Origin: Vicinamibacterales bacterium
Lineage (GTDB): Bacteria; Acidobacteriota; Vicinamibacteria; Vicinamibacterales; SCN-69-37
Direction of reading: 5' to 3'
Length of the DNA stretch: 64,000 bases
Assembly (NCBI GenBank): GCA_035606665.1
Contig: DATNEY010000027.1
Location: 133,787 to 197,786, forward strand
Position numbers and translations under genes: made by a program. Below the pieces are notes generated by a model, which worked only from the letters and a program-made list of their open reading frames with translations, did no database searches and had not been told where the DNA came from. Shown piece by piece: positions 1 to 64,000 of this stretch. How positions within the stretch are numbered: position 1 is the first letter of the stretch; each line of letters begins with the position of its first letter.

Positions 1-1110
1 GTAGATCGACGTCGTGGCGACGCCGAGCGCAAAGCCGAACCCGGCGGCAACCGCCAACAGGCTCATCCATGGACCCGCGAGGCTGAACAGCACTGTCCCG
101 GCCATCGAGACGGCCATCATGCCCGGCACCAGCGAACCCGCGGGAACGCGCGCGAGAAGAAACCGCGCAGCCTGATTGCCCGCGGCGCCCGCGCAGGCCG
201 TCGTCGTGAACAGTATGCCTGCGAGAAACGGTACGCGGGCGGAATCGAAACCGATCTCTTCCAGGTACAGCGGGAGGATCGGTCCGAGGCTTCGATCGAC
301 AAGCTGCAGGCCGAACACCGTCGCCATGAAGAGCAGAAAGTGCGGGTACCGCCGGAGCTCCGCGAATGTCGTTCCTGCGGGTCTTCCCGCGACTACCGGG
401 ACTCGCGGGCCGGCCTTCTCTCGATACGCCGCGAGCACGAGTGCAAACGCCGCGAGGTACACACCCGCTGACACGATGAACGATCGCCGCAGGCCGAGCG
501 CCTGTGCCAGTGCTCCTCCGATGACGGGACCGAGCGCGGGTCCGAGGCGCTGCGCGGTCTGCACCCAGCCGATCGCCGTCGCCACTTCATCCGGCGGCGC
601 GGACTCTGCTGCCATCGTCAATGCGATTGGCCCGTACCCGGCGAAGAACCCCTGAATGATGCGCAGCACGAGCACGTGCCAGGGCGCCGTCACGAATGCC
701 ATGAGCGCCATGATCACGAAGAAGCTGAACAGCGAGCGCGCGACCATCATCTTCCGGCCGAAACGATCGGCCAGCCTCGCCCAGACGGGCGCCATCGCTG
801 CCGTGATCGCGGGAGTGACACCGAGGCAGACGCCAGACCAGACGGCCACGGCCGACGTGTCCTTGACGCCGAGCTGGCCGAAATACAGGGGCAGGAAGGG
901 CATCACCAGCGTGAAGCCGGCGAATCCCATGAATGTGGCGGTGGTGACGGCCGCCTGGTTGCGGCGCCAGTCTAGGTTTGGCCGGGGGCCTTCGTCCCGC
1001 CGGACCCCCTCGCGCCGTTCGCTCGCGGGGGCCGCTTCGCCCCGCTCCGCTCCGCCGGCTCGCTCGTGTCCTCGCTCGCCGAGATCAGAACCGGATTCGG
1101 AGATCGTCAT
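1..1110 (-). CDS. MFS transporter (MdtG/YceE-like); C-terminus runs off the left window edge
   Basis: Not in the supplied ORF track because there is no stop inside the window. My own minus-strand translation from ATG 1110-1108 stays open to position 1 (370 codons). It reads ...[36 protein letters not shown]...[10 protein letters not shown]...[10 protein letters not shown]..., typical MFS TM1 and loop motifs. Track ORFs 176..655 and 656..1288 (+) are its antisense shadow. ATG 1110 is the only in-frame start upstream of TM1 and overlaps the glpX stop by 26 nt. Confidence 0.7.
981..1060. repeat. GC-rich repeat element, copy A, inside the predicted 5' coding region of the MFS gene
   Basis: See copy B. 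About 40 nt are nearly identical by eye, followed by weaker similarity. Confidence 0.6.
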
Positions 1111-2104
1111 CCGTGCGGCGGACGTGGATGGTGTCAATGAAACGGATCAGATGCGGATCGCTCTGCATGACGATCGAGCTGGTACTGATGCCATGACCGA
1201 AGAACCTGACACCGCGCATGAGAGTGCCGTCCGTGACGCCCGTGGCGACAAACGTCATCGCGTCGCCGCATGCCAGGTCGCCGGCTGAGTAGATGCGCTT
1301 CGTGTCGGTAATGCCCATCGCGTGGCAGCGGGTTTCGTGCTCAGGCTTCGAAACAACGAGGCGCGCGTAGATTTCGCCGCCGAGACAACGCATCGCCGCT
1401 GCGGTGAGCACGCCCTCCGGGGCGCCGCCGGTGCCCATCACGGCGTGTACTCCCGACCCGTCCACTGCCGCGGCGATGCCGGCGGAGAGATCGCCGTCGC
1501 CGATGAGCCGAATCCTCGCGCCGGCCGCCCGGATGTCGGCGATGAGTTTCTCGTGGCGCGGCCGATCCAGCACCATGATCACGAGATCTTCGATCTTGCG
1601 ATCGAGCGACTTCGCGATCGACTTCAAGTTCTGCTTCACGGGGCGATCGAGACTCACGGCGTGCTTGGCCCTGGGGCCCACGACCAGCTTCTCCATGTAG
1701 AGGTCCGGCGCGTGCAGGAGACCGCCACGATTCGATGCGGCGAGCACCGCCAGTGCGTTTGCGGCGCCGGTGGCGCAGAGATTCGTGCCCTCGAGCGGAT
1801 CGACCGCGATGTCGACCTGCGGCAGCCCCTTTTCTCCCTTGGCGCCGCGACCCACGCGCTCCCCGATGTAGAGCATCGGCGCCTCGTCGCGCTCGCCTTC
1901 CCCGATGACGATAGTGCCGTCAATGCGGACGTCGTCCAGCGTCTTCCGCATCGCTTCAACGGCGGCGCGATCCGATGCCTGCCAATTCCCCTGGCCCATC
2001 GTGTGCGCGCACGCGATGGCCGCCTGTTCGACGACGCGCATGAGCTCGAGTGACAGGTCGGCGTTCCGATCGGGTCTACGGGTAGCCTTGGCCATCGTCT
2101 TCAC
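1085..2104 (-). CDS. glpX: Fructose-1,6-bisphosphatase class II
   Basis: 339-aa ORF with blocks [27 protein letters not shown] and [24 protein letters not shown], characteristic of GlpX. Confidence 0.9.
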
Positions 2105-2114
2105 GGGCGTGAGT

Positions 2115-2933
2115 TCACGCGCGCCTCAACTCGACGAGATCGCCGACCGACACGCCGAGCTCGGCCGCGGCGCTCGACGCGTGCGCCGAGCACTCGAGGT
2201 GGTCCGTGCTCCCGAACAGGGCGCCGATCTCTCCGGCGGCGATGTCGGCGTAGGTCGAGACGATGCGTGGAATCGCCTGGCCGCGGACGGTCAGCTGCAG
2301 CGGGATCTGCCCGCCGGTCATTTTCTCGTAGGACTTCCGGTCGATGTTCGTGATCACGTTGCCGAATCGATCGACGCGGATCACGCGCCCGCTGAGAACG
2401 CCGTTCTCGATCGCGGGCATCGGGAGATCGAGCATGCGGTAGTCGGTGACGGCACGGCCGAATGCGTTGAGGTCCGTTCCCTTCGCTATCCACGCCGCTG
2501 CGGGCGCGAACCGATCGCGTCCCTCAAAAGTGCGGCTCACGGTGGGCCTGGCGAATCGGCGTTCGGTCAGTTCGACCACACGCTTCGGCGGCGTCTCCCT
2601 GAACACTGCCGTCAGGACGCCGTTATCAGGCGCGACGAACCGGCGATCGCCCACCTCGGCGGCGATTCCTCTGCGCGCGGTGCCGACTCCGGGGTCCACG
2701 ACGACCAGAAAAATGCTGCCTGGAGGAAAGTACTTCGACGTCGCCGCGAGCTCATGGGCGGCGAGCGCGATGTCGTGCGGTGGAAGATCGTGGGAGATGT
2801 CCACGAGCGTGACATCCGGGCAGATCCCCAGAATCACACCCTTCATGACGCCCGCATAGTGATCCTGCGAGCCAAAATCCGTGAGAAGCGCGATGACCGG
2901 CCGGGCCATGACCGGGTAGTGTACCCCGGCCAA
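2115..2933 (-). CDS. SAM hydrolase / SAM hydroxide adenosyltransferase family protein (DUF62, chlorinase/fluorinase-like)
   Basis: [37 protein letters not shown]. The start may be the internal [13 protein letters not shown] (about 2909). Confidence 0.85.
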
Positions 2934-2940
2934 TCGCCAG

Positions 2941-3564
2941 TCACCCCTTTCGGAGAAGGATCTCCCGTCGCTGGCTCTTGAGCAGCACCGACTCCATCAC
3001 CTTGGCGCCCGTGAACATCGCCGCCAGGTCACGGGTCGAGAGCACGCAGCGCTTTCGCGGCGCGATCGACTCGTGACGGCATTGAAGGCTCGTTGGACTC
3101 TGGATGACGTAGCGCGTGTACTGGTCTACGGTTCCCGGGGCGGTTGCGAAGTAGCCGTGCACGACGCCTCCCGGGCGGAGGCGGGCCGCCAGGAATTCCG
3201 CCACGGCCTGCGCCGTCGGCCGATCGAGATAGTCGAAGGCATCCCAGCACAGCACCGCGTCGATCTGCCCCGTCACGGTGCGCTCGAGCCGCGCCACAAG
3301 AGACGTCCGCACTCCATCGCCGCCCGCATCCCGCACTTCGTGGAAGAGGTCGCCGATGAGCAGTTTGCACGCGAGCTGCTCGCCCAGGAACGACACGTTG
3401 GCCCCTACCGCCGGACCCAAGTCCAGCAGTACGGGCGCTTGACGTGGCGCAAGGGCCGTGAGGAAACGCTGCAGAACGACAGTGGCGACAGTGGTTTCGA
3501 GCGGACGCTCGGGTGCCGGCGGTTCAACCGGCCGCTTCGCGCCCCACCCAAACAATCCGGCCAC
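2941..3564 (-). CDS. Class I SAM-dependent methyltransferase (substrate unknown)
   Basis: VLLDLGPAVGAN (motif I-like), VLCWDAFDYLD, RLRPGGVVHG. Lies in the same minus-strand gene string as the bactofilin and the SAM hydrolase. Confidence 0.55.
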   Translation of the reverse strand: MAGLFGWGAKRPVEPPAPERPLETTVATVVLQRFLTALAPRQAPVLLDLGPAVGANVSFLGEQLACKLLIGDLFHEVRDAGGDGVRTSLVARLERTVTGQIDAVLCWDAFDYLDRPTAQAVAEFLAARLRPGGVVHGYFATAPGTVDQYTRYVIQSPTSLQCRHESIAPRKRCVLSTRDLAAMFTGAKVMESVLLKSQRREILLRKG

Positions 3565-3588
3565 TGCGCCCCGTCCTTTGCGCGATCG

Positions 3589-4134
3589 CTACCGCGCGAC
3601 GCCGACCGGCGCCGGAGCAGGTGTCGCGGCCGGCGCGGGCGCAGGCGACGCGGCGGCGACGGCTGGCTTCGCCTCGCCCTTCTCGCCACCCTTGGCCTGC
3701 TGCATGTCGATGCTGCCGCGGAAGTGCGCGCCGTCGGCAATCGCCACGCGCGGAGAAGACAGATCGCCTTCGACGGATCCCTTGTCGCGGATCTCGATCT
3801 TCTCGCTCGTCGCGATGTTGCCCTGGACGCTGCCTTCGACCACCACCGCGCGCGCGAGCACCTGCGCCTTGATCTTCGCGTTGGGGCCGATCGTCAGCAC
3901 GTTCTGGCGGAGCTCGATCTTGCCTTCGACCTGACCTTCGATCGTCAGGTCTTCGCTGCCGCTCAACTCACCTTTGATGATCACGCTTTTCCCGATGTTC
4001 ACGTTGCTCTTCTCCTGTTGCACGGGTTCGACGCGAGGGGTGGATGGGACTGGGATTGCCTGAGCAACCACCGGCGACGACGCCGGCGGAGCAACCGGCT
4101 GTGGGGGCCGGGGGGCTTCTTCACGCTTCCACAT
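3589..4134 (-). CDS. Bactofilin (polymer-forming cytoskeletal protein)
   Basis: Repetitive beta-helix core (NIGKSVIIKGELSGSEDLTIEGQVEGKIEL...VVEGSVQGNI...IEIRDKGSVEGDL...AIADGAHFRGSIDM) flanked by Pro/Ala-rich tails. Confidence 0.85.
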   Translation of the reverse strand: MWKREEAPRPPQPVAPPASSPVVAQAIPVPSTPRVEPVQQEKSNVNIGKSVIIKGELSGSEDLTIEGQVEGKIELRQNVLTIGPNAKIKAQVLARAVVVEGSVQGNIATSEKIEIRDKGSVEGDLSSPRVAIADGAHFRGSIDMQQAKGGEKGEAKPAVAAASPAPAPAATPAPAPVGVAR

Positions 4135-4198
4135 GTGACTACTCCAATTGCTGAAACTGAGGGTTCGACGACGTCTGCTCTACCTATCGGCCAAAGAC

Positions 4199-4247
4199 GC
4201 CGGGGCTGAAGCCCCGGCCCACGTCGGCCGGTCCTTTAGGGCCGGCC
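4199..4247. repeat. Twin GC-rich stem-loop (REP-like) element with loops TGAA and TTTA
   Basis: GCCGGGGC-TGAA-GCCCCGGC (4199-4218), then GGCCGGTCC-TTTA-GGGCCGGCC (4226-4247). The same architecture occurs at 44075-44136. Confidence 0.5.
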
Positions 4248-4268
4248 CCTGCTACGATCACCAAGATC

Positions 4269-5432
4269 GTGCGGATTTACCTCGACTATAACGCCACAAC
4301 GCCACCTGCGCCCGAAGTTATCGAAGCAATGGCTGATTCCCTGCGCGACGACTTCGGGAACCCGTCGTCTGTGCACACCTTCGGCCAGCAGGCAAAGGCG
4401 GCGCTGGACCGCGCGCGGACGGCCACAGCGGCCCTGATCGACGCGGCAGGTGCAGAAATTGTGCTCACTTCCGGCGGTACTGAGGCCGACAACCTGGCCC
4501 TCCGGGGGGCCTTCGAGGCCCGGCGCACGTCGGGACGTCGTCGGATCGTGACCACGGGGATCGAGCACGAGGCGATTCTCAAGACGGCCCAGGCCCTCGC
4601 AGCTCAGGGCGCGGAGGTCGTCGTGATCCCGGCGACCAGTCGCGGTGTGATTGACCCCGCCGAGGTCGCCTCAGCCGTCGATGCCAATACCTGCCTGGTC
4701 TCGGTGATGCTCGCGAACAACGAAATTGGAACCGTGCAGCCCGTTGCCGAGCTGGCAGAACATTGCCGGGCTCAGGGTGCGCTGCTCCACACCGACGCGG
4801 TTCAGGCCGCGGGCAAGCTGCCCATCTCCGTCACGGCGCTCGGCATCGACATGCTGTCGTTGTCCGCCCATAAGTTCGCTGGTCCCAAGGGCGCCGGCGC
4901 ACTCTGGATTCGGCGGGGCGTCCGGCTTGCGGCGCAGTCCACCGGTGGCCGGCAGGAGCGCAATCGCCGGGCCGGAACGGAAAACGTCCCGGCACTGGTC
5001 GGCATGGGCGTCGCCGCGTCGCTCGCCAAGTCTCACCTCGATGATGCCCCGGCCGTTCGGAGACTCCGGGACCGCCTCGAGTCAGCAATCCTCGCCAACG
5101 TTCCAGGCACAATCGTGAACGGCGCCGACGCGGATCGCGTGCCGAATACCACCAACATCAGTTTCGACGGCATCGAGGCCGAGTCGTTGTTGATCGCGCT
5201 CGACCTCGAGGGCGTGGCGGTGTCGACGGGCTCGGCCTGCTCGTCGGGCTCGCTCGAGCCATCTCACGTGCTCCGCGCGATGGGACTGCCCAACAACCGG
5301 GCACGGAATTCCCTGCGCTTCAGTCTGGGCACACCGACTACGGAGGCCGAGATTGATTTCGTCGCCGGCGTGCTGCCGGGACTCGTCGCGAAGCTGCGCC
5401 GCCTCGGCCGGCCAATGGAGGCCGTGCGGTAG
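4269..5432 (+). CDS. Cysteine desulfurase (NifS/IscS family)
   Basis: [35 protein letters not shown] (PLP lysine), STGSACSSG (catalytic Cys loop). The GTG start is taken from the track. Its stop lies 2 nt before mnmA. Confidence 0.9.
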
Positions 5433-5434
5433 CC

Positions 5435-6499
5435 ATGCGCGTTGTCGTTGCGATGTCTGGAGGCGTCGACTCGTCGGTCGCGGCCGCGCTCGTGGCCGAG
5501 GCCGGTCACGACGTCATCGGCCTCTCGATGCAGCTCTACGATCAGCGGGCGTCCCCGGAGGCGTTCGGATCCTGTTGCAGCATCGACGACCTCCACGACG
5601 CGAGGCGCGTCGCGGCGGCCGTGGGATTCCCCCACTACATCCTCAATCTGGAACAGGAGTTCCGGCGGACCGTGGTCGAGAATTTCGTCACGGAGTACGC
5701 GTCGGGCCGCACGCCAATCCCGTGCGTCCACTGCAACGCGGACCTGAAGTTCTCCACGCTCGTGAACCGCGCGGCCGGCTTCGAGGCGAACGCGGTCGCG
5801 ACTGGTCACTACGCCCGTGTGACTTTCGACGAGGACGTCCGCCGCTACCGGCTCTGGCGCAGCGTCGATCGCGACAAGGATCAGTCCTACTTCCTGTTCT
5901 CACTGACGCAGGACCAGCTCGCCCACGCGATGTTTCCCGTGGGCCATCTCCGCAAGCCTGAGGTTCGCGAACACGCCCGGCGCCTTGGCCTCGTCGTTGC
6001 CGACAAGCCGGACAGTCACGAAATCTGTTTCGTGCCGGATGGTGACGCGGCGGGCTTCGTCGATCGACAGCTCGACGGGACGGATCGGGCGGGAGAAATC
6101 GTGGATTCGGGCGGCAAGGTCGTCGGGCGCCATCGCGGCATCCACCGGCTCACGGTCGGCCAGAGAAAGGGTCTCGGCCTGGCGACCGGTACGCCGATGT
6201 ACGTGCTCAAGCTCGAGCCCGCCGAGTCGCGCGTCGTCGTTGGTACTCGCGACGAGCTCGGCGGCCGTTCGCTGATCGCACGTGATGTGAACTGGATCTC
6301 AGGCACGCCGCCGGACGGGCCGGTGCGACTGACCGCGCGCATCCGCCACCGTCATCAGGACGCGCCGGCATTGGTCACGCCTACGGACGCCGGGCACGCG
6401 CAGGTGGAATTCGACGACCCGCAGATGGCGATCGCGCCGGGTCAGGCGGTTGTCTTCTATGACGGAGACGAGGTTGTTGGCGGAGGGTGGATCGACTGA
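5435..6499 (+). CDS. mnmA: tRNA 2-thiouridine(34) synthase
   Basis: PP-loop [31 protein letters not shown]. Length is typical at 354 aa. Confidence 0.92.
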
Positions 6500-6504
6500 A
6501 CCTA

Positions 6505-6556
6505 CAACCAACAACCTGCAACCAACAATTCAACGGCAGGTTGCCGGTTGCTGGTT
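6505..6556. terminator. Imperfect hairpin built from heptamer repeats between convergent mnmA and trxB
   Basis: The left arm (CAACCAA CAACCTG CAACCAA) pairs with the right arm (CAGGTTG CCGGTTG CTGGTT). One of the two arm mismatches becomes a G-U pair in the minus-strand (trxB) transcript. Confidence 0.5.
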
Positions 6557-6559
6557 AAG

Positions 6560-7483
6560 TCAATGTGCAAGAAAGCGTTCTGCGTCCAGCGCAGCCATGC
6601 ATCCCGATCCGGCGGCGGTAATGGCCTGTCTGTAGATGTGATCCTGAACGTCGCCGCAGGCAAACACTCCCGGGACGTTCGTCTTCGCGCCATTCGACGT
6701 GATCAGATAGCCCGACTCATCCATCGCGAGCTGGCCGGCGAACAGTGATGTGTTCGGCGTGTGGCCGATCGCCACGAACACGCCATCGACCGGCAGCGTC
6801 TTTTCCTCGCCAGTCCTGAGGTTCCGAAGATGCATGCCCGTGACGGCGCCGGAGCCACCGTCCTCGATCGAGAGAACTTCCGAGTCCCACTCGAAGGAGA
6901 TCTTCGGATTGGCGAAGGCCTTGTCCTGCATGATCTTCGACGCTCGCAGCGTGTCACGGCGATGGACGAGCGTGACGTGCGTCGCGAAGCGGGTCAGAAA
7001 TGTCGCCTCTTCGACCGCCGAATCGCCGCCGCCCACGACCGCGATTGGCTTTCCACGGAAGAAAAAACCGTCGCAGGTCGCGCACGTCGATACGCCATGC
7101 CCCATGAGCTTCCGTTCGGATGGCAGCCCGAGAAGTTTCGCGGATGCGCCTGTCGCGACGATCACCGTCCGCGCCAGCACGACACCGTCGCCGGTCGTGA
7201 TCCTGAAGGGCCTCGCTGACAAATCGACCTCGGAGACGTTGCCCTGCACCATCTCCGCGCCGAACCGGGCGGCCTGCGCCCGCATCGACGCCATCAGATC
7301 CGGCCCCATGACTCCCTCAGTGAAGCCGGGAAAGTTCTCGACGGCAGTGGTGATCATCAGCTGTCCACCCGCCTCGAGTCCCTCGATGACGAGTGGGGAA
7401 AGGTTGGCGCGAGCTGTGTAAAGCGCGGCGGTCAGGCCCGCGGGGCCGGACCCGATGATGACGACGTTACGGGGTGCGGACAC
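6560..7483 (-). CDS. trxB: Thioredoxin-disulfide reductase
   Basis: [14 protein letters not shown] (FAD), CATCDG (redox CxxC), [12 protein letters not shown] (NADPH). Confidence 0.92.
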
Positions 7484-7490
7484 GGCGCGG

Positions 7491-7820
7491 TTAGATATGG
7501 CGGTCGAGCATCTGCTTCAGCGTGCCCTTGTCCACCAGTCCGACGACCTGGTCGACGATCTGGCCTCCCTTGAAGAGCATGACCGTCGGGATGCCGCGAA
7601 CCATGTAGCGCATCGTGATGTTCGGATTGTCGTCAACGTTCAGTTTGCCGACCGCGACCTTACCCACATAGTCGGCCGCGACTGAATTGATGGCCGGTTC
7701 CATCGCGCGGCAGGGGCCGCACCATTCGGCCCAGAAATCCACGAGGACCGGGCTGGACGCTTTGAGCACGTCGGAATCAAAGTTGCCGTCGGTGTAGGTC
7801 TGCACGTTTTCGGAAGCCAT
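7491..7820 (-). CDS. trxA: Thioredoxin
   Basis: WAEWCGPC active site. I place the start at the internal MASENVQTY (ATG 7820-7818); the track ORF extends to 7916. Confidence 0.9.
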
Positions 7821-7860
7821 CTCGTCTCGGGCCTTTCCCCTTTGAACATCGAACCGTTCT

Positions 7861-9312
7861 TCACGTCTCCAGGAGGGCCGCTCGAATCGCGCGCGCCCGC
7901 CGGTACACTTTGACATATTCCCGCGCCGGGTTGGACCACGAATGATCGACGGCCATCCCGTTCAGCATGAGGCGATGCCAGACCGGCTTGTCGTGATACA
8001 GCCGCGCCGCTCGCCGCACCGTTTGGACGAACATCTCCACGGATGGGTGTCGAAACTTGAATCCATTGGCGCTCTGCGCCTTGGGCGTGTAGCCGTGAAC
8101 CGTGTCGTCGAGACCGCCTACGGCCCTGACGATCGGGACCGTTCCATACCTCAGGCTGTACATCTGATTCAGGCCGCAAGGCTCGAACTCTGACGGCATC
8201 AGGAAAATGTCGGCGCCGGCTTCAACGAGATGCGCGAGGCGCTCGTCGAAGCCAACCTTCACCGCCACTCTCGCCGGATGCGCCGCGGCGAGACCCGCCA
8301 GCGCGCGCTCGTATCGGGGCTCACCGGTCCCAAGAAACAGAAACGTGGCGTCCATGGCGGCCAGCTCCTCCGCCCCGCCGATGACGAGGTCCAGTCCCTT
8401 CTGCGCGACAAGACGCGACACCATTCCAATGACCGGACGACCGAGCGCGTCGTCTCCCATCGGCAGTCCGAAGCTGGCGAGCAGCGCGCGCTTGCACTCA
8501 CGCTTGCCGCTGAGATCGCCCGCATTGAAATGGGCAGGCAGAAACGGATCGGTCGCCGGATTCCAGAGATCCGTGTCAATTCCGTTCAGGATGCCCAGGT
8601 AGCGCCGGCCGAGAGCGCGCAGCACGCCGTCCATACCGGCTCCCGCCTCCTTTGTCCGCGTCTCTTCGGCATACGTGGGACTGACCGTCGTGACGTAATC
8701 CGCACTGGTGAGTCCCGCTTTGAGAAAACTGAACTTGCCCCAGAACTCTCCCGAATCCATTGTGAAGACCGACCACGGTAGACCAAGGGCGGGAACCGTT
8801 TCCTTCGGAAACACTCCCTGATAGGCAAGGTTGTGAATCGTCATCACAACTCCAGCGCCGGCGAGCGCTGGCCACCGCGGATCGTGTTCCAAACGGACGG
8901 GAATCAATCCGGTCTGCCAGTCGTGAACGTGCACGACGTCCACCGGCGGCCAGCCCGATTCTGCTTCCGCGAAGTCGAGCGCGGCATTGGAGAACGCAGC
9001 GAAGCGCCTGGCGTTGTCCGGATAGTCGGCGCCACGCTCTCCGTACAGGGCCTCGCGATTGAAGTACGCCGGAGCATCGACAAACACGGATCGACGACGG
9101 GGAGAATGGTCCAGTTGGTGATAGGTGATCCCATTGCGGCCACCGGGGACCACTCGAGCCCCAGGCGGATTGACCGACCGGTACTTTGGGATGACGACGG
9201 TAACGGCATGTCCGAGCGACTCGACCGCGGCCGGAAGCGCGCCGACGACGTCCGCCAGACCACCGGTCTTGGCCCAGGGCGCGGCCTCGGACGCCACCAT
9301 GAGGACGTGCAT
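7861..9312 (-). CDS. glgA: Glycogen synthase
   Basis: MHVLMVASEAAPWAKTGGLADVVGALP (KTGGL motif). C-terminal GT1 blocks are present. The start is set at MHVLMV; the track ORF extends to 9372. Confidence 0.9.
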   Translation of the reverse strand: MHVLMVASEAAPWAKTGGLADVVGALPAAVESLGHAVTVVIPKYRSVNPPGARVVPGGRNGITYHQLDHSPRRRSVFVDAPAYFNREALYGERGADYPDNARRFAAFSNAALDFAEAESGWPPVDVVHVHDWQTGLIPVRLEHDPRWPALAGAGVVMTIHNLAYQGVFPKETVPALGLPWSVFTMDSGEFWGKFSFLKAGLTSADYVTTVSPTYAEETRTKEAGAGMDGVLRALGRRYLGILNGIDTDLWNPATDPFLPAHFNAGDLSGKRECKRALLASFGLPMGDDALGRPVIGMVSRLVAQKGLDLVIGGAEELAAMDATFLFLGTGEPRYERALAGLAAAHPARVAVKVGFDERLAHLVEAGADIFLMPSEFEPCGLNQMYSLRYGTVPIVRAVGGLDDTVHGYTPKAQSANGFKFRHPSVEMFVQTVRRAARLYHDKPVWHRLMLNGMAVDHSWSNPAREYVKVYRRARAIRAALLET

Positions 9313-9377
9313 CCGGGGAGCCGGCCCGGAAATGCTCACGGGCACAACTCGCCGCCGATCGTGAGGTGTCACGCGTC

Positions 9378-9431
9378 AAAGCTTATCGGGGTCAGACCCC
9401 GAACTGCAGGGGTCTGACCCCGATAAGCTTT
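9378..9431 (-). terminator. Perfect 23-bp stem hairpin downstream of the carboxypeptidase gene
   Basis: AAAGCTTATCGGGGTCAGACCCC-GAACTGCA-GGGGTCTGACCCCGATAAGCTTT. Confidence 0.6.
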
Positions 9432-9442
9432 GCCCCGATCAG

Positions 9443-10528
9443 TTACTGGATTTCCAGCGCGGGCCCGGACGGCTGCTCGCCGCCGCTGATGCCGGCCCAG
9501 CGGCCGACGACCCAATTGAAGAGGTGACGCGCTTCCCAGAAGCGGGTCGTGCTGTTCGACGCTCCGAGCACCACCACCGCCACCTGCGGTCCCTGTGGAA
9601 TCCGGAGGAGAGTTGCGAGGCAGTACCCCGCCTTGGAAATGAACCCTGTCTTGCCGCCGACTACATCCATCCCGGTGCCGAGCAGCCTGTTCGTGCTGTG
9701 AATAGGAATGGTGCGCGTCTTGGTGCGGACCTCGTACTCCTGCGTCCGCATGATGGGGCCGAGGACGGGATCGGCGCCGGCGTACGTGATGACGTGCGAG
9801 ATGTCATAGGCCGACGAGACGTTGCGCGCGTCCAGGCCCGACGGATCCGCGTAGCTGGTATTCGCCATGCCGAGATTCACGGCCATCTCGTTCATGCGGC
9901 CAACGAAAGCCGCCGTTCCGCCTTCGGACGTCCGCGCCAACACCCGGGCCGCGGCGTTGTCCGACGCGATCAGCGTCAGATGCAGAAGGTCGCGATAGCT
10001 CAGCCGGTCTCCGGCCTTGAGGTGGGTCACCGAGGCGGCGCGCATGTCCGTCGCGGTCACCGCAACGACCTGCTCGAGGTCCGGCTCGTCGGCGACGAAG
10101 GTCACGGCCGTCATGAGCTTGGTCAGGCTCGCAATTGAGCGCTGGTCATGGGCGTTCTGCTCCCACAGGACGGCGTTCGTCTGGGGATCGAACACGATGG
10201 CCGCCGCCGCCCTGACTTCCGGAATCTGGTTACCGAGCAGGTCGCGCCGGTATTTCGGCGTCATCGCCTCCTGCTCGACGCGGGCCCGTTCCCGCGCTCG
10301 GGCCGCCGCCACCCTCCGCGCCCGTTCCGCCGCGGCCGCCCTCGCCTTCGCCAGGCTCGACCGGGTCGTGGTCGTCGATGCCTTCGGAGCGGGTGTCGGT
10401 GCGCCGGCAGTCGATGCCGGCTTCTTGGTGGAAGTTGACTGGGCCGACGCGCCAATGCCCCCGCCAACGAGGGCGCAGACGGCCGTTACGACAGCCACCA
10501 GTGATGTTTTTGCGGCTTTGACTTGCAC
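9443..10528 (-). CDS. D-alanyl-D-alanine carboxypeptidase/endopeptidase (peptidase S11, PBP5/PbpG-like)
   Basis: Signal peptide, SLTK (SxxK), SDN (SxN), KTG in GGKTGF. Confidence 0.85.
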   Translation of the reverse strand: MQVKAAKTSLVAVVTAVCALVGGGIGASAQSTSTKKPASTAGAPTPAPKASTTTTRSSLAKARAAAAERARRVAAARARERARVEQEAMTPKYRRDLLGNQIPEVRAAAAIVFDPQTNAVLWEQNAHDQRSIASLTKLMTAVTFVADEPDLEQVVAVTATDMRAASVTHLKAGDRLSYRDLLHLTLIASDNAAARVLARTSEGGTAAFVGRMNEMAVNLGMANTSYADPSGLDARNVSSAYDISHVITYAGADPVLGPIMRTQEYEVRTKTRTIPIHSTNRLLGTGMDVVGGKTGFISKAGYCLATLLRIPQGPQVAVVVLGASNSTTRFWEARHLFNWVVGRWAGISGGEQPSGPALEIQ

Positions 10529-11302
10529 TAAATCCCCACTCTTGCTGCTTCTTAGACGCGTCTCAGTCAGAAACGGGCGAAAAGTTGTCGCATCCTAGCA
10601 CAACTCCTTCGTCGTCAATGGGTACCGGCGATCATCGCCGTCGAGGCACATACCTCAATACGACCCAACTGCAAGAGTCGTGTCACTTTTGGAGGCGCCT
10701 GATCTCACTGCCGGCCCGGCATCTGACGCGGGCGGACCTCTCAGCGCCGTGCGCGATTACGTTTGCGTCGCTGAGGCGACGAGGATGTGCGTTCCGCCTC
10801 CCCGCCGGCCATCGTCAAGACGTCGTCGCATCCAAGTGTTTGGGGTCAGGAATCCAGCAGAGGGGCAGAACTGACACAGATCCCCAAAGAAGTTTCAGGA
10901 CGATCGGCTGAGATTCCTCGGATGATCGATTGAACTCACACCACGTTCAAGATCGTCTATTCCGGCATACCGATTGCAATGCCGTTCGCAGAGGGATTCG
11001 ATGAGTCTTGTGCGCTTGCTCGGGTTCACGACGATGGGATGCGGCTGTGTATCAGGCCGATATCGCGACGTCGGGACGAACCGCGAGGTGACGTACATCG
11101 AAGAGAAGGGCACCGGCTGCGCAAACTCCAGCCATCAGCGTAACCAGCCCGTCAGCGCCGACCGTGTCGCCCACGGATTCAGCGCGCCGGGTCTCCGGGC
11201 CTCTTAGGGCGGGGGCTTCGCCTCCACCCCCCGACGCGCACTTCACACTTCTGCCCAGCGGTCCCTGTACCGCTCGTACACTTCGTCCGACATTCTTCCC
11301 GT

Positions 11303-12187
11303 ATGGCTTTGGCATTGGTGTCGCGGCGTGCGCCGCGGCCGCATTCCGAGCTGCGGGTCGGCCGGTCTACCCTGCGCTTTTATCACGGTGACTGCACCGA
11401 GGTCCTTCCCGAGCTCGAGGCTGCAACTATCGGCGTAGTCGTGACTTCCCCGCCTTACAACCTCGGGATCAAGTACCGGACCTACAAGGATGACCTCACC
11501 CGGCGCGAGTACCTGAACTGGACCGATCGATGGATTCGAGCAGTGACCAGGCTCATGGCGCCGAAGGCCTCACTGTTCCTGAACGTCGGCGCCAAACCCA
11601 CGGATCCCTGGGTTGCGCTGGAGGTCGCTCAGGTCGCGCGGCGCCGGCTGAAGCTCCAGAACACGATCCACTGGGTGAAATCGATCGCCATCGACCGTGA
11701 GGCCGCCGGGGCCGGCAGCCCGATTGACCGGGACGTCGCAGTGGGACACTACAAGCCCATCAACAGCGACCGATTCGTGAACGACTGTCACGAGTACATC
11801 TTTCACTTCACGCCCGGGGGGAAGACCCGGCTGGACCGCAAGGCGGTCGGCGTCCCCTACCAGGATCCTTCGAACATCGCGCGATGGGCGGCTGCCGGCG
11901 AGGGCCTGCGGTGCCGCGGCAACACCTGGTTCATTCCGTACGAGACCATCCAGAGCCGCGATCGCGATCGTCCACACCCGGCTTCGTTTCCGCCGAAGAT
12001 TCCCGAGCAGTGCGCACGCCTCCACGGCCTCGACCGCGTCGGCGTGATGCTGGATCCATTCCTCGGATTGGGTTCGAGCGCCGTCGCTGCCCTGCGGTTG
12101 GGCATCGACTTCGTTGGCGTCGAGCTCGACGACTACTACCTGCGCGAAGCCGTCAAGCGCGTGAAGTCAGCGGCGTCCAGTACTTAG
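11303..12187 (+). CDS. Site-specific DNA methyltransferase (N4-C/N6-A, beta class); apparently orphan
   Basis: The catalytic VVTSPPYNL precedes the SAM-binding VMLDPFLGLGSSAVAA. No intact endonuclease gene is adjacent. Confidence 0.85.
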   Translation: MALALVSRRAPRPHSELRVGRSTLRFYHGDCTEVLPELEAATIGVVVTSPPYNLGIKYRTYKDDLTRREYLNWTDRWIRAVTRLMAPKASLFLNVGAKPTDPWVALEVAQVARRRLKLQNTIHWVKSIAIDREAAGAGSPIDRDVAVGHYKPINSDRFVNDCHEYIFHFTPGGKTRLDRKAVGVPYQDPSNIARWAAAGEGLRCRGNTWFIPYETIQSRDRDRPHPASFPPKIPEQCARLHGLDRVGVMLDPFLGLGSSAVAALRLGIDFVGVELDDYYLREAVKRVKSAASST

Positions 12188-12190
12188 CGT

Positions 12191-13459
12191 CTAGCGCTTG
12201 ATGCGGTAGACCGGCGGGTACGACACCTCCAGCCCCGGCCGTTTCACCTTGATTTCCAGCTTCCGAGTGACCTTGAGCGGGTCCGGATTGCTGGAGGTGT
12301 AGCCAAGAATGTAGTAGTCGCTCATCTCGTTGTCGATGACCTGCAGCCGCTTCTTGAACTCATTCGTATTGCAGATGCAGAAGCCGCCAGTCTCGTCGCC
12401 CAGAACCTTGAGCGAACTCACCGACGTCTCGACAAACGAGCGCCACTCCTCAGTGGAGAGATTCACGTTGATGTCGGGCCCGGCGATCAGCCCACGCGGG
12501 TCGATCGTGTAGAACGTGACGTTGGCGCGGCGGGCAGCGCGCGTGAGCTCGGCAAGCGCCGCGATCAGGTCAGACTCCGCGAACTGCTGACCGTTCTTGT
12601 CGAACGGGTTGTCGAAGCGGTTCAGGTCCTCATTGGAGAGTTCCCGCGACGGATTGTTGGGATCCTCGTTCCGCGTGCCGCCCGCCTGGCCGTACATTTC
12701 CTGCATGGCCTTGAACCGGGCATTCTTGAACGGGTTGAAATCGTATCCGCCGCTCACATAGATGAACGCTTTCCGGCGGTTCTTGATCTTCTCAACCTGC
12801 TCGAGCGTGTCGTACGCGGTCGAGAACGCGACCATCGCGTTGTGACGCAGGCCCGCCGGGCCTTCCTGAGTCTGGGCGGCGTTGATGATCTCCGTGACCG
12901 TCATCCCGCTGCCCATCGTCTTCTTAATGGCTTCGTTGAAGCGGGCCTTCTTGTAGTCGTAGGTCAGGGTGGTGGCAATCGACGAAAACCCTGTCGAGAC
13001 CAGGGCAATCAGGTCGTTCTCGTGGATGACCGTGTCCCGGATGTCCTCGAGAACCTTGCGCGCCTTGATCGAGTCCAGCGGCTGCAGGTGCATGTCATCG
13101 ATGAGGATGATGAAGATGCGGCCCGACTGGTCCGTAATCGGTTTCTGCGGTGGGAGGATGAGGCCCTCGCTCACCGGCGCGACAGTCGGCACCATCTCGT
13201 TCATGATGCGGCCGCCGTTCGACAGCACGAAGTAGGACAGGGTCTGGAGCACCCCGTCCTCGTAGATTTCAAAGTCCTTGATTGTCAGGTCCGGGACGAA
13301 CTTCCCGGTCTTGTCGCGAACCCTGACGTCGGTTGTGACCGCGTCAGTCGTCGATCTGAACGTCGGCGGCTTCTGGGCCTGCTGGGCTGACACCAGCGTC
13401 ACCGCCAGTATCGGCAGCGCCAGCCGGACGATCCAGGCTCTGGTCGTGGGGATTCTCAT
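12191..13459 (-). CDS. VWA domain protein (acidobacterial VWFA-related family, TIGR03436-like)
   Basis: Signal peptide, then FRSTTDAVTTDVRVRDKTGKFVPDLTIKDFEIYEDGVLQ, then a VWA core (IFIILIDDMH...). Confidence 0.85.
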   Translation of the reverse strand: MRIPTTRAWIVRLALPILAVTLVSAQQAQKPPTFRSTTDAVTTDVRVRDKTGKFVPDLTIKDFEIYEDGVLQTLSYFVLSNGGRIMNEMVPTVAPVSEGLILPPQKPITDQSGRIFIILIDDMHLQPLDSIKARKVLEDIRDTVIHENDLIALVSTGFSSIATTLTYDYKKARFNEAIKKTMGSGMTVTEIINAAQTQEGPAGLRHNAMVAFSTAYDTLEQVEKIKNRRKAFIYVSGGYDFNPFKNARFKAMQEMYGQAGGTRNEDPNNPSRELSNEDLNRFDNPFDKNGQQFAESDLIAALAELTRAARRANVTFYTIDPRGLIAGPDINVNLSTEEWRSFVETSVSSLKVLGDETGGFCICNTNEFKKRLQVIDNEMSDYYILGYTSSNPDPLKVTRKLEIKVKRPGLEVSYPPVYRIKR

Positions 13460-14138
13460 TACGATCTCCGTCGTCAGCCATTATGCCAGACGCCCCACCT
13501 GGGCCGGTCTCGCGGGCGTGCTCGTGACGATGGCGACCGCCGCGCCTGCCTCGGCGCCGGGACGGCAGCACCGAAGCCAAAGCATCCAGCTCCGCATCGA
13601 TAGACGCCACCCGTTCGCGGATGGCCGCCTCGTCCAACCAGCTGTCCGGGTTGAGGGGTCGCGCCCGCTCCAGCAGGGCCTCGCGCTCTTCGGGTGTCCG
13701 CGAGCGCCTGGCGATCCGCTGACTGACTTCGCCGAACCTCCCGCGCAGTCGAGCCGCGGTTGACGCGCCCAGCGTCCTGCCCAGAATCGAGTGGTCCTCG
13801 GGCAACGCCTGAGGAGTCGGAGGAGCCTGCGGCGCCGGAGGAACTTGCGGCGCCGGCCGAGGCCGCTGGGGCCGCTGCTGCTGTGGCGGTGGATCCGGTC
13901 GACTCACGACTGCGTCGCGCGTGAGTGCGTTCCAGTCAAAGTTGAGGTCTGGATGCGTGTGCTCGAGCGCCTCCCGCACCTCCGCGTCAAGGACCCGGCG
14001 GCCCACTCGCAGATTGCCCGGCGTTCGAAAGACGTACAACACACGCGGGCGCTGGTGCCCGGAACCGGGCCGCCCATTGTGCAGAACGCACGTCTGTTCA
14101 AAACCTCGCTTGTCGCGGGTCTGCCGAATGAAGGGCAC
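13344..14138 (-). CDS. Hypothetical protein (Pro/Gln-rich linker, Arg-rich C-terminal part)
   Basis: 264-aa ORF with no recognised domain. Its 3' end overlaps the VWA gene start by 116 nt. Confidence 0.45.
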   Translation of the reverse strand: MPFIRQTRDKRGFEQTCVLHNGRPGSGHQRPRVLYVFRTPGNLRVGRRVLDAEVREALEHTHPDLNFDWNALTRDAVVSRPDPPPQQQRPQRPRPAPQVPPAPQAPPTPQALPEDHSILGRTLGASTAARLRGRFGEVSQRIARRSRTPEEREALLERARPLNPDSWLDEAAIRERVASIDAELDALASVLPSRRRGRRGGRHRHEHARETGPGGASGIMADDGDRNENPHDQSLDRPAGAADTGGDAGVSPAGPEAADVQIDD

Positions 14139-14141
14139 TAC

Positions 14142-14777
14142 TTACTTCTTCTTCTTTATCTTCGCTGGCTTTGCTGGTTTCTTTGCCACCTTCGCGGGCT
14201 TCGGCGGCTTGGCCTTGGGTGCCGCCTTGGCCTTGGCCGGTTTCGCTTCCTTCGGCGCAGCCACGGCTTTTGCCACGGGCGCGGGTTTCGCTACCGGCGC
14301 GGCCTTCACAGCGGCTGAGACCGCCGAGGTGTCGTGATGGATTCGTACGAGATCGAATCCGTCGTGAGTCGGCCGATAGGTCCAGATTTCCGACGGCCGC
14401 GCCCCGTTAGCCTCGCACAGCCGCCGCGCCGCGTCATAGCCGGGCACCGGTACATAAAGGTGGAACGGCACGCGGGCCTTTGAGAAATGGGTCCACTGTG
14501 CCATCGCCTCGAGATTGTTGACGGACTCACCAGTCTCAACTTCGACCAGACCGGCGAGCTTCTTGCCGGCGGTCAGGACGAGATCGGGAAAGAACGTACC
14601 CTCGCCAATCTTGACGGGGACGACGCGCTCGTCACCGACGTTGATTGCTGCCTCGAGTTTTCGCTTGTACCGTGCCTGCAGGAATCGAATCAGGCGGTCG
14701 TGTTCGAGTTGTTCACGAACCGGCCGCACAAAAATGGGCGACAAACAGCCTCCCGTTGCCCGATATCCTAGCACCAT
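14142..14777 (-). CDS. Hypothetical protein; possible PD-(D/E)xK-like core with a histone H1-like Ala/Lys/Pro tail
   Basis: FFPDLVL...GLVEVETGES resembles a nuclease-fold core but no clear K is present. The C-terminus is AAPVAKPAPVAKAVAAPKEAKPAKAKAAPKAKPPKPAKVAKKPAKPAKIKKKK. Confidence 0.5.
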   Translation of the reverse strand: MVLGYRATGGCLSPIFVRPVREQLEHDRLIRFLQARYKRKLEAAINVGDERVVPVKIGEGTFFPDLVLTAGKKLAGLVEVETGESVNNLEAMAQWTHFSKARVPFHLYVPVPGYDAARRLCEANGARPSEIWTYRPTHDGFDLVRIHHDTSAVSAAVKAAPVAKPAPVAKAVAAPKEAKPAKAKAAPKAKPPKPAKVAKKPAKPAKIKKKK

Positions 14778-14818
14778 TCTTGAAGCCGACCTGCTCCGGG
14801 AGTGCCATAATTCCCACC

Positions 14819-15193
14819 GTGGCGAGGCTGCTGCTGATCGATGACGACCCGGCGGTGAGTCTCACCCTCTCCCGCATGCTCGAATTCCGCGGGCACCGGG
14901 TCACGCGGATTGAATCCGCCGAAACCGGCCTTCTGGTAGCCGTCGATGCGCCCCCGGATGCAATCATCCTGGACATGAAGATGCCGCAGATGGGTGGCCT
15001 GGAGTTCCTCAGGCGTCTTCGGACCTCCCCAGGGCTCGGCCGGTTGCCGGTCGGCGTGATCACCGGCGACTACTTCCTGGGCGAAGCCGTTCTGCAGGAA
15101 TTGGGGCAACTGGGTGCGTCGGTCCGGTACAAACCGATTCGTATGCAGGATCTCGAGGCGCTCACCGCGCAGCTCCTCGCATCAGCGACATAG
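14819..15193 (+). CDS. Single-domain response regulator (CheY-like receiver)
   Basis: LLLIDDDPAVS...DAIILDMKMPQMGG...VITG...KP. I place the start at the in-frame GTG 14819; the track ORF begins at 14645. Confidence 0.8.
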   Translation: MARLLLIDDDPAVSLTLSRMLEFRGHRVTRIESAETGLLVAVDAPPDAIILDMKMPQMGGLEFLRRLRTSPGLGRLPVGVITGDYFLGEAVLQELGQLGASVRYKPIRMQDLEALTAQLLASAT

Positions 15194-15208
15194 CCCGGCA
15201 AGGCTGCC

Positions 15209-16123
15209 GTGACTCCACGCCCGATCCAGATCATCGGCGTTCCACTCGACCTCGGCGGCGCACGCCGCGGCGTCGATATGGGGCCGTCCGCCGTCCGCAT
15301 CGCCGGTCTCGGCGAGCGACTGACGGCAATGGGCTTCAAAGTCGCCGACAAGGGCAATCTTGACGCCCCAATCCCGGAAACCCGCGAAGAGCGGGATCCG
15401 AAGAAGAAATACGTGCGCGAGATCGCGCGCGTCTGTCAGAAGCTTTATCAGCAGACCTACAGGGCCATTGAAGGCGGCGCCATCCCGATCGTGCTGGGCG
15501 GCGATCACTCACTGGCCGCCGGATCAGCCGGCGCCTCCGCCGATCACGCCGCCTCACGCGGGAAGGAGATCGGCCTGCTCTGGGTGGATGCGCACGGCGA
15601 CATGAATACGCCCGCATCGACCTCTACCGGGAACGTGCACGGCATGCCGCTCGCGGCGCTGCTCGGCCCCGAACCAGCCGAGCTCTCGCGCCTCGGCGGG
15701 CGCTCCCCGAAGGTGCGCGCGGACAAGACCGTGCTCATCGGTATCCGGAATCTCGATCCGCCGGAGAAGGCGCGCATCCTCGAGGCTGGGGTCCACGTCT
15801 TCACGATGAAGGACATCGACCGCGACGGTATTGCGAAGGTGATGGAGCGGGCACTCGCGATCGCCGCCACGGACACCGACGGCATCCACGTGTCGTTCGA
15901 CGTCGATGTCTGCGACCCCTCGATTGCGCCCGGCGTCGGCACGCCAGTCAAGGGCGGCCTCAACTATCGCGAGGCCCACATGGTGATGGAAATGGTCGCC
16001 GACTCAGGCTGCCTGAAGGCACTCGACATCGTCGAAATCAACCCGATCCTCGACACGCAGAACCAGACAGCGATTCTTGGCACCGAGCTGGTACTGTCAG
16101 CCTTCGGACAGCGAATCATCTAA
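15209..16123 (+). CDS. rocF: Arginase
   Basis: GGDHSLA, DAHGDMNTP and SFDVDVCDP metal-binding blocks of the ureohydrolase family. Arginase-like N-terminus IGVPLDLG. Confidence 0.9.
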   Translation: MTPRPIQIIGVPLDLGGARRGVDMGPSAVRIAGLGERLTAMGFKVADKGNLDAPIPETREERDPKKKYVREIARVCQKLYQQTYRAIEGGAIPIVLGGDHSLAAGSAGASADHAASRGKEIGLLWVDAHGDMNTPASTSTGNVHGMPLAALLGPEPAELSRLGGRSPKVRADKTVLIGIRNLDPPEKARILEAGVHVFTMKDIDRDGIAKVMERALAIAATDTDGIHVSFDVDVCDPSIAPGVGTPVKGGLNYREAHMVMEMVADSGCLKALDIVEINPILDTQNQTAILGTELVLSAFGQRII

Positions 16124-16140
16124 GATTGAGGGTCTCGGGC

Positions 16141-16215
16141 GGGCCGCTAGCTCAGGGGTAGAGCACCTGGCTTTTAACCAGAGGGTCGCAGGTTCGATTC
16201 CTGCGCGGCCCACCA
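16141..16215 (+). tRNA. tRNA-Lys (anticodon UUU), CCA encoded
   Basis: Hand-folded cloverleaf: acceptor GGGCCGC/GCGGCCC, D arm GCTC/GAGC, anticodon stem CCTGG/CCAGA with loop CUUUUAA, T arm GCAGG-TTCGATT-CCTGC, then ACCA. Confidence 0.9.
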
Positions 16216-16333
16216 ATACGCACGGCCTCATTTGGCACTCGTCTCGACACCGATACCCGCCACCGGCGCCCTGGCCGTCCTCGGCCTGCTGGCCGTGCTG
16301 GCCGTCGAGCGCGAAGGGGTTAACGGAACGAGT

Positions 16334-17377
16334 TCAGCGGCCGTTGGCGCGCAGCATCCGATAGTGCGATCGGAGTGCGGCGCCGAACGTATCGTGCAGG
16401 TGATAGGCCACGCCACGCTCCGCACAGATCCGCTGCACGACCGGCGCGATGCGCGGGTAGTGCACGTGCGAGATCCGCGGAAACAGGTGGTGCTCGATCT
16501 GGAAATTCAGTCCGCCGACGAAGGCGCCCAGCACCCGGGACCGCGGAGCAAAGTTCATCGTCGTCGCAATCTGATGCACGGCCCACTCGTCGGCCGCCGC
16601 GCCCGCGTAGAACGCGGTGTCCTCGACGCAGTGCGCGAGCTGGAACACCACGCTCAGCGTGAGACCGACGACCACTGAGGTGAGCAGGTAGAACGTCAGC
16701 GCGAACGGGACCCCGTGCACGAGCGACGGCACGACGAACGTGGTGATGAAGAACGCCGCCTTGCCGGTCACGAACATCACGAGCTCGAGCCCCCGGGGGC
16801 GCGGCAGCGGCATGTCGCCGATCCGGCCCCGCAGGACATCCCGGAAGTCATCGACGAAGTGCCACTTCAGCGGGAGCAGGGCGTACAGGAACCACAGGTA
16901 GACATGCTGATAGCGATGGACCCAGTGTCTCTGCTGAAACTCCGCGAGGCGGCCGATTGGTGCGATCTCGATGTCACTGTCCACGCCGCCGATGTTCGGA
17001 TAGGTGTGGTGATAGACGTTGTGCTTCCAGCGCCAGACGTACGAACTCCCGCCCAGCAGATCCAGTGAGAACGCCGCCAAGCGGTTGACGAAGCGGACGC
17101 GCGACAGCGACTCGTGGCCACCGTCGTGCTGGACGTTGAAGCCGATGGCCGCCAGCAGGAGGCCGAACGGCAGGGCGAGCACCAGCGCCACCCACCCGGA
17201 CAGGGAGAGGTAGGCGGCATAGAGCGCGATCGTCGCGGCGACAATCACGGCGATCTTGGCGTAGATGGCCGGAGGGTCACGCGGCTCGTCGGCCGCAATC
17301 TCCTGGTGAACGGCCGCACGGAGCGCCGTGTAGAAGCCGCTGTGCGGCGGAAACTGCGGCGCGCGGCGGGCCGTCAC
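16334..17377 (-). CDS. Membrane fatty-acid desaturase, front-end type (QxxHH third His box)
   Basis: His boxes HDGGH, HNVYHH and QIEHH, with multiple TM segments. Confidence 0.85.
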   Translation of the reverse strand: MTARRAPQFPPHSGFYTALRAAVHQEIAADEPRDPPAIYAKIAVIVAATIALYAAYLSLSGWVALVLALPFGLLLAAIGFNVQHDGGHESLSRVRFVNRLAAFSLDLLGGSSYVWRWKHNVYHHTYPNIGGVDSDIEIAPIGRLAEFQQRHWVHRYQHVYLWFLYALLPLKWHFVDDFRDVLRGRIGDMPLPRPRGLELVMFVTGKAAFFITTFVVPSLVHGVPFALTFYLLTSVVVGLTLSVVFQLAHCVEDTAFYAGAAADEWAVHQIATTMNFAPRSRVLGAFVGGLNFQIEHHLFPRISHVHYPRIAPVVQRICAERGVAYHLHDTFGAALRSHYRMLRANGR

Positions 17378-18927
17378 GCGTGCCCCACGGCGCGAACGGG
17401 TTGATAGCGCGCGTCAAGGAGATCGTCCGCCGTGTCCGCGCTCAACTCGCCCCCGATCGTCGTGATGGGCGTCGGCTGGAAGTGATGAACGTACCGGGCG
17501 TCCACCGGAAGCCGTGGCGTGTAGACGCAATCGAGCCGATCGGTCGTGCTGACATGGGTGCGGGCCTGCTTCCGGACCAGGACGTTGCGCGGATCGGCGA
17601 ACGCGCTGGGCGAATACAGGCTCGCCATCGACGCGGACGACACGAGCTTCTGCGTCGCGGTCAGGCAGTGCCGATAGCGCCACAGAAAACGGGCCTGGTG
17701 ACGGACGAGCGCCTGCCGGAAGCCGTGGAAGTACTTCAGGCGTCGGATGGCGGCGCCGACCTCATCGATGCCGTCGAGCGGCTGGAGCGAGAGCGTCGAG
17801 CCCTCGAGATCGCGCGCCTTCGTGTTCGGCAGGATCCTCCGCTCGGCCAGCCGCTCATGGAAGAACGGGGTCCCGGGGAACGGAATGGCGAGGAAGATGA
17901 AGTTCGGCGGCGGAATCTCCGGCGAGTCGCAGATGAGATCGAGCTCGCCCTCGAGATCGGCGATCCGGCGTTCGGTCGGGTCGAAGACGATGCCGTACTG
18001 GAAGAGGATGCCGGCCCTGATGCAGCGCGCGATGAGCTCCACCTGCGAGAACCGCGGCGACGCGTTCTGGGTCTTGTTGACGCGGCGCAGCCAGGCGGTG
18101 TCGAACGACTCGACGCCGATGAAAAGTGAGATGCAGCCGGCTTCCCGGGCCAGGGTCAGGTTCTCCTCGTCCCACAGGAGGGTATTCGTGCAGATGGCGC
18201 TCCAGGGCCCCATCCGTCCGCTGGCCCGCAGCTCGCGGAGCAGCGCCATGCGCTCGACGAAGAACGCGCGGTCCGGACCGTAGAACTGGTTGTCCACGAA
18301 CAGCACGGCGCGCCGCCGGCCAAGCGCGTCGAGTTGCTGGCGGAGCGCCGCCATCGACTGCTTCTGATAGCGCCCGCCCTCGCCGGTCAGCGAGCAGAAG
18401 CTGCAGCGGAAGTTGCAGTTCCGGCTCGATTCGGCGTAGCCGACCGATCCAATCCAGTCGGCGAGATCGTAGCGTGGCGTCATCCGGTCGGCGACCGCGG
18501 CGGCGCCCCACACGTCGCGAACGACACCGCACAGCTCCTCGACATCGCCGACGCAGACGTAGTCGAAGAACTGGCGCGAGTACCGGCGGAACGCGCGGAT
18601 GGCCTGTCCGCCCGCGACCAGCACCACCCTCGGATTCGCGGTGCGGAAGTACGCGGCGAGTTGCTTCAGGCGATCGAACGAGGCAATCAGACCCGTCAGG
18701 ACCACCATATCGGGCCACTGCACCAGGCCCGGCTCGAAGACCTCCAGGAACCCGCTCGACACCTCGTTGTAGATGCGGACCTCGCACGTGCCCGGCGCGA
18801 ACGCGCCGGCGAGCAGGATTGGCGCGAGCGTGTTCGGGATCTCGCGCGTCAGCCGGACAGGCTCGCGCGTCTCGGGCAGGTAACCGTTGACGATGAGGAC
18901 GCGCTTCTTCAGCGCGGACGCGGCCAT
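17374..18927 (-). CDS. B12-binding-domain radical SAM enzyme (class B-like)
   Basis: N-terminal Rossmann-like cobalamin-type domain (VVLTGLIASF...VLVAGGQAI), then SSRNCNFRCSFCS (CxxxCxxC). Its stop overlaps the desaturase start by 4 nt. Confidence 0.85.
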   Translation of the reverse strand: MAASALKKRVLIVNGYLPETREPVRLTREIPNTLAPILLAGAFAPGTCEVRIYNEVSSGFLEVFEPGLVQWPDMVVLTGLIASFDRLKQLAAYFRTANPRVVLVAGGQAIRAFRRYSRQFFDYVCVGDVEELCGVVRDVWGAAAVADRMTPRYDLADWIGSVGYAESSRNCNFRCSFCSLTGEGGRYQKQSMAALRQQLDALGRRRAVLFVDNQFYGPDRAFFVERMALLRELRASGRMGPWSAICTNTLLWDEENLTLAREAGCISLFIGVESFDTAWLRRVNKTQNASPRFSQVELIARCIRAGILFQYGIVFDPTERRIADLEGELDLICDSPEIPPPNFIFLAIPFPGTPFFHERLAERRILPNTKARDLEGSTLSLQPLDGIDEVGAAIRRLKYFHGFRQALVRHQARFLWRYRHCLTATQKLVSSASMASLYSPSAFADPRNVLVRKQARTHVSTTDRLDCVYTPRLPVDARYVHHFQPTPITTIGGELSADTADDLLDARYQPVRAVGHA

Positions 18928-19179
18928 CGCAGACTTCCAGGCCCGCGCAGCGCACTATTCCGGGCTACGCCGCATGTGTGAGAGACGAGACCAGGCTGCT
19001 GGCCGTCACGGAGTTCTCTTGGCGTGGCGGCTGGTTTCTCCGCTCTCAGCTTCGAGTCGTTGAACGCGGTAGTGGTTCGTCGCGGCATGACCCAGGCACA
19101 CTCTAGGCACAAAACCCAGGGATGGCAAGAACGATGACGCCAAGCACTGAAGCGCCATATATCGAGTTCTTAGGCCTAG

Positions 19180-20376
19180 CTACGGCGACCTAGGCCGTTC
19201 AGGCGCGCGGCCCACCACTTCACTTCGAACTTCCAACTTCGAACTTCGAACTTCCGCAAAGCACTTCCCCGCTTCTTCAAGTCCTTTGCGGAAGATGTCC
19301 GGCCGCTGACCCACACCGAGCCGCAGATGACGCTCGTATCCGAACGCGGATCCGGGCGCGAGCATGACGCTGTAGTCAATCGCGAGCTTGTCCGCGAGCG
19401 GAAGCGAATCCATCGGCAGGTCGTACTTGAGCAGCGCGAGCAAGCCACCTCGGGGAGGCGTCCAGGAGAGAAACGATTGCCGATCTCCTATCCACTTCCC
19501 CGCCTCGGCGATGTTGGCTGTGATGATCTCCGTGTTGCGCGCGACGATACGCTCGCGGTGGCGCATGCCGAGCTGCGCCAACGCGTCGTTGAGCTTGCCG
19601 GGACTGAGTGAAATGTAGTCGCGCAGGCTCCAGCACGCCTGAATCAGATCCGGCGGTCCCATGATCCACCCGATGCGGAGACCGGGCAGGCCGAACGGTT
19701 TCGACAAGGTACCAACACTGATGCCGCGCGGCCCAAGATCGAAGGACGGCTCCGCGAATGGCTCGCCGTCCGGCACCGCCAGCCAACGGTAGGCCTCGTC
19801 GCCAATCACCGTCGCGCCAACGGAGTCCGCAAGGTCGTAGACGCGCCGGGCATCCGCGGGTGAGAGCATCGCTCCCGTTGGATTGTGCGGCGTATTGACG
19901 ATGATGACTTTGGTTCTGGGCGTGACGAGACGCTCGAGCGCGTCCACGTCGTAGCGATAGGCGGTCTCAGGACCGACATGCCACAGCGAGACATCGCAAC
20001 CAATCGCCTTGGGGACGCTGTACAGCTGCTGGTACGCCGGATACGGCGCAATCATGTGATCGCCCGCGTCGAGCAACACATTGAACAGTAGGTAATTCGC
20101 TTCGATCGCCCCGGTCGTCACGAGGACATGGTCCGGATCGCCGCGCCGGTACGTCGCCGCCAGCATGCCCCGCAGTTCGGCCGTGCCGCGGGCCTCGCTG
20201 TACCCCAGTGGAAGCCGCAGCAGCTGCTTCAGTGTTTCGTCGCGCCGATCGGGCGGTTCGAACGCCAGCAGGTCGTCAGTGGATAGAGGAAGGATGCCGC
20301 TCTCGGCGATGTCGTAGCGGACGTTCGTCTCGTGACGAGTCATCCACCGCTCAAGAAGGAACGTTTCGATCTTCAT
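19180..20376 (-). CDS. Pyridoxal-phosphate-dependent aminotransferase (class I/II)
   Basis: Start placed at MKIETFLLERWM (ATG 20376). NPHNPTG-type block (VNTPHNPTG) and SKPFGLPGLRIGW (PLP lysine). The track ORF extends spuriously to 20775. Confidence 0.85.
   Translation of the reverse strand: MKIETFLLERWMTRHETNVRYDIAESGILPLSTDDLLAFEPPDRRDETLKQLLRLPLGYSEARGTAELRGMLAATYRRGDPDHVLVTTGAIEANYLLFNVLLDAGDHMIAPYPAYQQLYSVPKAIGCDVSLWHVGPETAYRYDVDALERLVTPRTKVIIVNTPHNPTGAMLSPADARRVYDLADSVGATVIGDEAYRWLAVPDGEPFAEPSFDLGPRGISVGTLSKPFGLPGLRIGWIMGPPDLIQACWSLRDYISLSPGKLNDALAQLGMRHRERIVARNTEIITANIAEAGKWIGDRQSFLSWTPPRGGLLALLKYDLPMDSLPLADKLAIDYSVMLAPGSAFGYERHLRLGVGQRPDIFRKGLEEAGKCFAEVRSSKLEVRSEVVGRAPERPRSP
19223..19257. 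repeat. Heptamer tandem repeat CTTCGAA x5 at the 3' end of the aminotransferase ORF
   Basis: CTTCGAA CTTCCAA CTTCGAA CTTCGAA CTTCCGC. It is followed by the 11-bp inverted repeat CTTCCGCAAAG...CTTTGCGGAAG. Confidence 0.6.
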
Positions 20377-20430
20377 TCGCAATGAAGTGTAACGGCAGGT
20401 GGCGGCCGGGTGCGAACGAGCGGGCAGCGA

Positions 20431-20514
20431 GTGAGGCGCCGGAGCGGCGCGGGGCAAATGGGGTCCCCGCAAGCGACGGCGCAAGGGGGTCCGGCGGGAC
20501 GAAGTCCCCCGGAC
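20431..20514. repeat. GC-rich repeat element, copy B (inverted relative to copy A at 981-1060)
   Basis: The reverse complement GTCCGGGGGACTTCGTCCCGCCGGACCCCCTTGCGCCGT... matches GCCGGGGGCCTTCGTCCCGCCGGACCCCCTCGCGCCGT... at 981 onward. Confidence 0.6.
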
Positions 20515-20966
20515 TAATTGAAGACGGCGAGCAGCTCGATGTCGAAGACGAGGGACGCGTTCGGTGGAATCGCGCCGCCGGCGCCGTTGCGGCCGTAGGC
20601 GAGCGACGCCGGAATGATCAGCCGCCGGATGCCCCCGACCTTCATGCCGACAATGCCCTGATCCCAGCCGGCGATGACCTGCGAAGCGCCCAGAAAGAAA
20701 ACGAAGGGACGGCCGGTCTGGCTCGCGTCGAACTGCTCGCCCTTCTTGTCCGCCTTGGACCCGTCGTAGAGCCACCCGGTGTAATTGACGCTGATGGTGG
20801 AGCCCGTCGAGGCCGCCGCACCGGTCCCGACGCGAACGTCGATCTTGGTGAATTCCACCGGAACGGATGGCTGGGAAGGGCTGGTGCAGGCGGCGCCCAG
20901 CAGGGCCGACGCAACCGCGAAGGCAGTGAGAACCGCCTTCGCGGCGCGGGGAAATCGTTGAAGCAT
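20514..20966 (-). CDS. FKBP-type peptidyl-prolyl isomerase, probable lipoprotein
   Basis: Start placed at MLQRFPRAAKAVLTAFAVASALLGAAC (lipobox). FKBP core VNYTGWLYDGS...FDAS...VIAGWDQGIVGMKVGGIRRLIIPASLAYG. Confidence 0.85.
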   Translation of the reverse strand: MLQRFPRAAKAVLTAFAVASALLGAACTSPSQPSVPVEFTKIDVRVGTGAAASTGSTISVNYTGWLYDGSKADKKGEQFDASQTGRPFVFFLGASQVIAGWDQGIVGMKVGGIRRLIIPASLAYGRNGAGGAIPPNASLVFDIELLAVFN

Positions 20967-20970
20967 GCGG

Positions 20971-21492
20971 TTACTGAATCGGGGCGGCCGGCGCGCCGAA
21001 GGGCTGCGTCGGAGCGGTCGCCGCCGCCAGGTACCAGATTGAGCTCGAAGCATCCGTCGCGAATGACCGTGTGCCCGTCGTCCCAAACGTCATCGGCACG
21101 GCGGTGGCGTAGAAGGACGTGATGCTGGCCGTGCCGTTGCAGTCCGTCGGTCCAGGGTTCGATCCGTTGCCGGCGACCATCGCGAAGTCATAGCCGGTCT
21201 TCTTCGGCGTGGCGCTCAAGCCCAGATCCGGAGAGATGAAGCCCTGGCCAACACCCCCGGGAGGCGCGTAGAGCTGCGGCAGACTCGATGCGTAGCCGCC
21301 GTTGCCGCAGGCCGTCGAATAGGAAACCTGCGACGTGGCGATGGCCTTGAGCGAGCCTATTGCCGACGTCTCGTTGCCCGTCATCCTCGAACGCAACAGG
21401 CCCGGCACGGCAATGGCGGCGATGATGCTGATAATCGCCACAACAATAAGGAGTTCGATGAGTGTGAATCCGCGATCTGAGGTTCTGATCAT
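20971..21492 (-). CDS. Prepilin-type N-terminal cleavage/methylation domain protein (type IV pilin or pseudopilin)
   Basis: Start placed at MIRTSDRGFTLIELLIVVAIISIIAAIAVP (G/FTLIEL class III signal). Confidence 0.8.
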   Translation of the reverse strand: MIRTSDRGFTLIELLIVVAIISIIAAIAVPGLLRSRMTGNETSAIGSLKAIATSQVSYSTACGNGGYASSLPQLYAPPGGVGQGFISPDLGLSATPKKTGYDFAMVAGNGSNPGPTDCNGTASITSFYATAVPMTFGTTGTRSFATDASSSIWYLAAATAPTQPFGAPAAPIQ

Positions 21493-21593
21493 AGGTGACG
21501 TCCCCTTCAAGACTACCTCAGCTTTGGACTGCCGGACGGGCGAATTGGTTGCGCCGCGGGACCCGATTGGCGTCAACGGCCGTATTGGAGAGT

Positions 21594-21785
21594 ATGACTA
21601 AGTTCTTCCTCTGGGTGCTCTTACTGGTCATCTGCTGGCCGGTGGCCCTGTTAGCGCTGGTCCTGTATCCCATCGTCTGGGTGATCCTCCTGCCCTTCCG
21701 CCTTATTGGCATTGCCGTTGAGGGGGTCTTCGCCTTTCTCAGGGCCGTTCTTTTCCTGCCCTCAAGGGTCCTCGGCGGCAGGTAG
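21594..21785 (+). CDS. Small hydrophobic membrane protein (63 aa)
   Basis: MTKFFLWVLLLVICWPVALLALVLYPIVWVILLPFRLIGIAVEGVFAFL gives two predicted TM helices. The internal ATG was chosen. Confidence 0.4.
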   Translation: MTKFFLWVLLLVICWPVALLALVLYPIVWVILLPFRLIGIAVEGVFAFLRAVLFLPSRVLGGR

Positions 21786-23204
21786 AGCGGGCGTCGTGCC
21801 GGGCTCCGGCATCCTGAGCACGTCCCGGCGAAAGTCGGTCCGGAAGGCGTCGATCTCACGGATGAGCCGCGCGCGCGTGCGCACGAGATTCCGGCGCGTG
21901 AGCGGCAGGCGCATCAGGATCCCCATCGCTCTGACGCGGCCGGCGTAACGCCGCAGGAACCTGGCATAGTGGTGCGCGAAGACTCCAGTGACCGGCAGCG
22001 ACGACAGATAGAGCCCAGCAAGCAGCCCGCCCGCGAAGTACCACATCAGTCCCGCCGCGAGCGCGTACAGCACGCCGAATCCAATGAAGCCGGCGATGAT
22101 CGACGCGTGCGCCACCTGTGCGCGCTTGTTCTCAGGCGGTGAGAACCTGTCCACGGCCCATTCGATCAGCCACACCGGTGCGATGCGGTGTACCCAGCCA
22201 TAAAGCGCGAAAGGCGACCCGGCCACGAGTCCGATCGTCGCGATGAGACCCGGTGTGCGGACAGCACCACCCTCCCCGGCAAGTTCCTCGACGCTGTCGT
22301 CGGACAGTCCCACCAGCCCGAGTCGTTTCTCGTAGCGGATGAGATCGTTCACGAACGTTGCGAGTCTGTCCGGTGCCTCCGACTCGAAGTGCACCAGCGC
22401 CTGTGCGATCGCCTGGCTCAGGACGAGCTCCTCCGCGCGCGGGGGCACGGGCTCTCTGACGAGCCGGTTGCCTGCGCGTAGACGGTCCAGATAAAGACGC
22501 TTCACGGACGCCACGATCCGCTGATGATCGAGGGTCGGGAGGCTGACGATGAGCTCACGAATCCGCTGCTCAATTTCGGCGGACAGGCTCCGGACGGCTG
22601 CGTGACGGTCGCGGCCGTACTCTGCGAGGCTCTCGCCGACGCCGAACGGCTCGCCGAAGTTGACGAGCACGTCGGCGCGGTAGCGGCCCTTCGCGGCATA
22701 CGAGATCCCGACGGGCTGGATCCGCAGGCCGAGGGCGCCACGGTGGCGATCCTCGATCTCCAGCGCCATTCGAGCCGCACCGGTCTTCACCGGCCGGAGT
22801 TGCTCGTCGTTGTAGCTCACGCCTTCGGGAAAGATCCCAATCGCCCCGCCGGTCTCGAGCACTCCGAAGCAGTGCTCGAACGTGTCCGCCACGGTCTTCA
22901 TCGCCGCGGGGTCGTCCTGCCGGCGGTTGATGGGGACAATACCGCAGCGCCTCAGAATCGCGGCGACGAGCCTCACTTTGAACAGCTTCACGGTCGCGAC
23001 AAAGTGGACCGCGCGTGGCACGACCGAACCGATCAGGAACGCGTCGGTCACCGAGCCGGGATGATTCGACACAACCAGGAGCGCTCCGGTCCGGGGCACG
23101 CGCTCGTCATGAAACGACTCGATTCGCCGGAAGTAGACCGTGAGCCCCGCGCGCACAAACCCGCCGACGAGTGCGCGCACCCACCCGGGCTGGACGCCCG
23201 CCAT
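21762..23204 (-). CDS. Lysophospholipid/glycerol-3-phosphate acyltransferase family protein (PlsC-like) with C-terminal membrane domain
   Basis: VSNHPGSVTDAF (HxxxxD), GIFPEGVS (motif III-like). Hydrophobic C-terminal third. Confidence 0.75.
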   Translation of the reverse strand: MAGVQPGWVRALVGGFVRAGLTVYFRRIESFHDERVPRTGALLVVSNHPGSVTDAFLIGSVVPRAVHFVATVKLFKVRLVAAILRRCGIVPINRRQDDPAAMKTVADTFEHCFGVLETGGAIGIFPEGVSYNDEQLRPVKTGAARMALEIEDRHRGALGLRIQPVGISYAAKGRYRADVLVNFGEPFGVGESLAEYGRDRHAAVRSLSAEIEQRIRELIVSLPTLDHQRIVASVKRLYLDRLRAGNRLVREPVPPRAEELVLSQAIAQALVHFESEAPDRLATFVNDLIRYEKRLGLVGLSDDSVEELAGEGGAVRTPGLIATIGLVAGSPFALYGWVHRIAPVWLIEWAVDRFSPPENKRAQVAHASIIAGFIGFGVLYALAAGLMWYFAGGLLAGLYLSSLPVTGVFAHHYARFLRRYAGRVRAMGILMRLPLTRRNLVRTRARLIREIDAFRTDFRRDVLRMPEPGTTPALPAAEDP

Positions 23205-23876
23205 CTAGTCGCCTCCGGCGCCCTTGAATTGATCGTCTTCGTCCGCGAAAAGAACGTTGAACGTCGTGAGAGTGCCGTAGCAGCCGCTGATGTACGACTG
23301 CAGTCTGACCTTCGCGTCGTCTGGAAGATCCGACGCGTTGACCTGCTGTTCGAGGGTACGAAGGCGATTCCGAAGCATCACGATCTTGTGGAAGAACGTT
23401 TCGATCGGAACCGACTTCTCCTGCAGATTCGGTGAGCCCGGCTTCAGGACCAGCGTCCCGCCCCGCCACTTCTCAGCCGGGACGACGGAGGTCACGCCGG
23501 CCTCTTCGCGAATGATGCGGCGCAGCAACGACTCGAGATCGGTGGACGAATTCTCGGGCAGCATGACGGGTGCGCTGGTCCTTTCTCGATCGCTCACGAG
23601 GGGAAACGCGTCTCCCGCGTCCCTGCGTGGCGCTGAGGGACGCGGTGCTGATACTGGTGCGGTGCGCGCCGGCGACCCAGCCGGCGCCGGTGAACCATCG
23701 GTGTCGGTCCTGGGACCTCCGCGATAGTTGTGTTCGCTGCGGCAGTAGCCACAGGTCACACGCAGCGGCCGGCCCGCCGCGTCCGCGGCGATCACCGTGT
23801 GCATGCGATCCACCTTGCAGGCGCGGCAATAGTCCTCGATTGCCGAGCCCGCCCGGGCAGTCCTGATCACTGACAC
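23205..23876 (-). CDS. Hypothetical protein with N-terminal zinc-ribbon (CxxC...CxxC)
   Basis: YCRACK...CGYCRSEH. Its stop directly abuts the acyltransferase start. The GTG start at 23876 is preferred; the track ORF extends to 23960. Confidence 0.5.
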   Translation of the reverse strand: MSVIRTARAGSAIEDYCRACKVDRMHTVIAADAAGRPLRVTCGYCRSEHNYRGGPRTDTDGSPAPAGSPARTAPVSAPRPSAPRRDAGDAFPLVSDRERTSAPVMLPENSSTDLESLLRRIIREEAGVTSVVPAEKWRGGTLVLKPGSPNLQEKSVPIETFFHKIVMLRNRLRTLEQQVNASDLPDDAKVRLQSYISGCYGTLTTFNVLFADEDDQFKGAGGD

Positions 23877-23922
23877 GAGTGGAAGTATTTCACGATGCGC
23901 CGACGCCGTCTGGAGCCGAAGA

Positions 23923-24120
23923 TCAGTCCGCCGCTGCCGGCGGGTGCCGGCGCGCCCCACCCATTCCCAGCCAGACCAGGCCGATTGAGACGGGACCGAT
24001 GAGCAGTTCAGCGTCCGACATGGTTGACCCCGTCGCCACGAGCTTGATCAGGAGGAAGCCCCCCGCGGTAATGAGCAGCGTCTGGCAAAGAAGAATGGGC
24101 AACTGATGCCGGCGTCTCAT
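23923..24120 (-). CDS. Possible small membrane protein (65 aa)
   Basis: MRRRHQLPILLCQTLLITAGGFLLIKLVATG...LLIGPVSIGLVWLGMGG gives two hydrophobic segments. Support is weak. Confidence 0.25.
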   Translation of the reverse strand: MRRRHQLPILLCQTLLITAGGFLLIKLVATGSTMSDAELLIGPVSIGLVWLGMGGARRHPPAAAD

Positions 24121-24277
24121 GGGAATCTGCGCGGCACTCAAGCAACACTTGTGCCTATGCTGTGAGTACTCCTGTCGAGTAACGGCCCGGCAGCAGGCGA
24201 ACACGAGCGGACGCACCCAGTGAAACTCTGCTTCGTCGCCAGGTAATTCCGGGACAAGGATAACGGCCGTCGACAAA

Positions 24278-25378
24278 TCACGGCGCCGACGGTTCCGGCC
24301 GAGACTGAACGCGCGTGAATCGCTGTTTGAGGCGCAAGAATGGGAACTCGAGCCACCGATAACTCAGCGCGGCGATAGCCATCGTCATTGCCAGGGCGAC
24401 GAAAGGCCTGAGCCAGCCATATGGGAAGCCCCTGCCCACCGCGATGCGGCTGAGATCCAACGCAAGGCGATGGAAGACGTAAAGTCCGTAAGAAATGCGG
24501 CCCAGATACTGAAGCGCCGGCAGCCGCAGCATGGGTAATGCCGCACCGCCGCCAAGCGTTGCCAGGATCAGGCCGAGACTCGTCAACGCGACCAGCGGGT
24601 AGGTGACGAGCGACGTCCACCCATCGAGACCGAAGACAAGGGCAACGACAATCAGCGCGACGGGTGCGAGCCCGAGAAGTCCCAGCCGAGTGGATCGTGA
24701 GAGCTGCGGAGACTCACCGCGCAGCGTCAGTGCGATGAGGGCGCCAATGGCGATGGGATCGAGACGTGCCAGGGTGTCAGTCCAGACAGCCGGATGGCGG
24801 ACATTGAGGGCCGCCAGCGCCAGTCGCGTCAACGTTGCCGTCACGAGTAGCCCGACCGCCACAGTCTTCAAACGCCTTTCGTCGAGACGGGACACGACCA
24901 GGGGCCAGACCAGATAGAACTGCTCTTCAATGGAGACGCTCCAGAGCGGCGTCACCCAGGACGAGGGATACCCCCAGGCCGCGACGGACCAGTTGCCCGC
25001 CAGGAGCGCGAACGCGCCCGCATACTTCGCCGGCAGTCCCGGCGATGGAATGAACACCGCGACGACCAGCGCCCCATAGTAGAGCGGCCAGATCCGCAGG
25101 ATGCGCCGCAGGTAGAACGCGCGCACGTCAATCTGCCGGAGTTTCTCTTTCTCGCGCAGCAGGAGTTCGGTAATCAAGTATGCGGAGAGGCAAAAGAACA
25201 GGTCGACACCGAACGCCCCGGCTCTGACGGCGGCAAGCCCCCACGGCGCCAGCCATCCTAGCGACGCGAAGGCAGAGAGTCGGTCCGGAATCGCGTGATG
25301 GACGAAGACCAAAAGAAATGCAAAGAACCGGAGCGAGTCGAGCTCCGGGTGATGAAAAGCTGCCACGCGCCGTGACAC
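24278..25378 (-). CDS. Acyltransferase family 3 (OafA-like) membrane protein
   Basis: LDSLRFFAFLLVFVHH start, and about 10 TM segments. Confidence 0.85.
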   Translation of the reverse strand: MSRRVAAFHHPELDSLRFFAFLLVFVHHAIPDRLSAFASLGWLAPWGLAAVRAGAFGVDLFFCLSAYLITELLLREKEKLRQIDVRAFYLRRILRIWPLYYGALVVAVFIPSPGLPAKYAGAFALLAGNWSVAAWGYPSSWVTPLWSVSIEEQFYLVWPLVVSRLDERRLKTVAVGLLVTATLTRLALAALNVRHPAVWTDTLARLDPIAIGALIALTLRGESPQLSRSTRLGLLGLAPVALIVVALVFGLDGWTSLVTYPLVALTSLGLILATLGGGAALPMLRLPALQYLGRISYGLYVFHRLALDLSRIAVGRGFPYGWLRPFVALAMTMAIAALSYRWLEFPFLRLKQRFTRVQSRPEPSAP

Positions 25379-25428
25379 GGTGCCGAACAGCCTAGTCGGA
25401 TGTCAGCAGGGTGTCCATGTCGGGCCCC

Positions 25429-26310
25429 TTACCGGCGCTTCGAGAACAGCGCATCGATCACCGCCCCAATCCCGGCTCCGATCAGCGCAGACGCGGGAAT
25501 CGTGCGCGGCTCGTCGTAGGTAGCGAGATACAGGCCGAAACCGCCGCCCGCCGCCGCGCCGATGATCAATCCGTTCAGGATCGTGTCACGCGCGGTCTTT
25601 AACTGCGATCCCCGCCGTTCGCGATCGGGGATGATCGCCGCGCGCAGACCGACGGTCACCGCCGCTTCTTCGCCGGCGTTACTGCCGCCGATGCGTCCGT
25701 GCACGAACGCATCGAGCCGAGGTGCGACACGGGCGCTGACCTCTCCAACCACAATGAGTGTGGAACCCCTGTTGGTGGACACGAACACTTCGTTCGGAGT
25801 TGCGCAATACGGAAGATAGCGACCTGCGCAGCCGCTGTGCGTGCGAGTCGACTCCCGGAAGGCGTCAAACTTTCCGATGCCGCCTCCGGCGAGGTAGGTG
25901 AAGCGGCCCTCCTGGGCTTTCGCGAGCACTGTCACGCTGCGCATGCCAAGCCGAAACCGATCGTCGTACGCGTGGCGGCCGTAGACACCGGTTTGTCCAT
26001 TGAGCATCGACGGCGTGTAGTCCTCCACCACATCGAAAGTCCGAGCCGTGATTGGCTGCATCCAATCCACGTCAACCACGAGCCAGCGCGTGAGCTCCAC
26101 TCGCATCGACGCCGTCAGCGGCATCGTCCACGGCGTGCCTTCGGTACCGACCGATGCCGCCCCGGCACCGACCGCGATGCCGGGAATTCGATCGGACGAT
26201 GGCCGCGGTCCCGTGTTCTGCGGCGTTTCGGCCGCCGCGAGAACTGGCGCTGCCAGAGCGGCACTGGCAAGAATGGCGCGGGCGATCGATGCAGGCAGGT
26301 AGCGTCTCAT
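25429..26310 (-). CDS. Secreted hypothetical protein with C-terminal glycine-zipper segment
   Basis: Signal peptide. C-terminal GLIIGAAAGGGFGLY...LIGAGIGAVIDALF. Confidence 0.5.
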   Translation of the reverse strand: MRRYLPASIARAILASAALAAPVLAAAETPQNTGPRPSSDRIPGIAVGAGAASVGTEGTPWTMPLTASMRVELTRWLVVDVDWMQPITARTFDVVEDYTPSMLNGQTGVYGRHAYDDRFRLGMRSVTVLAKAQEGRFTYLAGGGIGKFDAFRESTRTHSGCAGRYLPYCATPNEVFVSTNRGSTLIVVGEVSARVAPRLDAFVHGRIGGSNAGEEAAVTVGLRAAIIPDRERRGSQLKTARDTILNGLIIGAAAGGGFGLYLATYDEPRTIPASALIGAGIGAVIDALFSKRR

Positions 26311-26400
26311 TCGTGGCTCCTGCCGGGGTAATGCGTCTGAAAGGGTGTCAGGGGCTCAGTCAGGCTGTATCATTTGCACCGCCAGCGCGTCGGAGGTCCT

Positions 26401-27042
26401 ATGCCGCATAGACCCAAGTCGACGTGTCTCGTCCTTCTGGTCGCGATCGCTCTTGCCGCCCCGCTCCGGGCACAGAACCGGGCCAACTTTGCTGGAAAGT
26501 GGGTTCTGGTTCTTGAGAAGAGCACGCCAGCGATTCCCGAGCGCCACCAGCGGGAAATCACGATTACGCAGGAAGCGCAGTCGATCACGATGACGCAGAT
26601 CGCGTACACCGTCAGCGGAGTCTTCAGCCCGGGTTCGCGTGGCGGTGTCACGAACACCCCGCCTCGCGAAGAGTTTCAGTACTCAATTACCTATGAGTTC
26701 GACGGCGCCGATCACCCGACCCCAAAGGTGGAGGCGCCGAATCCACGACCCACGCCCTCCATGCCACCCACCGCAATAATTCAGGTGAGTCAGCGCCTCG
26801 ATTCGATCTATCGCGCAACCTGGACGCGCGACCAGCTCGTCATCATGACGCGCGAATCCACGACGACGGCCACGCCCTCTTCCGAGACTCACGCGCCTCG
26901 CGCGGTTTCGCGGAAGGCGTTGTCACTCGATCCCGATGGCCTGCTGGTCATCGACAGCATCAGGGTCGCGGACCCGACGCCCAATGGTCCAACGCAACCC
27001 GCACCCATGCCGGTGCATAGCGTGTATCGAAAGGCGTCGTGA
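26401..27042 (+). CDS. Secreted hypothetical protein
   Basis: MPHRPKSTCLVLLVAIALAAPLRAQ signal peptide. No recognised domain. Confidence 0.5.
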   Translation: MPHRPKSTCLVLLVAIALAAPLRAQNRANFAGKWVLVLEKSTPAIPERHQREITITQEAQSITMTQIAYTVSGVFSPGSRGGVTNTPPREEFQYSITYEFDGADHPTPKVEAPNPRPTPSMPPTAIIQVSQRLDSIYRATWTRDQLVIMTRESTTTATPSSETHAPRAVSRKALSLDPDGLLVIDSIRVADPTPNGPTQPAPMPVHSVYRKAS

Positions 27043-27178
27043 TGACAGCAGCGCGAGCGACCGGTCAGGTCGCGAGCCTCGCGACCGAAGCGAGACTTGG
27101 CTAAGAGCCTTTCATTGGAGCCGAGTCGAGCGAGAGAGCGAGTAGGGGGTCTGGGGGCAAAGCCCCCAGATCAGGAAA

Positions 27179-27358
27179 CGTCCCCGGCGGGATTGGCAGA
27201 CTTGCCAGAGGGGCGCCGCAACAGCGTAGAAGTATTGGCGTCCCCGAAGGGACTGAAAGACTTCTCGACGGCGAAGCGGTCCGGCGTAGAAGTGATGGCG
27301 TCCCCACGCGGAGTCGAAGACTTGTACACGTTGGTCGGGTCGGCGGTCATGGCTGCCT
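27179..27358. repeat. Three tandem ~60-nt units, each starting with a copy of the tRNA-Glu 3' end (CGTCCCC...)
   Basis: The units begin at 27179, 27239 and 27299. Unit 1 shares CGTCCCCGGCGGGA with the tRNA gene. Units 2 and 3 are preceded by (T/G)ATGG, matching TGGCGTCCCC, the antisense of GGGGACGCCA. Confidence 0.7.
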
Positions 27359-27474
27359 AGCGCACACGCCCATCCAGGTCGCTATTAGGCCCTCTTGCCT
27401 CGCGTTCTGTGCGGCTCTCGGTGTTGGCGCATATCTCCGACGCTTACACAGCGGGCTGATAGACAATATCCGGC

Positions 27475-28533
27475 ATGGCCTTCAGCGATGAGGATCTCGG
27501 CAGGTTGTGGGGCGTTCTCCGAGCCCAATTGGCAACTCTGTCGATCCAGAACATTCGCACCACTGCGGGTTCCGCCGGCTTTGATGTATCCAAGATCCCT
27601 GCGACATCTGAGGCGAGGACCGGCCTCGGAAGTCGGGCAGAGGTCCTGCCTGCGCTAGACGGCCTCGTGAATCGCCTCTCCGTCGAGACCAAAGCACAGA
27701 TCCTTAAAATGCTGGCCCGCCGACTCTTGGAGAACCCCGCGACGGCGGACGGGACCCTCGCGAGGCTGACCGAGCAAGGACTGTTACCCGACATTGCCGC
27801 CAAGCCAGCCGACAACGACCACCTAACTGACCTCGGATCCCGAAAGGCATACGAGTCGTCCTTGGGCGAATGCGTCGAAGCCGCTAAGGCGACCGGTGAA
27901 CCGATGGCGCTCCTCTGGTTCGACATTGACAAGTTCAAGAGCGTTAACGATGACAATGGCGGTCACGCGATAGGCGACGAGGCCTTGCGTTCGGTTGCAG
28001 CGATAGCAAGTTCCGCCGCAAGAGGCAAAGGGACTGCCTATCGGGTTGGCGGCGACGAGTTCGCGATTCTGCTTCCAAATCACTCGGCCCAAGAAGGCCT
28101 CGCGGTTGCGGAACGAATCAGGAAGACGGTAAACGAAGTGCCGCATACGTCCCGTCACTTGACGCTGAGCGTCAGCATCGGCGTTGCCGCATTTCCATCC
28201 CACGGACAAGATGGCCCGAGTCTTCAACATGCGGCCGACCAGGCGGCGTACGATGCCAAGAATCGAGGTCGGAATCTCGTTCGAGTCTCCGGGGAACCTG
28301 AGCCATCCAAGCCGTCTCAAGATCGGCAGCCGGAACGACGGGAACCGCCATCCGCTGCGCTGAGTGATGAACAGGGCCGACAGATCAAGCTCACCTACTT
28401 TCGAACGCGCACGGCTCGCTGTCCGCACGATGACGCAGTCATGAGCGTGACTGAGACGAACGGCCTTGGTGCAACCAACAACTCAATATTCGTGGTGTGC
28501 CCATACTGCGGACTCTCGGAAATGATCGAATAG
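27475..28533 (+). CDS. GGDEF-domain diguanylate cyclase with uncharacterised N-terminal domain and C-terminal Cys/His cluster
   Basis: DIDKFKSVNDDNGGHAIGDEAL and RVGGDEFAILL are intact. There is RGKG where the RxxD I-site would be. C-terminal RCPHDD...VVCPYCG. Confidence 0.85.
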   Translation: MAFSDEDLGRLWGVLRAQLATLSIQNIRTTAGSAGFDVSKIPATSEARTGLGSRAEVLPALDGLVNRLSVETKAQILKMLARRLLENPATADGTLARLTEQGLLPDIAAKPADNDHLTDLGSRKAYESSLGECVEAAKATGEPMALLWFDIDKFKSVNDDNGGHAIGDEALRSVAAIASSAARGKGTAYRVGGDEFAILLPNHSAQEGLAVAERIRKTVNEVPHTSRHLTLSVSIGVAAFPSHGQDGPSLQHAADQAAYDAKNRGRNLVRVSGEPEPSKPSQDRQPERREPPSAALSDEQGRQIKLTYFRTRTARCPHDDAVMSVTETNGLGATNNSIFVVCPYCGLSEMIE

Positions 28534-28700
28534 CGGCGGAGGCCCAGCCTGCAGCAGCCGGGTGGCGGGCCGGAAGGCCGGGACGTATTAGCACCTACCC
28601 CCGAGCCTGAAGTGCCCTCCTGCAGAGCGTGGCAGGCTGGAGCCAAGCAGTTGAGCGCCTGCCCTTGCGAACCTCGCCGATTCTGCCAAGATGACGGCTA

Positions 28701-29429
28701 ATGTCGGGTCCAGCACTCTCCACGTACATCGACGAGGACCGCGACCGCATTCTTGCGTGGGCTCGATACGTTTTCTATGCAGAGATCGAGTGCGAGCAGT
28801 ACAACGCGCACGAGATGGCGGAGGACGAATCGCCAATCGGTCGCACTCTCGTCCTCATGATGCAGTTCTATGCGGCCCTTTGGGTGGTTGCTGAGGGCTG
28901 GCAAGACTGCCCATTGACGGATGAAACGATCGACGAGCTGCTAACCGATCCTGCCTTTGAACAGAACGTTACACTGCTGCGGCGATTCCGAAACGGCGTC
29001 TATCACTACCAGCCCCAACAGATAAACGAAAAGGTACTCGCGTTTCTGCGCGACGGCTCAGAGCATGCCATCGCGTGGGCGTTCTTGCTGCATGACGAAT
29101 TCAAGCGGGTCGTGTGGGAACTCGCGCACCCGCGCGGTGTCAGCCCTTCACAGCAAATCGAGATCGCAGATTCACTTCGCGGCATCATCGGATGGCTGCC
29201 AAGTGATCTTCCCGAGGCGCAACCGCTTCGTGCTGCCGAGCAGTATCGCGAAGTCGCGGCTATGGTTCTGAAGGACGGAAGCCGGAATACCCCGCACGCT
29301 CGCGAACTGTTGGATGCCGTGAATCATGTTCGAGCGACCGCCCATGACGCTGCAGCCGGCTGGACCGCGCACAAGCGAGCGATGATTGAAGCGCTGAAGA
29401 AGCAGAAACGAATGGGCTTGGATACATGA
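28701..29429 (+). CDS. Hypothetical protein with HEPN-like RNxxxH motif (island ORF1)
   Basis: LLRRFRNGVYHYQ lies in a predicted helical context that aligns by eye with the motif region of ORF3/ORF4. The rest of the protein is not recognised. Confidence 0.5.
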   Translation: MSGPALSTYIDEDRDRILAWARYVFYAEIECEQYNAHEMAEDESPIGRTLVLMMQFYAALWVVAEGWQDCPLTDETIDELLTDPAFEQNVTLLRRFRNGVYHYQPQQINEKVLAFLRDGSEHAIAWAFLLHDEFKRVVWELAHPRGVSPSQQIEIADSLRGIIGWLPSDLPEAQPLRAAEQYREVAAMVLKDGSRNTPHARELLDAVNHVRATAHDAAAGWTAHKRAMIEALKKQKRMGLDT

Positions 29430-30358
29430 CAATGGGCGACGTCTTCTCGAAGATTCGATCTCTTGCGGTCAGCCACGTCGAGGCTGAGTCCGAACTTCGC
29501 ACCTCATTGCTGGCATTTGCGACCCGTCTGGTGGAGTCCACGTCCGGCGCGGACGTTTCGGTTTCCAGCGACAACACCACATTCGAAGAGGACGGCAGCG
29601 GCGACGCGGTTTATGGCCACCTGTTCTATTCACGCGGCACCGTTGCTGTAGCGTATCGGCACAGCGAAGAAGACACGATGCAATACCTGCATCAAGAGGA
29701 TCTTGACGAACCTACGTTTCACATCAAGAAGCTTGAGGACTGCTCCGAGAAGTGGCTGAGGGCGATCTCGCAACCGCGTGTCATTGATTCGCTCCTTCAG
29801 AAAATGGTTGCGGAGCTTGAGGCGCAACACACGTCAGTCAGCGCCAGCATTCGAAACATCGGACAAACGCTGAACGTGCCCGTGAGAAATGCTGAGGACG
29901 CTCTCGAAGCCGCAGCACGCGAGTTGGGCTATGACGATGTCATCAGCGAGTGGCAGAGTGCCCAAGCTGCCGTGTACCGCGATCCGCGCGATGCAATTAC
30001 GCGGGCTTCCAGCCTTGTCGAGACGGTCTGCAAGCATGTGCTGACCGCGAGGGGCGTCCAGTTTCCGTCAGACCTGACCATTCAGGGGTTGCTGAAGAGC
30101 GTGCTGAAGGTTCTCGGCTGGAGTCCTGAGTCGCAGGCCAACGAGGATCTTCGGAAAACAGCTGGCGGGATCATGACCGTCATTTTCAGTCTTGGCGCGT
30201 GGCGGACTCATGAAGGAACTGCGCACGGTCGCGCGCCTGGAGACCGCATGCCGACGCACGTCGAAGCGCGTCTCGCCGTCAACTTGGCAGGCGTGGCCTC
30301 GACGTTCCTGATGGAAGCGGCAAATCGGTCAAGAGACGGATCGCCATTAGGTTCTTGA
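29426..30358 (+). CDS. Abi_C (abortive infection C-terminus, HEPN-type) domain protein (island ORF2)
   Basis: The C-terminal RDAITRASSLVETVCKHVL...LLKSVLKVLGW...SLGAWRTHEGTAHGRAPGD...ARLAVNLAGVASTFL follows the Abi_C pattern as I recall it. There is a 4-nt ATGA overlap with ORF1. Confidence 0.75.
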   Translation: MTMGDVFSKIRSLAVSHVEAESELRTSLLAFATRLVESTSGADVSVSSDNTTFEEDGSGDAVYGHLFYSRGTVAVAYRHSEEDTMQYLHQEDLDEPTFHIKKLEDCSEKWLRAISQPRVIDSLLQKMVAELEAQHTSVSASIRNIGQTLNVPVRNAEDALEAAARELGYDDVISEWQSAQAAVYRDPRDAITRASSLVETVCKHVLTARGVQFPSDLTIQGLLKSVLKVLGWSPESQANEDLRKTAGGIMTVIFSLGAWRTHEGTAHGRAPGDRMPTHVEARLAVNLAGVASTFLMEAANRSRDGSPLGS

Positions 30359-30359
30359 C

Positions 30360-30830
30360 ATGGATCGAGACGAAATGGTTCGTGAGACGTACGCGCACTT
30401 TGGGCTGGCTATCTTCCGGGCCCAAGGCCTTGAACACGCCATCGTGAACGCAATGGTAGTTGCCCGAATGCCGGATCGTGCGCGAATTACCCGGAACGAC
30501 ATCGACGCCTTCATGGATCGGCACTTCAAGCAAACACTTGGTCAGCTCATGCGAGCTCTGAACAAGTTCGTCACAGTGCCTTCGGATGTGACAGACGTTC
30601 TCGACCGAGCGCTGACAAGACGCAATTGGCTGGCGCACGACTACTTCCGCGAGCGCGCCGCTGAGTTCATGACCAACAGTGGCTGCCTTCAGATGATCAG
30701 CGAACTACAGGCGGCGCAACAACTCTTTGCTGACGCCTCCGGGGCGCTTGATGACCTCGTTCGGCCCATCCGTGAGCAGTTCGGAATCACGGACGCAGCG
30801 ATTGCATCCGAAGTCGAGGCCAGCACGTGA
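30360..30830 (+). CDS. HEPN-like protein, RNxxxH motif (island ORF3)
   Basis: ALTRRNWLAHDYF. Paralogue of ORF4. Starts 1 nt after the ORF2 stop. Confidence 0.6.
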   Translation: MDRDEMVRETYAHFGLAIFRAQGLEHAIVNAMVVARMPDRARITRNDIDAFMDRHFKQTLGQLMRALNKFVTVPSDVTDVLDRALTRRNWLAHDYFRERAAEFMTNSGCLQMISELQAAQQLFADASGALDDLVRPIREQFGITDAAIASEVEAST

Positions 30831-31291
30831 CGTCACTCGACGATGTCTACCGCAAGTTCGGTGAGGTGGCAGAAGCGGCGCAGCTTCTGGAAACTGAGCT
30901 GGGAAACCACCTACTCGAGCGTCGCGGGCGTGAACACGGTTGGTATGAACAACCAAATCCCGTAGCCGCTCGGGCGGCGCTGGACCAAATTGACCGCAGC
31001 ACTCTAGGTCAGCTTCTCCGACAACTGCCAGGGCTCAAGGAGAACAGCGACGATGCGACTGACCTGCTCGTGCGCGCATTGGACGAACGGAACCGGCTGT
31101 TTCATTCCTTCTATCGCCAGCACAACTTCAGAAGGAATTCGACGGACGGCTGTCAGGTGATGCTCGATGATCTAGAGTCGATCCACGAGATCATCATCAC
31201 CGCGTATAAGTTCGTGCTGCGGACTGTAGGCATTGATTTGGACGCGATTGTCTTGGACAAGCTGCCATCCAAGCACCTCGACCTCGACTGA
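30827..31291 (+). CDS. HEPN-like protein, RNxxxH motif (island ORF4)
   Basis: ALDERNRLFHSFY. Shares TLGQL(M/L)R, D(V/L)L.RAL and GC(L/Q)(Q/V)M blocks with ORF3. 4-nt GTGA overlap with ORF3. Confidence 0.6.
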   Translation: MTSLDDVYRKFGEVAEAAQLLETELGNHLLERRGREHGWYEQPNPVAARAALDQIDRSTLGQLLRQLPGLKENSDDATDLLVRALDERNRLFHSFYRQHNFRRNSTDGCQVMLDDLESIHEIIITAYKFVLRTVGIDLDAIVLDKLPSKHLDLD

Positions 31292-31411
31292 CAGATCGCC
31301 TGTCAGGTTTCTTGTTGGCGGGCGGCGTACGGCTTTGGTATCATGCCCACTGGATCGAAATAGGCGCGCACCGCTCTCCCAAGGGCTAACGCGTGATCCC
31401 CGTCGATTACG

Positions 31412-31969
31412 GTGAATCGACGCGAGTTGACCATTTTCACCAAGATGGAGGGTAGTGGTGTGGCTGAAATCTCCTCGCCGTCGGAACGTCTTGCCGACGC
31501 CTACAAACGCCTCGTCGTCGCGGCTGCAAGTCATCGATCGGCATCCCACGAATTCACGAAGCCGTTTGCGGAAATCGAGCGTGCAATAAAGGACCTAAAC
31601 CTACCTGTCGCCACGTGGCAAAAGATTGCGGGCGGCGAGGACAACTACGGCGGCTATTGGAGCCGTGATGTTGGCTACGCCAGAACCAAGGGCATTTGGG
31701 GACTCGCGCTTCGGTCTGTGCGTGGTCACGAGTCTTGGGAGGAAGACGACAGTGAACAATGGCCTTTCGACGAAGCTCCGAGTTCGCTGCGCTTGGAAGC
31801 GTTAGAAAAGCTGCCCGACCTGCTCGAACAGATCATCAAGAACGCGGAAAAGACAACGCGGAAGCTCGAAGAGAAAACGCCTGAAGCGCAAGATCTGGCA
31901 CGTGCCATCAAGGATGCCTCCGCTGAACTACGTGAAGAGGCGAAGCGGCTTAAGGGGCGTGCGCGATGA
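31412..31969 (+). CDS. Hypothetical protein (island ORF5)
   Basis: 185-aa ORF with a Glu/Lys-rich helical C-terminus. An alternative start is MEGSGVAEI at 31445. No recognised domain. Confidence 0.45.
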   Translation: MNRRELTIFTKMEGSGVAEISSPSERLADAYKRLVVAAASHRSASHEFTKPFAEIERAIKDLNLPVATWQKIAGGEDNYGGYWSRDVGYARTKGIWGLALRSVRGHESWEEDDSEQWPFDEAPSSLRLEALEKLPDLLEQIIKNAEKTTRKLEEKTPEAQDLARAIKDASAELREEAKRLKGRAR

Positions 31970-32100
31970 CGACGATCAGCGAACTCGGCGGATTGTTTGT
32001 CCTTCTGTCGGCGCTCATGACTCCGCTGCTCTATGCGATCTACAAGGGACACGACGTCAGCTTTCATCTCCACTTGCGCCGTAGAAACAGGCGGCGATGA
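31966..32100 (+). CDS. Possible 44-aa single-pass membrane peptide (island ORF6)
   Basis: My translation is MTTISELGGLFVLLSALMTPLLYAIYKGHDVSFHLHLRRRNRRR. ATGA overlap with the ORF5 stop. It falls below the ORF-track size cutoff. Confidence 0.35.
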   Translation: MTTISELGGLFVLLSALMTPLLYAIYKGHDVSFHLHLRRRNRRR

Positions 32101-32155
32101 CATCATGAACGCGGTTCCAGTGTCGACTCCGTCGAAATTGTGGTCGGCGTGAGCG

Positions 32156-32420
32156 ATGGCATTACAGTGGTTTGACGGCGCCAGCTGGCAGGACTACATC
32201 ACGACGGTCATCTGCTCGGACTTCCGACAGTTTGGTGACGTGGTGAAGACGCGAATCCTGCCAGTCTTCGATGGCATAAAGGACGAGGCCGACGATGTTG
32301 CGATCCGCAGCTATCAGGACGGTTTGGCCCAAGCGTCGATACACCTTTGGGATGAACGGAGTCTCATCCACTCCGCTGAAATGACTGGCTTCCAGCATCA
32401 CGAGATGCTGACGTCGATGA
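32156..32420 (+). pseudogene. 5' fragment of an unknown gene abutting the recombinase remnant
   Basis: Track ORF 32156..32737 starts with ordinary-looking sequence (MALQWFDGASWQDYITTVICSDF...). After about 32420 it runs out of frame through recombinase-coding DNA. Confidence 0.3.
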
Positions 32421-33467
32421 AGTGGGCCACGATTCGTCCGACGCGAGATCTACCGCGGCGTCATCGTCTGGAACAAATCACGCAAGCGCGACGACACGCG
32501 CCAAGTGAATCAGCGGCCGCGCCCCGAGTCGGAGTGGCTGCGCTACGACGCACCCGATCTCCGCATCATCGACGAAGCGCTGTGGCGGCGCGTCCAGCAG
32601 AGACTGGAGGAAGGCGCGACGCTCGCCGCGCGGCTGACGAATGGCCGCTTGCAGGGCCGACCGCCGAAGACGCCAACCAACAACCTGCTGGCGGGCTTGG
32701 CGAACTGCGGCCTCTGCGGCGGCAGCTTGGTCGTTGAGAAAAGCCCCAGAAAGCACGGCCGGGTGCCGGAATACATCTGCTACCGCCACCGCGCGACCGG
32801 CGCATGCGAGAACGCGCTCCGCATGCCGGTCGCGGAGTTGAACGAGGCGGTCCTTCAGGCGATCGAAGCCCACGCCCTCACGCCCGAGGCGATCGAACAG
32901 GTGATCCACCTCTCAGAGCGGAGCGACACGGCTGAACACCAAGCGCGGCTGGCCCGAGAGCGGAAGGATGTCGAGAAGAAAGTCGGGCGGCTGGTCGCGG
33001 CCGTCGCCGAGGCCGGTGACGTGGCCTCGCTGGTCGAGAAGCTGCGTGAGTTGGAAGCGCGACTCAAGGCCATCGACCATGAGGTCAGAACCCTTCAGCC
33101 CGTCCCACACTTGCCCCCGAATGTGATCGAGAACCGGCTGGCCGAGTGGCGGCGGATTCTTCGAGGTTCGACCACTCAGGGCCGCACGGTGCTTCAGAAG
33201 ATTCTCAAAGGTCGGCTGACCTTCATGCCACGCGCGGACGGGCTCGGATACGACTTCTCAGGTCCGACGCGCTTCGACAAGCTCTTTACAGGCGTCTCCT
33301 GCCCGCCAGCGCCCGCGTGGATCGCGAACGATCGGCGGGGGCTGGAGAACACGAGCCCGGACGATACGTTCGATGGCGACTATGGGCGGCTGCTGGAACG
33401 CGCTTACGAGAAGAGCGTAAAAGTATTGGCGTCCCCGGCGGGAATCGAACCCGCGTCTCGGCCTTGA
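32421..33467 (+). pseudogene. Large serine recombinase lacking its N-terminal resolvase catalytic domain
   Basis: The frame opens right after the stop at 32418-32420 and reads ...EIYRGVIVWNKSRKRDD...LRIIDEALWRRVQ... (recombinase domain), NCGLCGGSL...YICYRHR..GAC (zinc-ribbon domain), then a coiled coil. No Ser-catalytic domain lies upstream. The 3' end runs about 40 nt into the tRNA-Glu gene. Confidence 0.75.
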
Positions 33468-33501
33468 AAGGGCCGCGTCCTAGCCGCTGGACGACGGGGA
33501 C
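33427..33501 (-). tRNA. tRNA-Glu (anticodon UUC), CCA encoded
   Basis: Hand-folded: GTCCCCG/CGGGGAC acceptor, GTCC/GGAC D stem, CGGCC-CUUUCAA-GGCCG anticodon arm, GCGGG-TTCGATT-CCCGC T arm, then GCCA. Confidence 0.9.
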
Positions 33502-33595
33502 ACACGAACCTGAGAATCCGCAGCACCCGTTCGTCCCGTCGAACCCGTAGGACCCGCAGTACCCGCGCTCTCGCAGCCGTTAAGATTAACACGCC

Positions 33596-35182
33596 ATGCG
33601 GCCACGCCCTCTGACCTCCGTCCTCGTACTTACCCTTGCCCTCTGCCCCCTGCCCTCTGCCCTCGAGGCTGTGCAGGCCCAGCGTTCATTCAATGTCGTC
33701 GAAGCGACCATCGCGGACATCCATGCGGCGTTCAAGGCAAAGCGGCTGACGTGCGCGGCGCTCGTGGATGCGTACCTCGCGCGAATTGCGGCGTACGACA
33801 AACAGGGGCCATCGCTGAACGCAGTCGTCGTTACGAACCCTGAAGCGCCGAAGCGCGCGGCCGAGTTGGACCGCGAGTACGCGCGACGTGGATTGACCGG
33901 CCCGCTCCATTGCATCCCAATGGTCGTGAAGGACAACTACGAGACGATCGGACTGCAAAGCGCCAACGGATCGAAATCGATGGAGGGCTTCGTCTCGGAC
34001 AAGGATGCCTTCCAGGTTGCCCGCATCAAAGCCGCCGGCGCCATCGTCATCGCCAAGACCAACATGGCTGAGTTCGCGTTCAGCCCTCAGGAATCGCTGA
34101 GTTCCATCCAGGGACACACGAAGAACCCGTACGGTCTCGATCGCGTGCCGGCCGGATCGAGCGGCGGCACCGCCGCATCCGTTGCCGCGAGCTTCGCGGC
34201 AGTCGGACTCGGCAGCGACACTGGCAACTCAATCCGCGGGCCGTCTGCGCACAACGCCCTCGTAGGGATTCGTTCAACGATGGGCCTCACGAGCCGCGCG
34301 GGCGTGGTCCCGCTGAGCTACCTGGCCGATATTGCCGGCCCGATGGCGAGGACGGTTGAGGACGCGGTTCGTGTCTTCCAGGTCGTCGTCGGCGAAGACC
34401 CGGAGGATCCAGTCACGGCAAGAAGTCACGGCCGGAAGATTCCGAACTACAGCGCATCGCTTGTCCGCACAGGACTCAAGGGCGCGCGGATCGGCATTCT
34501 GCGACAGGCCTACGAGCGGCCGAATCAAACCGTCGACGATGAAGTCGTCAAAGTGTTCACGCGCGCGCTCGAAGACCTGAAGAAGGCGGGCGCGACGGTT
34601 GTTGACGGCGTCACGATCGAACGCGTGCAACGGCAGCAGGTCCAGGGCGGCGGTTCGTGCCGCGGCTTCAAGTACGACATCAATGACTATCTGGCCACGC
34701 GGGGCCAGAAAGCGCCCGTTCACTCCCTTGAAGAGATCGTGGCATCGGGCAAGTTCGACCCCTCGGTCGCCAACCGCTTGAAGCAAGCACAGTCTGGCAA
34801 TCTTGGCGCGGGCCCGGACAGCGAGGCGTGCAAGGCAGACGCCGGGTATCGCGAAGCATTCGGCGCCGCAATCATCAAGGTGATGGACGAACAAAAACTG
34901 GACGCGCTCGTGTACCCGACCTGGAGTCACCCGCCGCGGCCCATCGTCGCTGACGCTCAGACACCCACCGGCGACAACAGCCAGGTGTATTCGCCGACGT
35001 CGGGCTTCCCCGCCATCACCGTGCCGATGGGCTACACGCGCGAGACGCTGCCGGCCGGCATGACGTTCCTCGGCCGGGCGTGGGACGAGCCGCGTCTCAT
35101 CAAGCTTGCGTACGGATACGAGCAGGCGACGAAGCATCGACACGCTCCCGCCTCGACGCCGCCGCTCGGCGCCGTGAAGTAG
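33596..35182 (+). CDS. Amidase (amidase-signature family), secreted
   Basis: Signal peptide. GGSSGG-type block PAGSSGGTAASVAA...GSDTGNSIRGPSA. Confidence 0.88.
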   Translation: MRPRPLTSVLVLTLALCPLPSALEAVQAQRSFNVVEATIADIHAAFKAKRLTCAALVDAYLARIAAYDKQGPSLNAVVVTNPEAPKRAAELDREYARRGLTGPLHCIPMVVKDNYETIGLQSANGSKSMEGFVSDKDAFQVARIKAAGAIVIAKTNMAEFAFSPQESLSSIQGHTKNPYGLDRVPAGSSGGTAASVAASFAAVGLGSDTGNSIRGPSAHNALVGIRSTMGLTSRAGVVPLSYLADIAGPMARTVEDAVRVFQVVVGEDPEDPVTARSHGRKIPNYSASLVRTGLKGARIGILRQAYERPNQTVDDEVVKVFTRALEDLKKAGATVVDGVTIERVQRQQVQGGGSCRGFKYDINDYLATRGQKAPVHSLEEIVASGKFDPSVANRLKQAQSGNLGAGPDSEACKADAGYREAFGAAIIKVMDEQKLDALVYPTWSHPPRPIVADAQTPTGDNSQVYSPTSGFPAITVPMGYTRETLPAGMTFLGRAWDEPRLIKLAYGYEQATKHRHAPASTPPLGAVK

Positions 35183-36009
35183 TGCAAACCACGCTTTTCA
35201 CACTCGCGGCACTTGCCTGCTTCGCCGCGAACAGTCTGCTCACCCGCGGCGCGCTCGGGCCCGGGTGGCTGGACGCGCCAGGATTCACGATCGTCAGACT
35301 CACAACCGGCGCTGCGATGCTGGCTGTCCTGTTGCGGCTTCGAGGGACTGCCGCCGGAGAACGTGGCTCCTGGCGATCGGCGTTCGCTCTCGCAGGTTAC
35401 GCCGTCGCGTTCACGATCGCGTACACGCGCATCGGCGCCGGCGTAGGGGCGTTGCTCCTCTTCGGCGCAGTTCAAGTGACGATGATCGGAACGGGACTCG
35501 TGAAGGGTGAACGCCCACTCGCTCGCGACTGGCTCGGACTGATCCTGGCCGCCGGCGGTCTCGCCTGGCTCACGTTGCCGGGGGCAAGCGCGCCGGATCT
35601 CACCGGCGCGCTGCTCATGGTGATCGCCGGCGCGGCGTGGGGCGCGTATTCCATCATCGGCCGGCGCAGCCGCGATCCGCTCGCCGCGACCGCGGGTAAT
35701 TTCTGGCGCGCGGCCATATTGGGCGCGATCGCGCTTGGCTGGTTTCACGCCCCCGGCTCGCTGACGTGGCCGGGCGTGCTCCTCGCCGCCACCTCCGGGG
35801 CCATCGCCTCCGGCGTTGGATACACCTTTTGGTACAGCGCACTCCCGCATCTCACCGCCTGGCGCGCGGCGCTGGTGCAGCTCTCAGTGCCGGTGATCAC
35901 CGCGCTCGCGGCCATCGCGCTGCTCAATGAGACCTTCTCGTCGCGCCTGGCCATCGCGACGGTGCTGGTCGCGGCGGGGGTGGGTGTCACGTTGGCCCGC
36001 CGGACGTGA
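35182..36009 (+). CDS. EamA/DMT-family transporter
   Basis: About ten hydrophobic segments and duplicated EamA-like halves. The in-frame GTG at 35182 overlaps the amidase stop by 1 nt; the track ORF starts at 35080. Confidence 0.8.
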   Translation: MQTTLFTLAALACFAANSLLTRGALGPGWLDAPGFTIVRLTTGAAMLAVLLRLRGTAAGERGSWRSAFALAGYAVAFTIAYTRIGAGVGALLLFGAVQVTMIGTGLVKGERPLARDWLGLILAAGGLAWLTLPGASAPDLTGALLMVIAGAAWGAYSIIGRRSRDPLAATAGNFWRAAILGAIALGWFHAPGSLTWPGVLLAATSGAIASGVGYTFWYSALPHLTAWRAALVQLSVPVITALAAIALLNETFSSRLAIATVLVAAGVGVTLARRT

Positions 36010-36063
36010 TTGGCCCGGCTGGGTCTTAAGACCCGGCCTCCATTTGAGCTATCTTGTTGGGCG

Positions 36064-36357
36064 ATGTCCGAACGAACGGCCCCTTCACTGGTGAAGCTCG
36101 ATGAACTCCTGGCGGCGATAAAGACGCTGCCGGCCAGCTCTGCGAAAGACGAGATCCTCGAGACCACTGAGGCGCTGAGGCGCGCCGTCGCCGCGTTTCA
36201 CATGGAGGCCATCCGCTTCCGCATGTACTCCGTAGAGCGTCAGTTGCGGAAGGACGGCAACGCGAAGTGCCAGGAAGCCTTCGAGAGCGTGCGGCACGAG
36301 CTCGAGACGGCGGGTTTCCACACGAGATCGCACGCCGCGCCGGGACAAACCACGTAG
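36064..36357 (+). CDS. Hypothetical helical protein (97 aa)
   Basis: Internal ATG MSERTAPSLVKLDELL... No recognised domain. Confidence 0.35.
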   Translation: MSERTAPSLVKLDELLAAIKTLPASSAKDEILETTEALRRAVAAFHMEAIRFRMYSVERQLRKDGNAKCQEAFESVRHELETAGFHTRSHAAPGQTT

Positions 36358-36360
36358 ATT

Positions 36361-36396
36361 GGTGATTTGGCGATCTGGCGATTTGGCGATCTGGCT
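36361..36396. repeat. Octamer tandem repeat GG(C/T)GAT(C/T)T x4.5
   Basis: GGTGATTT GGCGATCT GGCGATTT GGCGATCT GGCT. Same repeat family as the left arm of 38172-38262. Confidence 0.6.
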
Positions 36397-37112
36397 CACG
36401 CCAACAGAGCCGCCAGCGCTGAATCTACCGGAGTAAGGGAAGAGATCTCGGCGACCTTCACGTCCCGCGCGGGCAGGCGGCGCCAGTTGAACCAGATCGG
36501 TCTGATGCCCGCCGCCAGTGCGCCGGCGATGTCGGTGTCCCAGGCGTCGCCAACCATCACTGTCTCCTCAGCCTGCAGACCGAGTGCATCGAGAGCCGCC
36601 TGGTAGATCCCAGTCGCCGGCTTCGCGATGCCTACGGCTTCCGACGTGATGAGCGCATCGACATGCGCTTCGAGCGCGCAGCCTTTCATCTTCTGTTGCT
36701 GTTCAGCGGTGAGGTTGTTCGTAACGATGGCGATGGAGAGATCGCGAGCTCTGAGTACTGTGAGGAGTTCGACGGCGCCTGCGACCGCGCGCCAGTTGGA
36801 TTGATAGGCGGCGCGATACCGCATCGCCAGGTCCCATGCACGTGACTGACCTGTTTCGTCCGCACCAGCGTCCGCGAGCAGCCGCCGGAATCGCTCGCGT
36901 CGCGCGTCGTCGATCGATATGCGGCCCGCAACTACTTCACGATGAATGCTTTCCAGCACGTCGCTGTGGCGGCGCCGGAGCTCGGCGAGACTCCAGACCG
37001 AGAACGTCGCGTCCTCGCCGCGCAGCACCGCCGTGGCGCATTCGGTCGCGTGGTTGTGATCGAAAAGCGTGTCGTCCAGATCGAACAACACGCCCCGCAA
37101 GGCGTGCGTCAT
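36396..37112 (-). CDS. HAD-superfamily hydrolase
   Basis: VLFDLDDTLFD (motif I), VTNN (motif II-like), GDAWDTDI (motif IV). Confidence 0.8.
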   Translation of the reverse strand: MTHALRGVLFDLDDTLFDHNHATECATAVLRGEDATFSVWSLAELRRRHSDVLESIHREVVAGRISIDDARRERFRRLLADAGADETGQSRAWDLAMRYRAAYQSNWRAVAGAVELLTVLRARDLSIAIVTNNLTAEQQQKMKGCALEAHVDALITSEAVGIAKPATGIYQAALDALGLQAEETVMVGDAWDTDIAGALAAGIRPIWFNWRRLPARDVKVAEISSLTPVDSALAALLA

Positions 37113-37696
37113 GCGTCGAGCAGGAAATCGAAGCCGTAGGCGTTCTCTGCGCCTGCAACCTTCTTCATTACAAGCGCCGGCTTGAACTGTGAATCACGCG
37201 CCGCAACCGAGTCATCCGGAAAGAACAGCACTGTCGCGAGCGGCTTCTTCCCTGCCGGCGCGATGCGAACACCGATGCGACGAGCCCGTCCCGCGAGTGC
37301 TCCCGGCACGACCGTCGTCAGCGAATAGCGGCCCTCGGCATCCGTCAGCACGGCTCCGCGAAGCCGAAAGCCTGTAGCCTGCAACTTGCCGTCTGGGCCG
37401 GCCTGCCAAAAGTCGACCCGGGCGCCCTTGATTCGGCCGCAGGTCAGCCCGGTCACGTAACCAGCAAGGGTCATGCGCGTCCCAGTCTCACCAGGGTCGA
37501 TGAGGCTGGAACGCACCGGTGCGCCCGGACGGTAGTCGGTGCCCAGTACGGCCGGCGTCAGGTCGTCCTTGCAGGGCGGCGCCGGCAACAGAAACTTGTC
37601 GAGCCCGTTCTGGGCCGTCTCGCCCCGCGCCGTACCGGCCGCAACCGGCACCGTGGCAGCGAGTACGGCGAGGAACTCCCGGCGGGTCGGCGGCAT
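37109..37696 (-). CDS. Intradiol ring-cleavage dioxygenase-like protein with Tat-type signal
   Basis: Start placed at MPPTRREFLAVLAATVPVAAG. Core is TRMTLAGYVTGLTCGRIKGARVDFWQAGPDGK. The track ORF extends spuriously to 38173. Confidence 0.65.
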   Translation of the reverse strand: MPPTRREFLAVLAATVPVAAGTARGETAQNGLDKFLLPAPPCKDDLTPAVLGTDYRPGAPVRSSLIDPGETGTRMTLAGYVTGLTCGRIKGARVDFWQAGPDGKLQATGFRLRGAVLTDAEGRYSLTTVVPGALAGRARRIGVRIAPAGKKPLATVLFFPDDSVAARDSQFKPALVMKKVAGAENAYGFDFLLDA

Positions 37697-37750
37697 ATAT
37701 AATCTGATGTTAGTCGATCGAACGTTTTCCCAGCCTTTGAAGGAGTTCAC

Positions 37751-38167
37751 GTGCCCTACCCTGAATATCTCGTCGCACCCATGCGCCAGGAATTGGTGGC
37801 CGTCGGAGCGCGCGAGTGCCGCACGCCCGCGGATGTTGATGACGTCTTGAAGCAGCCCGGCACCACGATGATGGTGGTCAATTCCGTGTGCGGCTGCGCA
37901 GCCGGCAAGGCGCGTCCCGGCATCGCGATGGCGCTGCAGCACGAAGTGCGGCCGAAAAACATCGCCACGGTTTTTGCCGGAGCCGACATCGACGCCACCG
38001 ACCGCGCGCGTCAACTCATGACCGGCTTTGCGCCATCGTCGCCGTCGATCGCCCTCTTCCGTGACGGCAAGCTCGTGTACATGGTCGAACGGCGCGACAT
38101 CGAACAGCGCACGGCGGAAGGCATCGCGGACCTGCTGACGCTCGCCTTCGACAAGCACTGCGCTTAG
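37751..38167 (+). CDS. Bacilliredoxin BrxA/BrxB family (YphP/YqiW, DUF1094)
   Basis: VVNSVCGCAAG (CGC redox motif), FAPSSPSIAL and AFDKHC align closely with B. subtilis YphP as I recall it. Confidence 0.88.
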   Translation: MPYPEYLVAPMRQELVAVGARECRTPADVDDVLKQPGTTMMVVNSVCGCAAGKARPGIAMALQHEVRPKNIATVFAGADIDATDRARQLMTGFAPSSPSIALFRDGKLVYMVERRDIEQRTAEGIADLLTLAFDKHCA

Positions 38168-38171
38168 TCTC

Positions 38172-38260
38172 AATTTGGCGATTTGGGGATTTGGCGATCT
38201 GGCGATCTGGCGATTTCAAATCACCAGATCACCAGATCACCAAATCACAAATCACCAAAT

Positions 38261-38262
<2 letters not shown>
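38172..38262. terminator. Long (~42 bp) hairpin made of inverted octamer-repeat arrays between convergent brx-like and purA genes
   Basis: Left arm is GGCGATTT GGGGATTT GGCGATCT GGCGATCT GGCGATTT. Right arm is TCACCAGA TCACCAGA TCACCAAA TCACAAA TCACCAAA. The recurrent C/A mismatches on the plus strand become G-U pairs in the minus-strand (purA) RNA. Confidence 0.7.
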
Positions 38263-41087
<2,825 letters not shown>

Positions 41088-41167
41088 CGGAAACTGTGTT
41101 GACACTGTCGGGAGCGTTCTTTAGAGTGGCAACTTCCCTGTCTCGCATCTGAACTTGTAGTTCGTTC

Positions 41168-42928
41168 ATGTCCACCGCCGACACCCGCACCGTTCGCGCG
41201 CCACGAGGCACGTCACTCAGCTGCAAAGGCTGGCCTCAGGAAGCGGCGATGCGAATGCTCATGAACAACCTCGATCCGGACGTCGCGGAACGCCCGGACG
41301 ATCTCGTCGTCTACGGCGGCTCCGGGCGCGCCGCGCGCAGCTGGCCCGCCTTCGACGCGATCGTGCGCTCGCTGAAGTCACTCGAGCATGACGAAACGCT
41401 GCTCGTGCAGTCCGGCAAGCCGGTCGGCATCTTCCGCACCAGCCCGTGGGCGCCGCGGGTCCTCATCGCCAATTCCCTGCTGGTGCCGGCCTGGGCCAAC
41501 TGGAAGACCTTCCGCGACCTCGAGGACCGCGGCCTGACGATGTACGGGCAGATGACGGCGGGCTCGTGGATTTACATCGGCACGCAGGGAATCCTGCAGG
41601 GTACGTACGAAACGCTGGCGGCCGTGGCGCGGCGGCATTTCGCGGGCTCCTTGAAGGGCACACTCACCGTGACGGCCGGCCTCGGCGGCATGGGCGGCGC
41701 CCAGCCGCTGGCCGTGACCATGAACGAAGGCGTCGCGCTGGTGATGGAAGTAGACCCCTCGCGCATCGCCCGGCGGCTCGCGACGCGGTACCTCGACGAA
41801 TCGACAGAGTCGCTGGACGAAGCGCTGGCGCGGGCCGACGACTATCGGCGCCGGGGCGTCGCGCGCTCGATCGGCCTCGTCGGCAACGCCGCGGACGTTC
41901 TGCCGGCCATGATCGCGCGCGGGATCATCCCTGAAGTCCTGACGGACCAGACCTCGGCACACGATGCGCTGCAGGGCTACGTGCCGAACGGCATGAGCCT
42001 GGCTGATGCGGTGCGCCTGCGCGCGTCCTCGCCGGACGAGTACATCCGCCGCTCGATGCAGGCCATGGCCGTGCACGTGCAGGCGATGCTCGACATGAAG
42101 GCGCGCGGCGCCGTGACGTTCGACTACGGCAACAACATTCGCGCACAGGCACAACAGGCCGGCGTCTCGGCGGCATTCGACATTCCCGGCTTCGTGCCCG
42201 AGTACGTGCGGCCGCTCTTCTGCGAAGGCAAGGGACCGTTCCGCTGGGCGGCGCTCTCGGGCGATCCGGCGGACATCCATGCCACAGACGAGCTCGCGCT
42301 CAGGATGTTCTCCAGCAACGAACCGCTCTGCCGGTGGATACGCATGGCCCGCGAGCGGGTTGCGTTCCAGGGTTTGCCGGCACGCATCTTCTGGCTCGGC
42401 CAGGGCGAGCGCGCGGAATTCGGACGCGCGCTGAACGACCTCGTCCGCACCGGCCAAGTCAGCGCGCCGATCGTGATCGGGCGCGATCACCTCGACACAG
42501 GATCGGTCGCGTCACCCAATCGCGAGACCGAGGGCATGCGCGACGGCAGCGACGCGATTGCCGACTGGCCCGTCCTCAATGCCCTGCTCAACACGTCGTC
42601 GGGCGCGACGTGGGTGTCGGTGCACCACGGCGGCGGCGTCGGGATCGGCTATTCGCTCCACGCCGGCATGGTGATCGTCGCCGACGGCACGCACGAAGCC
42701 GACGAGAAATTGCAGCGGGTGCTCACGAACGATCCGGGTACCGGTGTGATGCGCCACGCGGACGCGGGTTATCCGGATGCCATCGCGACCGCGCACCGCC
42801 ACGGCCTGCGGCTGCCGATGATCGCAAGCGCCCGCGGCCGTCGGGAGGATAGCGAGTCCGCGAGCGCCGGAGCGACGCGAGTGGGGGTGGGGCCCCACGA
42901 GCAGCCAAAAGAGGATGGCGGGCGATGA
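41168..42928 (+). CDS. hutU: Urocanate hydratase
   Basis: Typical blocks [20 protein letters not shown] and GRDHLD. Has a short non-conserved C-terminal tail. Confidence 0.93.
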
Positions 42929-44073
42929 TCGTCGAGCGTCCCGGAGTCGAGCGGCGCATCCTGGAGTCACTCCAGGCCGGCCGCATCCCGGTACTGCTTG
43001 GCGGCTGCGCGATCGGACGGACCTCACTGCTGCTGCGCGTGCAGCAACAGCTCGGCGCGGATCGCGCGCAATACGTCGATTTCGGCGCAGCCGCGACGAC
43101 ACCGGAACGCTGCCTCGCGGCCGTCCTTGCCAGTACGTCGGTGCGCTCGTCTCAAGGCGCTCCGCCTTCCTCGACGACACCCAGAGCAGCGTTCGACAGC
43201 ATGCTGGCGTACTTCGATCTCGCAGCCGGGCCTGGCGGCGCGACGGCGACGTTCGTCATCGACGAATTCCTCGACGTGCGCACGTTCGAGAACTTTCCGG
43301 GACTGAGGCAGGTCGTGCGCGATCTTGTGGCGCGCCTGGCGGCCAGTCCGACCGGGTTCGTCCTCGCCTCGCGCTTCACCTTCCGAACCCACCGGTTGCT
43401 CCGGGACGCGCCCGCGCGTTTTGAAGTCGTGCACATCCCGCCGATGACAACGTCGGAAGTGCAGGCCTTCGCGCTTCGCTTCGACGGCGGTCGCGCGGAG
43501 GGTCCCGCGGCCCAGGCTCCGCTGATCGCCGCACTCACCGGCGGCCGCGCCGGGTACGCGCATCTCTTGCTCGAAGGCCTTACGGCAATGGGACCGGCGA
43601 CGGATCCCATTGCGGCGCTCGCGAGTCTCTTTGCCCCTGAAGGCCGGATGACCGCGCGCTGCCGCGAAAGCTACGAATTCCGGCTGCATCGTGCCAGGGG
43701 CTACGGCGCGCTCAAGGCCATCCTCGGCATCCTGGCCGACGACGAGCCCCAGAACCTGACCGAGATAGCGCATCACCTGCAGCGCACGCCTGGGTCGACG
43801 AAGGACTATCTCTCGTGGCTCGAGGATGTGGACGTCATTTCGATGCATGGGAAGCGCTACTCGTACGACGACCCGCTCGTGCGGCTCTACGTGCGCCTGT
43901 ACGCGAGGCCGGTCCCGCCCACCGATGCCGATATCGTGCGAGAGGTGCGCGCGTACGCGCAGGCCAGGCTTCCGCAGATGACGCCCACGCCGGTCGCCGT
44001 GACCGCCGCGTCCGCGGTTTCCGACCGGACAGCCGACGCCGAACGCGCGTCGGGGATTATCGAAATCGATTGA
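42925..44073 (+). CDS. AAA/Arch_ATPase-like protein with degenerate Walker A and C-terminal winged-helix-like region
   Basis: [15 protein letters not shown] (GxxxxGRT, Arg in place of Lys), FVIDEF (Walker B). 4-nt overlap with hutU. Confidence 0.55.
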
Positions 44074-44074
44074 T

Positions 44075-44136
44075 CCGGCGGGCTGAAGCCCGCCGGCTAC
44101 AGCAGTCACACGTGGTCGGCGGGCTTTAGCCCGCCG
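44075..44136. repeat. Twin GC-rich stem-loop (REP-like) element between convergent genes
   Basis: CCGGCGGGC-TGAA-GCCCGCCGG (44075-44096) and CGGCGGGC-TTTA-GCCCGCCG (44117-44136). The second loop contains the rnc stop codon. Confidence 0.55.
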
Positions 44137-45091
44137 ATTCGCCCAGCGCCGCCTTGGCCGCCTGCTGCTCGGCTTCCTTCTTCGATCGTCCGGACGCCCG
44201 CCCGATTGACTGGCCTCCGACGATGACTTCCACGTCGAAGCGCTTGCGGTGTTCGGGGCCGTCGGCGCCGACCAGACGATAGTGCGGCAGGCCACGCCCC
44301 GCCGCCTGCATCTGCTCCTGCAGCGCTGACTTCCAGTCCTCGGTGAAACTTGCTTCGGCGGCACGGTCTCCAGCCGCCTTCACCAGCGGCTCGAAACGCG
44401 AAAAGATGAACTCGCGCGCGGCGTCGATGCCGCCGTCGAGATAGATCGCCGCGATGACGGCCTCGAAGCTGTCCGCAAGGATCGCGTGCTTGTGACGGCC
44501 GCCGGTCTTCTCTTCTCCGCGCCCGAGCAGCACGAAGTGACCAAGGTCCATGGCTTCGGCGAGACGCGCGAGCGCCGCCGCCGAAACAATGCCGGCCTTG
44601 ACCTTCGATTTGTACCCTTCGCTGTGCGTCGGAAACTGGTGGAACAGCAGATCCGCGATCACGAAACCGAGGACGGCGTCACCGAGGAACTCGAGCGATT
44701 CGTTGTCGATCACGCCGCCCGACGCGTCCTCGTGCGCGCGCGATCGGTGCGTCAGCGCGTGTTCCAGCAGACCGAGATCCTCGAACTTGTGGCCGATGCG
44801 CTCCTCGAGCGGTCCAAGGTGTTCGCTGAGCCTGCGGATCTCAGTCGCCGCGGCCTCGTCGAGGTGGCCGGCGATGATCTCGCGCGCGCGACCCGAATAC
44901 TCGGCGCTGACGGCGATCGCAAACTCCGCCTGGCCGAACCTCATCGAGAAGATCGCCTGCGGCAGCGCAGACGCCACGGTCGCGTCGATGCCGTGCGCGT
45001 CGAGCAGGCCGCGCACGACTTCCGCCTCGATCGATGAATGCGTCCGGAACACCTCGACTGGAGGACGGACGTCCTGCTGCTCGGCCATCAC
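44126..45091 (-). CDS. rnc: Ribonuclease III with ~95-aa N-terminal extension (DUF2007-like)
   Basis: NESLEFLGDAVLG (RNase III signature), a C-terminal dsRBD (GPEHRKRF...GRSKKEAEQQAAKAAL), and the N-terminal VEVFRTHSSIEAEVVRGLLDAHGIDATV. Confidence 0.9.
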   Translation of the reverse strand: MMAEQQDVRPPVEVFRTHSSIEAEVVRGLLDAHGIDATVASALPQAIFSMRFGQAEFAIAVSAEYSGRAREIIAGHLDEAAATEIRRLSEHLGPLEERIGHKFEDLGLLEHALTHRSRAHEDASGGVIDNESLEFLGDAVLGFVIADLLFHQFPTHSEGYKSKVKAGIVSAAALARLAEAMDLGHFVLLGRGEEKTGGRHKHAILADSFEAVIAAIYLDGGIDAAREFIFSRFEPLVKAAGDRAAEASFTEDWKSALQEQMQAAGRGLPHYRLVGADGPEHRKRFDVEVIVGGQSIGRASGRSKKEAEQQAAKAALGESAG

Positions 45092-47199
45092 TACGCCGCC
45101 TCCGGCTCCTCGAACTTCACGACGATCATCGTCATGTCATCGTGGGGCTCGGCGTCGCCAACGAACGAGCGCACTTCGCGGACGACGCGCTCGCGGATTC
45201 CCGGCGCGTCGAGCGCGTGATGGCTCGCCACGACGCGCGCGAGAGCGGCGTCGCCGAAGAGCTCTCCGTTGATGTCCGTCGCCTCCGAGATGCCGTCCGT
45301 GTACAGAACGAACACGTCGCCAGGCCGGATCGCGCGGGTGTGCTCCTCGAGCACCTGACTGAAGCGCTCAGCCGCGCCGGGCAGGCGCAGCCCGAGCACC
45401 ATGCCGGACGGAATCACCACTTCACTCTGGCCACCGGACACGATCAGGAGCGGGGTGTGCCCTGCCCGCGCGCACGTCATCGTGCGCGCATCGAGATCGA
45501 TGACCATGTAGGTCATCGTGATGAAGCTGCGGTTGTCGAGGTGGGCCGACAGCAGCCGGTTCGCCTCGATCATCAGGTCTCTCGGCGACTGCTCGCGCGC
45601 GCTCAGGGAGAGCATCAGCCCCTTCAACTCCGCCATGTAGAGCGCGGCCGATGTGCCCTTGCCTGACACGTCCGCGATCATGACGCCGAACTGCCGGGGG
45701 CCGAGCGTGAAAAAGTCGTAATAGTCCCCGCCCACTTCACGCGCGGGCTCGCAGAGATCGGCGATGGAGACGAACGGAAACACCGGCGGACTGGCCGGCA
45801 GGAGCGACTGCTGAATCTCGCGCGCAATGCGCAGCTCGTCGTCGAGCCGCTGTTTCTCGCGCTGGACATGCAGCGCGTGCTCCATGGCCGCGCTCATGCG
45901 ATTGAACGACCGCGCGAGCTCGCCCAGTTGATCGCCGCTGTTCACCTTGATGCGATGCGCGAAGTCACCCACCTGCACGCGTTCCGTGCCCGTGAAGAGC
46001 TCGTGAATGGCAAAGGTGATCGTGCGCGCCAGCAACGCGCCGAAGAACACCGCGGCACCCTGAATCACCAGGAACAGCAAGGCCAGGGCCACGAGCAGAA
46101 TGACCAGGCGATTCGCGTCGTCTTTACCGAAGGAATTATTCGCCGCGACCTTCGACCACAAGCGACCCAGCGGCGCGTCCAGGCTGAACGCGGCCCGGCC
46201 GCTGTCACCGGTACGCCAGTCGCGGCACTCGACCATGGCCACGGTGTACTGGAAGGCGCTGAACATGCCGACCTGTGGCGACGCGCTCTGCGTATCCGAA
46301 GACCCGCCGCATTCCTTGTCGAGCGAGGCGGGGCCGATTCGTTCCTTCGTGCGCGCCTCGATGACCGCCGCTATGTCGGCATCGACCGGCAGATCGACAA
46401 CGATAAGTCTGGATTCGTCGCGGGTCTGCACTGCCGAACGAATCACGACCGTCCACTCAGTTGCCCCCGCCTGCTGGACTCCTATGACGGCGCGAAAGCC
46501 CGATGGCGCGCTCCGCAGCCAGCCAGGCACCTCTGAAGGCGCCGCCAGATGCCTCCAGGGCCCGGCTGTGACGAGCGGCACGGGTGGCGGTTTGACCTCC
46601 GGCTTCGCGGGGGCGGACGGGCGCAGTGTGACCGGAGCCGCAGGCACCGGAGAAAGTTCCGGCTTCGCGGGCGGCGGCAACGGAACCACCGCCACTGACA
46701 ACATCGGGTACCGCGTCGCGTAGGTCAGATACTTGCGGTTGATGGTTTCCAGCGCTCCCGCGGGCGTCCGCCCGATCTCAGACGCCGATGTTTCCGCGAT
46801 CTGCTGGACGTCGTCGGCAATATCCGTGAAGCCCTCATGGAACATGTAGCCGGCGACGTTCTGATACGCGACGAGCCCGCTCACGAATGTGAGCGACACG
46901 ACGAGCAGCACCGGCACGAAACCCAAAAAGACGTACGACAGGATCAGCTTCTCGCGCACTCGCCAGAGAAGGCGGCCGCTGTTCCTCGAGACGAAGATCA
47001 CGGCCAGCCAGACGGCGGACACGAACCACGCGAGGCTGACGACCTTGCGAAAGACCTCGCCGATCTCCGGGAGCTCGACGATCTGCTTGATTGCGAAGAG
47101 GGCGAGAAGGATTCCCGTCGAGAGGACGAACAACCGTCCCGGCAGCGTGCGCACGATCGAGCGTGCATCGCGAGCGAAGCTGCTGCCGGAAGTCTCCAC
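45091..47199 (-). CDS. Membrane-bound HAMP-domain PP2C/SpoIIE-family serine phosphatase
   Basis: A HAMP region (ARSFNRMSAAMEHAL) is followed by EPAREVGGDYYDFF, ADVSGKG and LYTDGISEA. The start is uncertain: GTG 47199 is proposed, and the track ORF extends to ATG 47325, overlapping the divergent neighbour. Confidence 0.8.
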   Translation of the reverse strand: METSGSSFARDARSIVRTLPGRLFVLSTGILLALFAIKQIVELPEIGEVFRKVVSLAWFVSAVWLAVIFVSRNSGRLLWRVREKLILSYVFLGFVPVLLVVSLTFVSGLVAYQNVAGYMFHEGFTDIADDVQQIAETSASEIGRTPAGALETINRKYLTYATRYPMLSVAVVPLPPPAKPELSPVPAAPVTLRPSAPAKPEVKPPPVPLVTAGPWRHLAAPSEVPGWLRSAPSGFRAVIGVQQAGATEWTVVIRSAVQTRDESRLIVVDLPVDADIAAVIEARTKERIGPASLDKECGGSSDTQSASPQVGMFSAFQYTVAMVECRDWRTGDSGRAAFSLDAPLGRLWSKVAANNSFGKDDANRLVILLVALALLFLVIQGAAVFFGALLARTITFAIHELFTGTERVQVGDFAHRIKVNSGDQLGELARSFNRMSAAMEHALHVQREKQRLDDELRIAREIQQSLLPASPPVFPFVSIADLCEPAREVGGDYYDFFTLGPRQFGVMIADVSGKGTSAALYMAELKGLMLSLSAREQSPRDLMIEANRLLSAHLDNRSFITMTYMVIDLDARTMTCARAGHTPLLIVSGGQSEVVIPSGMVLGLRLPGAAERFSQVLEEHTRAIRPGDVFVLYTDGISEATDINGELFGDAALARVVASHHALDAPGIRERVVREVRSFVGDAEPHDDMTMIVVKFEEPEAA

Positions 47200-47255
47200 T
47201 GGGCGCGTCAAATTGCAAAGCGAATCATAACAGACTAAGGTACCGCGTCGACGCC

Positions 47256-48416
47256 ATGAAATTGCCTGAACACGCGCGTTTTTCCACGGTTTGCATTCAC
47301 GCTGGTCAGGATCCGGATCCGTCAACCGGCGCCATCATCACGCCGATCTTCCAGACGTCGACGTACGTGCAGGAGGAGCTCGGCAAGCACAAGGGATACG
47401 AGTACGCGCGGACGCAGAATCCGACGCGCGCGACGCTCGAAGCGAACCTCGCGGCCATCGAAGGCGGCCGCGGCGCATACGCGTACGCGTCCGGGCTCTC
47501 GGCGATCAGCGCGATCATGGCCCGCCTCTCACAAGGCGACCACGTGGTCGTGACGGACAACACCTACGGCGGCACGTTTCGCCTCGCGGACAAAGTGCTG
47601 AGGCGGTACGGCATCCAGTTCACGTTTGTCGACACCTCGGATACCGCGGCGACCGAGCAGGCGCTCACGGACAAGACGAAGCTCGTGTTCGTCGAGACGC
47701 CTACCAATCCGGTGCTCCGGCTCACGGACATCGCGGCTGTCGCGGACGTCGCGCATCGCCGGGGCGCGCTGCTCGCCGTCGACAACACGTTCTCGAGCCC
47801 GTGCCTGCAAAGGCCCCTCGAGCTCGGCGCCGACCTGGTCATGCACAGCACCACCAAGTACTTGAACGGCCACAGCGATGGCATCGGCGGCGTGGTCGTG
47901 GCCAAGAGCCAGGAAGACCTGGACTGGCTCAAGTTCATCCAGAACTCGGCCGGGGCGATTCTCAGTCCATTCGATTCGTGGCTCGTGCTCCGAGGCACCA
48001 AGACGCTGCCCCTTCGCATGGCGCAGCACACGAAGAATGGGCAGGCTCTCGCGGAGTTCCTGGAGAGGCATCCCAACGTGAAGCGGACGATTTACCCGGG
48101 GCTCTCCAGCCATCCCCAACATGCGCTGGCGAAGAAGCAAATGCCGAACGGGTGCGGCGGCATGCTGTCGTTCGAGGTCCAGGACTTCGAGGCGGCGCGC
48201 CGGGTCTTGAATGCTTTCAAGCTGATGGCGCTCGCCGAGAGCCTCGGCGGCGTCGAAACGCTCGTCTGCCATCCGGCCACGATGACGCATGCGTCCGTGC
48301 CGGCGGAACGACGGGCGGCCATCGGCCTCAGTGACAGCCTGATCCGGATATCCGCGGGCATCGAAGACATCGAGGACCTGAAGGAAGACCTCAATCAGGC
48401 CCTTTCCGCCGCGTAG
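47256..48416 (+). CDS. Cystathionine gamma-synthase/lyase family PLP enzyme (Cys/Met metabolism)
   Basis: Start placed at MKLPEHARFSTVCIHAG. HSTTKYLNGHSD (PLP lysine). Confidence 0.88.
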   Translation: MKLPEHARFSTVCIHAGQDPDPSTGAIITPIFQTSTYVQEELGKHKGYEYARTQNPTRATLEANLAAIEGGRGAYAYASGLSAISAIMARLSQGDHVVVTDNTYGGTFRLADKVLRRYGIQFTFVDTSDTAATEQALTDKTKLVFVETPTNPVLRLTDIAAVADVAHRRGALLAVDNTFSSPCLQRPLELGADLVMHSTTKYLNGHSDGIGGVVVAKSQEDLDWLKFIQNSAGAILSPFDSWLVLRGTKTLPLRMAQHTKNGQALAEFLERHPNVKRTIYPGLSSHPQHALAKKQMPNGCGGMLSFEVQDFEAARRVLNAFKLMALAESLGGVETLVCHPATMTHASVPAERRAAIGLSDSLIRISAGIEDIEDLKEDLNQALSAA

Positions 48417-48427
48417 CCGGACCTGCC

Positions 48428-49075
48428 GTGACTGAGTTTTTTGATTTCCTCCTCCACAGCGACACGCACCTTCTGGAGTTCGTCCAGGCGCACGGGCCGT
48501 GGATCTATGCGCTGATCTTCGCGATCGTCTTCGCCGAAACGGGCTTCGTCGTGACACCGTTCCTGCCCGGCGATTCGCTGCTCTTCGCAGTCGGCACGCT
48601 GGCGGCCGCCGGATCGCTCAATCCGTACTATTCGATTGCCCTGCTGTTCGCGGCAGCCTTCAGCGGCAACGCCGTCAACTACTCGATCGGCCGGCGGGTG
48701 GGGCCGAAGATCTTTCAGGCCACGGATACCAGCGGCCTCAGCCACAAGCTCCTCAACCGTGAGCACCTCAAGCGCGCGCACGAATTCTTCGAGCAGTACG
48801 GCGGCAAGGCCGTCGTGCTCGGGCGCTTCGTCCCGATCGTGCGCACGTTCGTCCCGTTCGTCGCCGGCGCGGCCCAGATGACGGCTGCGTCGTTTGTCTT
48901 CTACAACGCCATCGGTGCCGCCGCCTGGGTCGGCCTCTGCGTGGGCGCCGGCCTCGCCTTCGGCAATGTGCCCATCGTCAAGAACAACTTCTCGCTGGTG
49001 ACGATTGGCATCGTGATCGTTTCATTGCTGCCCGCAGTCATCGAGATCGTCCGCCACCGCGGCTCCAAGCACTAG
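48428..49075 (+). CDS. DedA-family membrane protein
   Basis: FAETGFVVTPFLPGDSLLF, GRFVPIVRTFVPFVAG. Confidence 0.85.
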   Translation: MTEFFDFLLHSDTHLLEFVQAHGPWIYALIFAIVFAETGFVVTPFLPGDSLLFAVGTLAAAGSLNPYYSIALLFAAAFSGNAVNYSIGRRVGPKIFQATDTSGLSHKLLNREHLKRAHEFFEQYGGKAVVLGRFVPIVRTFVPFVAGAAQMTAASFVFYNAIGAAAWVGLCVGAGLAFGNVPIVKNNFSLVTIGIVIVSLLPAVIEIVRHRGSKH

Positions 49076-49158
49076 CCTCTCCTCAAAACACACACTAAGA
49101 CCACCAAGCTCTGCGCTCTCTAGGTGACCTTAGTGGTCTCTCTGTGTGTCTGAGGCGG

Positions 49159-49491
49159 TCAGCTCTCTCGTCTCGGCGCCACGCTCTTCTCGACCCAGAG
49201 CAGATATTCCTCGCTGCCGTTGACGATCGGCAGGACGATGAACTCCGGAACGTCGTAGGGGTGGCGGGCCTTCAACACTTCGAGGAGGGCGTCGATGGCA
49301 TCGGCTGAGGTCTTGATCACCAGCTGCTGCTCACGATCGACCTGGGGAACACCGTCCCAGGTGTAGACCGAGGTCACGCCCGGGAGAATCGTCACGCACG
49401 CGGCAAGGCCGGCCGTGACGAGGTCCTGGGCAAGTGCAGGCGCATCGAAGTCGGCCGGCAGGGTCGTCAACGCCACAACGAGGTCGCTCAT
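49159..49491 (-). CDS. cutA: Divalent-cation tolerance protein CutA
   Basis: Start placed at MSDLVVALTT. SVYTWDG...E..L..KT...HPYDVPE. Confidence 0.85.
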   Translation of the reverse strand: MSDLVVALTTLPADFDAPALAQDLVTAGLAACVTILPGVTSVYTWDGVPQVDREQQLVIKTSADAIDALLEVLKARHPYDVPEFIVLPIVNGSEEYLLWVEKSVAPRRES

Positions 49492-49535
49492 GCGTGCATT
49501 TTCTCCTGTACGGCCGATAAAGAATCTGATACAAC

Positions 49536-49934
49536 ATGTCGGCAATGCGCCCGGTTCAGCCTCAGGCCACGCCAGCGAACGCGCCCGCCGCCGAACGGCG
49601 TCCGCGCGTCCGTCACCGGCTGCGCACGCCGCAGGAAGCGCGCGCCTGGCGCCGGCGCATGACCGCGTATGCGCTTTTCGCCTTTGTGTTCGCGATGATG
49701 GTCAACGCGCTCGTCGGCGAGAACGGCTATCTTGCCACGCTCCAGGCCCGCAGCGAGCAGGCCCGGCTGGCCGGCCAGGTGGCGCGCGTTCGACTCAAGA
49801 ACCAGGAAACCAGGGACGAGATTGAACGTCTACGCACCGACCCCAAGGCCCTCGAAGAGGCCGCCCGCCGCGAACTGAACATGATCAAGAAGGGCGAGAC
49901 GGTCGTGATCGTCAAGGACAAGAAGAAGCAGTAG
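49536..49934 (+). CDS. ftsB: Septum formation initiator (FtsB/DivIC family)
   Basis: Single TM, then a coiled coil, then EEAARRELNMIKKGETVV. Confidence 0.75.
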   Translation: MSAMRPVQPQATPANAPAAERRPRVRHRLRTPQEARAWRRRMTAYALFAFVFAMMVNALVGENGYLATLQARSEQARLAGQVARVRLKNQETRDEIERLRTDPKALEEAARRELNMIKKGETVVIVKDKKKQ

Positions 49935-49961
49935 CTGCCCTGCCCCCCGGGGCGAGCCGAA

Positions 49962-50008
49962 CGGTGCGGCTTCAGGAACGCCGCAGTTCTCGAATCAATT
50001 CCCGCAAT
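49962..50008. repeat. Left copy of a 47-nt imperfect direct repeat flanking the STAND gene
   Basis: CGGTGCGGCTTCAGGAACGCCGCAGTTCTCGAATCAATTCCCGCAAT versus CGGTGCGGCTTCAGGAAAGCCGCAATTCCCGAATCAATTCACGAAGA at 52570-52616 (42/47 by hand count). Confidence 0.7.
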
Positions 50009-50052
50009 CCGCTCGGGGCTCATTGTCGGACCGAAGGCATTAGCATAGCGCC

Positions 50053-52539
50053 ATGGTCCTGCCGCCTCCCGTTCGAGTGTTCATTTCGTATTCATGGGAC
50101 GCGCCCGCACACCAAACGCGCGTTCTTGAACTGGCTCAGCGGCTTCGTCGCGACGGCATCGACGCGTGGCTCGATCGCTTCACGGTGTTTCCGCAAGACG
50201 GTTGGCCGAGATGGATGGAACGCGAGGTGAGGCAATCAACGTTCACACTGGTCGTCGCTACGGAGAACTACGCGGAACGCTATCGCGGCGATGCCCCGAA
50301 GGAAGTTGGCCGCGGCGCAACCTGGGAGGGCGCGATCGTTACAAGCGCCCTGTACAGGGCTGGGGCGCGCAACGACAAGTTCCTGCCCGTCGTGTTTTCC
50401 AAGACAGACATCGGTCACATCCCGGAGCCTCTTCAGTCGTCGACCTATTTTCAGGTCGACACGGAAGAAGGCTACGATGCTCTCTACCGTCTGATTACCG
50501 GGCAGCCGAGCATCGTTCCAGCCAGTGTTGGGCGCGTTCGACACAGGCCGATCGCTCAAGAAGTCGCCCCCAAGGGCGCGCCGCGTGTCGAGTTGCCCAT
50601 TCATGACCACGCGATCGTTCACTCGAATCTTCCGCGAATGCCCTACGGATTCTTCGGCCGCGAAGACGAGCTTCGTCGCATCGCGGACGTCCTGGCACCC
50701 GAAGCGCGTGCATGGGGCGTGCTAATCGATGGTCCTGGTGGAATCGGGAAGACGGCCCTTGCGATTCGGGCTGCGGAACTGACGCCCGTCGGACAATTCA
50801 GGCGAGTTGTGTTTCTGTCTTCAAAAACCCGCGAGTTGACACCAGATGGCGAGCGTGCGCTGGAGAACTTCGTCGTTCCCGCGTACCTCGACATGCTCAA
50901 CAATCTGGCGAGGCAAATCGGCAAGCCCGAACTGACCAACCACAGCGACATTGAGCGTTCAGCGTTGTTGCAAGAAGCGCTGCAAACCGAGAACGCGCTG
51001 CTGATTTTTGACAACCTCGAGAGCCTCACAATGGGCGACCGGGAGCGCCTCTTCGAGTTTCTCTCGCGATTGCCCCGGGGCTGCAAAGCGATTGTCACGA
51101 GCCGGCGTCGCACGGACATAGATGCTCGCGTCATTCGTCTCGAGAGATTGGCCCAGCCGGCCGCCCTGGAATTTATTGCCAAGCTGGCGGAGGATCGTCC
51201 GTTGCTCTTCAAGGCAACCGACGCCGAGCGAGTCGAACTCTACGCGGGCACTGGGGGTAATCCCCTCCTCATTCGCTGGGTCGCCGGACAACTCGGCCAG
51301 GGCCACTGCCGGACAGTCAAAGATGCGCTGTCGTTCATTGCCAAGGCCCCGAAAGGTAACGACCCGCTTGAGTTCATTTTCGGCGATCTCGCCGCCTCCT
51401 TTACGGCGGCAGAAAGTCGAGCGCTCGCAGCCCTCAGTCATTTCACGCTGGCCGCGGAGGTGCGTTTCGTCGCGGAAGTAGCGGAACTGTCGCAGAGCGC
51501 TGCTCAAACCGCCCTCGACGATCTGGCTGGGCGCGCGTTGGTGACAGCCGCGGACTCCGAAGGGAGAACCTTCACCCTGATGCCTCAGGTGGCCCATGTT
51601 TTGCGGACGTCGAGGCCCAACGACGTGGATGCAGCAAAGGAACGTCTGGACAACTATGCCTACACACTGATCATGGAGAACACCGTCCGGGCGGACCAGT
51701 TTCATCAACTAGAAGGCCAATGGCCCGTTGTGGCTGCGGCATTGCCCGTCTTCCTTGAAGGACCGAATCAACGACTCCAGAGCGTTTGCGCTGCCCTGGT
51801 CAGTTTCTTTCACTACTACGGGCACCTTGATGAGTGGCTGTCGCTCGAGCGCCAGGCCGAGGAACGGGCGGTGCAGGCTCAGGATTGGCTTCAGGCAGGG
51901 TGGCGGGCCTACCGCGCTGGATACGCGCTCCGGCTGCTCGGGTTTTCACCGGACATCTTTGCGCACGCAGATCGCGCAGAGACCCACTGGAGGAGCGCAA
52001 AAGCCGGAGCACGAGAACACGCTGCCGCGCTTCAACTGCGCGGACTGGCCTACGCGCTCGCCGGAGATCATAGCAAGGCGATCGGGGCATTTCGCGGTGC
52101 CGTAGAACTCGATCGGGGTGTTGCTCCAGACAGCGCTGATGTGGCGAATGATCTGAACACCTTGGCAGGCGCGGAATTGTCGGCTGACGACCTGGTCAGC
52201 GCCGAGGATCATCTTCGAGAAGCCTTGCGAATCGCGAACGCCGCCGGATACGACGAAGGGGTTGCATATATCACGACCAACCTGACCGAGCTTGCCCTCC
52301 AGCGGAAGGACTGGGCCGCTGCCGAGGGGCTGGCCAGGACTGCTATGGACCTGTCTCGCAGGCTCGGCAGGAAGGCCCTGATCGCTCAGGACCACGTCCA
52401 TCTGGCCAAGGCTCTCATCGGTCAGGGACTAGGCCATGAGGCTCGTTCGCATGCCAGTCGAGCTGTCGAGATCCTTAGCGTCCTGCCCTTTGTCCAGGAA
52501 CTCGATCGAGCCCGCGCCGTTCTCGCGGACTGCCCCTAG
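50053..52539 (+). CDS. TIR-superfamily (SEFIR/TIR_2-like) NB-ARC TPR STAND protein; probable antiviral (Avs-like) NTPase
   Basis: N-terminal VFISYSWDAPAHQTRVLELAQRLRRDGIDAWLD. P-loop GPGGIGKT, Walker B LLIFDNLE, IVTSRR, GGNPLLI. C-terminal TPR-like helices. Confidence 0.85.
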   Translation: MVLPPPVRVFISYSWDAPAHQTRVLELAQRLRRDGIDAWLDRFTVFPQDGWPRWMEREVRQSTFTLVVATENYAERYRGDAPKEVGRGATWEGAIVTSALYRAGARNDKFLPVVFSKTDIGHIPEPLQSSTYFQVDTEEGYDALYRLITGQPSIVPASVGRVRHRPIAQEVAPKGAPRVELPIHDHAIVHSNLPRMPYGFFGREDELRRIADVLAPEARAWGVLIDGPGGIGKTALAIRAAELTPVGQFRRVVFLSSKTRELTPDGERALENFVVPAYLDMLNNLARQIGKPELTNHSDIERSALLQEALQTENALLIFDNLESLTMGDRERLFEFLSRLPRGCKAIVTSRRRTDIDARVIRLERLAQPAALEFIAKLAEDRPLLFKATDAERVELYAGTGGNPLLIRWVAGQLGQGHCRTVKDALSFIAKAPKGNDPLEFIFGDLAASFTAAESRALAALSHFTLAAEVRFVAEVAELSQSAAQTALDDLAGRALVTAADSEGRTFTLMPQVAHVLRTSRPNDVDAAKERLDNYAYTLIMENTVRADQFHQLEGQWPVVAAALPVFLEGPNQRLQSVCAALVSFFHYYGHLDEWLSLERQAEERAVQAQDWLQAGWRAYRAGYALRLLGFSPDIFAHADRAETHWRSAKAGAREHAAALQLRGLAYALAGDHSKAIGAFRGAVELDRGVAPDSADVANDLNTLAGAELSADDLVSAEDHLREALRIANAAGYDEGVAYITTNLTELALQRKDWAAAEGLARTAMDLSRRLGRKALIAQDHVHLAKALIGQGLGHEARSHASRAVEILSVLPFVQELDRARAVLADCP

Positions 52540-52569
52540 CCAGAGGGCGCGCGCGGAAGCACGCCTCGA

Positions 52570-52616
52570 CGGTGCGGCTTCAGGAAAGCCGCAATTCCCG
52601 AATCAATTCACGAAGA
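52570..52616. repeat. Right copy of the 47-nt direct repeat; overlaps the 3' end of ORF 52580..52861
   Basis: See the left copy. On the minus strand it encodes ...LRELIRELRLS-stop. The left copy would encode LRELIRELRRS-stop in the equivalent frame. Confidence 0.7.
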
Positions 52617-52861
52617 TCGACCGACCGCAGTCTGGTGATCGCCACCGACATGTGGTGTCTCATCTGCGCAATCAGTGAGGCCGGCTTGGGCTGGGGAGGC
52701 GGTGTCTGAGGTACCACGACGGGCGCAGGTCGCCGGTGCAGGACGACGCGGAACATGGAGGTGCGCATCGGCACCGCTGATTCGTCCACGAACTCCCTGA
52801 AGGCGTCATGGTCGAAGCTCCTCGTCCTTTCGCGCGCGTTCCTCTCAATACCCACCAGCAT
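52580..52861 (-). CDS. Hypothetical protein (93 aa)
   Basis: ORF only, with no recognised domain. Its 3' end is duplicated on the other side of the STAND gene. Confidence 0.35.
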   Translation of the reverse strand: MLVGIERNARERTRSFDHDAFREFVDESAVPMRTSMFRVVLHRRPAPVVVPQTPPPQPKPASLIAQMRHHMSVAITRLRSVDLRELIRELRLS

Positions 52862-53006
52862 AGCGCCTCTCCCCGTCGCTCCCCATTAGCAACAATGAGA
52901 CCAGATTCCGCCGCGCAGAAACAGAGCCACTGCGCAGGGACCAATGGACCGCGATACTCAATGTGAGGCGGCGGCGATGTACTCACCGCCTTTGGGGCAC
53001 GGCACT

Positions 53007-54200
53007 TCAACGCAACCACTTATTGTCGAACACGGGCGAATACCGGTAGTTCTTCCCGCAGAACATCGCCTCGTCGACGACGGTCCGGAACGAGGGGTCA
53101 GTGGTTCGCCGGACCTTCATGATGAAATCGACGTCAATGAACGCCGGATCATCGCGTCGTGATCGGCAAATGTTCTGGATACGGTTGAAGTACACGATGG
53201 GATCACAAATCGTTCGCGGCGGTAGCGTAGGCATCCGCAGGTCGATTTCGGTCGGCGGCCGGTCTCTCCAATGAACTATTCCTGTGATCTCGCAGATCTG
53301 TCGAGCCTGAAACATGTGGAGGGCCAGGGCGCGGCCTTGCCCGGTAAGGGCTGGATCCCCCCGGTATAGATGCGGTGCGAGTTGAAAAGCTGCAAATGTG
53401 CCCATCACCGCGTAGCCCGCCAAGGGCGCCCGGCCCGTAAATAGTCTCTTGATGCTGACATCACTCGGATTCCCGTCCAGCTCGGGGAGCAAGAACCAAT
53501 ACAGCATCGTGCCCATGAGCGCGGGATAGAACCAGTGAATCTGACTGAGCGACTGGACGTGGAATAACGCGAACTGCGCCAGCGCGCCAAGGCGGATTGA
53601 GCGTCGCCGCGCGAGAAGGCCCCAGCTCATCACCATTTCCAGTACGACAACGTACACGCACGCGGCCGCAGTCAGGCCGCTCGGGATCAACCATAAGGGG
53701 TGATAGAGAACCGCACCGGACATCCACTCGCGATTCAGTTTGAGCGTGCCGGCCCACACGTAGAAGGAAACAAGAACCAACGGCACGGACCACCGCTTTG
53801 CCGGAGAAAAGAGGAAAACCAGATTCAGCCAAAAGAGCATGTAGAACTCGTTCGCTCGGTAGCGGTAGTCGAGCGACACAAGGCCGAAGAGGTAGAGGTT
53901 TGCACAAAGCAGCAGCCACCACCATGAGCGCCATTTGGCGCGTCCCAGCTGAACTCCCGCGAAGACGATCAATACGCCGTACCCGGCAAGAAGGAATCTA
54001 ATGGGTTCGATGCTGTCAAATCGGATCTGCCAGCAGTCGGCAAAATGCGGCCAGCAGATGGGCTCGTTTCGTGCCAGCAGCAGCGAAAGGGTGTTCGTAT
54101 TCAGGAAATAGAGCGCAACGATGACGTGGCCGCCGAGGATCGCCCAAGCGTACCGTTGGAGACGGGGATCGCTGGCGATCTCTGCGAATGGGTCGCGCAT
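53007..54200 (-). CDS. Polytopic membrane protein, HTTM-like (vitamin K gamma-carboxylase / SdpB-related fold)
   Basis: Start placed at MRDPFAEI. SLDYRYRANEFYMLFWLNLVFLFSPAKRWSV and YVWAGTLKLNREWMSGAVL resemble the HTTM core motifs as I recall them. The C-terminal ~120 aa are soluble and Cys-containing. Confidence 0.55.
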   Translation of the reverse strand: MRDPFAEIASDPRLQRYAWAILGGHVIVALYFLNTNTLSLLLARNEPICWPHFADCWQIRFDSIEPIRFLLAGYGVLIVFAGVQLGRAKWRSWWWLLLCANLYLFGLVSLDYRYRANEFYMLFWLNLVFLFSPAKRWSVPLVLVSFYVWAGTLKLNREWMSGAVLYHPLWLIPSGLTAAACVYVVVLEMVMSWGLLARRRSIRLGALAQFALFHVQSLSQIHWFYPALMGTMLYWFLLPELDGNPSDVSIKRLFTGRAPLAGYAVMGTFAAFQLAPHLYRGDPALTGQGRALALHMFQARQICEITGIVHWRDRPPTEIDLRMPTLPPRTICDPIVYFNRIQNICRSRRDDPAFIDVDFIMKVRRTTDPSFRTVVDEAMFCGKNYRYSPVFDNKWLR

Positions 54201-54214
54201 GCGGAACGGCCGAA

Positions 54215-56605
54215 CTACTTGACCAACTTCAGCGTCACCGACCGCGTCTCCCCGTCGGCCAGGTTGAACGGCGTGGCCTTGAAGGCCAGAGCACGCAACA
54301 ACTCCGGATCGCGCCACGCGCCGCTCGGCATCTGAGGGACTGCGATTGCGAGGTAGAGCCCCGGCACCAGCCCGGCAATTCGGAACGCGCCCGCCTGATT
54401 GGGTCGACCGAGCTTGACGAAGCGCGACGGAACCGCCCACCGATTGGGGTCGGCGGAAAACAGGATGGCGTCGTAGGCAGTGGCGGGCTTGTCGCCATCG
54501 CTCACAGTTCCTGTGACTGAAGCACCGGTCTTCTTGAACGTAATCTCGACCGCGTCGATGTCGCCGCGCCCGAACTCGATCGGCGAATCGGTCACGTCCT
54601 TACCGCCTACCGTCACGTGCGCCATGACCCACGAGGCTGGCCTGGCGGAGGCGCGAATTACCGCCCGCCCAATGAGGCCCCGGATCACGAACGCGCCGTC
54701 GTCCGTCCACTCCGGTCCTTTGGCGAGCGTCTCGTATGGCGAAGAAATGAAATCCGTCGGTACCTGTTCAATCGAGATGTCGCGACCCGACGGATACGGG
54801 TCTGGTCCTTCGAATATCACTCGACCGCGAAGGGTCGACGGCGGCCGGGCCTCGACTCGCACTCCGGTGGTGGTGGGTGCTGTCACCTCGACGGCCGTGA
54901 ACCCATACACGTTGTCCGCGGGCACTCCGGCTGCGTTCGGTCGGGCCCAGCTGGGGACTTCGGCTTGAATTGCGTACGAGCCCTCGGGCACGTTTCGAAA
55001 GACAAATGACCCGTCCGCGGCGCTCGTCGCAGAAGCCCTCGTGAGCATGATGCGGACGTCGCCGCCGGGCGCAGGCAGTAGGGCCAACGTGGCGGATGGC
55101 ACGGGCATCCCAGCGGGAGTGACGACCGTGCCACGAACCTCGGTGGTCCGCGCCGGCACGAGCGGAAAGTCCACACCCAGAACGTCCGCGTCGGAGCCGA
55201 CCTGGACGAGCGTTGCGCCCATCCCTAGCCGCGTACCGGGATACAGGGTCAGCGCAAACCCACTTCGGTCCGAGCCGGCCACGAACGGCCCCGATAGCGC
55301 CATGACGTAGTAGCTTCCAGGCGACACGTCGGGGATCCGAAACGCGCCCGTGTCGTCCGTTGGCTGCGACTCAATCCGCGAGGTGACCGGCACCAGCCGC
55401 GTGGAATTGACGCCGAACTCGGTGGTGGCCAGACCCACCAGGATCCCCGGGGCGGGATCGCCGAACTCGTCGAGCACGCGGCCCGCGACCGCCCGCGGTC
55501 TCGGCATCGCAACATCGGCGCGATCAAACTCAGCGCCGTCGGTCAGATCGATGCGAGAACCGATTGGAGATGCTTTGGTCCATCCGTAGGTGCGGTCGAC
55601 GAAACCCGGAGCAGCCACGCGGACGATGTATCGGCCGCTGGGCAGTTCGGTGACCGTAAAACGGCCTTGCGCATCGGTGTAGAACACACCGCGCGATTCG
55701 AACACAGGGCCGTCTTCGCGCGTGATCGTGACGCGTGCCCCTTCAATGGGCCGGGACGAATCGAGGCCGGTGATCTTTCCCGCCAGTCTGCCCGTTCCGC
55801 GAGCCGCCGATCGCACGGGGGCCACACCTGCCGGACCGATTGATGCCCCCGACTGGGCGGTCGTTGCGGCAAGCGTGATGTCGATGCCCGCGAGCACGCT
55901 GGTCGACTTGACACTCACGGACTGAGCATCCTCAATCCGGAGGACGCCGGGGTAGTACGTCGCCGACGCTCGAGAGGCCGCGCGTGCAGTTGCGGCTGGC
56001 GCGAGGCGCGAGAGCGGCGCTGACTCGATGACGTAGTCGCCCGGCGGGAGCGAGTGCAGGCGGTAGTTTCCTCGGTCGTCGGTTCGCACCGGCTGAATGC
56101 CAGTGGCGAGCGGCGCGTTCGGACGACCGGTCACCCGAACCTGAACCACCATATTCGCAACCGCTTGGCCGCTCGCGTCCACGACACGGCCTTCAATGGC
56201 GGCGGCGCTCTCGACCACGATATCCCTGGTTGCGGCGCCGAGTGCGCGAATCTCGACACTGGTCGCCGCGACAGCAACGCCTCGCTCAGAGTTCGCCGGA
56301 ACAAAGAACCCAGGCTTGACGGCATCCAGTCGGTACAGCCCTGGGGTGAGATGCTCAAAAAGGAAGCGGCCCTCAGTGTCGCTATCGGAGGTAATGACAG
56401 CGCCCGTAGGTGACGTGAGCGTCACGCGGGCTCGGCGAATCGGCGATGCGACCCCAGCGTTGTTGAGCACAACGACTCGCCCGCGAAGCGACGCCGACGT
56501 CGTCTGCGCGCGTACCTCCACGTGCCGCACTACGGCGAGCGACGCAACGGTCATCACGCTAGCCCAGAACAGTCCACTGATCAGGACCCTGGATCGCAGA
56601 CTCAT
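54215..56605 (-). CDS. Secreted protein with multiple carboxypeptidase-regulatory-like (CarboxypepD_reg) repeats
   Basis: Start placed at MSLRSRVLISGLFWASVMTVASLAV. Repeated G(R/K)V.D..G.P...A.V......TD..G.F....L.PG.Y units. Confidence 0.8.
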   Translation of the reverse strand: MSLRSRVLISGLFWASVMTVASLAVVRHVEVRAQTTSASLRGRVVVLNNAGVASPIRRARVTLTSPTGAVITSDSDTEGRFLFEHLTPGLYRLDAVKPGFFVPANSERGVAVAATSVEIRALGAATRDIVVESAAAIEGRVVDASGQAVANMVVQVRVTGRPNAPLATGIQPVRTDDRGNYRLHSLPPGDYVIESAPLSRLAPAATARAASRASATYYPGVLRIEDAQSVSVKSTSVLAGIDITLAATTAQSGASIGPAGVAPVRSAARGTGRLAGKITGLDSSRPIEGARVTITREDGPVFESRGVFYTDAQGRFTVTELPSGRYIVRVAAPGFVDRTYGWTKASPIGSRIDLTDGAEFDRADVAMPRPRAVAGRVLDEFGDPAPGILVGLATTEFGVNSTRLVPVTSRIESQPTDDTGAFRIPDVSPGSYYVMALSGPFVAGSDRSGFALTLYPGTRLGMGATLVQVGSDADVLGVDFPLVPARTTEVRGTVVTPAGMPVPSATLALLPAPGGDVRIMLTRASATSAADGSFVFRNVPEGSYAIQAEVPSWARPNAAGVPADNVYGFTAVEVTAPTTTGVRVEARPPSTLRGRVIFEGPDPYPSGRDISIEQVPTDFISSPYETLAKGPEWTDDGAFVIRGLIGRAVIRASARPASWVMAHVTVGGKDVTDSPIEFGRGDIDAVEITFKKTGASVTGTVSDGDKPATAYDAILFSADPNRWAVPSRFVKLGRPNQAGAFRIAGLVPGLYLAIAVPQMPSGAWRDPELLRALAFKATPFNLADGETRSVTLKLVK

Positions 56606-56631
56606 GGTCGCCTCGAACTTGGATGGCCGGC

Positions 56632-57234
56632 TTACGAACGACCCCATGCCAGAACGACGGCGGCTATCGACGCCGCCGTGCGCAACACCCACATCATGCG
56701 GCTGCCGGCAATGGAGTGCAAGATCTTCCGCCGGAAGACGGCCCTCCCCGCGTTGTCGAGGCCAGGCGTCGGCGCAAAAATCTCTCTGGATAACAAGAGG
56801 ACCGGTACGGTCCTCGCGATTCCGAAGGCGGTCATCGTGACCACGGCCAATGTGCTATCGCCGATGATCAGCAGCAACGCGATCATCAGGTAGTAGCTCG
56901 CAAACGGCACGACAGTGAGCCAGCCGATGCCGAGGATCGTTCCGAAGATCATCGGATACGCCGGCCACGACCACCGAGTCCATTGACGAGGAACCAGCCA
57001 GTGACCTGTGGGCACTCTTGCGCCGACCAGATCCAGCAGGAATGCGCCGACGCAGACTGCCACAAGCACAGGCTGCCGCACGCCGCTGGGAAGAGCTCGG
57101 CACAAGACGCCCACCTGCCCCACCAACAGGCCATTGATCGCGCCACCGAAGACCATGGACACGGCCATCAGTGGCACGAGTAGCGCGGATTGCCATCGCC
57201 GAAATAAGCCCACGTCGACCGACGTGGCGATCAC
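56632..57234 (-). CDS. Hypothetical integral membrane protein (about 6 TM)
   Basis: Hydrophobic 200-aa ORF with no recognised family. Confidence 0.5.
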   Translation of the reverse strand: MIATSVDVGLFRRWQSALLVPLMAVSMVFGGAINGLLVGQVGVLCRALPSGVRQPVLVAVCVGAFLLDLVGARVPTGHWLVPRQWTRWSWPAYPMIFGTILGIGWLTVVPFASYYLMIALLLIIGDSTLAVVTMTAFGIARTVPVLLLSREIFAPTPGLDNAGRAVFRRKILHSIAGSRMMWVLRTAASIAAVVLAWGRS

Positions 57235-57354
57235 ATTGATCGAATTCAGCCCTCAAGGGGACTTCGCGCTCGACACACCGGTAATGGCCGCGAGGCCAAT
57301 AAGCACGGTCAGCGACGCGTAGTCATCCATGGCCTGACAACCCCACTTCTTTGG

Positions 57355-57717
57355 CTAGTCGCACGAACCCCCTTCGTGAACCGAGCAACACCATGGCAGG
57401 CCAAACATCTCGCCGCCCCCAACCTCCATCTCGCCATCGCATCTGTAGTCGCAACACAGGCCGTCGGGGCTTCCTTCCCAGCACTGCACACCATCGCACG
57501 AGTTGCATGGGATGCTTGAGCCGGGACACACGTCGCCGCACAGGGAAGTGCAGCCGCTGGCCTGCACCGTGCTCGAGAACCCGGCAAACGCCACCGTGCC
57601 CGCAAGGATTCCCAAGGCCCGGCGAGAGAAGCGATCGATGCCAGGCACGCGCTCTTCCGCGACTGCTAGTTGCGCGAGTTTACGGTCGAGAAAGTCAAGA
57701 ATCACGATTACCTCCAT
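57355..57717 (-). CDS. Tat-signal cysteine-rich mini-protein (12 Cys and 2 Trp in a 67-aa predicted mature part)
   Basis: FSRRALGILAGTVAFAGFSSTVQA-SG, then CTSLCGDVCPGSSIPCNSCDGVQCWEGSPDGLCCDYRCDGEMEVGGGEMFGLPWCCSVHEGGSCD. GGAGG lies 5 nt before an in-frame GTG at codon 5. Confidence 0.6.
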   Translation of the reverse strand: MEVIVILDFLDRKLAQLAVAEERVPGIDRFSRRALGILAGTVAFAGFSSTVQASGCTSLCGDVCPGSSIPCNSCDGVQCWEGSPDGLCCDYRCDGEMEVGGGEMFGLPWCCSVHEGGSCD

Positions 57718-57752
57718 TAGAGAGAAGCGAGTCTATCCATTCGCTCGATGCG

Positions 57753-58304
57753 TCACTTGACGCCGAGCGCGCTGATGAGTGAATCAAAACCTTCCCGCTT
57801 GTGAGTGACCATGCCGTCTCGCACGCGTCCGGAAGCATCGATGCCCATCGCGTACGGGTATGTGACAAGGCCCAGGTCGCGCCGAGTCGCATTCGCCGGG
57901 TCATAAACCACTGTGATGCCACTGGGCACGTCTCCAATGTGGTCAAACAGTTCATCTCGAGTGCCGGGGTACACAAAGAGATACCTGAGTGACGAGCCAG
58001 TCTCGGCTGCCACCTGGCCAAGGACGAGCAGGGCCTTTCGGCACAGCGCGCATTGCTTGGCGCCAACGAGGATGACTTGCGCCGCATTGGGCTCGGGTAG
58101 CTGCTTTGTCGCGCCACTGGCGGTCACCACCTCGACACCAGACCACAACGAACCAGCAGCCAACCCCTGCCGCTTACGACCGTCCGCCGACACCAGCCGC
58201 CGCCGCGCCAAGTCCCTGAGCAGAAGGACCGTCGTGAAACTCAACAGCAGTGTGAGCGCCCACAGGAGCGCGTAGGACAGGGTGAAAGCCGTGCTACCGG
58301 TCAT
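57753..58304 (-). CDS. Membrane-anchored thioredoxin-fold protein (MauD/TlpA-like)
   Basis: N-terminal TM helix, CALC (CxxC) in VGAKQCALCRKAL. Overlaps the mauE-like gene by 11 nt. Confidence 0.7.
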   Translation of the reverse strand: MTGSTAFTLSYALLWALTLLLSFTTVLLLRDLARRRLVSADGRKRQGLAAGSLWSGVEVVTASGATKQLPEPNAAQVILVGAKQCALCRKALLVLGQVAAETGSSLRYLFVYPGTRDELFDHIGDVPSGITVVYDPANATRRDLGLVTYPYAMGIDASGRVRDGMVTHKREGFDSLISALGVK

Positions 58305-58878
58305 GATTCGCCTTTGGCGCCACTTGCAGAGACACTACGCCAGCGATAAGTACCCAGAACAACCAAGCGGTGACCGCGAGCAGCGCTCCGACGGCAAGTT
58401 CATCGACAGCCAAGGCCCACACCGGACGACTCGCGCATGATGCCGGTCCCATCACTGCCTGGCTCGCGATCGCGCCCGCGCCGGCCGCGATCGTCACGTT
58501 GCGAACGATGGCGCTGGTTCCCGAGCGCCCCTCCGCCCCATCGCCGCCAAAACATCCGCAGTCGATTTTGCTGCCGCGCACTCGAAGCACGAACAGGACA
58601 ACGGCGAATCCGATCATCATCGCGGCTACAAGTGCTGAGATGAGACCAACTTGAACGCCAGCCAATATGGCGATGCCTGCGAACAACTCCCCGACTACGA
58701 GCAGCCCTGCGATTTGCGCAGATCGGCCGGTTGCCTTCGCGCCGAGCACTTCCGAAATGAAGGCGATCACGCCACTTGGTGCTCTCGCCTTTCCCACGGC
58801 TGCTCGAAGCAAGATGCCGGCGACCAGCAAGCGCAGACCGATCACCGACACATCGACAGCGCCACACTCCGCTGCCAC
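58294..58878 (-). CDS. MauE/DoxX-family membrane protein
   Basis: Four TM segments and the family-typical DCGCFGG motif. Confidence 0.75.
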   Translation of the reverse strand: MAAECGAVDVSVIGLRLLVAGILLRAAVGKARAPSGVIAFISEVLGAKATGRSAQIAGLLVVGELFAGIAILAGVQVGLISALVAAMMIGFAVVLFVLRVRGSKIDCGCFGGDGAEGRSGTSAIVRNVTIAAGAGAIASQAVMGPASCASRPVWALAVDELAVGALLAVTAWLFWVLIAGVVSLQVAPKANHDR

Positions 58879-58886
58879 GCGGTGGC

Positions 58887-59537
58887 CTACGAGATCTGCG
58901 CTGCCACACGCTCCAGGTCAGTGCGGGTCAGTCGATTCTTATGGAACGAACTGACGACTACACCGAATCCGTTTCGATGGAACGCCAGGCAGTGCGCGGC
59001 AGCGAATGCCGCCCGGTTCTCATGACTCTCGTAATAGTGCGCCTCCACGCGCTCACCGTCGCCCACCGTGATGACCAGTGGAACGGTTTGCTGGGCCTTG
59101 CCACGCACCTGGGGCATCGTTGCCAATGGCGCGACGAAAACGCTGAGCCCCGAATTGATAAACTCGCCGTGACTACGCGCAGAGGCGCGGACGGCGGAAA
59201 AACAAAGCTGCTTACTGTCCTCGACGTTGAGGAACGCCCCACGTTGCCCAACGGCCTCCGAACAGGCCGTCGTCGACTGAAGCTTGAAATCCGCCGGCAG
59301 CCACCTTGGCTGCGGATATGTGGCCAGGAGTTTCTGCCCGCGGCTTTTAGCGTCGGCCACGGTGAGTTGCTGGTCGTGCCGGTCTAACGCATTAGCCGGT
59401 TCCGGTCGGCGACCATTTCTCTTGTCGCGCCGGCCCCACAACATGCTGCCCGCCACGAACGGCAGCGCAAGAAGGGAGACGACGAGGCCCCGACGACTGG
59501 GCTGCAGGGGTTTGGAGTCAGAAGTCTGTTCGGCCAT
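58887..59537 (-). CDS. Membrane-anchored hypothetical protein
   Basis: Start placed at MAEQTSDSKPLQPSRRGLVVSLLALPFVAGS. The periplasmic domain is unrecognised. The track ORF extends to 59600. Confidence 0.45.
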   Translation of the reverse strand: MAEQTSDSKPLQPSRRGLVVSLLALPFVAGSMLWGRRDKRNGRRPEPANALDRHDQQLTVADAKSRGQKLLATYPQPRWLPADFKLQSTTACSEAVGQRGAFLNVEDSKQLCFSAVRASARSHGEFINSGLSVFVAPLATMPQVRGKAQQTVPLVITVGDGERVEAHYYESHENRAAFAAAHCLAFHRNGFGVVVSSFHKNRLTRTDLERVAAQIS

Positions 59538-59599
59538 GCGTGCCTCCGCTGGATAAAACGTTACACCGAGCCCGAATCGAGTGGACGCGTGGTAGCACA

Positions 59600-60043
59600 C
59601 TATGTTCGTGGGATCGTGGTCGCAAGCGGTATTGCTTGCCGTGTAGTCCTTTTTGTTGCCGGCGCGTCCAATTCAGCAGCCGTGCGGAAGTCAGCAGCCA
59701 CCGCTGCTATCGTTTGCGAGCCACTGCACGCTGCGCGGTACTCCGTCGGCGTGAGCCTGACGTAGTCCCGAAACAAAGCGGTCAGACGAGGCGGCGTGAG
59801 ACCGACGGCAGACGCCACCTCCTTCTGTAGGAGCGAAGGATCTCGCAGCAGCTCCTGAGCTCTCCTCAAGCGGCGCTCGCGACGCCAGGAGGCAAATGTG
59901 CAGCCGGCTTGTCGGACAATAATTGATTCAAGCGTGTGACGATGAGTGCCCAGCTGGCTGGACAACTCGGTCAGCGACAGCCGTAAATTGCCATCCAGCA
60001 ACTCGTCGGCACGCCGAAACAGACCGACGGCGTCGTATCCCAC
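59600..60043 (-). CDS. AraC-family HTH transcription regulator (DNA-binding domain only)
   Basis: LSLTELSSQLGTHRHTLESI...LLQKEVASAVGLTPPRLTALFRDYVRLTPTEYR gives the two HTH units. Confidence 0.8.
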   Translation of the reverse strand: MGYDAVGLFRRADELLDGNLRLSLTELSSQLGTHRHTLESIIVRQAGCTFASWRRERRLRRAQELLRDPSLLQKEVASAVGLTPPRLTALFRDYVRLTPTEYRAACSGSQTIAAVAADFRTAAELDAPATKRTTRQAIPLATTIPRT

Positions 60044-60325
60044 GTAGAGCCTCCAACGAACAAATGTGTGACTCAGGCAGATACTGGCCTAGTTCTCTCG
60101 CCAACGCAATAGTGTCCCGTCGACTTCAGTCAGGAGACGAGCTGGCGGAAGACCGATCTGGGGACGTTCGAGACTACCGTATTAATAAAGGTGGCAGTGA
60201 ACGTGACAGGGACGCGCTAGTCAATTGCTAACACATAGATAGTCACGGCCGGCGATCGTGTCCACGGGATGCAGGACTCGCTGATTGAACCTGAGCCGTT
60301 CGTCGTGAAGCACGAAGGCGTCTGT

Positions 60326-62377
60326 TCACTTCGGGAATAGCTGAAGGGTGTCGGTCAGCCGCAGAAGCGTCCCCGCCCTCACGTCTTTCAGAATCCGGGT
60401 CTCGTCATACTCCTCGAGCGCCAAACTGAGATCGGTCTGGGCGATTGGGAACTGCGAGGCAATCCAGCCACGCTGCCTCCCGAATTCGCGCAGGGCGACC
60501 AGCCCCATGAACTCCAACACTTCCGCGAGCTTCTCAGCTACCGCTTTTCCTGACGCTGGTCCAACCGGTACGAAACCCGCGAGCTCTTGAGCTGAACGGG
60601 AGATCGCCTGCGTGAGGTGACCGCGCAGAGGGTCAAAGGCCAGCCGCAGCCGCTGGACGGTATCCAGCTCGTGACGGGAAGCGTCAAGAGCCGCAAACGT
60701 GAGGCCGAAAGGGACGAGCGCGAAGAGGGTCAGTGCCTCTTGGATCTGTCCTGCCCTCGGCGCGGCGAAATCGAGATCGTAAAGCGGGTCATCCTCAAGC
60801 CAGTACACTGACACCGGACAAGCATTTCGGAAGACCAAGTACTGACGCGTGAAGCGCAGCGCTGTGATGCATTGCTCGAGAGAGAAACCGGCGTCGCGAA
60901 GCGACACGGTCGCCTCGAAGCCGACCGCCTTCATGTGATCGGCAAGACTTGACCACACGCCCGCCTCGTCTCCGTGCTGTAGCTTCAGGTGCATCAGCCG
61001 TTTGCGCGTCGAGTAGTCGGTGGGTTCGACCTCAAGCCGTGTCTGCCAGAAAGCTTCCGCTCTCGCCGCCCTTTCAGGATCGCCTGTGGACATGGCCCGC
61101 AGAAGGTCCGACTTCAGACGCCACATGGCGCGATGGCCAGGCTGATGCGCAAGTCCCTCGTCGAGCGCCGTCAGCGCGCCCACGTCATTTCCGGAACCAC
61201 GACGCGCCACCGCCAGCCAGTACCAGACGTGCGGCCAGTGGACGGCCTGTTGGGGGTGGAACTTGAGGGCCTGTTCGAGCAGACCAGCTGCGTCCGGCGC
61301 CCGATCGAAATCGACGATGAGACTTACGGCCTTCGACACGAGGGCTTCCCATTTCAGGGGCTCGAGTTCGAGCGCACGGTCAAAGCAGTCAATCTCGAGA
61401 CTGTGCTTTCCAACACGGTGGTACGCGCTTCCGAGATTCTTGAGCGTCTCGATTTGGTTTGGCTTTTCCTTGAGGACCGCCTCATACGAAGCGATGGCTC
61501 CGTGCTGATCGCCAAGCGCGGTTTGCGCATTGCCCAGATTGAAGAGCTGACACCACAGGGGCTCTACTCGCTCCTCCACGAGTTGCTCAAACAGCTTCTT
61601 GCCCTCAACGAGCGATACCCGGTCGCGCGTCGCAATACCCTTCTCGACGAGGATGCTGGCCCTGATTGCCCGCCCCTGATTGGAGTTCTTCAGCGCAAGA
61701 GCCCGATTGATGCTGGCCAGCGCCTCGTCGTACCGGTGGATTTGGTACTCGCACCACGCCAAGACGGCGTAGGCCCTGCTATCCGGTTCAGGATACTCGT
61801 CGAATGCATCTTTGACGATGATTGCGACGTGCTCATACTTGCCGGCCTCGAAGAGCCGCCACGCTTCCGCGAAACGCTCGCCATCGGGCGGGTCCAGATG
61901 GCCCACCTTCATCGCTGGCGCCAACCCCACGGGAACGTCAACGTCGAGGTACTTCTTCGCGAGGTCCGGCTGCGCCTCTTCGAGCTGGAGCCGCAGCCAC
62001 TCCCGCGAAAAGACGATCAGCCTCCATCCGTAGGTCGTCCAGATTTCTTCGGCAAGCTCGTCGCGATCGACACCGCGGACCTTCGAGGACGTCACGAAAA
62101 CAAGTGTTTGAAACGAGAAGCCACCCTCCGAGAGCTTCGTCGCATCGCGGCGAAGTTTCGCCCTCCAGTTCCCTTCCAGGCTGAACTGGAAAAAGGCCGC
62201 CTCACCATCCCGCCCGCGCCCGCGGCGCGGGTGCTCCTCGGCATCGCGTCCGCCATCCTGCGGTTCAACCGGCACGATCTCCTTGAAGCCGTTCCGGTAC
62301 AGAAGGTCCGTGCACAGGCGCTCGAACGCCCTCGAGTCAATCTCGTTGTCGATGGCCCAGAGAATCTGGCTCTTCAT
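60326..62377 (-). CDS. Restriction-endonuclease-like (Mrr_cat-type) N-terminal domain fused to TPR repeats and an unknown C-terminal domain
   Basis: FERLCTDLLYRNGFKEIVPVEPQDGGRDAEE...AAFFQFSLEG follows the Mrr-type FE..v..ll...G......DGG.D...vQ.K layout, but Ser replaces the usual Lys. At least 6 TPR-like units follow. Confidence 0.65.
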   Translation of the reverse strand: MKSQILWAIDNEIDSRAFERLCTDLLYRNGFKEIVPVEPQDGGRDAEEHPRRGRGRDGEAAFFQFSLEGNWRAKLRRDATKLSEGGFSFQTLVFVTSSKVRGVDRDELAEEIWTTYGWRLIVFSREWLRLQLEEAQPDLAKKYLDVDVPVGLAPAMKVGHLDPPDGERFAEAWRLFEAGKYEHVAIIVKDAFDEYPEPDSRAYAVLAWCEYQIHRYDEALASINRALALKNSNQGRAIRASILVEKGIATRDRVSLVEGKKLFEQLVEERVEPLWCQLFNLGNAQTALGDQHGAIASYEAVLKEKPNQIETLKNLGSAYHRVGKHSLEIDCFDRALELEPLKWEALVSKAVSLIVDFDRAPDAAGLLEQALKFHPQQAVHWPHVWYWLAVARRGSGNDVGALTALDEGLAHQPGHRAMWRLKSDLLRAMSTGDPERAARAEAFWQTRLEVEPTDYSTRKRLMHLKLQHGDEAGVWSSLADHMKAVGFEATVSLRDAGFSLEQCITALRFTRQYLVFRNACPVSVYWLEDDPLYDLDFAAPRAGQIQEALTLFALVPFGLTFAALDASRHELDTVQRLRLAFDPLRGHLTQAISRSAQELAGFVPVGPASGKAVAEKLAEVLEFMGLVALREFGRQRGWIASQFPIAQTDLSLALEEYDETRILKDVRAGTLLRLTDTLQLFPK

Positions 62378-62706
62378 CGCGTTTCAGAACCCCTCAGCAG
62401 CCGATGAAACGTCACGGCGGCTCGTTCCAATAATGGATCACACGCGCGGCGCAAAGACCTAGAGACTCGGCACCAGGCAGCACGTCTGCCATCGACTTGG
62501 AGCAGCCTATGAACTCTGCCGTACCGGCCGGCGGACACGGCAAGGCTAGGAGGACCTCCTGCGCACCGCTTTGGTCATATTGTCTCTGGCGACGGTGACT
62601 GGAGTGACCGACGCGAGATTAAGGTTGTCAAACTGCGCCACTACTCTCTTAGAATTGCCACTTCGTCATCAGCCACGTCCGTCGTTACATCTGCAGGAGC
62701 GCCGTC

Positions 62707-64000
62707 ATGCCGTTGCCCCAGGCCAAAGAGAAGGCAGTAGAACTTCTGAAGCGGAAGCGACAGTCCACGCCGGGCGCTCTCGAGCCCATGGGGCCGGCTC
62801 CTCAAGCGCGGCGATTCTCTGTCTTCATCGGATCCGATCTCGAGAAGGCCATCGCACTGGCAGAGCGCTGGATGGGCATGACGGCGGCCCAGGGCACTGA
62901 CGCCTTGGACGCGGTACTCGCGGACGCGGACGCCGCGATGAACACTACGGACTCTGATCTCGTGAAACATGCCCTGATGATGTTCATCACACACGATCCA
63001 GTCGGCCGCCAATTGCCTATTCCGCCGTTGCTCGAGCGCGAACCCGACCTGGTGCGGCCGTCGTCTCGAAGCGCGACAGCAACGCCGGCCGGCCTCGAGG
63101 CCATGGGAGGTACCGGCAAGGAGGCGGCAGTCGATTATTTCCGCGAAGACACTTGGATCAACGAGCATCACGGCAAATGGCACGTGGTCTACCCAGCCGG
63201 TGGCATTCAGAAGAAACTTCGAAATCGACAAGGTGAGTTGTTCTGGTACATGCACCAGCAAATGCTGGCGCGTTACGACGCTGAGCGGCGTTCCCTCGGA
63301 CTGGCCCCCGTTGTGTCGCTCGACACCTTCAATCAACCAATCGGCGAGGGCTACGATCCTGAGATTCCAGGCGGATGGGCCGCGCGCCCTGACGACTCGC
63401 AATGGCCATTGCTCCCGTTGGGACCTGGTCAGAATTATGGCCCCACGCAACACGCCTCGCGCCGGGATCGATTGCGCGCCGCCGCCACGTCTGGAGAGCT
63501 GCAGCATCCCGACGGGAAGAAACATCCAATCGCCGGAGTCGAACAACTCTCCGATACCCTGGAAGCGAACATCGGATCGGTTGAAGGATCGCAATGGAAT
63601 CCGACGTCTTTTTACGGTTCGTACCACAATATCGGTCATGTCCTCATTGCGAATGCCGGGGATCCAGGTGACGGAGTCATGACGAGTACGACGACGGCTG
63701 TTCGTGATCCGGTGTTTTACCGCTGGCATCGCGGCATCGACGACATCATCGATGCTTGGTGGATCAAGAGACCGTCTCACGATCTCGCCGCCTCGGATCC
63801 GAAGGTCCTGGCTAAAGAGATCGGGGCGATCGCTCTCACGGCGGTTCCAGCAGGCGATCCGCAAGCCTGGGCAGGGTCGGAGTTCGGAGGGGCCAACTGG
63901 GAGAAGGCTCCGGCCGGAGTCAGCCTTGACAGGTTGACCACGACGATGGGAACACACGACATCCCCAATCCTGGTGGCGCGCCCATCAAGAAGCCGCACC
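62707..64000 (+). CDS. Type-3 copper protein of the arthropod hemocyanin/phenoloxidase type (partial; runs off the right edge)
   Basis: Not in the ORF track because there is no stop in the window. My translation from ATG 62707 gives CuA region DYFREDTWINEHHGKWHVVYP...RQGELFWYMHQQMLARYDAER and CuB region YHNIGHVLIA...VRDPVFYRWHRGIDDI. Track ORF 62641..63999 (-) is its antisense shadow. Confidence 0.85.
   Translation, partial: MPLPQAKEKAVELLKRKRQSTPGALEPMGPAPQARRFSVFIGSDLEKAIALAERWMGMTAAQGTDALDAVLADADAAMNTTDSDLVKHALMMFITHDPVGRQLPIPPLLEREPDLVRPSSRSATATPAGLEAMGGTGKEAAVDYFREDTWINEHHGKWHVVYPAGGIQKKLRNRQGELFWYMHQQMLARYDAERRSLGLAPVVSLDTFNQPIGEGYDPEIPGGWAARPDDSQWPLLPLGPGQNYGPTQHASRRDRLRAAATSGELQHPDGKKHPIAGVEQLSDTLEANIGSVEGSQWNPTSFYGSYHNIGHVLIANAGDPGDGVMTSTTTAVRDPVFYRWHRGIDDIIDAWWIKRPSHDLAASDPKVLAKEIGAIALTAVPAGDPQAWAGSEFGGANWEKAPAGVSLDRLTTTMGTHDIPNPGGAPIKKPH

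What the first reader, a model, noticed from the sequence alone, without database searches (positions are those of the whole stretch)
16334..18927. Class-B-like (cobalamin-domain) radical SAM enzyme translationally coupled to a front-end-type membrane desaturase
The radical SAM stop overlaps the desaturase start by 4 nt (17374-17377). The desaturase has the QxxHH third histidine box (QIEHH) typical of front-end (delta4/5/6/8) desaturases. The radical SAM protein has an N-terminal B12-binding-like domain plus CNFRCSFC, the class best known for methylating unactivated carbons. A pair acting near the carboxyl-proximal part of an acyl chain is a plausible candidate for unusual lipid tailoring. One example is the unexplained C5/C6 methylations of acidobacterial membrane-spanning lipids. 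This is pure hypothesis: nothing in the sequence identifies the substrate.
Basis: inference. Interest (0 to 1): 0.55.

Follow-up and report, generated by a model that had tools for sequence, protein, structure and literature searches.

The report
Mobile radical-SAM plus desaturase lipid cassette
Two overlapping genes, for an uncharacterised radical-SAM enzyme and a membrane fatty-acid desaturase, are the only cargo of a 3-kb insert next to a tRNA gene. They belong to a widespread enzyme partnership of unknown chemistry that probably modifies fatty-acid tails, not to the acidobacterial tetraether-lipid pathway.

Summary
A 517-aa radical SAM gene (17374-18927, minus) ends in a GTGA overlap with a 347-aa desaturase gene (16334-17377). 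The desaturase carries HDGGH, HNVYHH and QIEHH boxes.

New here:
- The pair is the sole cargo of a ~3.0-kb insert after tRNA-Lys. The insert is flanked by a 13-nt direct repeat of the tRNA's 3' end and is absent from relatives.
- The flanking arginase and aminotransferase genes are unrelated old neighbours.
- The radical SAM belongs to a large uncharacterised family found in many phyla. In 44 of 71 loci it is followed directly by a desaturase of a different, delta9-like type, usually with a patatin lipase and a STAND signalling protein.
- The window's clade swapped that partner for a front-end-type desaturase.

Repeated pairing with non-orthologous desaturases supports joint action on fatty-acyl chains. 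Methylation is not secure. The whole-protein fold is closest to AprD4, which binds no cobalamin, although the N-terminal domain alone resembles true B12-binding domains.

The link to acidobacterial membrane-spanning lipids fails on distribution: 0 of 40 relatives and 2 of 401 genomes in the phylum carry the gene.

This scan had already noted the wider module on other genomes (e1-4230764, e1-1524587). No paper describing the family was found.

The parts
16141..16215 (+). tRNA-Lys(UUU), the integration target. It is conserved at 97-100% identity in relatives that lack the insert.
   Evidence: ARAGORN; Rfam tRNA 69.6 bits; blastn against G002 and G004.
16203..16215 (+). Left copy of the 13-nt direct repeat GCGCGGCCCACCA, which is the 3' end of tRNA-Lys (attL-like).
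   Evidence: Only two exact copies occur in the 64-kb window; alignment.
16216..19204 (.). Insert of about 3.0 kb, present here but absent between the tRNA and the aminotransferase gene in G002 (same genus) and G004 (same family). It holds only the two genes and their promoter-like region. GC is 67.1% over the two genes, against 64.0% for the window.
16334..17377 (-). Membrane fatty-acid desaturase, 347 aa, front-end type (HDGGH, HNVYHH, QIEHH), with no cytochrome b5 domain.
17374..17377 (-). GTGA: the TGA stop of the rSAM gene overlaps the GTG start of the desaturase gene.
17374..18927 (-). Radical SAM enzyme, 517 aa. It has an N-terminal flavodoxin/Rossmann-type B12-binding-like domain (about residues 1-150), a CxxxCxxC TIM-barrel core and a conserved C-terminal region.
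19100..19128 (-). Sigma-70-like promoter match (TTGCCA, 17-nt spacer, TAGAGT) inside the insert, upstream of the rSAM gene. This is a consensus match only.
19205..19217 (+). Right copy of the 13-nt direct repeat (attR-like), at the right edge of the insert. Homology to relatives resumes at about 19255-19259.

Best explanation
The two genes are a self-contained, horizontally acquired cassette that tailors fatty-acyl chains. It integrated into the 3' end of tRNA-Lys, and its integrase is now missing.

The cassette appears to be transcribed from its own promoter-like site, and the GTGA overlap ties the production of the two proteins together.

Proposed mechanism, all inferred:
- The membrane di-iron desaturase uses O2 to place a double bond in an acyl chain. 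Its His-box type suggests a position counted from the carboxyl end.
- The radical SAM enzyme cleaves SAM at its [4Fe-4S] cluster. It uses the 5'-deoxyadenosyl radical to attack the same chain at or beside that double bond and functionalises it.
- If the N-terminal domain binds cobalamin (my estimate about 0.6), the most likely outcome is C-methylation. Otherwise another radical outcome is expected, such as C-C bond formation, rearrangement or dehydration-type chemistry.
- The product is an accessory lipid, not a bulk lipid of the lineage.

Shown: gene structure, coupling, the insertion, family-wide pairing with desaturases, and the fold. Inferred: the substrate and the chemistry.
For: Coupling and intact catalytic motifs are shown.

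The cassette is an insert.
- Arginase and aminotransferase are adjacent in G004, and only the tRNA-Lys and about 0.5 kb lie between them in G002. Here they are 3 kb apart.
- A 13-nt repeat of the tRNA end occurs only at the two borders of the insert.

Family context.
- 44 of 71 genome loci have a DesA/stearoyl-CoA-type desaturase directly after the rSAM. Of 34 junctions measured, 14 are 4-nt overlaps and 5 are 1-nt overlaps.
- The window's 19-member clade (SH-aLRT 100) is nested among clades that carry that partner. The window, L084 and L086 instead carry a front-end-type desaturase with no BLAST similarity to it.
- The rSAM therefore kept a desaturase partner through a non-orthologous swap.
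- Six matching contig lengths link further rSAM and front-end-desaturase pairs.
- Other partners all act on acyl chains: patatin, Lipase_3, FeeM N-acyl amino acid synthase, penicillin-amidase-type acylase and AMP-ligase.

Fold and cofactor.
- The AF2 model has pLDDT 86.5 and a B12-rSAM/AprD4-type two-domain architecture.
- The N-terminal domain alone best matches cobalamin-binding domains: AerR Z 12.7, a corrinoid protein 12.5, TokK 11.8 and MetH 11.5.
- T78-x-L80, then 25 residues, then the invariant G106-G107, fits the SxL...GG part of the classical B12 signature (plus established knowledge).
Against: - No substrate is identified by any test.
- The best whole-protein structural match is AprD4 (Z 22.3, against 18-19 for true B12 enzymes). 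AprD4 is a sugar diol-dehydratase without cobalamin (PMC12931638).
- Pfam B12-binding is below its cut-off. CheY-like receiver domains score within about 1 Z of the B12 domains.
- No cobalamin or SAM riboswitch precedes the gene.
- The window lacks the lipase and STAND partners of the wider module, so its function may differ from theirs.
- In anaerobic Desulfobacterales the rSAM occurs without any desaturase, so a desaturase is not obligatory.
- The FA_desaturase family also contains hydroxylases and carotenoid enzymes.
Confidence: 0.55

Rival explanations
1. Isofunctional pair. The radical SAM enzyme is an oxygen-independent acyl-chain desaturase and the di-iron enzyme is its oxygen-dependent counterpart. 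They would make the same double bond under different oxygen regimes, as BchE/AcsF and HemN/HemF do for their reactions.
For: A B12-type rSAM tetraether desaturase (Ted) has been reported (bioRxiv 10.1101/2025.10.20.683597). In strictly anaerobic lineages (Desulfobacteraceae L060 and L064, Syntrophaceae, Brocadiaceae) the rSAM occurs without a desaturase. In lineages from oxic habitats it has one.
Against: Overlapping stop and start codons imply simultaneous, stoichiometric production, which is not expected for alternatives used under opposite oxygen regimes. The partner was exchanged between two desaturase subfamilies that normally differ in regiospecificity. Anaerobes can supply unsaturated chains through FabA/FabB, so the absence of a desaturase also fits sequential action.
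Confidence: 0.12
2. Part of a lipid-based signalling or conflict system. The modified lipid would be the substrate or product of a regulated phospholipase controlled by a STAND cyclase or kinase. The window would carry a stripped-down, mobile remnant.
For: In other genomes the rSAM sits beside AAA_16-TPR STAND proteins with a nucleotide-cyclase or Ser/Thr-kinase head, and beside patatin lipases. The short patatin resembles the CBASS cGAMP-activated lipase (141 bits, cut-off 200). One STAND-rSAM fusion exists (P0242). The window copy lies on a tRNA-borne islet, in a window that also holds a defence island (earlier notes).
Against: PADLOC gave no hit for the rSAM, either desaturase type or the long patatins. 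The STAND protein gave only marginal PycC matches, E about 7e-4. The window has no STAND or patatin beside the pair. A module-type short patatin was not found in the genome with the query used. Cyclase/kinase-AAA_16-TPR proteins are common ordinary regulators.
Confidence: 0.12
3. Non-lipid or isoprenoid substrate. The rSAM would carry out AprD4-like dehydration or another radical step on a sugar, carotenoid, hopanoid or quinone. The 'desaturase' would act as a hydroxylase or ketolase.
For: AprD4 is the top fold match. The desaturase has a weak NCBIfam hit to beta-carotene hydroxylase CrtR (E 9e-6). The FA_desaturase family includes CrtW, CrtR and AlkB.
Against: No sugar, carotenoid or hopanoid gene is a conserved neighbour in 75 loci. 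The recurrent neighbours are acyl-lipid enzymes. The AprD4, HpnR, HpnJ and BchE models all score far below their cut-offs.
Confidence: 0.1
4. The pair would install the C5/C6 methyl groups of acidobacterial membrane-spanning (iso-diabolic acid / brGDGT) lipids.
For: The genome looks acidobacterial (acidobact_VWFA domain). Some family members are in Pyrinomonadaceae and Blastocatellia. No enzyme for these methylations appears in the papers read.
Against: The rSAM was found in 0 of 40 relatives and in 2 of 401 genomes sampled from the phylum. It is a recent 3-kb insert. Most carriers are Gammaproteobacteria, Gemmatimonadota, Myxococcota and Desulfobacterales.
Confidence: 0.03

Closest known systems
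Conserved uncharacterised module: STAND (cyclase or kinase) - rSAM - delta9-type desaturase - patatin. Noted earlier by this scan (e1-4230764, e1-1524587) and re-derived here.
   Same: The rSAM is an orthologue, 45-57% identical and within one well-supported tree. It is likewise followed at once by a membrane desaturase, often with a 4-nt overlap.
   Different: The window's desaturase belongs to another subfamily (QIEHH, 347 aa, no BLAST similarity). No patatin or STAND gene is adjacent. The pair is the cargo of a tRNA-Lys islet.
Cobalamin-dependent (class B) radical SAM enzymes that modify lipids: hopanoid methylases HpnP/HpnR and the archaeal GDGT/GMGT methylases, ring synthases GrsA/GrsB and desaturase Ted (PMC13459092; bioRxiv 10.1101/2025.10.20.683597).
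   Same: Two-domain architecture of a B12-like N-terminal domain plus an rSAM barrel. The likely substrate is a lipid tail.
   Different: No family model reaches its cut-off (HpnR 27.5 of 650, HpnJ 22.9 of 578, ladderane 18 of 360, BchE 29 of 481). Cobalamin binding is unproven. The obligate pairing with an O2-dependent desaturase is not a feature of those systems.
AprD4, the radical SAM 1,2-diol dehydratase of apramycin biosynthesis (PDB 6FD2).
   Same: It is the best whole-protein structural match: Z 22.3, rmsd 3.5 A, 380 residues aligned.
   Different: Sequence identity is 17%, and NCBIfam AprD4 scores 16.9 against a cut-off of 500. AprD4 acts on an aminoglycoside and binds no cobalamin (PMC12931638). 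No aminoglycoside genes are present here.
Front-end / bacterial Des-type desaturases: cyanobacterial delta6, and the Bacillus DesA (delta5) and DesB (delta10) models in NCBIfam.
   Same: HxxxH, HxxxHH and QxxHH boxes. Pfam FA_desaturase scores 121.7 bits. JGI names the homologues linoleoyl-CoA desaturase.
   Different: DesB scores only 33 bits against a cut-off of 500. There is no cytochrome b5 fusion. Regiospecificity is unknown. The close clade (64-78% identical) travels with the rSAM.
Two-enzyme routes that modify an existing double bond, cited from memory as analogies only: BfaA/BfaB for 10-methyl stearate, and UfaM/UfaD/UfaO for methylated and furan fatty acids.
   Same: The logic is to make or use a double bond and then add carbon next to it.
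   Different: Those routes use classical SAM methyltransferases and flavoenzymes, not a radical SAM enzyme. There is no sequence relationship.

Membership tests
Radical SAM superfamily (PF04055) | CxxxCxxC cluster motif in a partial TIM barrel, scoring above Pfam's cut-off | tested here: met
   CNFRCSFC at residues 171-178, invariant in 26 homologues. Scores 49.6 bits against 29.5. The barrel aligns to many rSAM structures.
Class B (cobalamin-dependent) radical SAM | N-terminal Rossmann/flavodoxin-type cobalamin-binding domain | tested here: inconclusive
   PF02310 scores 22.9 bits, below the 32.1 cut-off. The domain model best matches B12-binding domains (Z 11.2-12.7), but CheY-like domains score within about 1 Z. 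TxL...GG spacing fits the B12 signature. The whole protein is closest to the cobalamin-free AprD4.
Class B (cobalamin-dependent) radical SAM | Bound cobalamin and methyl (or other Cbl-mediated) transfer | not testable with these tools
   This needs purified protein. No cobalamin riboswitch precedes the gene.
Hopanoid methylases HpnP/HpnR; HpnJ; ladderane rSAM; BchE; PhpK | Score above NCBIfam's curated cut-off for the equivalog | tested here: not met
   HpnR 27.5 of 650; HpnJ 22.9 of 577.6; TIGR04072 18 of 360; BchE 29.3 of 481; PhpK 55.7 of 600.
AprD4 family diol-dehydratases | NCBIfam NF033070 above cut-off, in an aminoglycoside gene context | tested here: not met
   Scores 16.9 bits of 500. 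No aminoglycoside genes in the window or in 75 loci. The fold is nevertheless the closest.
Tes / Mss tetraether and membrane-spanning lipid synthases | Homology to Tes / GDGT-MAS | tested here: inconclusive
   GDGT-MAS 7TOL appears only weakly in Foldseek (E 1.2e-3, TM 0.25). No Tes or Mss sequence was available for a direct comparison.
Fatty acid desaturase family (PF00487) | Three histidine boxes in a membrane protein, above Pfam's cut-off | tested here: met
   Scores 121.7 bits against 29.7. H84/H88, H119/H123/H124 and Q293/H296/H297 are invariant in 12 sequences.
Front-end desaturases | Third box QxxHH | tested here: met
   QIEHH at residues 293-297.
Front-end desaturases | Fused cytochrome b5 domain (typical of the eukaryotic members) | tested here: not met
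   Only FA_desaturase was found, and the protein is 347 aa. From my own knowledge, cyanobacterial members also lack this domain.
Front-end desaturases | Inserts a double bond between an existing one and the carboxyl end | not testable with these tools
   This needs product analysis.
STAND - rSAM - delta9 desaturase - patatin module | rSAM of this family | tested here: met
   Tree and identities.
STAND - rSAM - delta9 desaturase - patatin module | DesA/stearoyl-CoA-type ~280-aa desaturase directly downstream | tested here: not met
   The window's partner is a different subfamily with no BLAST similarity.
STAND - rSAM - delta9 desaturase - patatin module | Adjacent patatin lipase and AAA_16-TPR STAND protein | tested here: not met
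   Neither lies within the insert or its flanks. The genome's patatin genes are on other contigs.
tRNA-integrated genomic islet | Insert next to the tRNA 3' end, flanked by a direct repeat of that end, and absent from relatives | tested here: met
tRNA-integrated genomic islet | Integrase gene | tested here: not met
   The 3.0-kb insert holds only the two genes.

The most novel reading that the evidence does not exclude
The radical SAM enzyme and its desaturase partner make a previously undescribed modified fatty acid, for example a methyl-branched or internally cross-linked unsaturated chain. In most carriers a dedicated patatin lipase would release it and a STAND cyclase or kinase would sense it, giving a bacterial lipid-mediator pathway comparable in logic to eukaryotic oxylipin signalling. 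The window would hold a mobile, minimal version of the biosynthetic core.
Probability: 0.15. Interest if true: 0.8.

Novelty: new variant of a known kind. Interest (0 to 1): 0.5.

Why it matters
Radical SAM enzymes that rewrite lipid tails have so far been characterised mostly in archaea and in hopanoid producers. This is a large bacterial family, with more than 1,000 database members in at least seven phyla including cultured Parahaliea strains, and no assigned reaction.

Its members stay welded to a membrane desaturase even when the desaturase is swapped for an unrelated subfamily. That is strong genomic evidence for a shared substrate and points to undescribed fatty-acid chemistry.

The window adds a natural minimal test case. 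A 3-kb, two-gene islet with its own promoter-like site is just what one would clone for lipidomics.

The analysis also removes a tempting but wrong lead for the brGDGT palaeoclimate-proxy problem.

Tried and rejected
Gene contexts of metagenomic homologues therefore came from the search for related loci and the genome search. For six rSAM/desaturase pairs I have only matching contig lengths, which show co-location but not adjacency.
- I tested whether the neighbouring VioD/GntC-like PLP aminotransferase and the arginase belong to the unit. I rejected this because they are each other's neighbours in relatives that lack the pair, and none of 75 rSAM loci contains them.
- PADLOC found nothing for the rSAM, the desaturases or the long patatins.
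- Rfam found no riboswitch in the islet. Among eight module loci, one cobalamin riboswitch lies 5.8 kb away in L013, before another gene, and I judged it unrelated.
- The repeat finder at a minimum of 14 nt missed the 13-nt att-like repeat. It was found by blastn-short and confirmed by pattern search.
- A search for fused forms found one STAND-rSAM fusion and no rSAM-desaturase fusion.
- Sequence searches of the PDB gave only OxsB for the rSAM (E 8e-4) and nothing for the desaturase.
- The ESM Atlas gave only generic names.
- Six literature searches found no paper on this family and nothing useful on Parahaliea lipids.
- A module-type short patatin was not found in the window's genome with the one query used.
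Full report
**1. The observation**

ORF listing and translation confirm two minus-strand genes.
- The first runs 17374-18927, starts with ATG and encodes 517 aa.
- The second runs 16334-17377, starts with GTG and encodes 347 aa.
- On the coding strand the junction reads GTGA, so the stop and the start share 4 nt.

The first protein carries CNFRCSFC. It matches Pfam Radical_SAM at 49.6 bits against a cut-off of 29.5. Its B12-binding match, 22.9 bits, is below the cut-off of 32.1. NCBIfam gives only weak, sub-threshold hits to class B families (PhpK, BchE, HpnR, HpnJ, the ladderane rSAM) and to AprD4.

The second protein is a clear FA_desaturase at 121.7 bits, with HDGGH, HNVYHH and QIEHH boxes. 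These boxes are invariant in an alignment of 12 homologues. Each gene is single-copy in the genome as judged by close similarity. The genome has four other FA_desaturase-family genes elsewhere.

**2. The pair is the cargo of a small tRNA-Lys islet**

Neither gene has an orthologue in the three congeners sampled. Across 40 relatives of the same genus, family and order, the rSAM is absent, and the desaturase has one 40%-identical relative.

The flanking genes tell the story.
- The flanks are an arginase-family gene (15209-16123, plus strand) and a VioD/GntC-like PLP aminotransferase (19180-20775, minus strand).
- In G004 these two genes are 178 bp apart. In G002 about 770 bp separates them, holding only the tRNA-Lys and roughly 0.5 kb. 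Here they are 3 kb apart.
- Between them, all three genomes share a 75-nt element that is 97-100% identical. It is tRNA-Lys(UUU), at window 16141-16215.
- The last 13 nt of the tRNA, GCGCGGCCCACCA, recur exactly once more in the 64-kb window. That copy is at 19205-19217, at the other edge of the extra DNA. Chance expectation is 0.36 for the whole window even when one mismatch is allowed.
- Homology to relatives resumes at about 19255-19259.

The pair, a promoter-like site at 19128-19100 and nothing else therefore form a ~3.0-kb insert with the signature of integration into a tRNA 3' end. There is no integrase. The aminotransferase and arginase are bystanders. No remnant of either cassette gene is detectable in the empty sites.

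**3. The rSAM family and its usual company**

The rSAM has more than 1,000 database relatives, with the best 120 at E below 1e-179. None has an informative name.

A scan of one genome per species returned 75 loci. They come from Gammaproteobacteria (Lysobacterales, Halieaceae including cultured Parahaliea strains, Pseudohongiella, Woeseia), Gemmatimonadota, Myxococcota, Desulfobacterales, Methylomirabilota, Acidobacteriota (Pyrinomonadaceae, Blastocatellia, Thermoanaerobaculia), a Brocadiaceae MAG and others.

None of the window's neighbours recurs in these loci. Clustering of the flanking ORFs and Pfam/NCBIfam scans show a different, strongly conserved company.
- In 44 of 71 loci with at least 1 kb of downstream sequence, the next gene is a ~280-aa FA_desaturase of the DesA/stearoyl-CoA type, with an EGWHNNHH box. 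Of 34 junctions measured, 14 are 4-nt overlaps and 5 are 1-nt overlaps.
- In 39 loci a patatin lipase lies within the flank. It is either a long form or a short form that resembles the CBASS lipase below its cut-off.
- Large AAA_16-TPR STAND proteins with a nucleotide-cyclase or Ser/Thr-kinase head are adjacent in most lineages. One STAND-rSAM fusion exists.
- Desulfobacteraceae have the rSAM followed directly by patatin, with no desaturase.
- A Pyrinomonadaceae subclade has a class I SAM methyltransferase or a class 3 lipase in the downstream position instead.

This scan had already described the module on other genomes (e1-4230764, e1-1524587, e1-4230768). I reached it independently from this window.

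**4. The window's clade swapped the partner**

In a maximum-likelihood tree of 82 rSAM sequences, the window groups with 18 others at 71-82% identity (SH-aLRT 100). That clade sits inside a 59-member clade (SH-aLRT 100) whose other branches all carry the delta9-type partner. The delta9-type partner also occurs on the other side of the root. The root position is the same by midpoint and with three distant paralogues as outgroup, although those outgroup branches are very long.

Inside the window's clade the downstream gene varies.
- It is a front-end-type desaturase in the window, L084 and L086. The same is probably true on six further contigs whose lengths match between rSAM and desaturase hits.
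- It is a FeeM-type N-acyl amino acid synthase fused to a class V aminotransferase in L007, L008 and L083, again with overlapping stop and start codons.
- L084 has a penicillin-amidase-type acylase upstream.

The two desaturase types share no BLAST-detectable similarity. Keeping a desaturase partner through a non-orthologous replacement is the strongest argument that the rSAM and a membrane desaturase work on the same molecule. The other partners all point to a fatty-acyl chain.

**5. What kind of radical SAM enzyme is it?**

The AlphaFold model is confident (pLDDT 86.5, pTM 0.89).
- The whole protein is closest to AprD4: Z 22.3, rmsd 3.5 A over 380 residues.
- A tied group of true B12 enzymes (CysS, OxsB, TsrM, MgmA) and MiaB follows at Z 18-19.
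- AprD4 does not bind cobalamin (PMC12931638).

Modelled alone, the N-terminal 150 residues match cobalamin-binding domains best: AerR 12.7, a Desulfitobacterium corrinoid protein 12.5, TokK 11.8, MetH 11.5 and MtaC 11.2. CheY-like receiver domains of the same fold score within about one Z unit.

The family conserves T78-x-L80 followed 25 residues later by the invariant G106-G107. That matches the SxL...GG part of the classical B12 signature and lacks the DxHxxG histidine, as in other class B enzymes (established knowledge).

I put cobalamin dependence at about 0.6, and methylation as the specific outcome at about 0.3. No riboswitch precedes the gene.

**6.

Only 2 of 401 genomes sampled from the phylum carry a family member, one of them the window's own. 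The other (L096) has the rSAM followed directly by a short patatin.

The family is far more common outside the phylum, and the window's copy sits on a mobile insert. A role in the C5/C6 methylation of acidobacterial membrane-spanning lipids is therefore very unlikely.

The reviews and papers I read list Tes, Mss, Gms, GrsA/B, Gmm, Cds, HpnH/J/P/R, Jaw5, the ladderane rSAM and Ted as lipid-modifying radical SAM enzymes (PMC13459092; bioRxiv 10.1101/2025.10.20.683597). None corresponds to this family, and six literature searches found no description of it.

**7. Verdict**

The most likely reading (0.55) is a mobile two-enzyme cassette that desaturates a fatty-acyl chain and then radically functionalises it, giving an accessory lipid.

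Rivals:
- an aerobic/anaerobic pair of isofunctional desaturases (0.12);
- a fragment of a lipid-signalling or conflict system (0.12);
- a non-lipid or isoprenoid substrate (0.10);
- the brGDGT idea (0.03).

The chemistry cannot be settled by computation. The cassette is small enough for a direct expression-and-lipidomics test.

The trees are quick searches with SH-aLRT support only. The promoter is a consensus match.

Noticed in passing
window 19180-19258: The last ~26 codons of the aminotransferase ORF are not homologous to relatives. They are read from CTTCGAA-type heptamer repeats, the attR-like 13-mer and the first 25 nt of islet DNA. The insertion therefore gave the protein a new C-terminal tail.
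   Followed up: partly
window 15209-16123 and 19180-20775; L097, L098: An arginase-family gene and a VioD/GntC-like PLP enzyme are conserved convergent neighbours around tRNA-Lys in relatives. The PLP enzyme scores 282 bits to capreomycidine synthase and 324 bits to PRK07324, both below cut-off. This may be an arginine-derived pathway unrelated to the cassette. In G004 the tRNA is inverted relative to the window.
   Followed up: partly
P0242 (ENA metagenome protein, 1229 aa): A single fusion of an AAA_16 STAND region with this rSAM family, 55% identical over 82% of the query. It could be a real fusion or a read-through of the usual overlapping genes.
   Followed up: no
L009:4929-8725: In a Blastocatellia MAG the closest genomic rSAM homologue (79% identical) is split by a frameshift into two ORFs. 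It lies next to an ankyrin-repeat gene and an IS110 transposase, so it may be a decaying copy or an assembly error.
   Followed up: no
L013:15328-15553: A cobalamin riboswitch (105.9 bits) lies 5.8 kb downstream of the rSAM in a Lysobacterales MAG, ahead of an ORF of more than 625 aa. It was seen in 1 of 8 module loci scanned and is probably unrelated.
   Followed up: partly
L049:10404-11417, L027:12050-13201, L096:527-1423: The short patatin partner of the module resembles the CBASS cGAMP-activated phospholipase (NF041079, 141 bits, cut-off 200). In the same module many genomes have a STAND protein with a nucleotide-cyclase head.
   Followed up: partly
L073:8001-11130: A Desulfobacter MAG has two B12-like rSAM paralogues in tandem at this locus.
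   Followed up: no
L007, L008:8489-10051, L083:9530-11083: In three close relatives the rSAM is translationally coupled to a fusion of a FeeM-type N-acyl amino acid synthase and a PhnW-like class V aminotransferase. An SNF2 helicase gene lies upstream. This may be an N-acyl amine or aminolipid variant of the system.
   Followed up: partly
window 20971-25378: Upstream of the aminotransferase lies a same-strand run. It comprises a type IV pilin-like gene, a 480-aa PlsC-type acyltransferase with weak OlsA similarity, a 251-aa gene with no family and an Acyl_transf_3 membrane acyltransferase. It was not examined further and lies outside the insert.
   Followed up: no

What the first reader, a model, noticed from the sequence alone, without database searches (positions are those of the whole stretch)
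27179..33501. Decayed ~6.3-kb integrated island at tRNA-Glu(UUC) with recognisable att-type direct repeats
At the right end, tRNA-Glu (33427-33501, minus strand) is overlapped at its 3' half by the end of a recombinase ORF. The 24-nt string AGCGTAAAAGTATTGGCGTCCCCG (33414-33437), which spans the tRNA 3' end plus flanking DNA, recurs at 27223-27246 with one mismatch. The DNA between the repeats is visibly more AT-rich than its surroundings and encodes only accessory-type genes. The recombinase has lost its catalytic domain, so the island is probably immobilised.
Basis: seen in the sequence. Interest (0 to 1): 0.6.

Follow-up and report, generated by a model that had tools for sequence, protein, structure and literature searches.

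The report
Decayed tRNA-Glu island, three-site attP array
A 6.25-kb remnant of a mobile element sits in the end of a tRNA-Glu gene; a serine-type integrase whose gene runs into the tRNA put it there, and it still carries two spare, unused docking sites that match the tRNA-Glu variants of other hosts.

Summary
A relative with 87% amidase identity has the same tRNA-Glu and right flank but no island.

The anatomy is richer than described:
- **Recombinase.** It is the C-terminal ~340 residues of a large serine recombinase (LSR). The catalytic domain is gone.
- **Family.** It belongs to a large, mostly acidobacterial LSR clade. In this clade the gene's 3' end runs antisense into the 3' end of a tRNA gene, so attP lies inside the integrase ORF.
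It and a third copy are two complete, unrecombined attP-type sites. Each is an imperfect inverted repeat around a central dinucleotide: GG (used), GA and AC.
- **Independent confirmation.** A separate contig (L178) carries the same GG|GA|AC array uninterrupted after the LSR 3' end.
- **Host alleles.** GG, GA and AC are tRNA-Glu alleles at which the closest LSR relatives are found integrated.

My inference is that the array is a set of alternative attP "keys" for allelic tRNA-Glu targets. In the unintegrated form the integrase tail ends in a conserved Ala-Ala, which integration swaps out. The function of both features is untested.

The parts
27151..27169 (.). Hairpin CTGGGGGC-AAA-GCCCCCAG in the host flank just outside attL (the native DNA downstream of the original tRNA 3' end).
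   Evidence: Read from the sequence. It was not called as an intrinsic terminator because there is no T run. Its role is not established.
27160..27219 (+). attL (B-O-P'). It holds the displaced original tRNA-Glu 3' end (27179-27192, CGTCCCCGGCGGGA, no CCA encoded) with central dinucleotide GG at 27186-27187. This is followed by the P' arm of attP unit 1 (CGGGATTGGCAGACTT).
   Evidence: - There is a 14-nt identity to the tRNA 3' end.
- The left arm is unrelated to the P arms, and the right arm matches the P' arms of units 2 and 3 and of L142.
- The P' arm is identical to that of unit 1 in the uninterrupted array of L178.
27220..27279 (+). attP-type unit 2 (P-O-P'), unrecombined. It reads GAAGT-N12-GA-N12-ACTTC, with central dinucleotide GA at 27246-27247.
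   Evidence: - Dyad symmetry is 14 of 22 positions, centred exactly on GA (binomial P about 1e-4).
- It is colinear with unit 2 (GA) of L178.
27280..27339 (+). attP-type unit 3 (P-O-P'), unrecombined, with central dinucleotide AC at 27306-27307.
   Evidence: - Dyad symmetry is 14 of 22 positions, centred on AC.
- It is colinear with unit 3 (AC) of L178.
- Its P' arm and tail are homologous to L142.
27178..27360 (+). Detached 3' piece of the integrase ORF, which would be its tail in the circular form. It reads TSPAGLADLPEGRRNS / VEVLASPKGLKDFSTAKRSG / VEVMASPRGVEDLYTLVGSAVMAA*, in frame with the recombinase remnant across the crossover. It ends in Ala-Ala-stop (27358-27360).
   Evidence: - Translation is.
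- The frame arithmetic follows from the ORF coordinates.
- P0269/L178 encodes the uninterrupted equivalent.
27475..28533 (+). Cargo: a GGDEF-domain protein (diguanylate-cyclase type) with a Cys-rich C-terminus.
   Evidence: - Pfam GGDEF, 1.6e-37.
- TIGR00254, 3e-39.
- GC3 0.65.
28701..29429 (+). Cargo: a 242-aa protein with no family match.
   Evidence: No match.
29426..30358 (+). Cargo: an AbiJ-like abortive-infection protein (Abi_C domain).
   Evidence: - Pfam Abi_C, 1.3e-12.
- PADLOC AbiJ, 2.4e-11.
30360..31291 (+). Cargo: two adjacent paralogous small proteins (156 and 154 aa) with overlapping stop and start.
   Evidence: BLASTP gives 29% identity, E 9e-13. Neither has a family match.
31412..31969 (+). 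Cargo: a 185-aa protein with no reliable family match.
   Evidence: The only hit is a weak NsnC match at 1.2e-3.
32156..32430 (+). Truncated last cargo ORF and the internal deletion junction. GC jumps from about 0.57 to about 0.65 here. Everything that intact relatives carry between cargo and integrase residue ~245-255 is missing (HTH regulator, primase/helicase, small ORFs).
   Evidence: - The composition step is seen.
- tblastn homology to the LSR starts at 32442, and possibly at about 32418.
- Intact elements L084, L085, L174 and L175 carry HTH and Prim-Pol/DUF5906/VapE modules.
32427..33467 (+). Large serine recombinase remnant: the second half of the Recombinase domain, the zinc ribbon and the C-terminal region. 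There is no catalytic domain. The last 13 codons are antisense tRNA sequence (..LASPAGIEPASRP*).
33411..33470 (+). attR (P-O-B'). The P arm of unit 1 (AGCGTAAAAGTATTGG), which supplies CCA and the tRNA 3' end, is joined at the central GG (33437-33438) to the host tRNA body.
   Evidence: Alignment A2 shows the left arm equals the P arms of L2, L3, L142 and L084, and the right arm equals the empty site of L003.
33427..33501 (-). Intact tRNA-Glu(UUC). Nucleotides about 66-76 are now supplied by the element.
   Evidence: It is identical to the tRNA of the empty-site relative L003, except that CCA is now encoded.

Best explanation
Window 27187-33437 (6,251 bp between crossover centres) is the remnant of a small integrative element of a mainly acidobacterial (Vicinamibacterales-type) family.

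**How it arrived (steps 1-2 are shown by sequence comparison).**
1. These elements integrate with a large serine recombinase. Its gene is the last gene of the element, and its 3' end contains attP.
2. The crossover is at a central dinucleotide that corresponds to tRNA positions 65/66, the junction of the T stem and acceptor stem. The element's P arm rebuilds the tRNA 3' end.
3. The original tRNA 3' end was displaced to attL at 27179-27192.

**The array (existence shown; purpose inferred).**
- This element carried a tandem array of three attP-type sites, read in frame as the integrase's C-terminal tail. Their central dinucleotides are GG, GA and AC.
- Integration here used unit 1 (GG, this host's allele). 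Units 2 and 3 therefore ended up intact next to attL.
- Large serine recombinases only join sites with identical central dinucleotides. The array most likely serves as alternative attP sites that let one element enter hosts whose tRNA-Glu differs at positions 65/66.

**Decay.**
- An internal deletion later removed the regulatory and replication module and the first ~245-255 codons of the integrase.
- What remains is lower-GC cargo (GGDEF protein, AbiJ-like protein and others) and an integrase stub. The stub is protected from further deletion by its overlap with the tRNA gene.
- The island cannot move by itself.
For: **1. Island and its ends**
- The repeats are non-random, and four copies exist.
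- Alignment A2 sorts the copies cleanly into P-B' (attR), B-P' (attL), P-P' (units 2 and 3, and L142) and B-B' (empty site L003).
- L003 (87% amidase identity) is syntenic at window 19249-23880 and 33416-40198. It has the identical tRNA-Glu but none of the island genes.
- The composition shift is seen.

**2. Recombinase type and family habit**
- Full-length homologs carry Resolvase, Recombinase and Zn_ribbon_recom domains. S11 and R9 are invariant.
- The profile hits TP901-1, SPbeta and TnpX recombinases in the PDB.
- In about 40 of 80 metagenome loci the ORF stops inside a minus-strand tRNA: Glu-UUC mostly, also Glu-CUC, Ala-CGC, Arg-ACG and Arg-CCU.
- About 79 of 120 homolog C-termini are antisense tRNA sequence.

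**3. Crossover position**
- The dyad symmetry of 17 P-P' units peaks exactly at the dinucleotide after GTCCCC (9.9 of 22, against about 5.5 at other shifts). Units 2 and 3 score 14 of 22.
- Three complete elements have the same dinucleotide at both ends: window GG/GG, L174 AA/AA and L175 AC/AC.

**4. The array pre-exists in the element**
- L178/P0269 carries the LSR 3' end followed by three uninterrupted units GG|GA|AC and then the stop.
- It is colinear with the window's attR-left joined to its attL-right. Homology ends right after the stop codon.
- Other arrays also have differing centres: L094 AG|AA, L150 GA|AC, and L099 (tRNA-Arg type) AG|TG.

**5. Match to host alleles**
- The tRNA-Glu(UUC) genes in the fetched loci carry AA, AC, GA, GG, AT or AG at this position.
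- LSRs at least 70% identical to the window's are found at GG (window), GA (L084, L088) and AC (L089).

**6. Established knowledge**
- Central-dinucleotide identity decides which serine-integrase att sites can recombine. This is used to build orthogonal att pairs (PMC3936721).

**7. Decay**
- Intact relatives are about 10-11 kb and carry HTH and primase/helicase modules.
- Here only residues from about 256 onward remain.
Against: - No activity was tested. The crossover dinucleotide is inferred from symmetry and from three attL/attR pairs.
- One decayed relative (L095) has AA at its attL-like site but GA at attR. This fits only if one site mutated or the two sites are not partners.
- The left host flank is not conserved in the empty-site relative. 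Window 23880-27178 has no counterpart in L003, which has an M28 peptidase gene there. The empty site is therefore matched on the tRNA side, and only more distantly on the other side.
- Most family members seen in the P-P' form have one unit. Arrays are a minority: 5 were found.
- L178 is itself a remnant (only about the last 115 codons of the LSR) on a 1.5-kb contig.
- That the array widens host range is an inference. The units could instead be kept for protein-level reasons, since all seven measured periods are multiples of 3.
- Whether the low-GC cargo arrived with the element or later cannot be told.
Confidence: 0.8

Rival explanations
1. Tandem accretion scars. Units 2 and 3 would be the junction remnants of two earlier elements that integrated one after another at this tRNA in this lineage and were later almost completely deleted.
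For: - Tandem arrays of islands at tRNA genes are common and leave hybrid att sites (PMC7192596, section on tandem arrays).
- The units are P-P' hybrids in form.
Against: - Hybrid sites made at this host's tRNA would carry its GG centre, but the units carry GA and AC.
- Two whole elements would have had to be deleted exactly to the edges of a minimal attP, leaving exact 60-bp, in-frame spacing with no stop codon.
- The same GG|GA|AC array is contiguous with an LSR 3' end in an unrecombined state in the independent contig L178.
- Similar compact arrays occur in L094, L150 and L099.
Confidence: 0.05
2. The repeats are real parts of the element but are not alternative crossover sites. They would serve either as accessory recombinase-binding sites, as subsites II and III do in Tn3/gamma-delta res (for synapsis or directionality), or as a repeated peptide module of the integrase tail kept by selection on the protein.
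For: - All measured unit periods are multiples of three: 60 and 60 in the window; 57 and 63 in L178; 45 in L094; 45 in L150; 63 in L099.
- The ORF stays open through the array to a conserved Ala-Ala-stop.
- Spacer indels between the window and L178 are in multiples of 3.
- Small serine resolvases do use accessory subsites (general knowledge).
Against: - Each unit has the full two-arm symmetry of a crossover site, with intact CCA and acceptor sequence in its P arm. A mere binding site or peptide repeat would not need these.
- The centres are exactly the positions that differ between units, and they match natural tRNA-Glu alleles used by close relatives.
- In L099 the second unit, not the first, is the one recombined with the tRNA. 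This shows that different units can be used.
- Accessory sites are not known for large serine recombinases (general knowledge).
Confidence: 0.15
3. There is no mobile element. The repeats would be local duplications of the tRNA 3' end, and the genes between them ordinary variable chromosomal genes.
For: The region left of attL (23880-27178) is also variable relative to L003 without any att signature. This neighbourhood is therefore plastic in any case.
Against: - A recombinase remnant lies exactly at the tRNA.
- Hundreds of full-length homologs sit in the same position at tRNA genes.
- Complete elements have matching attL and attR.
- An empty site exists in L003.
- The composition shifts across the island.
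Confidence: 0.02

Closest known systems
Integrative elements and prophages that use large serine recombinases (phiC31, Bxb1, A118, TP901-1, SPbeta SprA/YokA)
   Same: - Same enzyme architecture in the full-length relatives: Resolvase, Recombinase and zinc ribbon domains.
- Short att sites built as imperfect inverted repeats around a central dinucleotide.
- attP lies next to the int gene.
   Different: - The target is a tRNA gene. Use of tRNA genes by serine integrases was described in 2020 as not previously reported, with only 14 of 297 computed cases (PMC7192596).
- attP lies inside the integrase ORF.
- Some elements carry two or three tandem attP-type sites with different central dinucleotides.
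- The window's copy has lost its catalytic domain.
Classical tRNA-gene genomic islands with tyrosine integrases (Islander-type; P4-like, pSAM2/AICE-like)
   Same: - Integration into the 3' part of a tRNA gene, with the element restoring the tRNA.
- The displaced 3' fragment forms a direct repeat at the far end.
- The integrase gene lies next to the tRNA.
- Accessory or defence cargo and frequent decay.
   Different: - The recombinase family is serine, not tyrosine.
- The identity block is short (10-14 nt) and the crossover is at a 2-nt centre.
- The integrase ORF overlaps the tRNA on the opposite strand.
Integration-dependent immunity of mycobacteriophage BPs and relatives (clusters G, I, N, P)
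   Same: - attP lies inside an ORF, so integration at a tRNA gene changes the protein's C-terminus.
[quoted passage not shown]
- The BPs integrase also has a C-terminal proteolysis signal (PMC4557955).
- Here the unintegrated integrase tails end in a conserved Ala-Ala that integration replaces.
   Different: - In BPs the split gene is the repressor and the integrase is a tyrosine recombinase. Here the affected gene is the serine integrase itself.
- Degradation of the Ala-Ala form is not shown.
SSV1-type 'suicidal' archaeal integrases (attP within the int gene)
   Same: [quoted passage not shown]
   Different: - Those are tyrosine recombinases of archaeal viruses and plasmids, and integration splits and inactivates the gene.
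- Here only the last ~15-60 codons are exchanged, and the enzyme body stays intact.
Engineered orthogonal serine-integrase att pairs that differ only in the central dinucleotide
   Same: One integrase serves several att pairs that are kept apart only by their 2-nt overlap sequences (PMC3936721). This is the principle proposed here for the GG|GA|AC array.
   Different: Those are laboratory constructs. A natural tandem set on one element, tuned to allelic host targets, was not found in the literature searched.

Membership tests
Large serine recombinase (serine integrase) | N-terminal resolvase-type catalytic domain with the nucleophilic serine | tested here: not met
   The window copy has no PF00239 match and aligns only to residues 256-595 of P0004. 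Full-length homologs do have PF00239, with invariant S11 and R9. The window gene is therefore a remnant of a member, not a functional member.
Large serine recombinase (serine integrase) | Recombinase domain (PF07508) followed by the zinc beta-ribbon domain (PF13408) | tested here: met
   - PF13408, 5.1e-10.
- PF07508, 4.3e-8, covering profile positions 49-101 only.
- 70-74% identity to full-length three-domain proteins.
Large serine recombinase (serine integrase) | att sites of about 40-60 bp built as imperfect inverted repeats around a central crossover dinucleotide that is identical in the partner sites | tested here: met
   - Symmetry peaks at one dinucleotide in 17 P-P' units.
- attL and attR share it in the window (GG), L174 (AA) and L175 (AC).
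- One decayed locus, L095, does not (AA versus GA).
Large serine recombinase (serine integrase) | Catalyses attP x attB recombination, with excision needing a directionality factor | not testable with these tools
   No experiment was possible, and no candidate directionality factor was identified.
Integrated genomic island at a tRNA gene | Intact tRNA at one end and a displaced copy of its 3' end at the other, in direct orientation | tested here: met
   The tRNA is at 33427-33501. A 14-nt copy of its 3' end lies at 27179-27192, preceded by unrelated host flank.
Integrated genomic island at a tRNA gene | Absent from the same site in a related genome | tested here: met
   L003 has the identical tRNA-Glu, the same right flank (amidase 87%, EamA, HAD and onward) and the same distal left flank (window 19249-23880), but no island genes. 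Caveat: the 3.3 kb immediately left of attL is also not shared.
Integrated genomic island at a tRNA gene | Composition differs from the host | tested here: met
   Cargo GC is 0.585, below every equal-sized window elsewhere (minimum 0.607). GC3 is 0.61-0.67 against 0.73-0.80.
Integration-dependent C-terminal degron switch (BPs type) | attP inside an ORF, so that integration changes the C-terminus | tested here: met
   - The frame is continuous across the reconstructed attP.
- P0269 encodes the uninterrupted form.
- Family tails are either antisense tRNA sequence or P'-encoded.
Integration-dependent C-terminal degron switch (BPs type) | The episomal form ends in an ssrA-like tag that causes proteolysis | tested here: inconclusive
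   - 22 of about 28 P'-encoded tails and 12 of 14 read from DNA end in Ala-Ala.
- The Ala and stop codons vary and the preceding residues vary, which points to selection on the protein.
- Proteolysis itself was not tested.
AbiJ-type abortive infection protein (cargo gene 29426-30358) | Match to the AbiJ / Abi_C models | tested here: met
   - PADLOC AbiJ, 2.4e-11, over profile positions 101-279 of 281.
- Pfam Abi_C, 48 bits against a cut-off of 24.
- Function was not tested.

The most novel reading that the evidence does not exclude
A large clade of serine integrases has attP built into the 3' end of its own gene and targets tRNA genes. Two consequences would follow.

1. **A natural key-ring of attP sites.** Some elements carry a tandem set of two or three complete attP sites that differ in the crossover dinucleotide (here GG|GA|AC). 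Each would be tuned to a different allele of the host tRNA at positions 65/66, so one element could integrate precisely, and restore the tRNA, in hosts that would otherwise be incompatible.
2. **Sensing of integration state.** The free form of the integrase ends in a conserved Ala-Ala tail, a likely protease tag. Integration replaces this tail with a tRNA-antisense-encoded one, so integrase stability would depend on whether the element is integrated.
Probability: 0.4. Interest if true: 0.75.

Novelty: new variant of a known kind. Interest (0 to 1): 0.6.

Why it matters
As a locus, this is an ordinary decayed island carrying likely defence and signalling cargo. Three things make it worth more attention.

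1. **Serine integrases at tRNA genes.** These were thought to be rare or unproven. Here they form a large, coherent family, with thousands of clusters at E below 1e-30.
2. **A possible host-range device.** If the tandem attP sites with different crossover dinucleotides are alternative keys, they would be a natural counterpart of the orthogonal att sites that synthetic biologists engineer. They would also explain how a site-specific element copes with allelic variation in its target.
3. **A built-in sensor of integration state.** Having attP inside the integrase ORF, with a conserved Ala-Ala end in the free form, parallels integration-dependent immunity in mycobacteriophages.

Both ideas are directly testable with short DNA substrates and one purified or expressed integrase. 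The family could also supply integrases with ready-made, naturally orthogonal site sets.

Tried and rejected
- **Tandem Repeats Finder** found nothing at the left end, because the units are only about 70% alike. The generic repeat finder and pattern search found them.
- **attL ends in most family loci** could not be examined. The contigs are short or the elements exceed the 10-kb flank. Only the window, L174 and L175 gave both ends.
- **Viral collection scans** found no close relatives. The elements are not recognised as viruses.
- **Rfam** found only the tRNA in 26000-35000.
- **The promoter/terminator scan** at the left end found nothing.
- **A further att copy at the synteny break near 23880** was considered. 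There is only a GAAGTATT 8-mer, consistent with chance, and no tRNA fragment. The idea was rejected.
- **Cargo genes near related integrases:** none were found, apart from unrelated GGDEF domains.
- **Tandem-accretion scars** as the origin of units 2 and 3 was considered and rejected after L178.
- **Literature searches** for tRNA-targeting serine integrases in Acidobacteria, for natural multiple attP sites, and for attP within a serine integrase gene found no description. The library lacks most subscription journals, so absence there is not proof.

Full report
**1. Checking the observation**

ARAGORN finds tRNA-Glu(UUC) at 33427-33501 on the minus strand, and Rfam confirms it at 66.9 bits.

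ORF 32505-33467 ends 41 nt inside the tRNA gene. It has Pfam Zn_ribbon_recom and the second half of the Recombinase domain, but no Resolvase catalytic domain.

The cargo at 27361-32426 has GC 0.585. That is lower than every equal-sized window elsewhere in the 64 kb (mean 0.645, sd 0.018, minimum 0.607). Its genes have GC3 of 0.61-0.67, against 0.73-0.80 in flanking genes.

Two things go beyond it:
- There are four copies of the tRNA 3' end motif, at 27179, 27239, 27299 and 33430. The three on the left are spaced exactly 60 bp apart.
- The recombinase remnant itself has host-like composition (GC 0.657, GC3 0.80).

**2. Source and empty site**

The window comes from a 712-kb metagenome contig. 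The same island occurs, identical, in a second data set.

The amidase gene right of the tRNA finds many acidobacterial (Vicinamibacterales-type) MAGs. The closest, L003 (87% identity), has an identical tRNA-Glu. It is syntenic with window 33416-40198 on one side and 19249-23880 on the other, but has none of the island genes. In L003 the tRNA is abutted directly by an M28 peptidase gene and has no encoded CCA.

One caveat applies. The 3.3 kb just left of the island (23880-27178: an acyltransferase-3 gene and two hypothetical proteins, host-like GC) is also not shared with L003.

**3. The recombinase and its family**

The remnant is 70-74% identical to residues 256-595 of ~600-aa proteins that have Resolvase, Recombinase and Zn_ribbon_recom domains. 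Their alignment has an invariant S11 and R9. Its profile matches TP901-1 integrase, SPbeta YokA/SprA and TnpX among solved structures. These are large serine recombinases (LSRs).

The C-termini of the homologs are striking. About 79 of 120 end in peptides that are antisense translations of tRNA 3' ends, such as ..ASPTGFEPVFWP..WCARRESNPRPTGSKPVALS and ..WRALQDSNLRPPGS. In about 40 of 80 metagenome loci the ORF stops inside a minus-strand tRNA gene. This is mostly Glu-UUC, but also Glu-CUC, Ala-CGC, Arg-ACG and Arg-CCU.

A profile search of 1.8 billion cluster representatives shows the same tails down to about 35-40% identity, with 3,307 clusters below 1e-30.

Intact elements are about 10-11 kb. 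They carry an HTH regulator, a Prim-Pol/DUF5906 or VapE-type primase-helicase, small ORFs, and the integrase last. They are not in the viral collection.

A 2020 survey stated that use of t(m)RNA genes by serine integrases had not been reported. It found only 14 of 297 computed cases (PMC7192596).

**4. Anatomy of the att sites**

Aligning the four window copies with an empty site and with relatives sorts them cleanly:

| Copy | Left arm | Right arm | Type |
|---|---|---|---|
| 33411-33470 | P arm (AGCGTAAAAGTATTGG) | host tRNA body | attR (P-B') |
| 27160-27219 | unrelated host flank, with a hairpin at 27151-27169 and no CCA | P' arm (CGGGATTGGCAGACTT) | attL (B-P') |
| 27220-27279 | P arm | P' arm | P-P' (unit 2) |
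| 27280-27339 | P arm | P' arm | P-P' (unit 3) |

Each P-P' unit is an imperfect inverted repeat: GAAGT, 12 nt, a dinucleotide, 12 nt, ACTTC. Over 17 P-P' units from the family, the complementarity between arms peaks exactly at the dinucleotide that follows GTCCCC (9.9 of 22 positions, against about 5.5 at other shifts). The window's two units score 14 of 22, with binomial P about 1e-4.

This dinucleotide corresponds to tRNA positions 66 and 65, the junction of the acceptor and T stems.

Three complete elements have the same dinucleotide at both ends: window GG/GG (27186-7 and 33437-8, 6,251 bp apart), L174 AA/AA and L175 AC/AC. One decayed locus, L095, has AA at its attL-like site and GA at attR. 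I cannot explain this other than by mutation or non-partnership.

**5. The array is part of the element**

The centres of the three left-end units are GG, GA and AC. Hybrid sites left by earlier integrations at this tRNA would carry GG, so units 2 and 3 were not made here.

Joining attR-left to attL-right gives one open frame..DGDYGRLLERAYEKSVKVLASPAGLADLPEGRRNS VEVLASPKGLKDFSTAKRSG VEVMASPRGVEDLYTLVGSAVMAA*.

A search with this predicted tail found exactly one protein, P0269. It lies on an independent 1.5-kb contig (L178). Its DNA reads LSR 3' end, unit GG, unit GA, unit AC, stop, uninterrupted. It is colinear with the reconstructed window sequence. The arms are nearly identical, the spacers differ by 3-nt indels (periods 57 and 63, against 60 and 60), and homology ends right after the stop codon.

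This shows that the array exists in the unrecombined state and that the window island is the product of recombination at unit 1.

Compact arrays with differing centres also occur in L094 (AG|AA, 45 bp) and L150 (GA|AC, 45 bp). In a tRNA-Arg-targeting relative, L099 (AG|TG, 63 bp), the second unit is the one joined to the tRNA.

**6. What the array is for (inference)**

Among 32 tRNA-Glu(UUC) genes in the fetched loci, the two central positions read AA (12), AC (5), GA (4), GG (3, plus 5 in a GACCCC variant), AT (2) and AG (1). The ten nucleotides to their 3' side (acceptor strand, discriminator, CCA) are otherwise constant.

The integrases closest to the window's (at least 70% identity, same P arm) sit at GG (window), GA (L084, L088) and AC (L089) alleles.

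Serine integrases join only sites with identical central dinucleotides, which is the basis of engineered orthogonal att pairs (PMC3936721). A fixed P arm plus a choice of centres would therefore let one element integrate into, and precisely restore, several tRNA-Glu alleles.

I consider this the best reading of the array. It remains untested, and arrays are a minority in the family. The main rival is that the units are accessory binding sites or a peptide repeat. That rival is supported by the strict in-frame spacing. It is weakened by the complete two-arm structure of each unit, by the intact tRNA 3' end in each P arm, and by L099.

**7. The tail**

P'-encoded tails are variable in sequence and length, yet they mostly end in Ala-Ala. 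That holds for 22 of about 28 among the first 120 homologs. It also holds for 12 of 14 read from DNA, with all four Ala codons and all three stop codons used, and for many distant representatives. This points to selection on the protein end.

Integration replaces this tail with a tRNA-antisense-encoded one. The closest precedent is integration-dependent immunity in mycobacteriophage BPs. There attP lies in the repressor gene, the viral form carries an ssrA-like tag, and the integrase also has a C-terminal proteolysis signal (PMC4557955). Another parallel is the SSV-type archaeal integrase with attP inside the gene (PMC8371274). A degron role here is a hypothesis only.

**8. Decay and cargo**

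Homology to the integrase starts at about 32418-32442, at a sharp GC step. A truncated low-GC ORF (32156 onward) runs into it out of frame. The regulatory and replication module and the first ~245-255 codons are gone, so the island cannot move on its own. attL and attR look intact, so mobilisation in trans is conceivable.

The cargo comprises:
- a GGDEF protein;
- a 242-aa protein with no family match;
- an AbiJ-like protein (Pfam Abi_C, PADLOC AbiJ 2.4e-11);
- two paralogous small proteins;
- a 185-aa protein with no reliable family match.

No relative of these genes was found beside other family integrases. Whether they arrived with the element is open.

**9. Verdict**

As a locus it is an ordinary decayed island.

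The wider value lies in three things it exposes:
- a large family of tRNA-targeting serine integrases;
- attP inside the integrase ORF;
- a conserved three-site attP array whose centres match host tRNA alleles.

I rate it a new variant of a known kind, with interest 0.6.

Noticed in passing
window 23880-27178: This 3.3-kb stretch just left of attL holds an acyltransferase-3 gene (24278-25378), a 293-aa protein and a 222-aa protein. Its GC is host-like. It has no counterpart in the otherwise syntenic relative L003, which has an M28 peptidase gene there instead. No att-like sequence marks its left edge. It may be an older, ameliorated insertion or a simple replacement.
   Followed up: partly
window 32418-32442; L101 ~465; L096 ~822; L095 ~6881-6892: Independent integrase remnants in different contigs are cut at nearly the same place: residues ~244-270, just before or after the conserved YRGVVVWNK motif. 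L095 has a frameshift at a G run at the same point. Many database homologs of 290-350 aa have only the zinc-ribbon domain. This could be chance, a deletion hotspot, or retention of a DNA-binding C-terminal fragment.
   Followed up: partly
P'-encoded tails, e.g. window 27352-27360, L083 7199-7207, L094 ~3537-3545, L142, L178 790-798: The unintegrated-form integrase tails end in Ala-Ala-stop in about 80% of cases. This holds despite variable preceding sequence, variable tail length, and varying Ala and stop codons. It resembles a C-terminal protease tag.
   Followed up: partly
L099 1210-1330: A relative that targets tRNA-Arg(ACG) has two tandem att units (period 63 bp, centres AG and TG). The second unit is joined to the tRNA and the first is left intact inside the integrase tail.
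   Followed up: partly
L175 1-687 (minus strand): A second, divergent recombinase-like gene (weak Recombinase and zinc-ribbon hits) lies just outside the attL of a complete 10.9-kb element and points away from it.
   Followed up: no
L096 3215-3310: An isolated att-type unit (centre AA) with a P'-type tail reading ..ASPTGTGRHWQSVIRREVNLAA* lies 1.4 kb downstream of a truncated integrase remnant whose own tail is degenerate. The arrangement suggests nested or tandem remnants.
   Followed up: no
window 27475-28533: The GGDEF cargo protein has a ~110-aa N-terminal region without family match and a C-terminal Cys-rich end (..RCPHDD...CPYCG..) that looks like a small zinc ribbon. It gave no PADLOC match.
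   Followed up: no
window 30360-31291: Two adjacent cargo genes with overlapping stop and start encode paralogous ~155-aa proteins (29% identity, E 9e-13) with no family match.
   Followed up: partly
window 39750-40750: A GC peak of 0.71-0.76 stands out from the ~0.64 background in the composition profile.
   Followed up: no
window 16141-16215: A tRNA-Lys(UUU) gene lies on the plus strand 11 kb left of the island. In L134 and L172 a tRNA-Lys(UUU) lies close to the targeted tRNA-Glu. I did not examine it for integrated elements.
   Followed up: no
L172 and L173: The neighbourhoods of two full-length family integrases (both from sample ERZ26167216) are crowded with IS elements (IS21, ISL3, DDE_Tnp_1). 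L173's integrase is in the unrecombined P-P' form inside a 168-kb contig with no tRNA nearby. How a P-P' site comes to lie in such a large replicon was not resolved.
   Followed up: no

What the first reader, a model, noticed from the sequence alone, without database searches (positions are those of the whole stretch)
53007..58878. Operon coupling MauE, a MauD/TlpA-like thioredoxin, a Tat-exported 12-Cys mini-protein, an unknown membrane protein, a carboxypeptidase-regulatory-like giant and an HTTM-like membrane protein
All six minus-strand genes are closely spaced: an 11-nt overlap, then gaps of 35, 120, 26 and 14 nt. MauE and MauD are known as accessory factors needed to mature the disulfide-rich small subunit of methylamine dehydrogenase, yet this locus lacks the large subunit (MauB), MauG and amicyanin. 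Instead the thiol-redox pair is combined with an HTTM-like protein, the fold of vitamin K-dependent gamma-glutamyl carboxylase and of SdpB (which is involved in maturing a disulfide-containing toxin peptide). It is also combined with a large secreted beta-sandwich repeat protein. The combination suggests a dedicated envelope pathway for oxidative folding, and possibly further modification, of the Cys-rich and Glu/Asp-rich mini-protein. I am not aware of a described system with this gene set. An AraC-type regulator and a membrane-anchored unknown lie immediately upstream.
Basis: partly seen in the sequence, partly recalled or inferred. Interest (0 to 1): 0.8.

Follow-up and report, generated by a model that had tools for sequence, protein, structure and literature searches.

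The report
Mau-like module with selenocysteine MauF
A rare soil-bacterium gene cluster places three helper proteins known from methylamine dehydrogenase assembly (MauE, MauD, MauF) around a new tiny cysteine-rich exported protein; its MauF copy very probably carries selenocysteine in place of MauF's only invariant cysteine, and the vitamin-K-carboxylase-like gene next door has the right fold but is only a local neighbour.

Summary
The six minus-strand genes exist. MauE passes Pfam, and the thioredoxin-like protein is MauD-like (hhalign 97.9%). The Tat-signal 12-Cys mini-protein is conserved. The last gene has the GGCX/HTTM fold (Foldseek prob 1.0) although no HTTM profile detects it.

Two things change the picture. 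First, the "unknown membrane protein" is a MauF homologue, and the 120-nt "gap" before it is coding. An ATG at 57330 opens a reading frame that crosses an in-frame UGA (57255-57253) into the annotated ORF. That UGA aligns with MauF's single invariant Cys (WSPCGYSSI versus KSP-U-GLNSI). A GGUC-loop hairpin follows 33 nt downstream. It fits the bacterial SECIS consensus and shows compensatory changes across nine distinct sequences. This is a predicted selenoprotein that is absent from the 2026 catalogue of 119 families.

Second, the conserved module is: Tat "YPxPxYLP" protein, MauE, MauD-like, Cys-rich protein, Sec-MauF-like, and often the Cys-free CarboxypepD_reg giant. The HTTM-like gene joins it only in the closest relatives. 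None of 63 other loci of that family carries any module gene.

Best reading: a MauFED-type oxidative maturation system for a new substrate without methylamine dehydrogenase. There is no evidence for carboxylation.

The parts
59600..60043 (-). Small AraC-type HTH regulator (147 aa), immediately upstream of the module
   Evidence: Pfam HTH_18 8.7e-14. Present in the 99%-identical locus L006. Not seen in the more distant module loci, so membership is uncertain.
58887..59537 (-). Conserved Tat-signal/anchored protein of unknown family (216 aa from ATG 59537) with invariant RR and a YPxPxYLP motif; always directly upstream of MauE
   Evidence: Homologues precede MauE in L009, L010, L078, L079 and L080. 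No Pfam, NCBIfam or PDB relative. Not MauJ-like.
58294..58878 (-). MauE: DsbB-like quinone-linked disulfide-generating membrane protein, active-site motif DCGCFGG
   Evidence: Pfam PF07291 9.7e-15, 55.4 bits against a cut-off of 27. BLASTP versus Paracoccus MauE 1e-5 across the CGC region. Function of the family from bioRxiv 10.64898/2026.03.05.709764.
57753..58304 (-). MauD-like membrane-anchored thioredoxin-fold protein, CxxC = CALC
   Evidence: hhalign of the family (A3) versus five real MauD (A7): prob 97.9, E 6.6e-13, 170 columns. A distant family member hits Redoxin/AhpC-TSA. Fails the MauD equivalog cut-off (13.5 versus 188.6 bits).
57355..57705 (-). Tat-signal Cys-rich acidic mini-protein (116 aa precursor, about 67 aa mature, 12 Cys) in the mauA position; invariant C-W and C-C-D motifs
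   Evidence: Only about a dozen relatives exist in 1.84 billion representatives. No similarity to MauA (hhalign prob 2%) or to any PDB chain.
56632..57330 (-). MauF-like membrane protein, predicted selenoprotein (232 aa, Sec at residue 26); annotated in public records only as the truncated 178-200 aa ORF
   Evidence: Read-through translation is conserved in all relatives. hhalign of the full-length family (A12) versus MauF (A6): prob 97.6, E 2.9e-12, 174 columns, with U on MauF Cys79. phmmer with Paracoccus MauF hits only this ORF in the window.
57253..57255 (-). In-frame UGA, predicted selenocysteine codon
   Evidence: Same frame and same context, (S/T/A)P-U-G-x-N-S-I, in nine distinct sequences. 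It aligns to the only invariant Cys of MauF. TGA is a normal stop in neighbouring genes.
57210..57227 (-). SECIS-like hairpin: 7-bp stem CCACGUC/GACGUGG with apical loop GGUC (57217-57220), the loop starting 33 nt after the UGA
   Evidence: -11.9 kcal/mol. RNAalifold predicts it independently. Five of 7 pairs show compensatory changes, 89% of cells are paired versus 53% or less in slid controls, and 0 of 500 shuffles reach the observed covariation. It is the only such hairpin after any of about 1,830 TGA triplets in the window. It meets the bSECIS criteria given in PMC13188914.
54215..56605 (-). Secreted CarboxypepD_reg (transthyretin-like beta-sandwich) repeat protein, 796 aa, no Cys at all
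   Evidence: Pfam PF13620 4.4e-48, five stretches. Zero Cys. Follows the MauF-like gene in L006, L007/L011, L008, the P0127 contigs and L080. Not seen after it in L079.
53007..54200 (-). GGCX/HTTM-fold membrane protein of an unannotated family (397 aa); adjacent, but probably not a core member of the module
   Evidence: AF2 pLDDT 93.5. Foldseek hits are human GGCX only. Invariant K154 in AGTLKLNxEW aligns to GGCX K218. No Pfam HTTM hit for any of 50 members. The family is widespread and not linked to the module.

Best explanation
This is a MauFED-type maturation module that has been detached from methylamine dehydrogenase and dedicated to a new substrate, a Tat-targeted, acidic mini-protein with 10-12 Cys. 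Shown: the locus encodes homologues of all three Mau accessory membrane proteins that act on the disulfide-rich MADH small subunit. These are MauE, a MauD-like anchored thioredoxin, and a MauF-like protein. The order MauE-MauD-substrate is the same as mauE-mauD-mauA. This arrangement, preceded by a Tat-signal 'YPxPxYLP' protein, is conserved in every related locus found. The MauF-like gene is read through an in-frame UGA that replaces MauF's only invariant Cys and is followed by a covarying SECIS-type hairpin. Inferred mechanism: the precursor is exported by Tat through its long conserved leader. MauE (CGC motif) generates disulfides using quinone and passes them to the MauD-like CxxC protein, which oxidises the mini-protein's cysteines. 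The MauF-like protein contributes a single highly reactive selenol/thiol that acts as a redox relay, reductant or isomerase so that the 5-6 disulfides form correctly. By the positive-inside rule the Sec lies at the cytoplasmic end of a TM helix, so MauF may pass reducing equivalents across the membrane in a CcdA-like way. The Cys-free beta-sandwich giant and the YPxPxYLP protein are probably partners or scaffolds of the mature mini-protein rather than substrates. The GGCX-fold gene is a lineage-specific neighbour. If it acts on the mini-protein at all, that is a recent addition.
For: MauE: Pfam 9.7e-15. MauD-like: hhalign 97.9%, E 6.6e-13. MauF-like: hhalign 95.1%, E 3.2e-8 for the annotated ORF, rising to 97.6%, E 2.9e-12 over 174 columns when the read-through N-terminus is included. 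phmmer with Paracoccus MauF gives 1.8e-4 and is the only Mau hit in the window. Real mau clusters have the order mauE-mauD-mauA. Module synteny holds in L006, L007/L011, L008/L009, the P0127 contigs, L010, L076, L078, L079, L080 and L081. The Cys-rich family has a conserved leader and conserved CW/CCD motifs. Sec evidence: the UGA is conserved in frame in nine sequences; residues on both sides are conserved and homologous to MauF WSPCGYSSI; L010 has no start codon between the UGA and the conserved region. The GGUC loop is invariant at +33 nt with varying stems, and the encoded peptide changes (TSVDV versus PPVGG) while pairing is kept. TGA is used as a stop by neighbouring genes. MauE has DsbB-like activity with a CXC active site, and MauD is proposed as its DsbA-like partner (10.64898/2026.03.05.709764). 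The giant has zero Cys.
Against: There are no expression, selenium or protein data; everything comes from metagenomic DNA. Sec machinery (selA/B/C/D) could not be looked for outside the 64-kb window, and the window has no tRNA-Sec. Rfam has no matching SECIS model. The nine sequences are related, and part of the stem encodes conserved peptide (Pro-Pro/Gly-Gly codons pair by themselves), so covariation is partly entangled with coding. The window-clade MauF-like protein lacks the first 55 or so residues of MauF. The mini-protein shows no detectable homology to MauA, and its AF2 model is unusable (pLDDT 43). Tat export followed by periplasmic disulfide formation is inferred only by analogy with MauA. 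MauF's biochemical role is unknown even in MADH systems.
Confidence: 0.6

Rival explanations
1. One reading: all six genes form one pathway in which the HTTM/GGCX-like enzyme further modifies the Glu/Asp-rich mini-protein after oxidative folding, for example by carboxylation or another quinol/O2-driven modification.
For: The GGCX fold and the catalytic-Lys motif are conserved. There is a 14-nt gap to the giant, and the adjacency is kept in relatives whose mini-proteins are 67-99% identical (L006, L011). The mature peptide has 11 Asp+Glu. Another member of the HTTM-like family (L001) sits beside an AraC regulator, small secreted Cys-rich proteins and DsbA-like genes. Some bacterial HTTM proteins are fused to DCC-type thiol oxidoreductases, and MloH carboxylates an Asp.
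Against: 0 of 63 other loci of the family contain any module gene, even with profile HMMs at E<=1. Module loci at about 50% identity and below (the P0127 contigs, L008, L079, L080) have other genes after the giant or after MauF. There is no propeptide-like recognition element and no evidence for vitamin K-type substrates.
Confidence: 0.08
2. Housekeeping system: MauE plus the MauD-like protein is simply this organism's general DsbB/DsbA-type disulfide pathway, and the Cys-rich ORF, the giant and the others are unrelated neighbours.
For: MauE is proposed as a generalist disulfide-forming enzyme, common in phyla lacking DsbB, including Acidobacteria such as Solibacter. About 90% of species with MauE lack MauA.
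Against: The Cys-rich gene lies between the MauD-like and MauF-like genes in every locus with sequence there, across protein identities down to about 28%. The whole module is extremely rare: no MauF-like relative in 185,579 species-representative genomes and about a dozen mini-proteins in 1.84 billion representatives. That rarity is incompatible with a housekeeping role.
Confidence: 0.1
3. The UGA is a true stop. MauF is split into a 25-aa (or about 80-aa) N-terminal micro-protein and a 200-aa protein that starts at the downstream GTG. The hairpin is a coding-sequence coincidence or a translational-coupling element.
For: Gene callers and NCBI annotate only the downstream ORF (P0124, 178 aa). 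A GTG lies 18 nt after the UGA in most sequences. There is no tRNA-Sec or sel gene in the window and no Rfam SECIS hit.
Against: The UGA falls exactly on the single invariant Cys of MauF, with homologous residues on both sides. The six codons between the UGA and the GTG are conserved as protein. L010 has GCG instead of GTG, so its conserved segment could not be translated without read-through. The GGUC loop is invariant at a fixed distance with compensatory stem changes. No other stop codon (TAA or TAG) ever occupies this position in nine sequences.
Confidence: 0.1
4. The mini-protein is a secreted defensin-like, bacteriocin-like or metal-binding Cys-rich peptide. The module provides folding and perhaps immunity, and the giant is an unrelated surface protein.
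For: Small size, 10-12 Cys, a strongly acidic mature region, its own strong SD, and rarity with patchy distribution.
Against: A Tat rather than Sec signal with a long conserved N-region, as in MauA, suggests cytoplasmic handling or partner binding. There is no transporter, protease or immunity-like gene in the conserved set. The Cys-free giant co-occurs in several clades.
Confidence: 0.1

Closest known systems
mau cluster accessory genes mauF, mauE, mauD with mauA (Paracoccus denitrificans PD1222 plasmid 1, Methylobacterium, Indioceanicola; fetched as L070-L074)
   Same: Homologues of all three accessory membrane proteins are present. The order MauE-MauD-substrate is identical. The substrate has a long twin-arginine leader with a conserved N-terminal region and about 12 Cys, as MauA does.
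   Different: There is no MauB, MauG, amicyanin or MauJ. The substrate is half the size of MauA and not detectably homologous. Only one Trp is invariant, so a Trp-Trp TTQ is unlikely. The MauF-like gene is downstream of the substrate rather than first in the cluster, is shorter in the window clade, and has UGA instead of the Cys codon. There are extra conserved partners (the YPxPxYLP protein and the CarboxypepD_reg giant).
[quoted passage not shown]
   Same: A CGC-FG active-site motif and a 4-TM protein next to an anchored CxxC thioredoxin-fold protein outside any MADH context.
   Different: That work describes a generalist pathway and does not involve MauF or a dedicated substrate gene. Here the pair is embedded in a rare, substrate-specific module with a Sec-MauF-like protein.
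Bacterial selenoproteins that replace a redox Cys of a Cys-containing homologue (for example DsbA-like, TlpA-like UGC and YeeE/YedE GUxSG families; catalogue in PMC13188914)
   Same: In-frame UGA at the position of a conserved Cys, a bSECIS hairpin inside the coding region 16-37 nt downstream with G-G/U at the start of a small apical loop, and truncated public annotation.
   Different: No MauF or MauF-like family is among the 119 listed families and subfamilies. The Sec context SP-U-G-x-N-S-I is not listed. It is a polytopic membrane protein, which is uncommon among known selenoproteins.
[quoted passage not shown]
   Same: The 397-aa protein has the overall GGCX membrane fold (TMq up to 0.69), the AGxxKLxxxWxxG motif with the catalytic Lys, and a C-terminal disulfide-containing extracytoplasmic domain.
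   Different: Pfam HTTM does not detect it, and sequence identity to GGCX is 12-15%. It is much shorter (397 versus 758 aa). Its family occurs in varied contexts, for example fused into an operon with a GMC oxidoreductase. No carboxylation substrate is identified.
Quinohemoprotein amine dehydrogenase gamma subunit QhpC (own knowledge, not tested here)
   Same: A small, Cys-, Asp- and Glu-rich subunit whose Cys residues form crosslinks (Cys-Trp quinone, Cys-Asp/Glu thioethers). The mini-protein has invariant C-W and C-C-D motifs.
   Different: QhpC maturation needs a radical-SAM enzyme (QhpD), a flavoprotein (QhpG) and a protease/exporter, none of which is in the module. No sequence similarity was found with any PDB chain.

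Membership tests
MauE (Pfam PF07291; DsbB-like disulfide-forming membrane protein) | Profile match above the curated cut-off | tested here: met
   55.4 bits against a cut-off of 27, E 9.7e-15, profile positions 5-125 of 128.
MauE (Pfam PF07291; DsbB-like disulfide-forming membrane protein) | CXC active-site motif followed by Phe-Gly in the loop between TM3 and TM4 | tested here: met
   KIDCGCFGG in the window protein. The same motif is in L009, L010, L078, L079 and L080. The motif is defined in 10.64898/2026.03.05.709764.
MauE (Pfam PF07291; DsbB-like disulfide-forming membrane protein) | Ability to replace DsbB / quinone-dependent oxidation of a Trx-fold partner | not testable with these tools
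   Needs complementation of an E. coli dsbB mutant.
MauD (TIGR02661 equivalog) | Score above the equivalog cut-off | tested here: not met
   13.5 bits against 188.6, E 0.038. Hence it is called 'MauD-like', not MauD.
MauD (TIGR02661 equivalog) | Architecture: N-terminal membrane anchor plus thioredoxin fold with CxxC, encoded directly after mauE | tested here: met
   hhalign A3 versus A7: prob 97.9, E 6.6e-13, columns 7-180 including the anchor, CALC on CPVC, and the PY motif. There is an 11-nt overlap with MauE.
MauF (methylamine utilization protein F) | Sequence homology to bona fide MauF proteins | tested here: met
   hhalign A12 versus A6: prob 97.6, E 2.9e-12, 174 columns. phmmer gives 1.8e-4. 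No curated Pfam or NCBIfam model detects even Paracoccus MauF, so no curated cut-off exists to apply.
MauF (methylamine utilization protein F) | Invariant WSPCGYSS Cys | tested here: inconclusive
   The position is occupied by an in-frame UGA in all nine sequences. The feature is met only if the UGA is decoded as Sec.
MauF (methylamine utilization protein F) | Part of a mau cluster with mauB, mauA and mauG | tested here: not met
   No MauB, MauA, MauG, MauJ or amicyanin homologue in the 64-kb window or in the related loci.
MADH light chain MauA | Sequence or fold homology to the TTQ-bearing light chain, with the two TTQ tryptophans | tested here: not met
   hhalign A5 versus A8 gives prob 2%. 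No PDB hit at E<=10. Only one Trp is invariant. The fold could not be tested (AF2 pLDDT 43).
MADH light chain MauA | Long twin-arginine leader, about 12 Cys, gene directly after mauD | tested here: met
   This is resemblance in design only, not homology.
Bacterial selenoprotein gene | Conserved in-frame UGA aligned with Cys in homologues, with conserved coding sequence on both sides | tested here: met
Bacterial selenoprotein gene | bSECIS: 3-9 nt apical loop with G in its first two positions, 4-16 bp stem, 16-37 nt from the UGA, MFE <= -7.5 kcal/mol (criteria from PMC13188914) | tested here: met
   GGUC loop, 6-7 bp stem, 32 nt spacing, -8.8 to -11.9 kcal/mol. Compensatory changes occur in 5 of 7 pairs.
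Bacterial selenoprotein gene | Sec-decoding machinery (selA, selB, selC, selD) in the same genome | not testable with these tools
   Only 64 kb of a 712-kb contig is available. There is no tRNA-Sec in the window.
HTTM / vitamin K-dependent carboxylase family (Pfam PF05090) | Profile-level sequence match | tested here: not met
   No HTTM hit for the window protein or any of 50 family members. The family profile versus PDB finds no GGCX chain at E<=10.
HTTM / vitamin K-dependent carboxylase family (Pfam PF05090) | GGCX membrane fold | tested here: met
   Foldseek: 15 GGCX chains at E 7e-8 to 2e-5, prob 1.0, TMq 0.59-0.69; the next hit has E 0.5.
HTTM / vitamin K-dependent carboxylase family (Pfam PF05090) | Catalytic Lys (human K218) in the AGxKKLxxxW motif | tested here: met
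   Invariant K154 in WAGTLKLNxEW. The only hhalign local alignment places it on GGCX 207-229 (GGCX sequence verified against PDB). The alignment alone is weak (E 0.006).
HTTM / vitamin K-dependent carboxylase family (Pfam PF05090) | Quinol- and O2-dependent carboxylation or epoxidation activity | not testable with these tools
   Requires biochemistry.

The most novel reading that the evidence does not exclude
The Cys-rich mini-protein is the small, covalently cross-linked (possibly Cys-Trp quinone or Cys-Asp thioether bearing) subunit of a previously unknown periplasmic redox protein. Its large partner is the Cys-free beta-sandwich giant and/or the YPxPxYLP protein. Its maturation depends on a selenocysteine-containing MauF. 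This would show that MauF is a catalytic redox enzyme and would define a second, non-MADH branch of Mau-type cofactor/small-subunit biogenesis.
Probability: 0.15. Interest if true: 0.9.

Novelty: new variant of a known kind. Interest (0 to 1): 0.7.

Why it matters
MauF has been genetically required for the methylamine dehydrogenase small subunit since the 1990s, but it has no known biochemical function and no curated model. Selenocysteine is almost always found at catalytic redox positions. A lineage that replaces MauF's single invariant Cys with Sec therefore marks that residue as a catalytic redox centre and gives a direct experimental handle (75Se labelling, Sec/Cys/Ser swaps). It would also add a polytopic membrane protein family to the bacterial selenoproteome, where it is absent from the 2026 list of 119 families and is mis-annotated as a truncated ORF in public records. 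The complete MauF/E/D trio is conserved around a substrate that is not MauA. This indicates that the Mau accessory system is a portable machine for maturing small disulfide-rich Tat substrates rather than something specific to methylamine metabolism. It also identifies a new, very rare Cys-rich protein family whose function is open.

Tried and rejected
1. HTTM at sequence level: Pfam and NCBIfam on the protein and on 50 family members, plus the family profile versus PDB, all gave no hit. Only fold search recovered GGCX. afdb50 was unavailable.

2. Linking the HTTM-like gene to the module: six contig look-ups and 58 genome loci were scanned with phmmer and profile HMMs, and none contained a module gene. 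Clustering stop-to-stop ORFs around the HTTM-like family to find a recurrent partner was unproductive, because high-GC spurious ORFs dominated.

3. Mini-protein as MauA, QhpC or another known fold: there was no PDB sequence hit and no hhalign signal to MauA. The AF2 model was too poor (pLDDT 43) to search. The large proteins hit by the mini-protein profile (P0134, P0135, P0137) are He_PIG, response-regulator and other repeat proteins, so those matches are spurious.

4. Protein-pattern scans for the MauF-like family found nothing in genome contigs or metagenome contigs, and the mini-protein alignment was too variable for such a scan. A DNA pattern across the UGA context succeeded instead.

5. 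The intergenic region as a structured RNA or attenuator: folding was no better than shuffles (z -0.5). Promoter and terminator scans were at chance level. The terminator-like hairpin listed there turned out to be the SECIS candidate.

6. Rfam has no matching SECIS family.

7. The upstream YPxPxYLP protein has no Pfam or PDB relative and is not MauJ-like.

8. Global TGA recoding was rejected, because TGA terminates the MauD-like, HTTM-like and TPR genes.

Full report
OBSERVATION. The window is high-GC (about 62-65% around the locus). It matches a Vicinamibacterales (Acidobacteriota) MAG: the HTTM-like and membrane proteins are 100% identical to NCBI 'MAG TPA: hypothetical protein VN700_09405/09415' on a 712-kb contig. 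Two details need correction. The 120-nt 'gap' before the membrane protein is coding sequence, as described below.

COMPONENT IDENTITIES.
- MauE is confirmed by Pfam (55.4 bits against a cut-off of 27). It carries the DCGCFGG motif that a 2026 preprint identifies as the CXC active site of a DsbB-like, probably quinone-linked, disulfide-generating enzyme (10.64898/2026.03.05.709764).
- The thioredoxin-like protein gives only a sub-threshold MauD hit on its own. I fetched five real mau clusters from the plasmid collection (Paracoccus denitrificans, P. methylovorus, P. kondratievae, Methylobacterium, Indioceanicola). Against their MauD proteins, its family aligns over the full length with hhalign probability 97.9% and E 6.6e-13, including the N-terminal anchor and the CxxC.
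- The giant is a CarboxypepD_reg repeat protein with no cysteine at all in 796 residues, so it cannot be a substrate of the thiol-redox pair.
- The last protein has no Pfam or NCBIfam hit. Neither do 49 relatives, and the family profile finds no GGCX chain in the PDB. However, a high-confidence AlphaFold model (pLDDT 93.5) matches only human GGCX structures (15 chains, prob 1.0, TMq 0.59-0.69; the next hit has E 0.5). The family's invariant Lys154 in WAGTLKLNxEW aligns with the catalytic K218 of GGCX.

THE 'UNKNOWN MEMBRANE PROTEIN' IS MauF-LIKE AND A PREDICTED SELENOPROTEIN. The annotated 200-aa ORF belongs to a tiny family with six hits in 5.8 billion clusters. Against real MauF proteins it gives hhalign probability 95.1% and E 3.2e-8. 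Paracoccus MauF is also the only Mau protein that hits anything in the window by phmmer.

The DNA upstream of the annotated GTG is nearly invariant between relatives whose proteins are only about 50% identical. Translation shows why. An ORF opens at ATG 57330, runs 25 codons to a TGA (57255-57253), and continues in the same frame through six conserved codons into the annotated start. The same in-frame TGA, in the context (S/T/A)P-TGA-G-x-N-S-I, is present in L007, L008 and the distant L010. In L010 the upstream part is 82 codons long, which restores full MauF length, and no start codon lies between the TGA and the conserved segment.

With the TGA written as Cys, the match to MauF improves to probability 97.6% and E 2.9e-12 over 174 columns. 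The TGA falls on Cys79 of WSPCGYSSI, the only invariant cysteine of MauF.

Thirty-two nucleotides after the UGA starts the apical loop of a 7-bp hairpin, CCACGUC-GGUC-GACGUGG (-11.9 kcal/mol). A scan of JGI metagenomes with a DNA pattern spanning the UGA context returned seven more loci, five of them distinct. All have the same in-frame UGA, the MauF-like core downstream, and the GGUC loop in the same register with different stems: CUCCUCC/GGAGGAG, CCGCC/GGCGG, CCCCGCC/GGUGGGG, and CCGUGCC/GGCGCGG with a bulge.

Across nine distinct sequences, 89% of cells pair, against 53% or less when partners are slid. Five of seven apical-stem pairs show compensatory double changes, and none of 500 shuffles reaches the observed covariation. 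RNAalifold predicts the same helix. The peptide encoded over the stem differs between clades (TSVDV versus PPVGG) while pairing is kept, and synonymous third positions covary (CCU/GGA, CCA/GGU, CCG/GGC).

The element satisfies every criterion of the bacterial SECIS consensus quoted in a 2026 review: loop of 3-9 nt, G in the first two loop positions, stem of 4-16 bp, spacing of 16-37 nt, and MFE of -7.5 kcal/mol or lower (PMC13188914). It is the only such hairpin after any of about 1,830 TGA triplets in the window. TGA is an ordinary stop for the neighbouring MauD-like, HTTM-like and TPR genes. That review's table of 119 selenoprotein families and subfamilies contains nothing MauF-like.

Caveats. 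No sel genes or tRNA-Sec lie in the window, and the rest of the genome could not be read. Rfam has no matching model. The sequences are related, and Pro-Pro/Gly-Gly codons pair by themselves to some extent.

THE CONSERVED MODULE. Gene-neighbourhood data come from contig look-ups and the new loci. They give a consistent set: a Tat-signal protein of about 200-240 aa with invariant RR and a YPxPxYLP motif (no known family), then MauE, then MauD-like, then the Cys-rich protein, then Sec-MauF-like. In L010 and L078 the MauF-like gene comes first. A CarboxypepD_reg protein follows in the window clade, L008, the P0127 contigs and L080.

The order MauE-MauD-substrate is exactly that of mauE-mauD-mauA. 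The Cys-rich proteins share several features:
- a long leader with a conserved N-terminal segment (DF[LF]xR[KR]LAxxA) ahead of the twin arginine, a design also seen in MauA (MLGNFRFDDMVEKLSRRVAGxTSRRG);
- seven further invariant Cys;
- an invariant C-W motif and an invariant C-C-D motif.

They are not detectably homologous to MauA or to any solved chain. Their second Trp is not conserved, which argues against a TTQ-type Trp-Trp cofactor. The family is extremely rare: 3 hits by word search and 5 genuine small hits among 1.84 billion representatives (the large hits are spurious). The MauF-like family is absent from 185,579 species-representative genomes.

THE HTTM-LIKE GENE IS A LOCAL NEIGHBOUR. 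It follows the giant in the 99%-identical contig L006 and in L011, which comes from the same sample as the 67%-identical mini-protein of L007. Its family is large (208 or more clusters). It spans Methylomirabilota/Rokubacteria, Gemmatimonadota, Bdellovibrionota (including Bdellovibrio bacteriovorus), Myxococcota, Binatia, Planctomycetota and Acidimicrobiia. In 63 independent loci, none has a MauE, MauD-like, MauF-like or mini gene within about 8 kb, by phmmer or by profile HMMs at E<=1.

Module loci at about 50% identity or less carry other genes after the giant, and none of the seven new loci has an HTTM-like gene. In L001 a 58%-identical HTTM-like gene lies behind an AraC regulator, among three small secreted Cys-rich proteins that each sit next to a DsbA-like gene. 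Some bacterial HTTM proteins are also fused to DCC-type thiol oxidoreductases.

MECHANISM (INFERRED). By analogy with MADH small-subunit maturation, and from the demonstrated DsbB-like activity of MauE, the proposed steps are:
1. The precursor is exported by Tat.
2. MauE makes disulfides de novo and hands them to the anchored MauD-like CxxC protein.
3. The MauD-like protein oxidises the mini-protein.
4. The Sec/Cys of the MauF-like protein supplies a reactive nucleophile for a redox relay, reduction or isomerisation step.

The positive-inside rule places the Sec loop, which is followed by an R/K-rich segment, on the cytoplasmic side in the long L010 form. This suggests a CcdA-like transfer of reducing power. 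One family member also gives a weak DsbD_2 hit (E 0.027). The Cys-free giant and the YPxPxYLP protein are candidate partners of the mature product. None of these steps is shown experimentally.

COMPARISON AND NOVELTY. The closest known system is mauFED plus mauA. This locus is a variant of it, without the dehydrogenase, with a new substrate family, with extra conserved partners, and with Sec in MauF. MauE/Trx pairs outside mau clusters are already known to be common, so that part is ordinary. The complete trio around a non-MauA substrate and the selenocysteine are not described in the literature I could search. I rate it a new variant of a known kind, with interest 0.7. The main value is a testable clue to MauF's long-unknown function, together with a candidate new membrane selenoprotein family.

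Noticed in passing
L001 2189-2491(-), 6236-6541(-), 11648-11956(-), with 7630-9209(+): Beside a 58%-identical HTTM-like homologue (preceded by an AraC-HTH gene) lie three small Sec-signal Cys-rich proteins of about 100 aa with 8-10 Cys, all ending in ...PD. At least two of the three sit next to a DsbA/Thioredoxin_4 gene and a 711-aa TPR protein. This looks like a separate, repeated 'Cys-rich peptide + dedicated DsbA' cassette.
   Followed up: partly
L004 6439-10924 and L005 932-5243: In another branch of the HTTM-like family, the gene overlaps a GMC-family FAD oxidoreductase upstream and a 507-564-aa unknown protein downstream, both by 4 nt. This suggests a different, tightly coupled operon for this GGCX-fold family.
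   Followed up: no
window 56632-57168 (public protein P0124): The public NCBI annotation of the MauF-like gene is a 178-aa 'hypothetical protein'. This truncated ORF misses the N-terminal TM helix, the UGA and the conserved GLNSINVIATSVD segment, which is a typical selenoprotein mis-annotation.
   Followed up: yes
L070 2389-3222 (Paracoccus denitrificans mauF): Bona fide MauF matches no Pfam-A or NCBIfam model at E<=0.1-1, although it is named in RefSeq. The family lacks a curated profile, which is why the window protein looked 'unknown'.
   Followed up: yes
L010 766-780: In the most distant module relative the Sec context is P-U-G-C-N-S-I-C. This U-G-C motif resembles the CGC active site of MauE and the UGC motif of known TlpA-like selenoproteins.
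   Followed up: no
L008 3947-4165: In the roughly 50%-identity relative, the gene after the giant is not the HTTM-like one. It is an unrelated membrane protein beginning MLWSLPVALLL...WKGGGFGMFSE, cut by the contig end and not identified.
   Followed up: no
window 50053-52539 (+): Immediately downstream of the locus, on the opposite strand, is an 828-aa TIR/SEFIR-NACHT/AAA_16-TPR protein (Pfam families precomputed for the identical gene in L006). It is a STAND-type, possibly defence-related, gene unrelated to the module.
   Followed up: no
L006 53-4999 (expected to correspond to the window beyond about 62.4 kb; not verified): Upstream of the TPR gene lies a hemocyanin/tyrosinase-like protein (612 aa), followed by a Peptidase_C14 (caspase-like) gene and a Y4kD_C-domain gene. 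It is a copper oxidase cluster whose relation to the module, if any, was not examined.
   Followed up: no
L079 614-5371: In this module relative, a 1,332-aa protein with a CarboxypepD_reg-like N-terminus (judged by eye from the sequence) and a protein that looks like an ECF-type sigma factor lie directly upstream of the YPxPxYLP-MauE-MauD-Cys-rich-SecMauF set. Neither assignment was tested by profile search. This hints at a different regulator from the AraC protein of the window.
   Followed up: no
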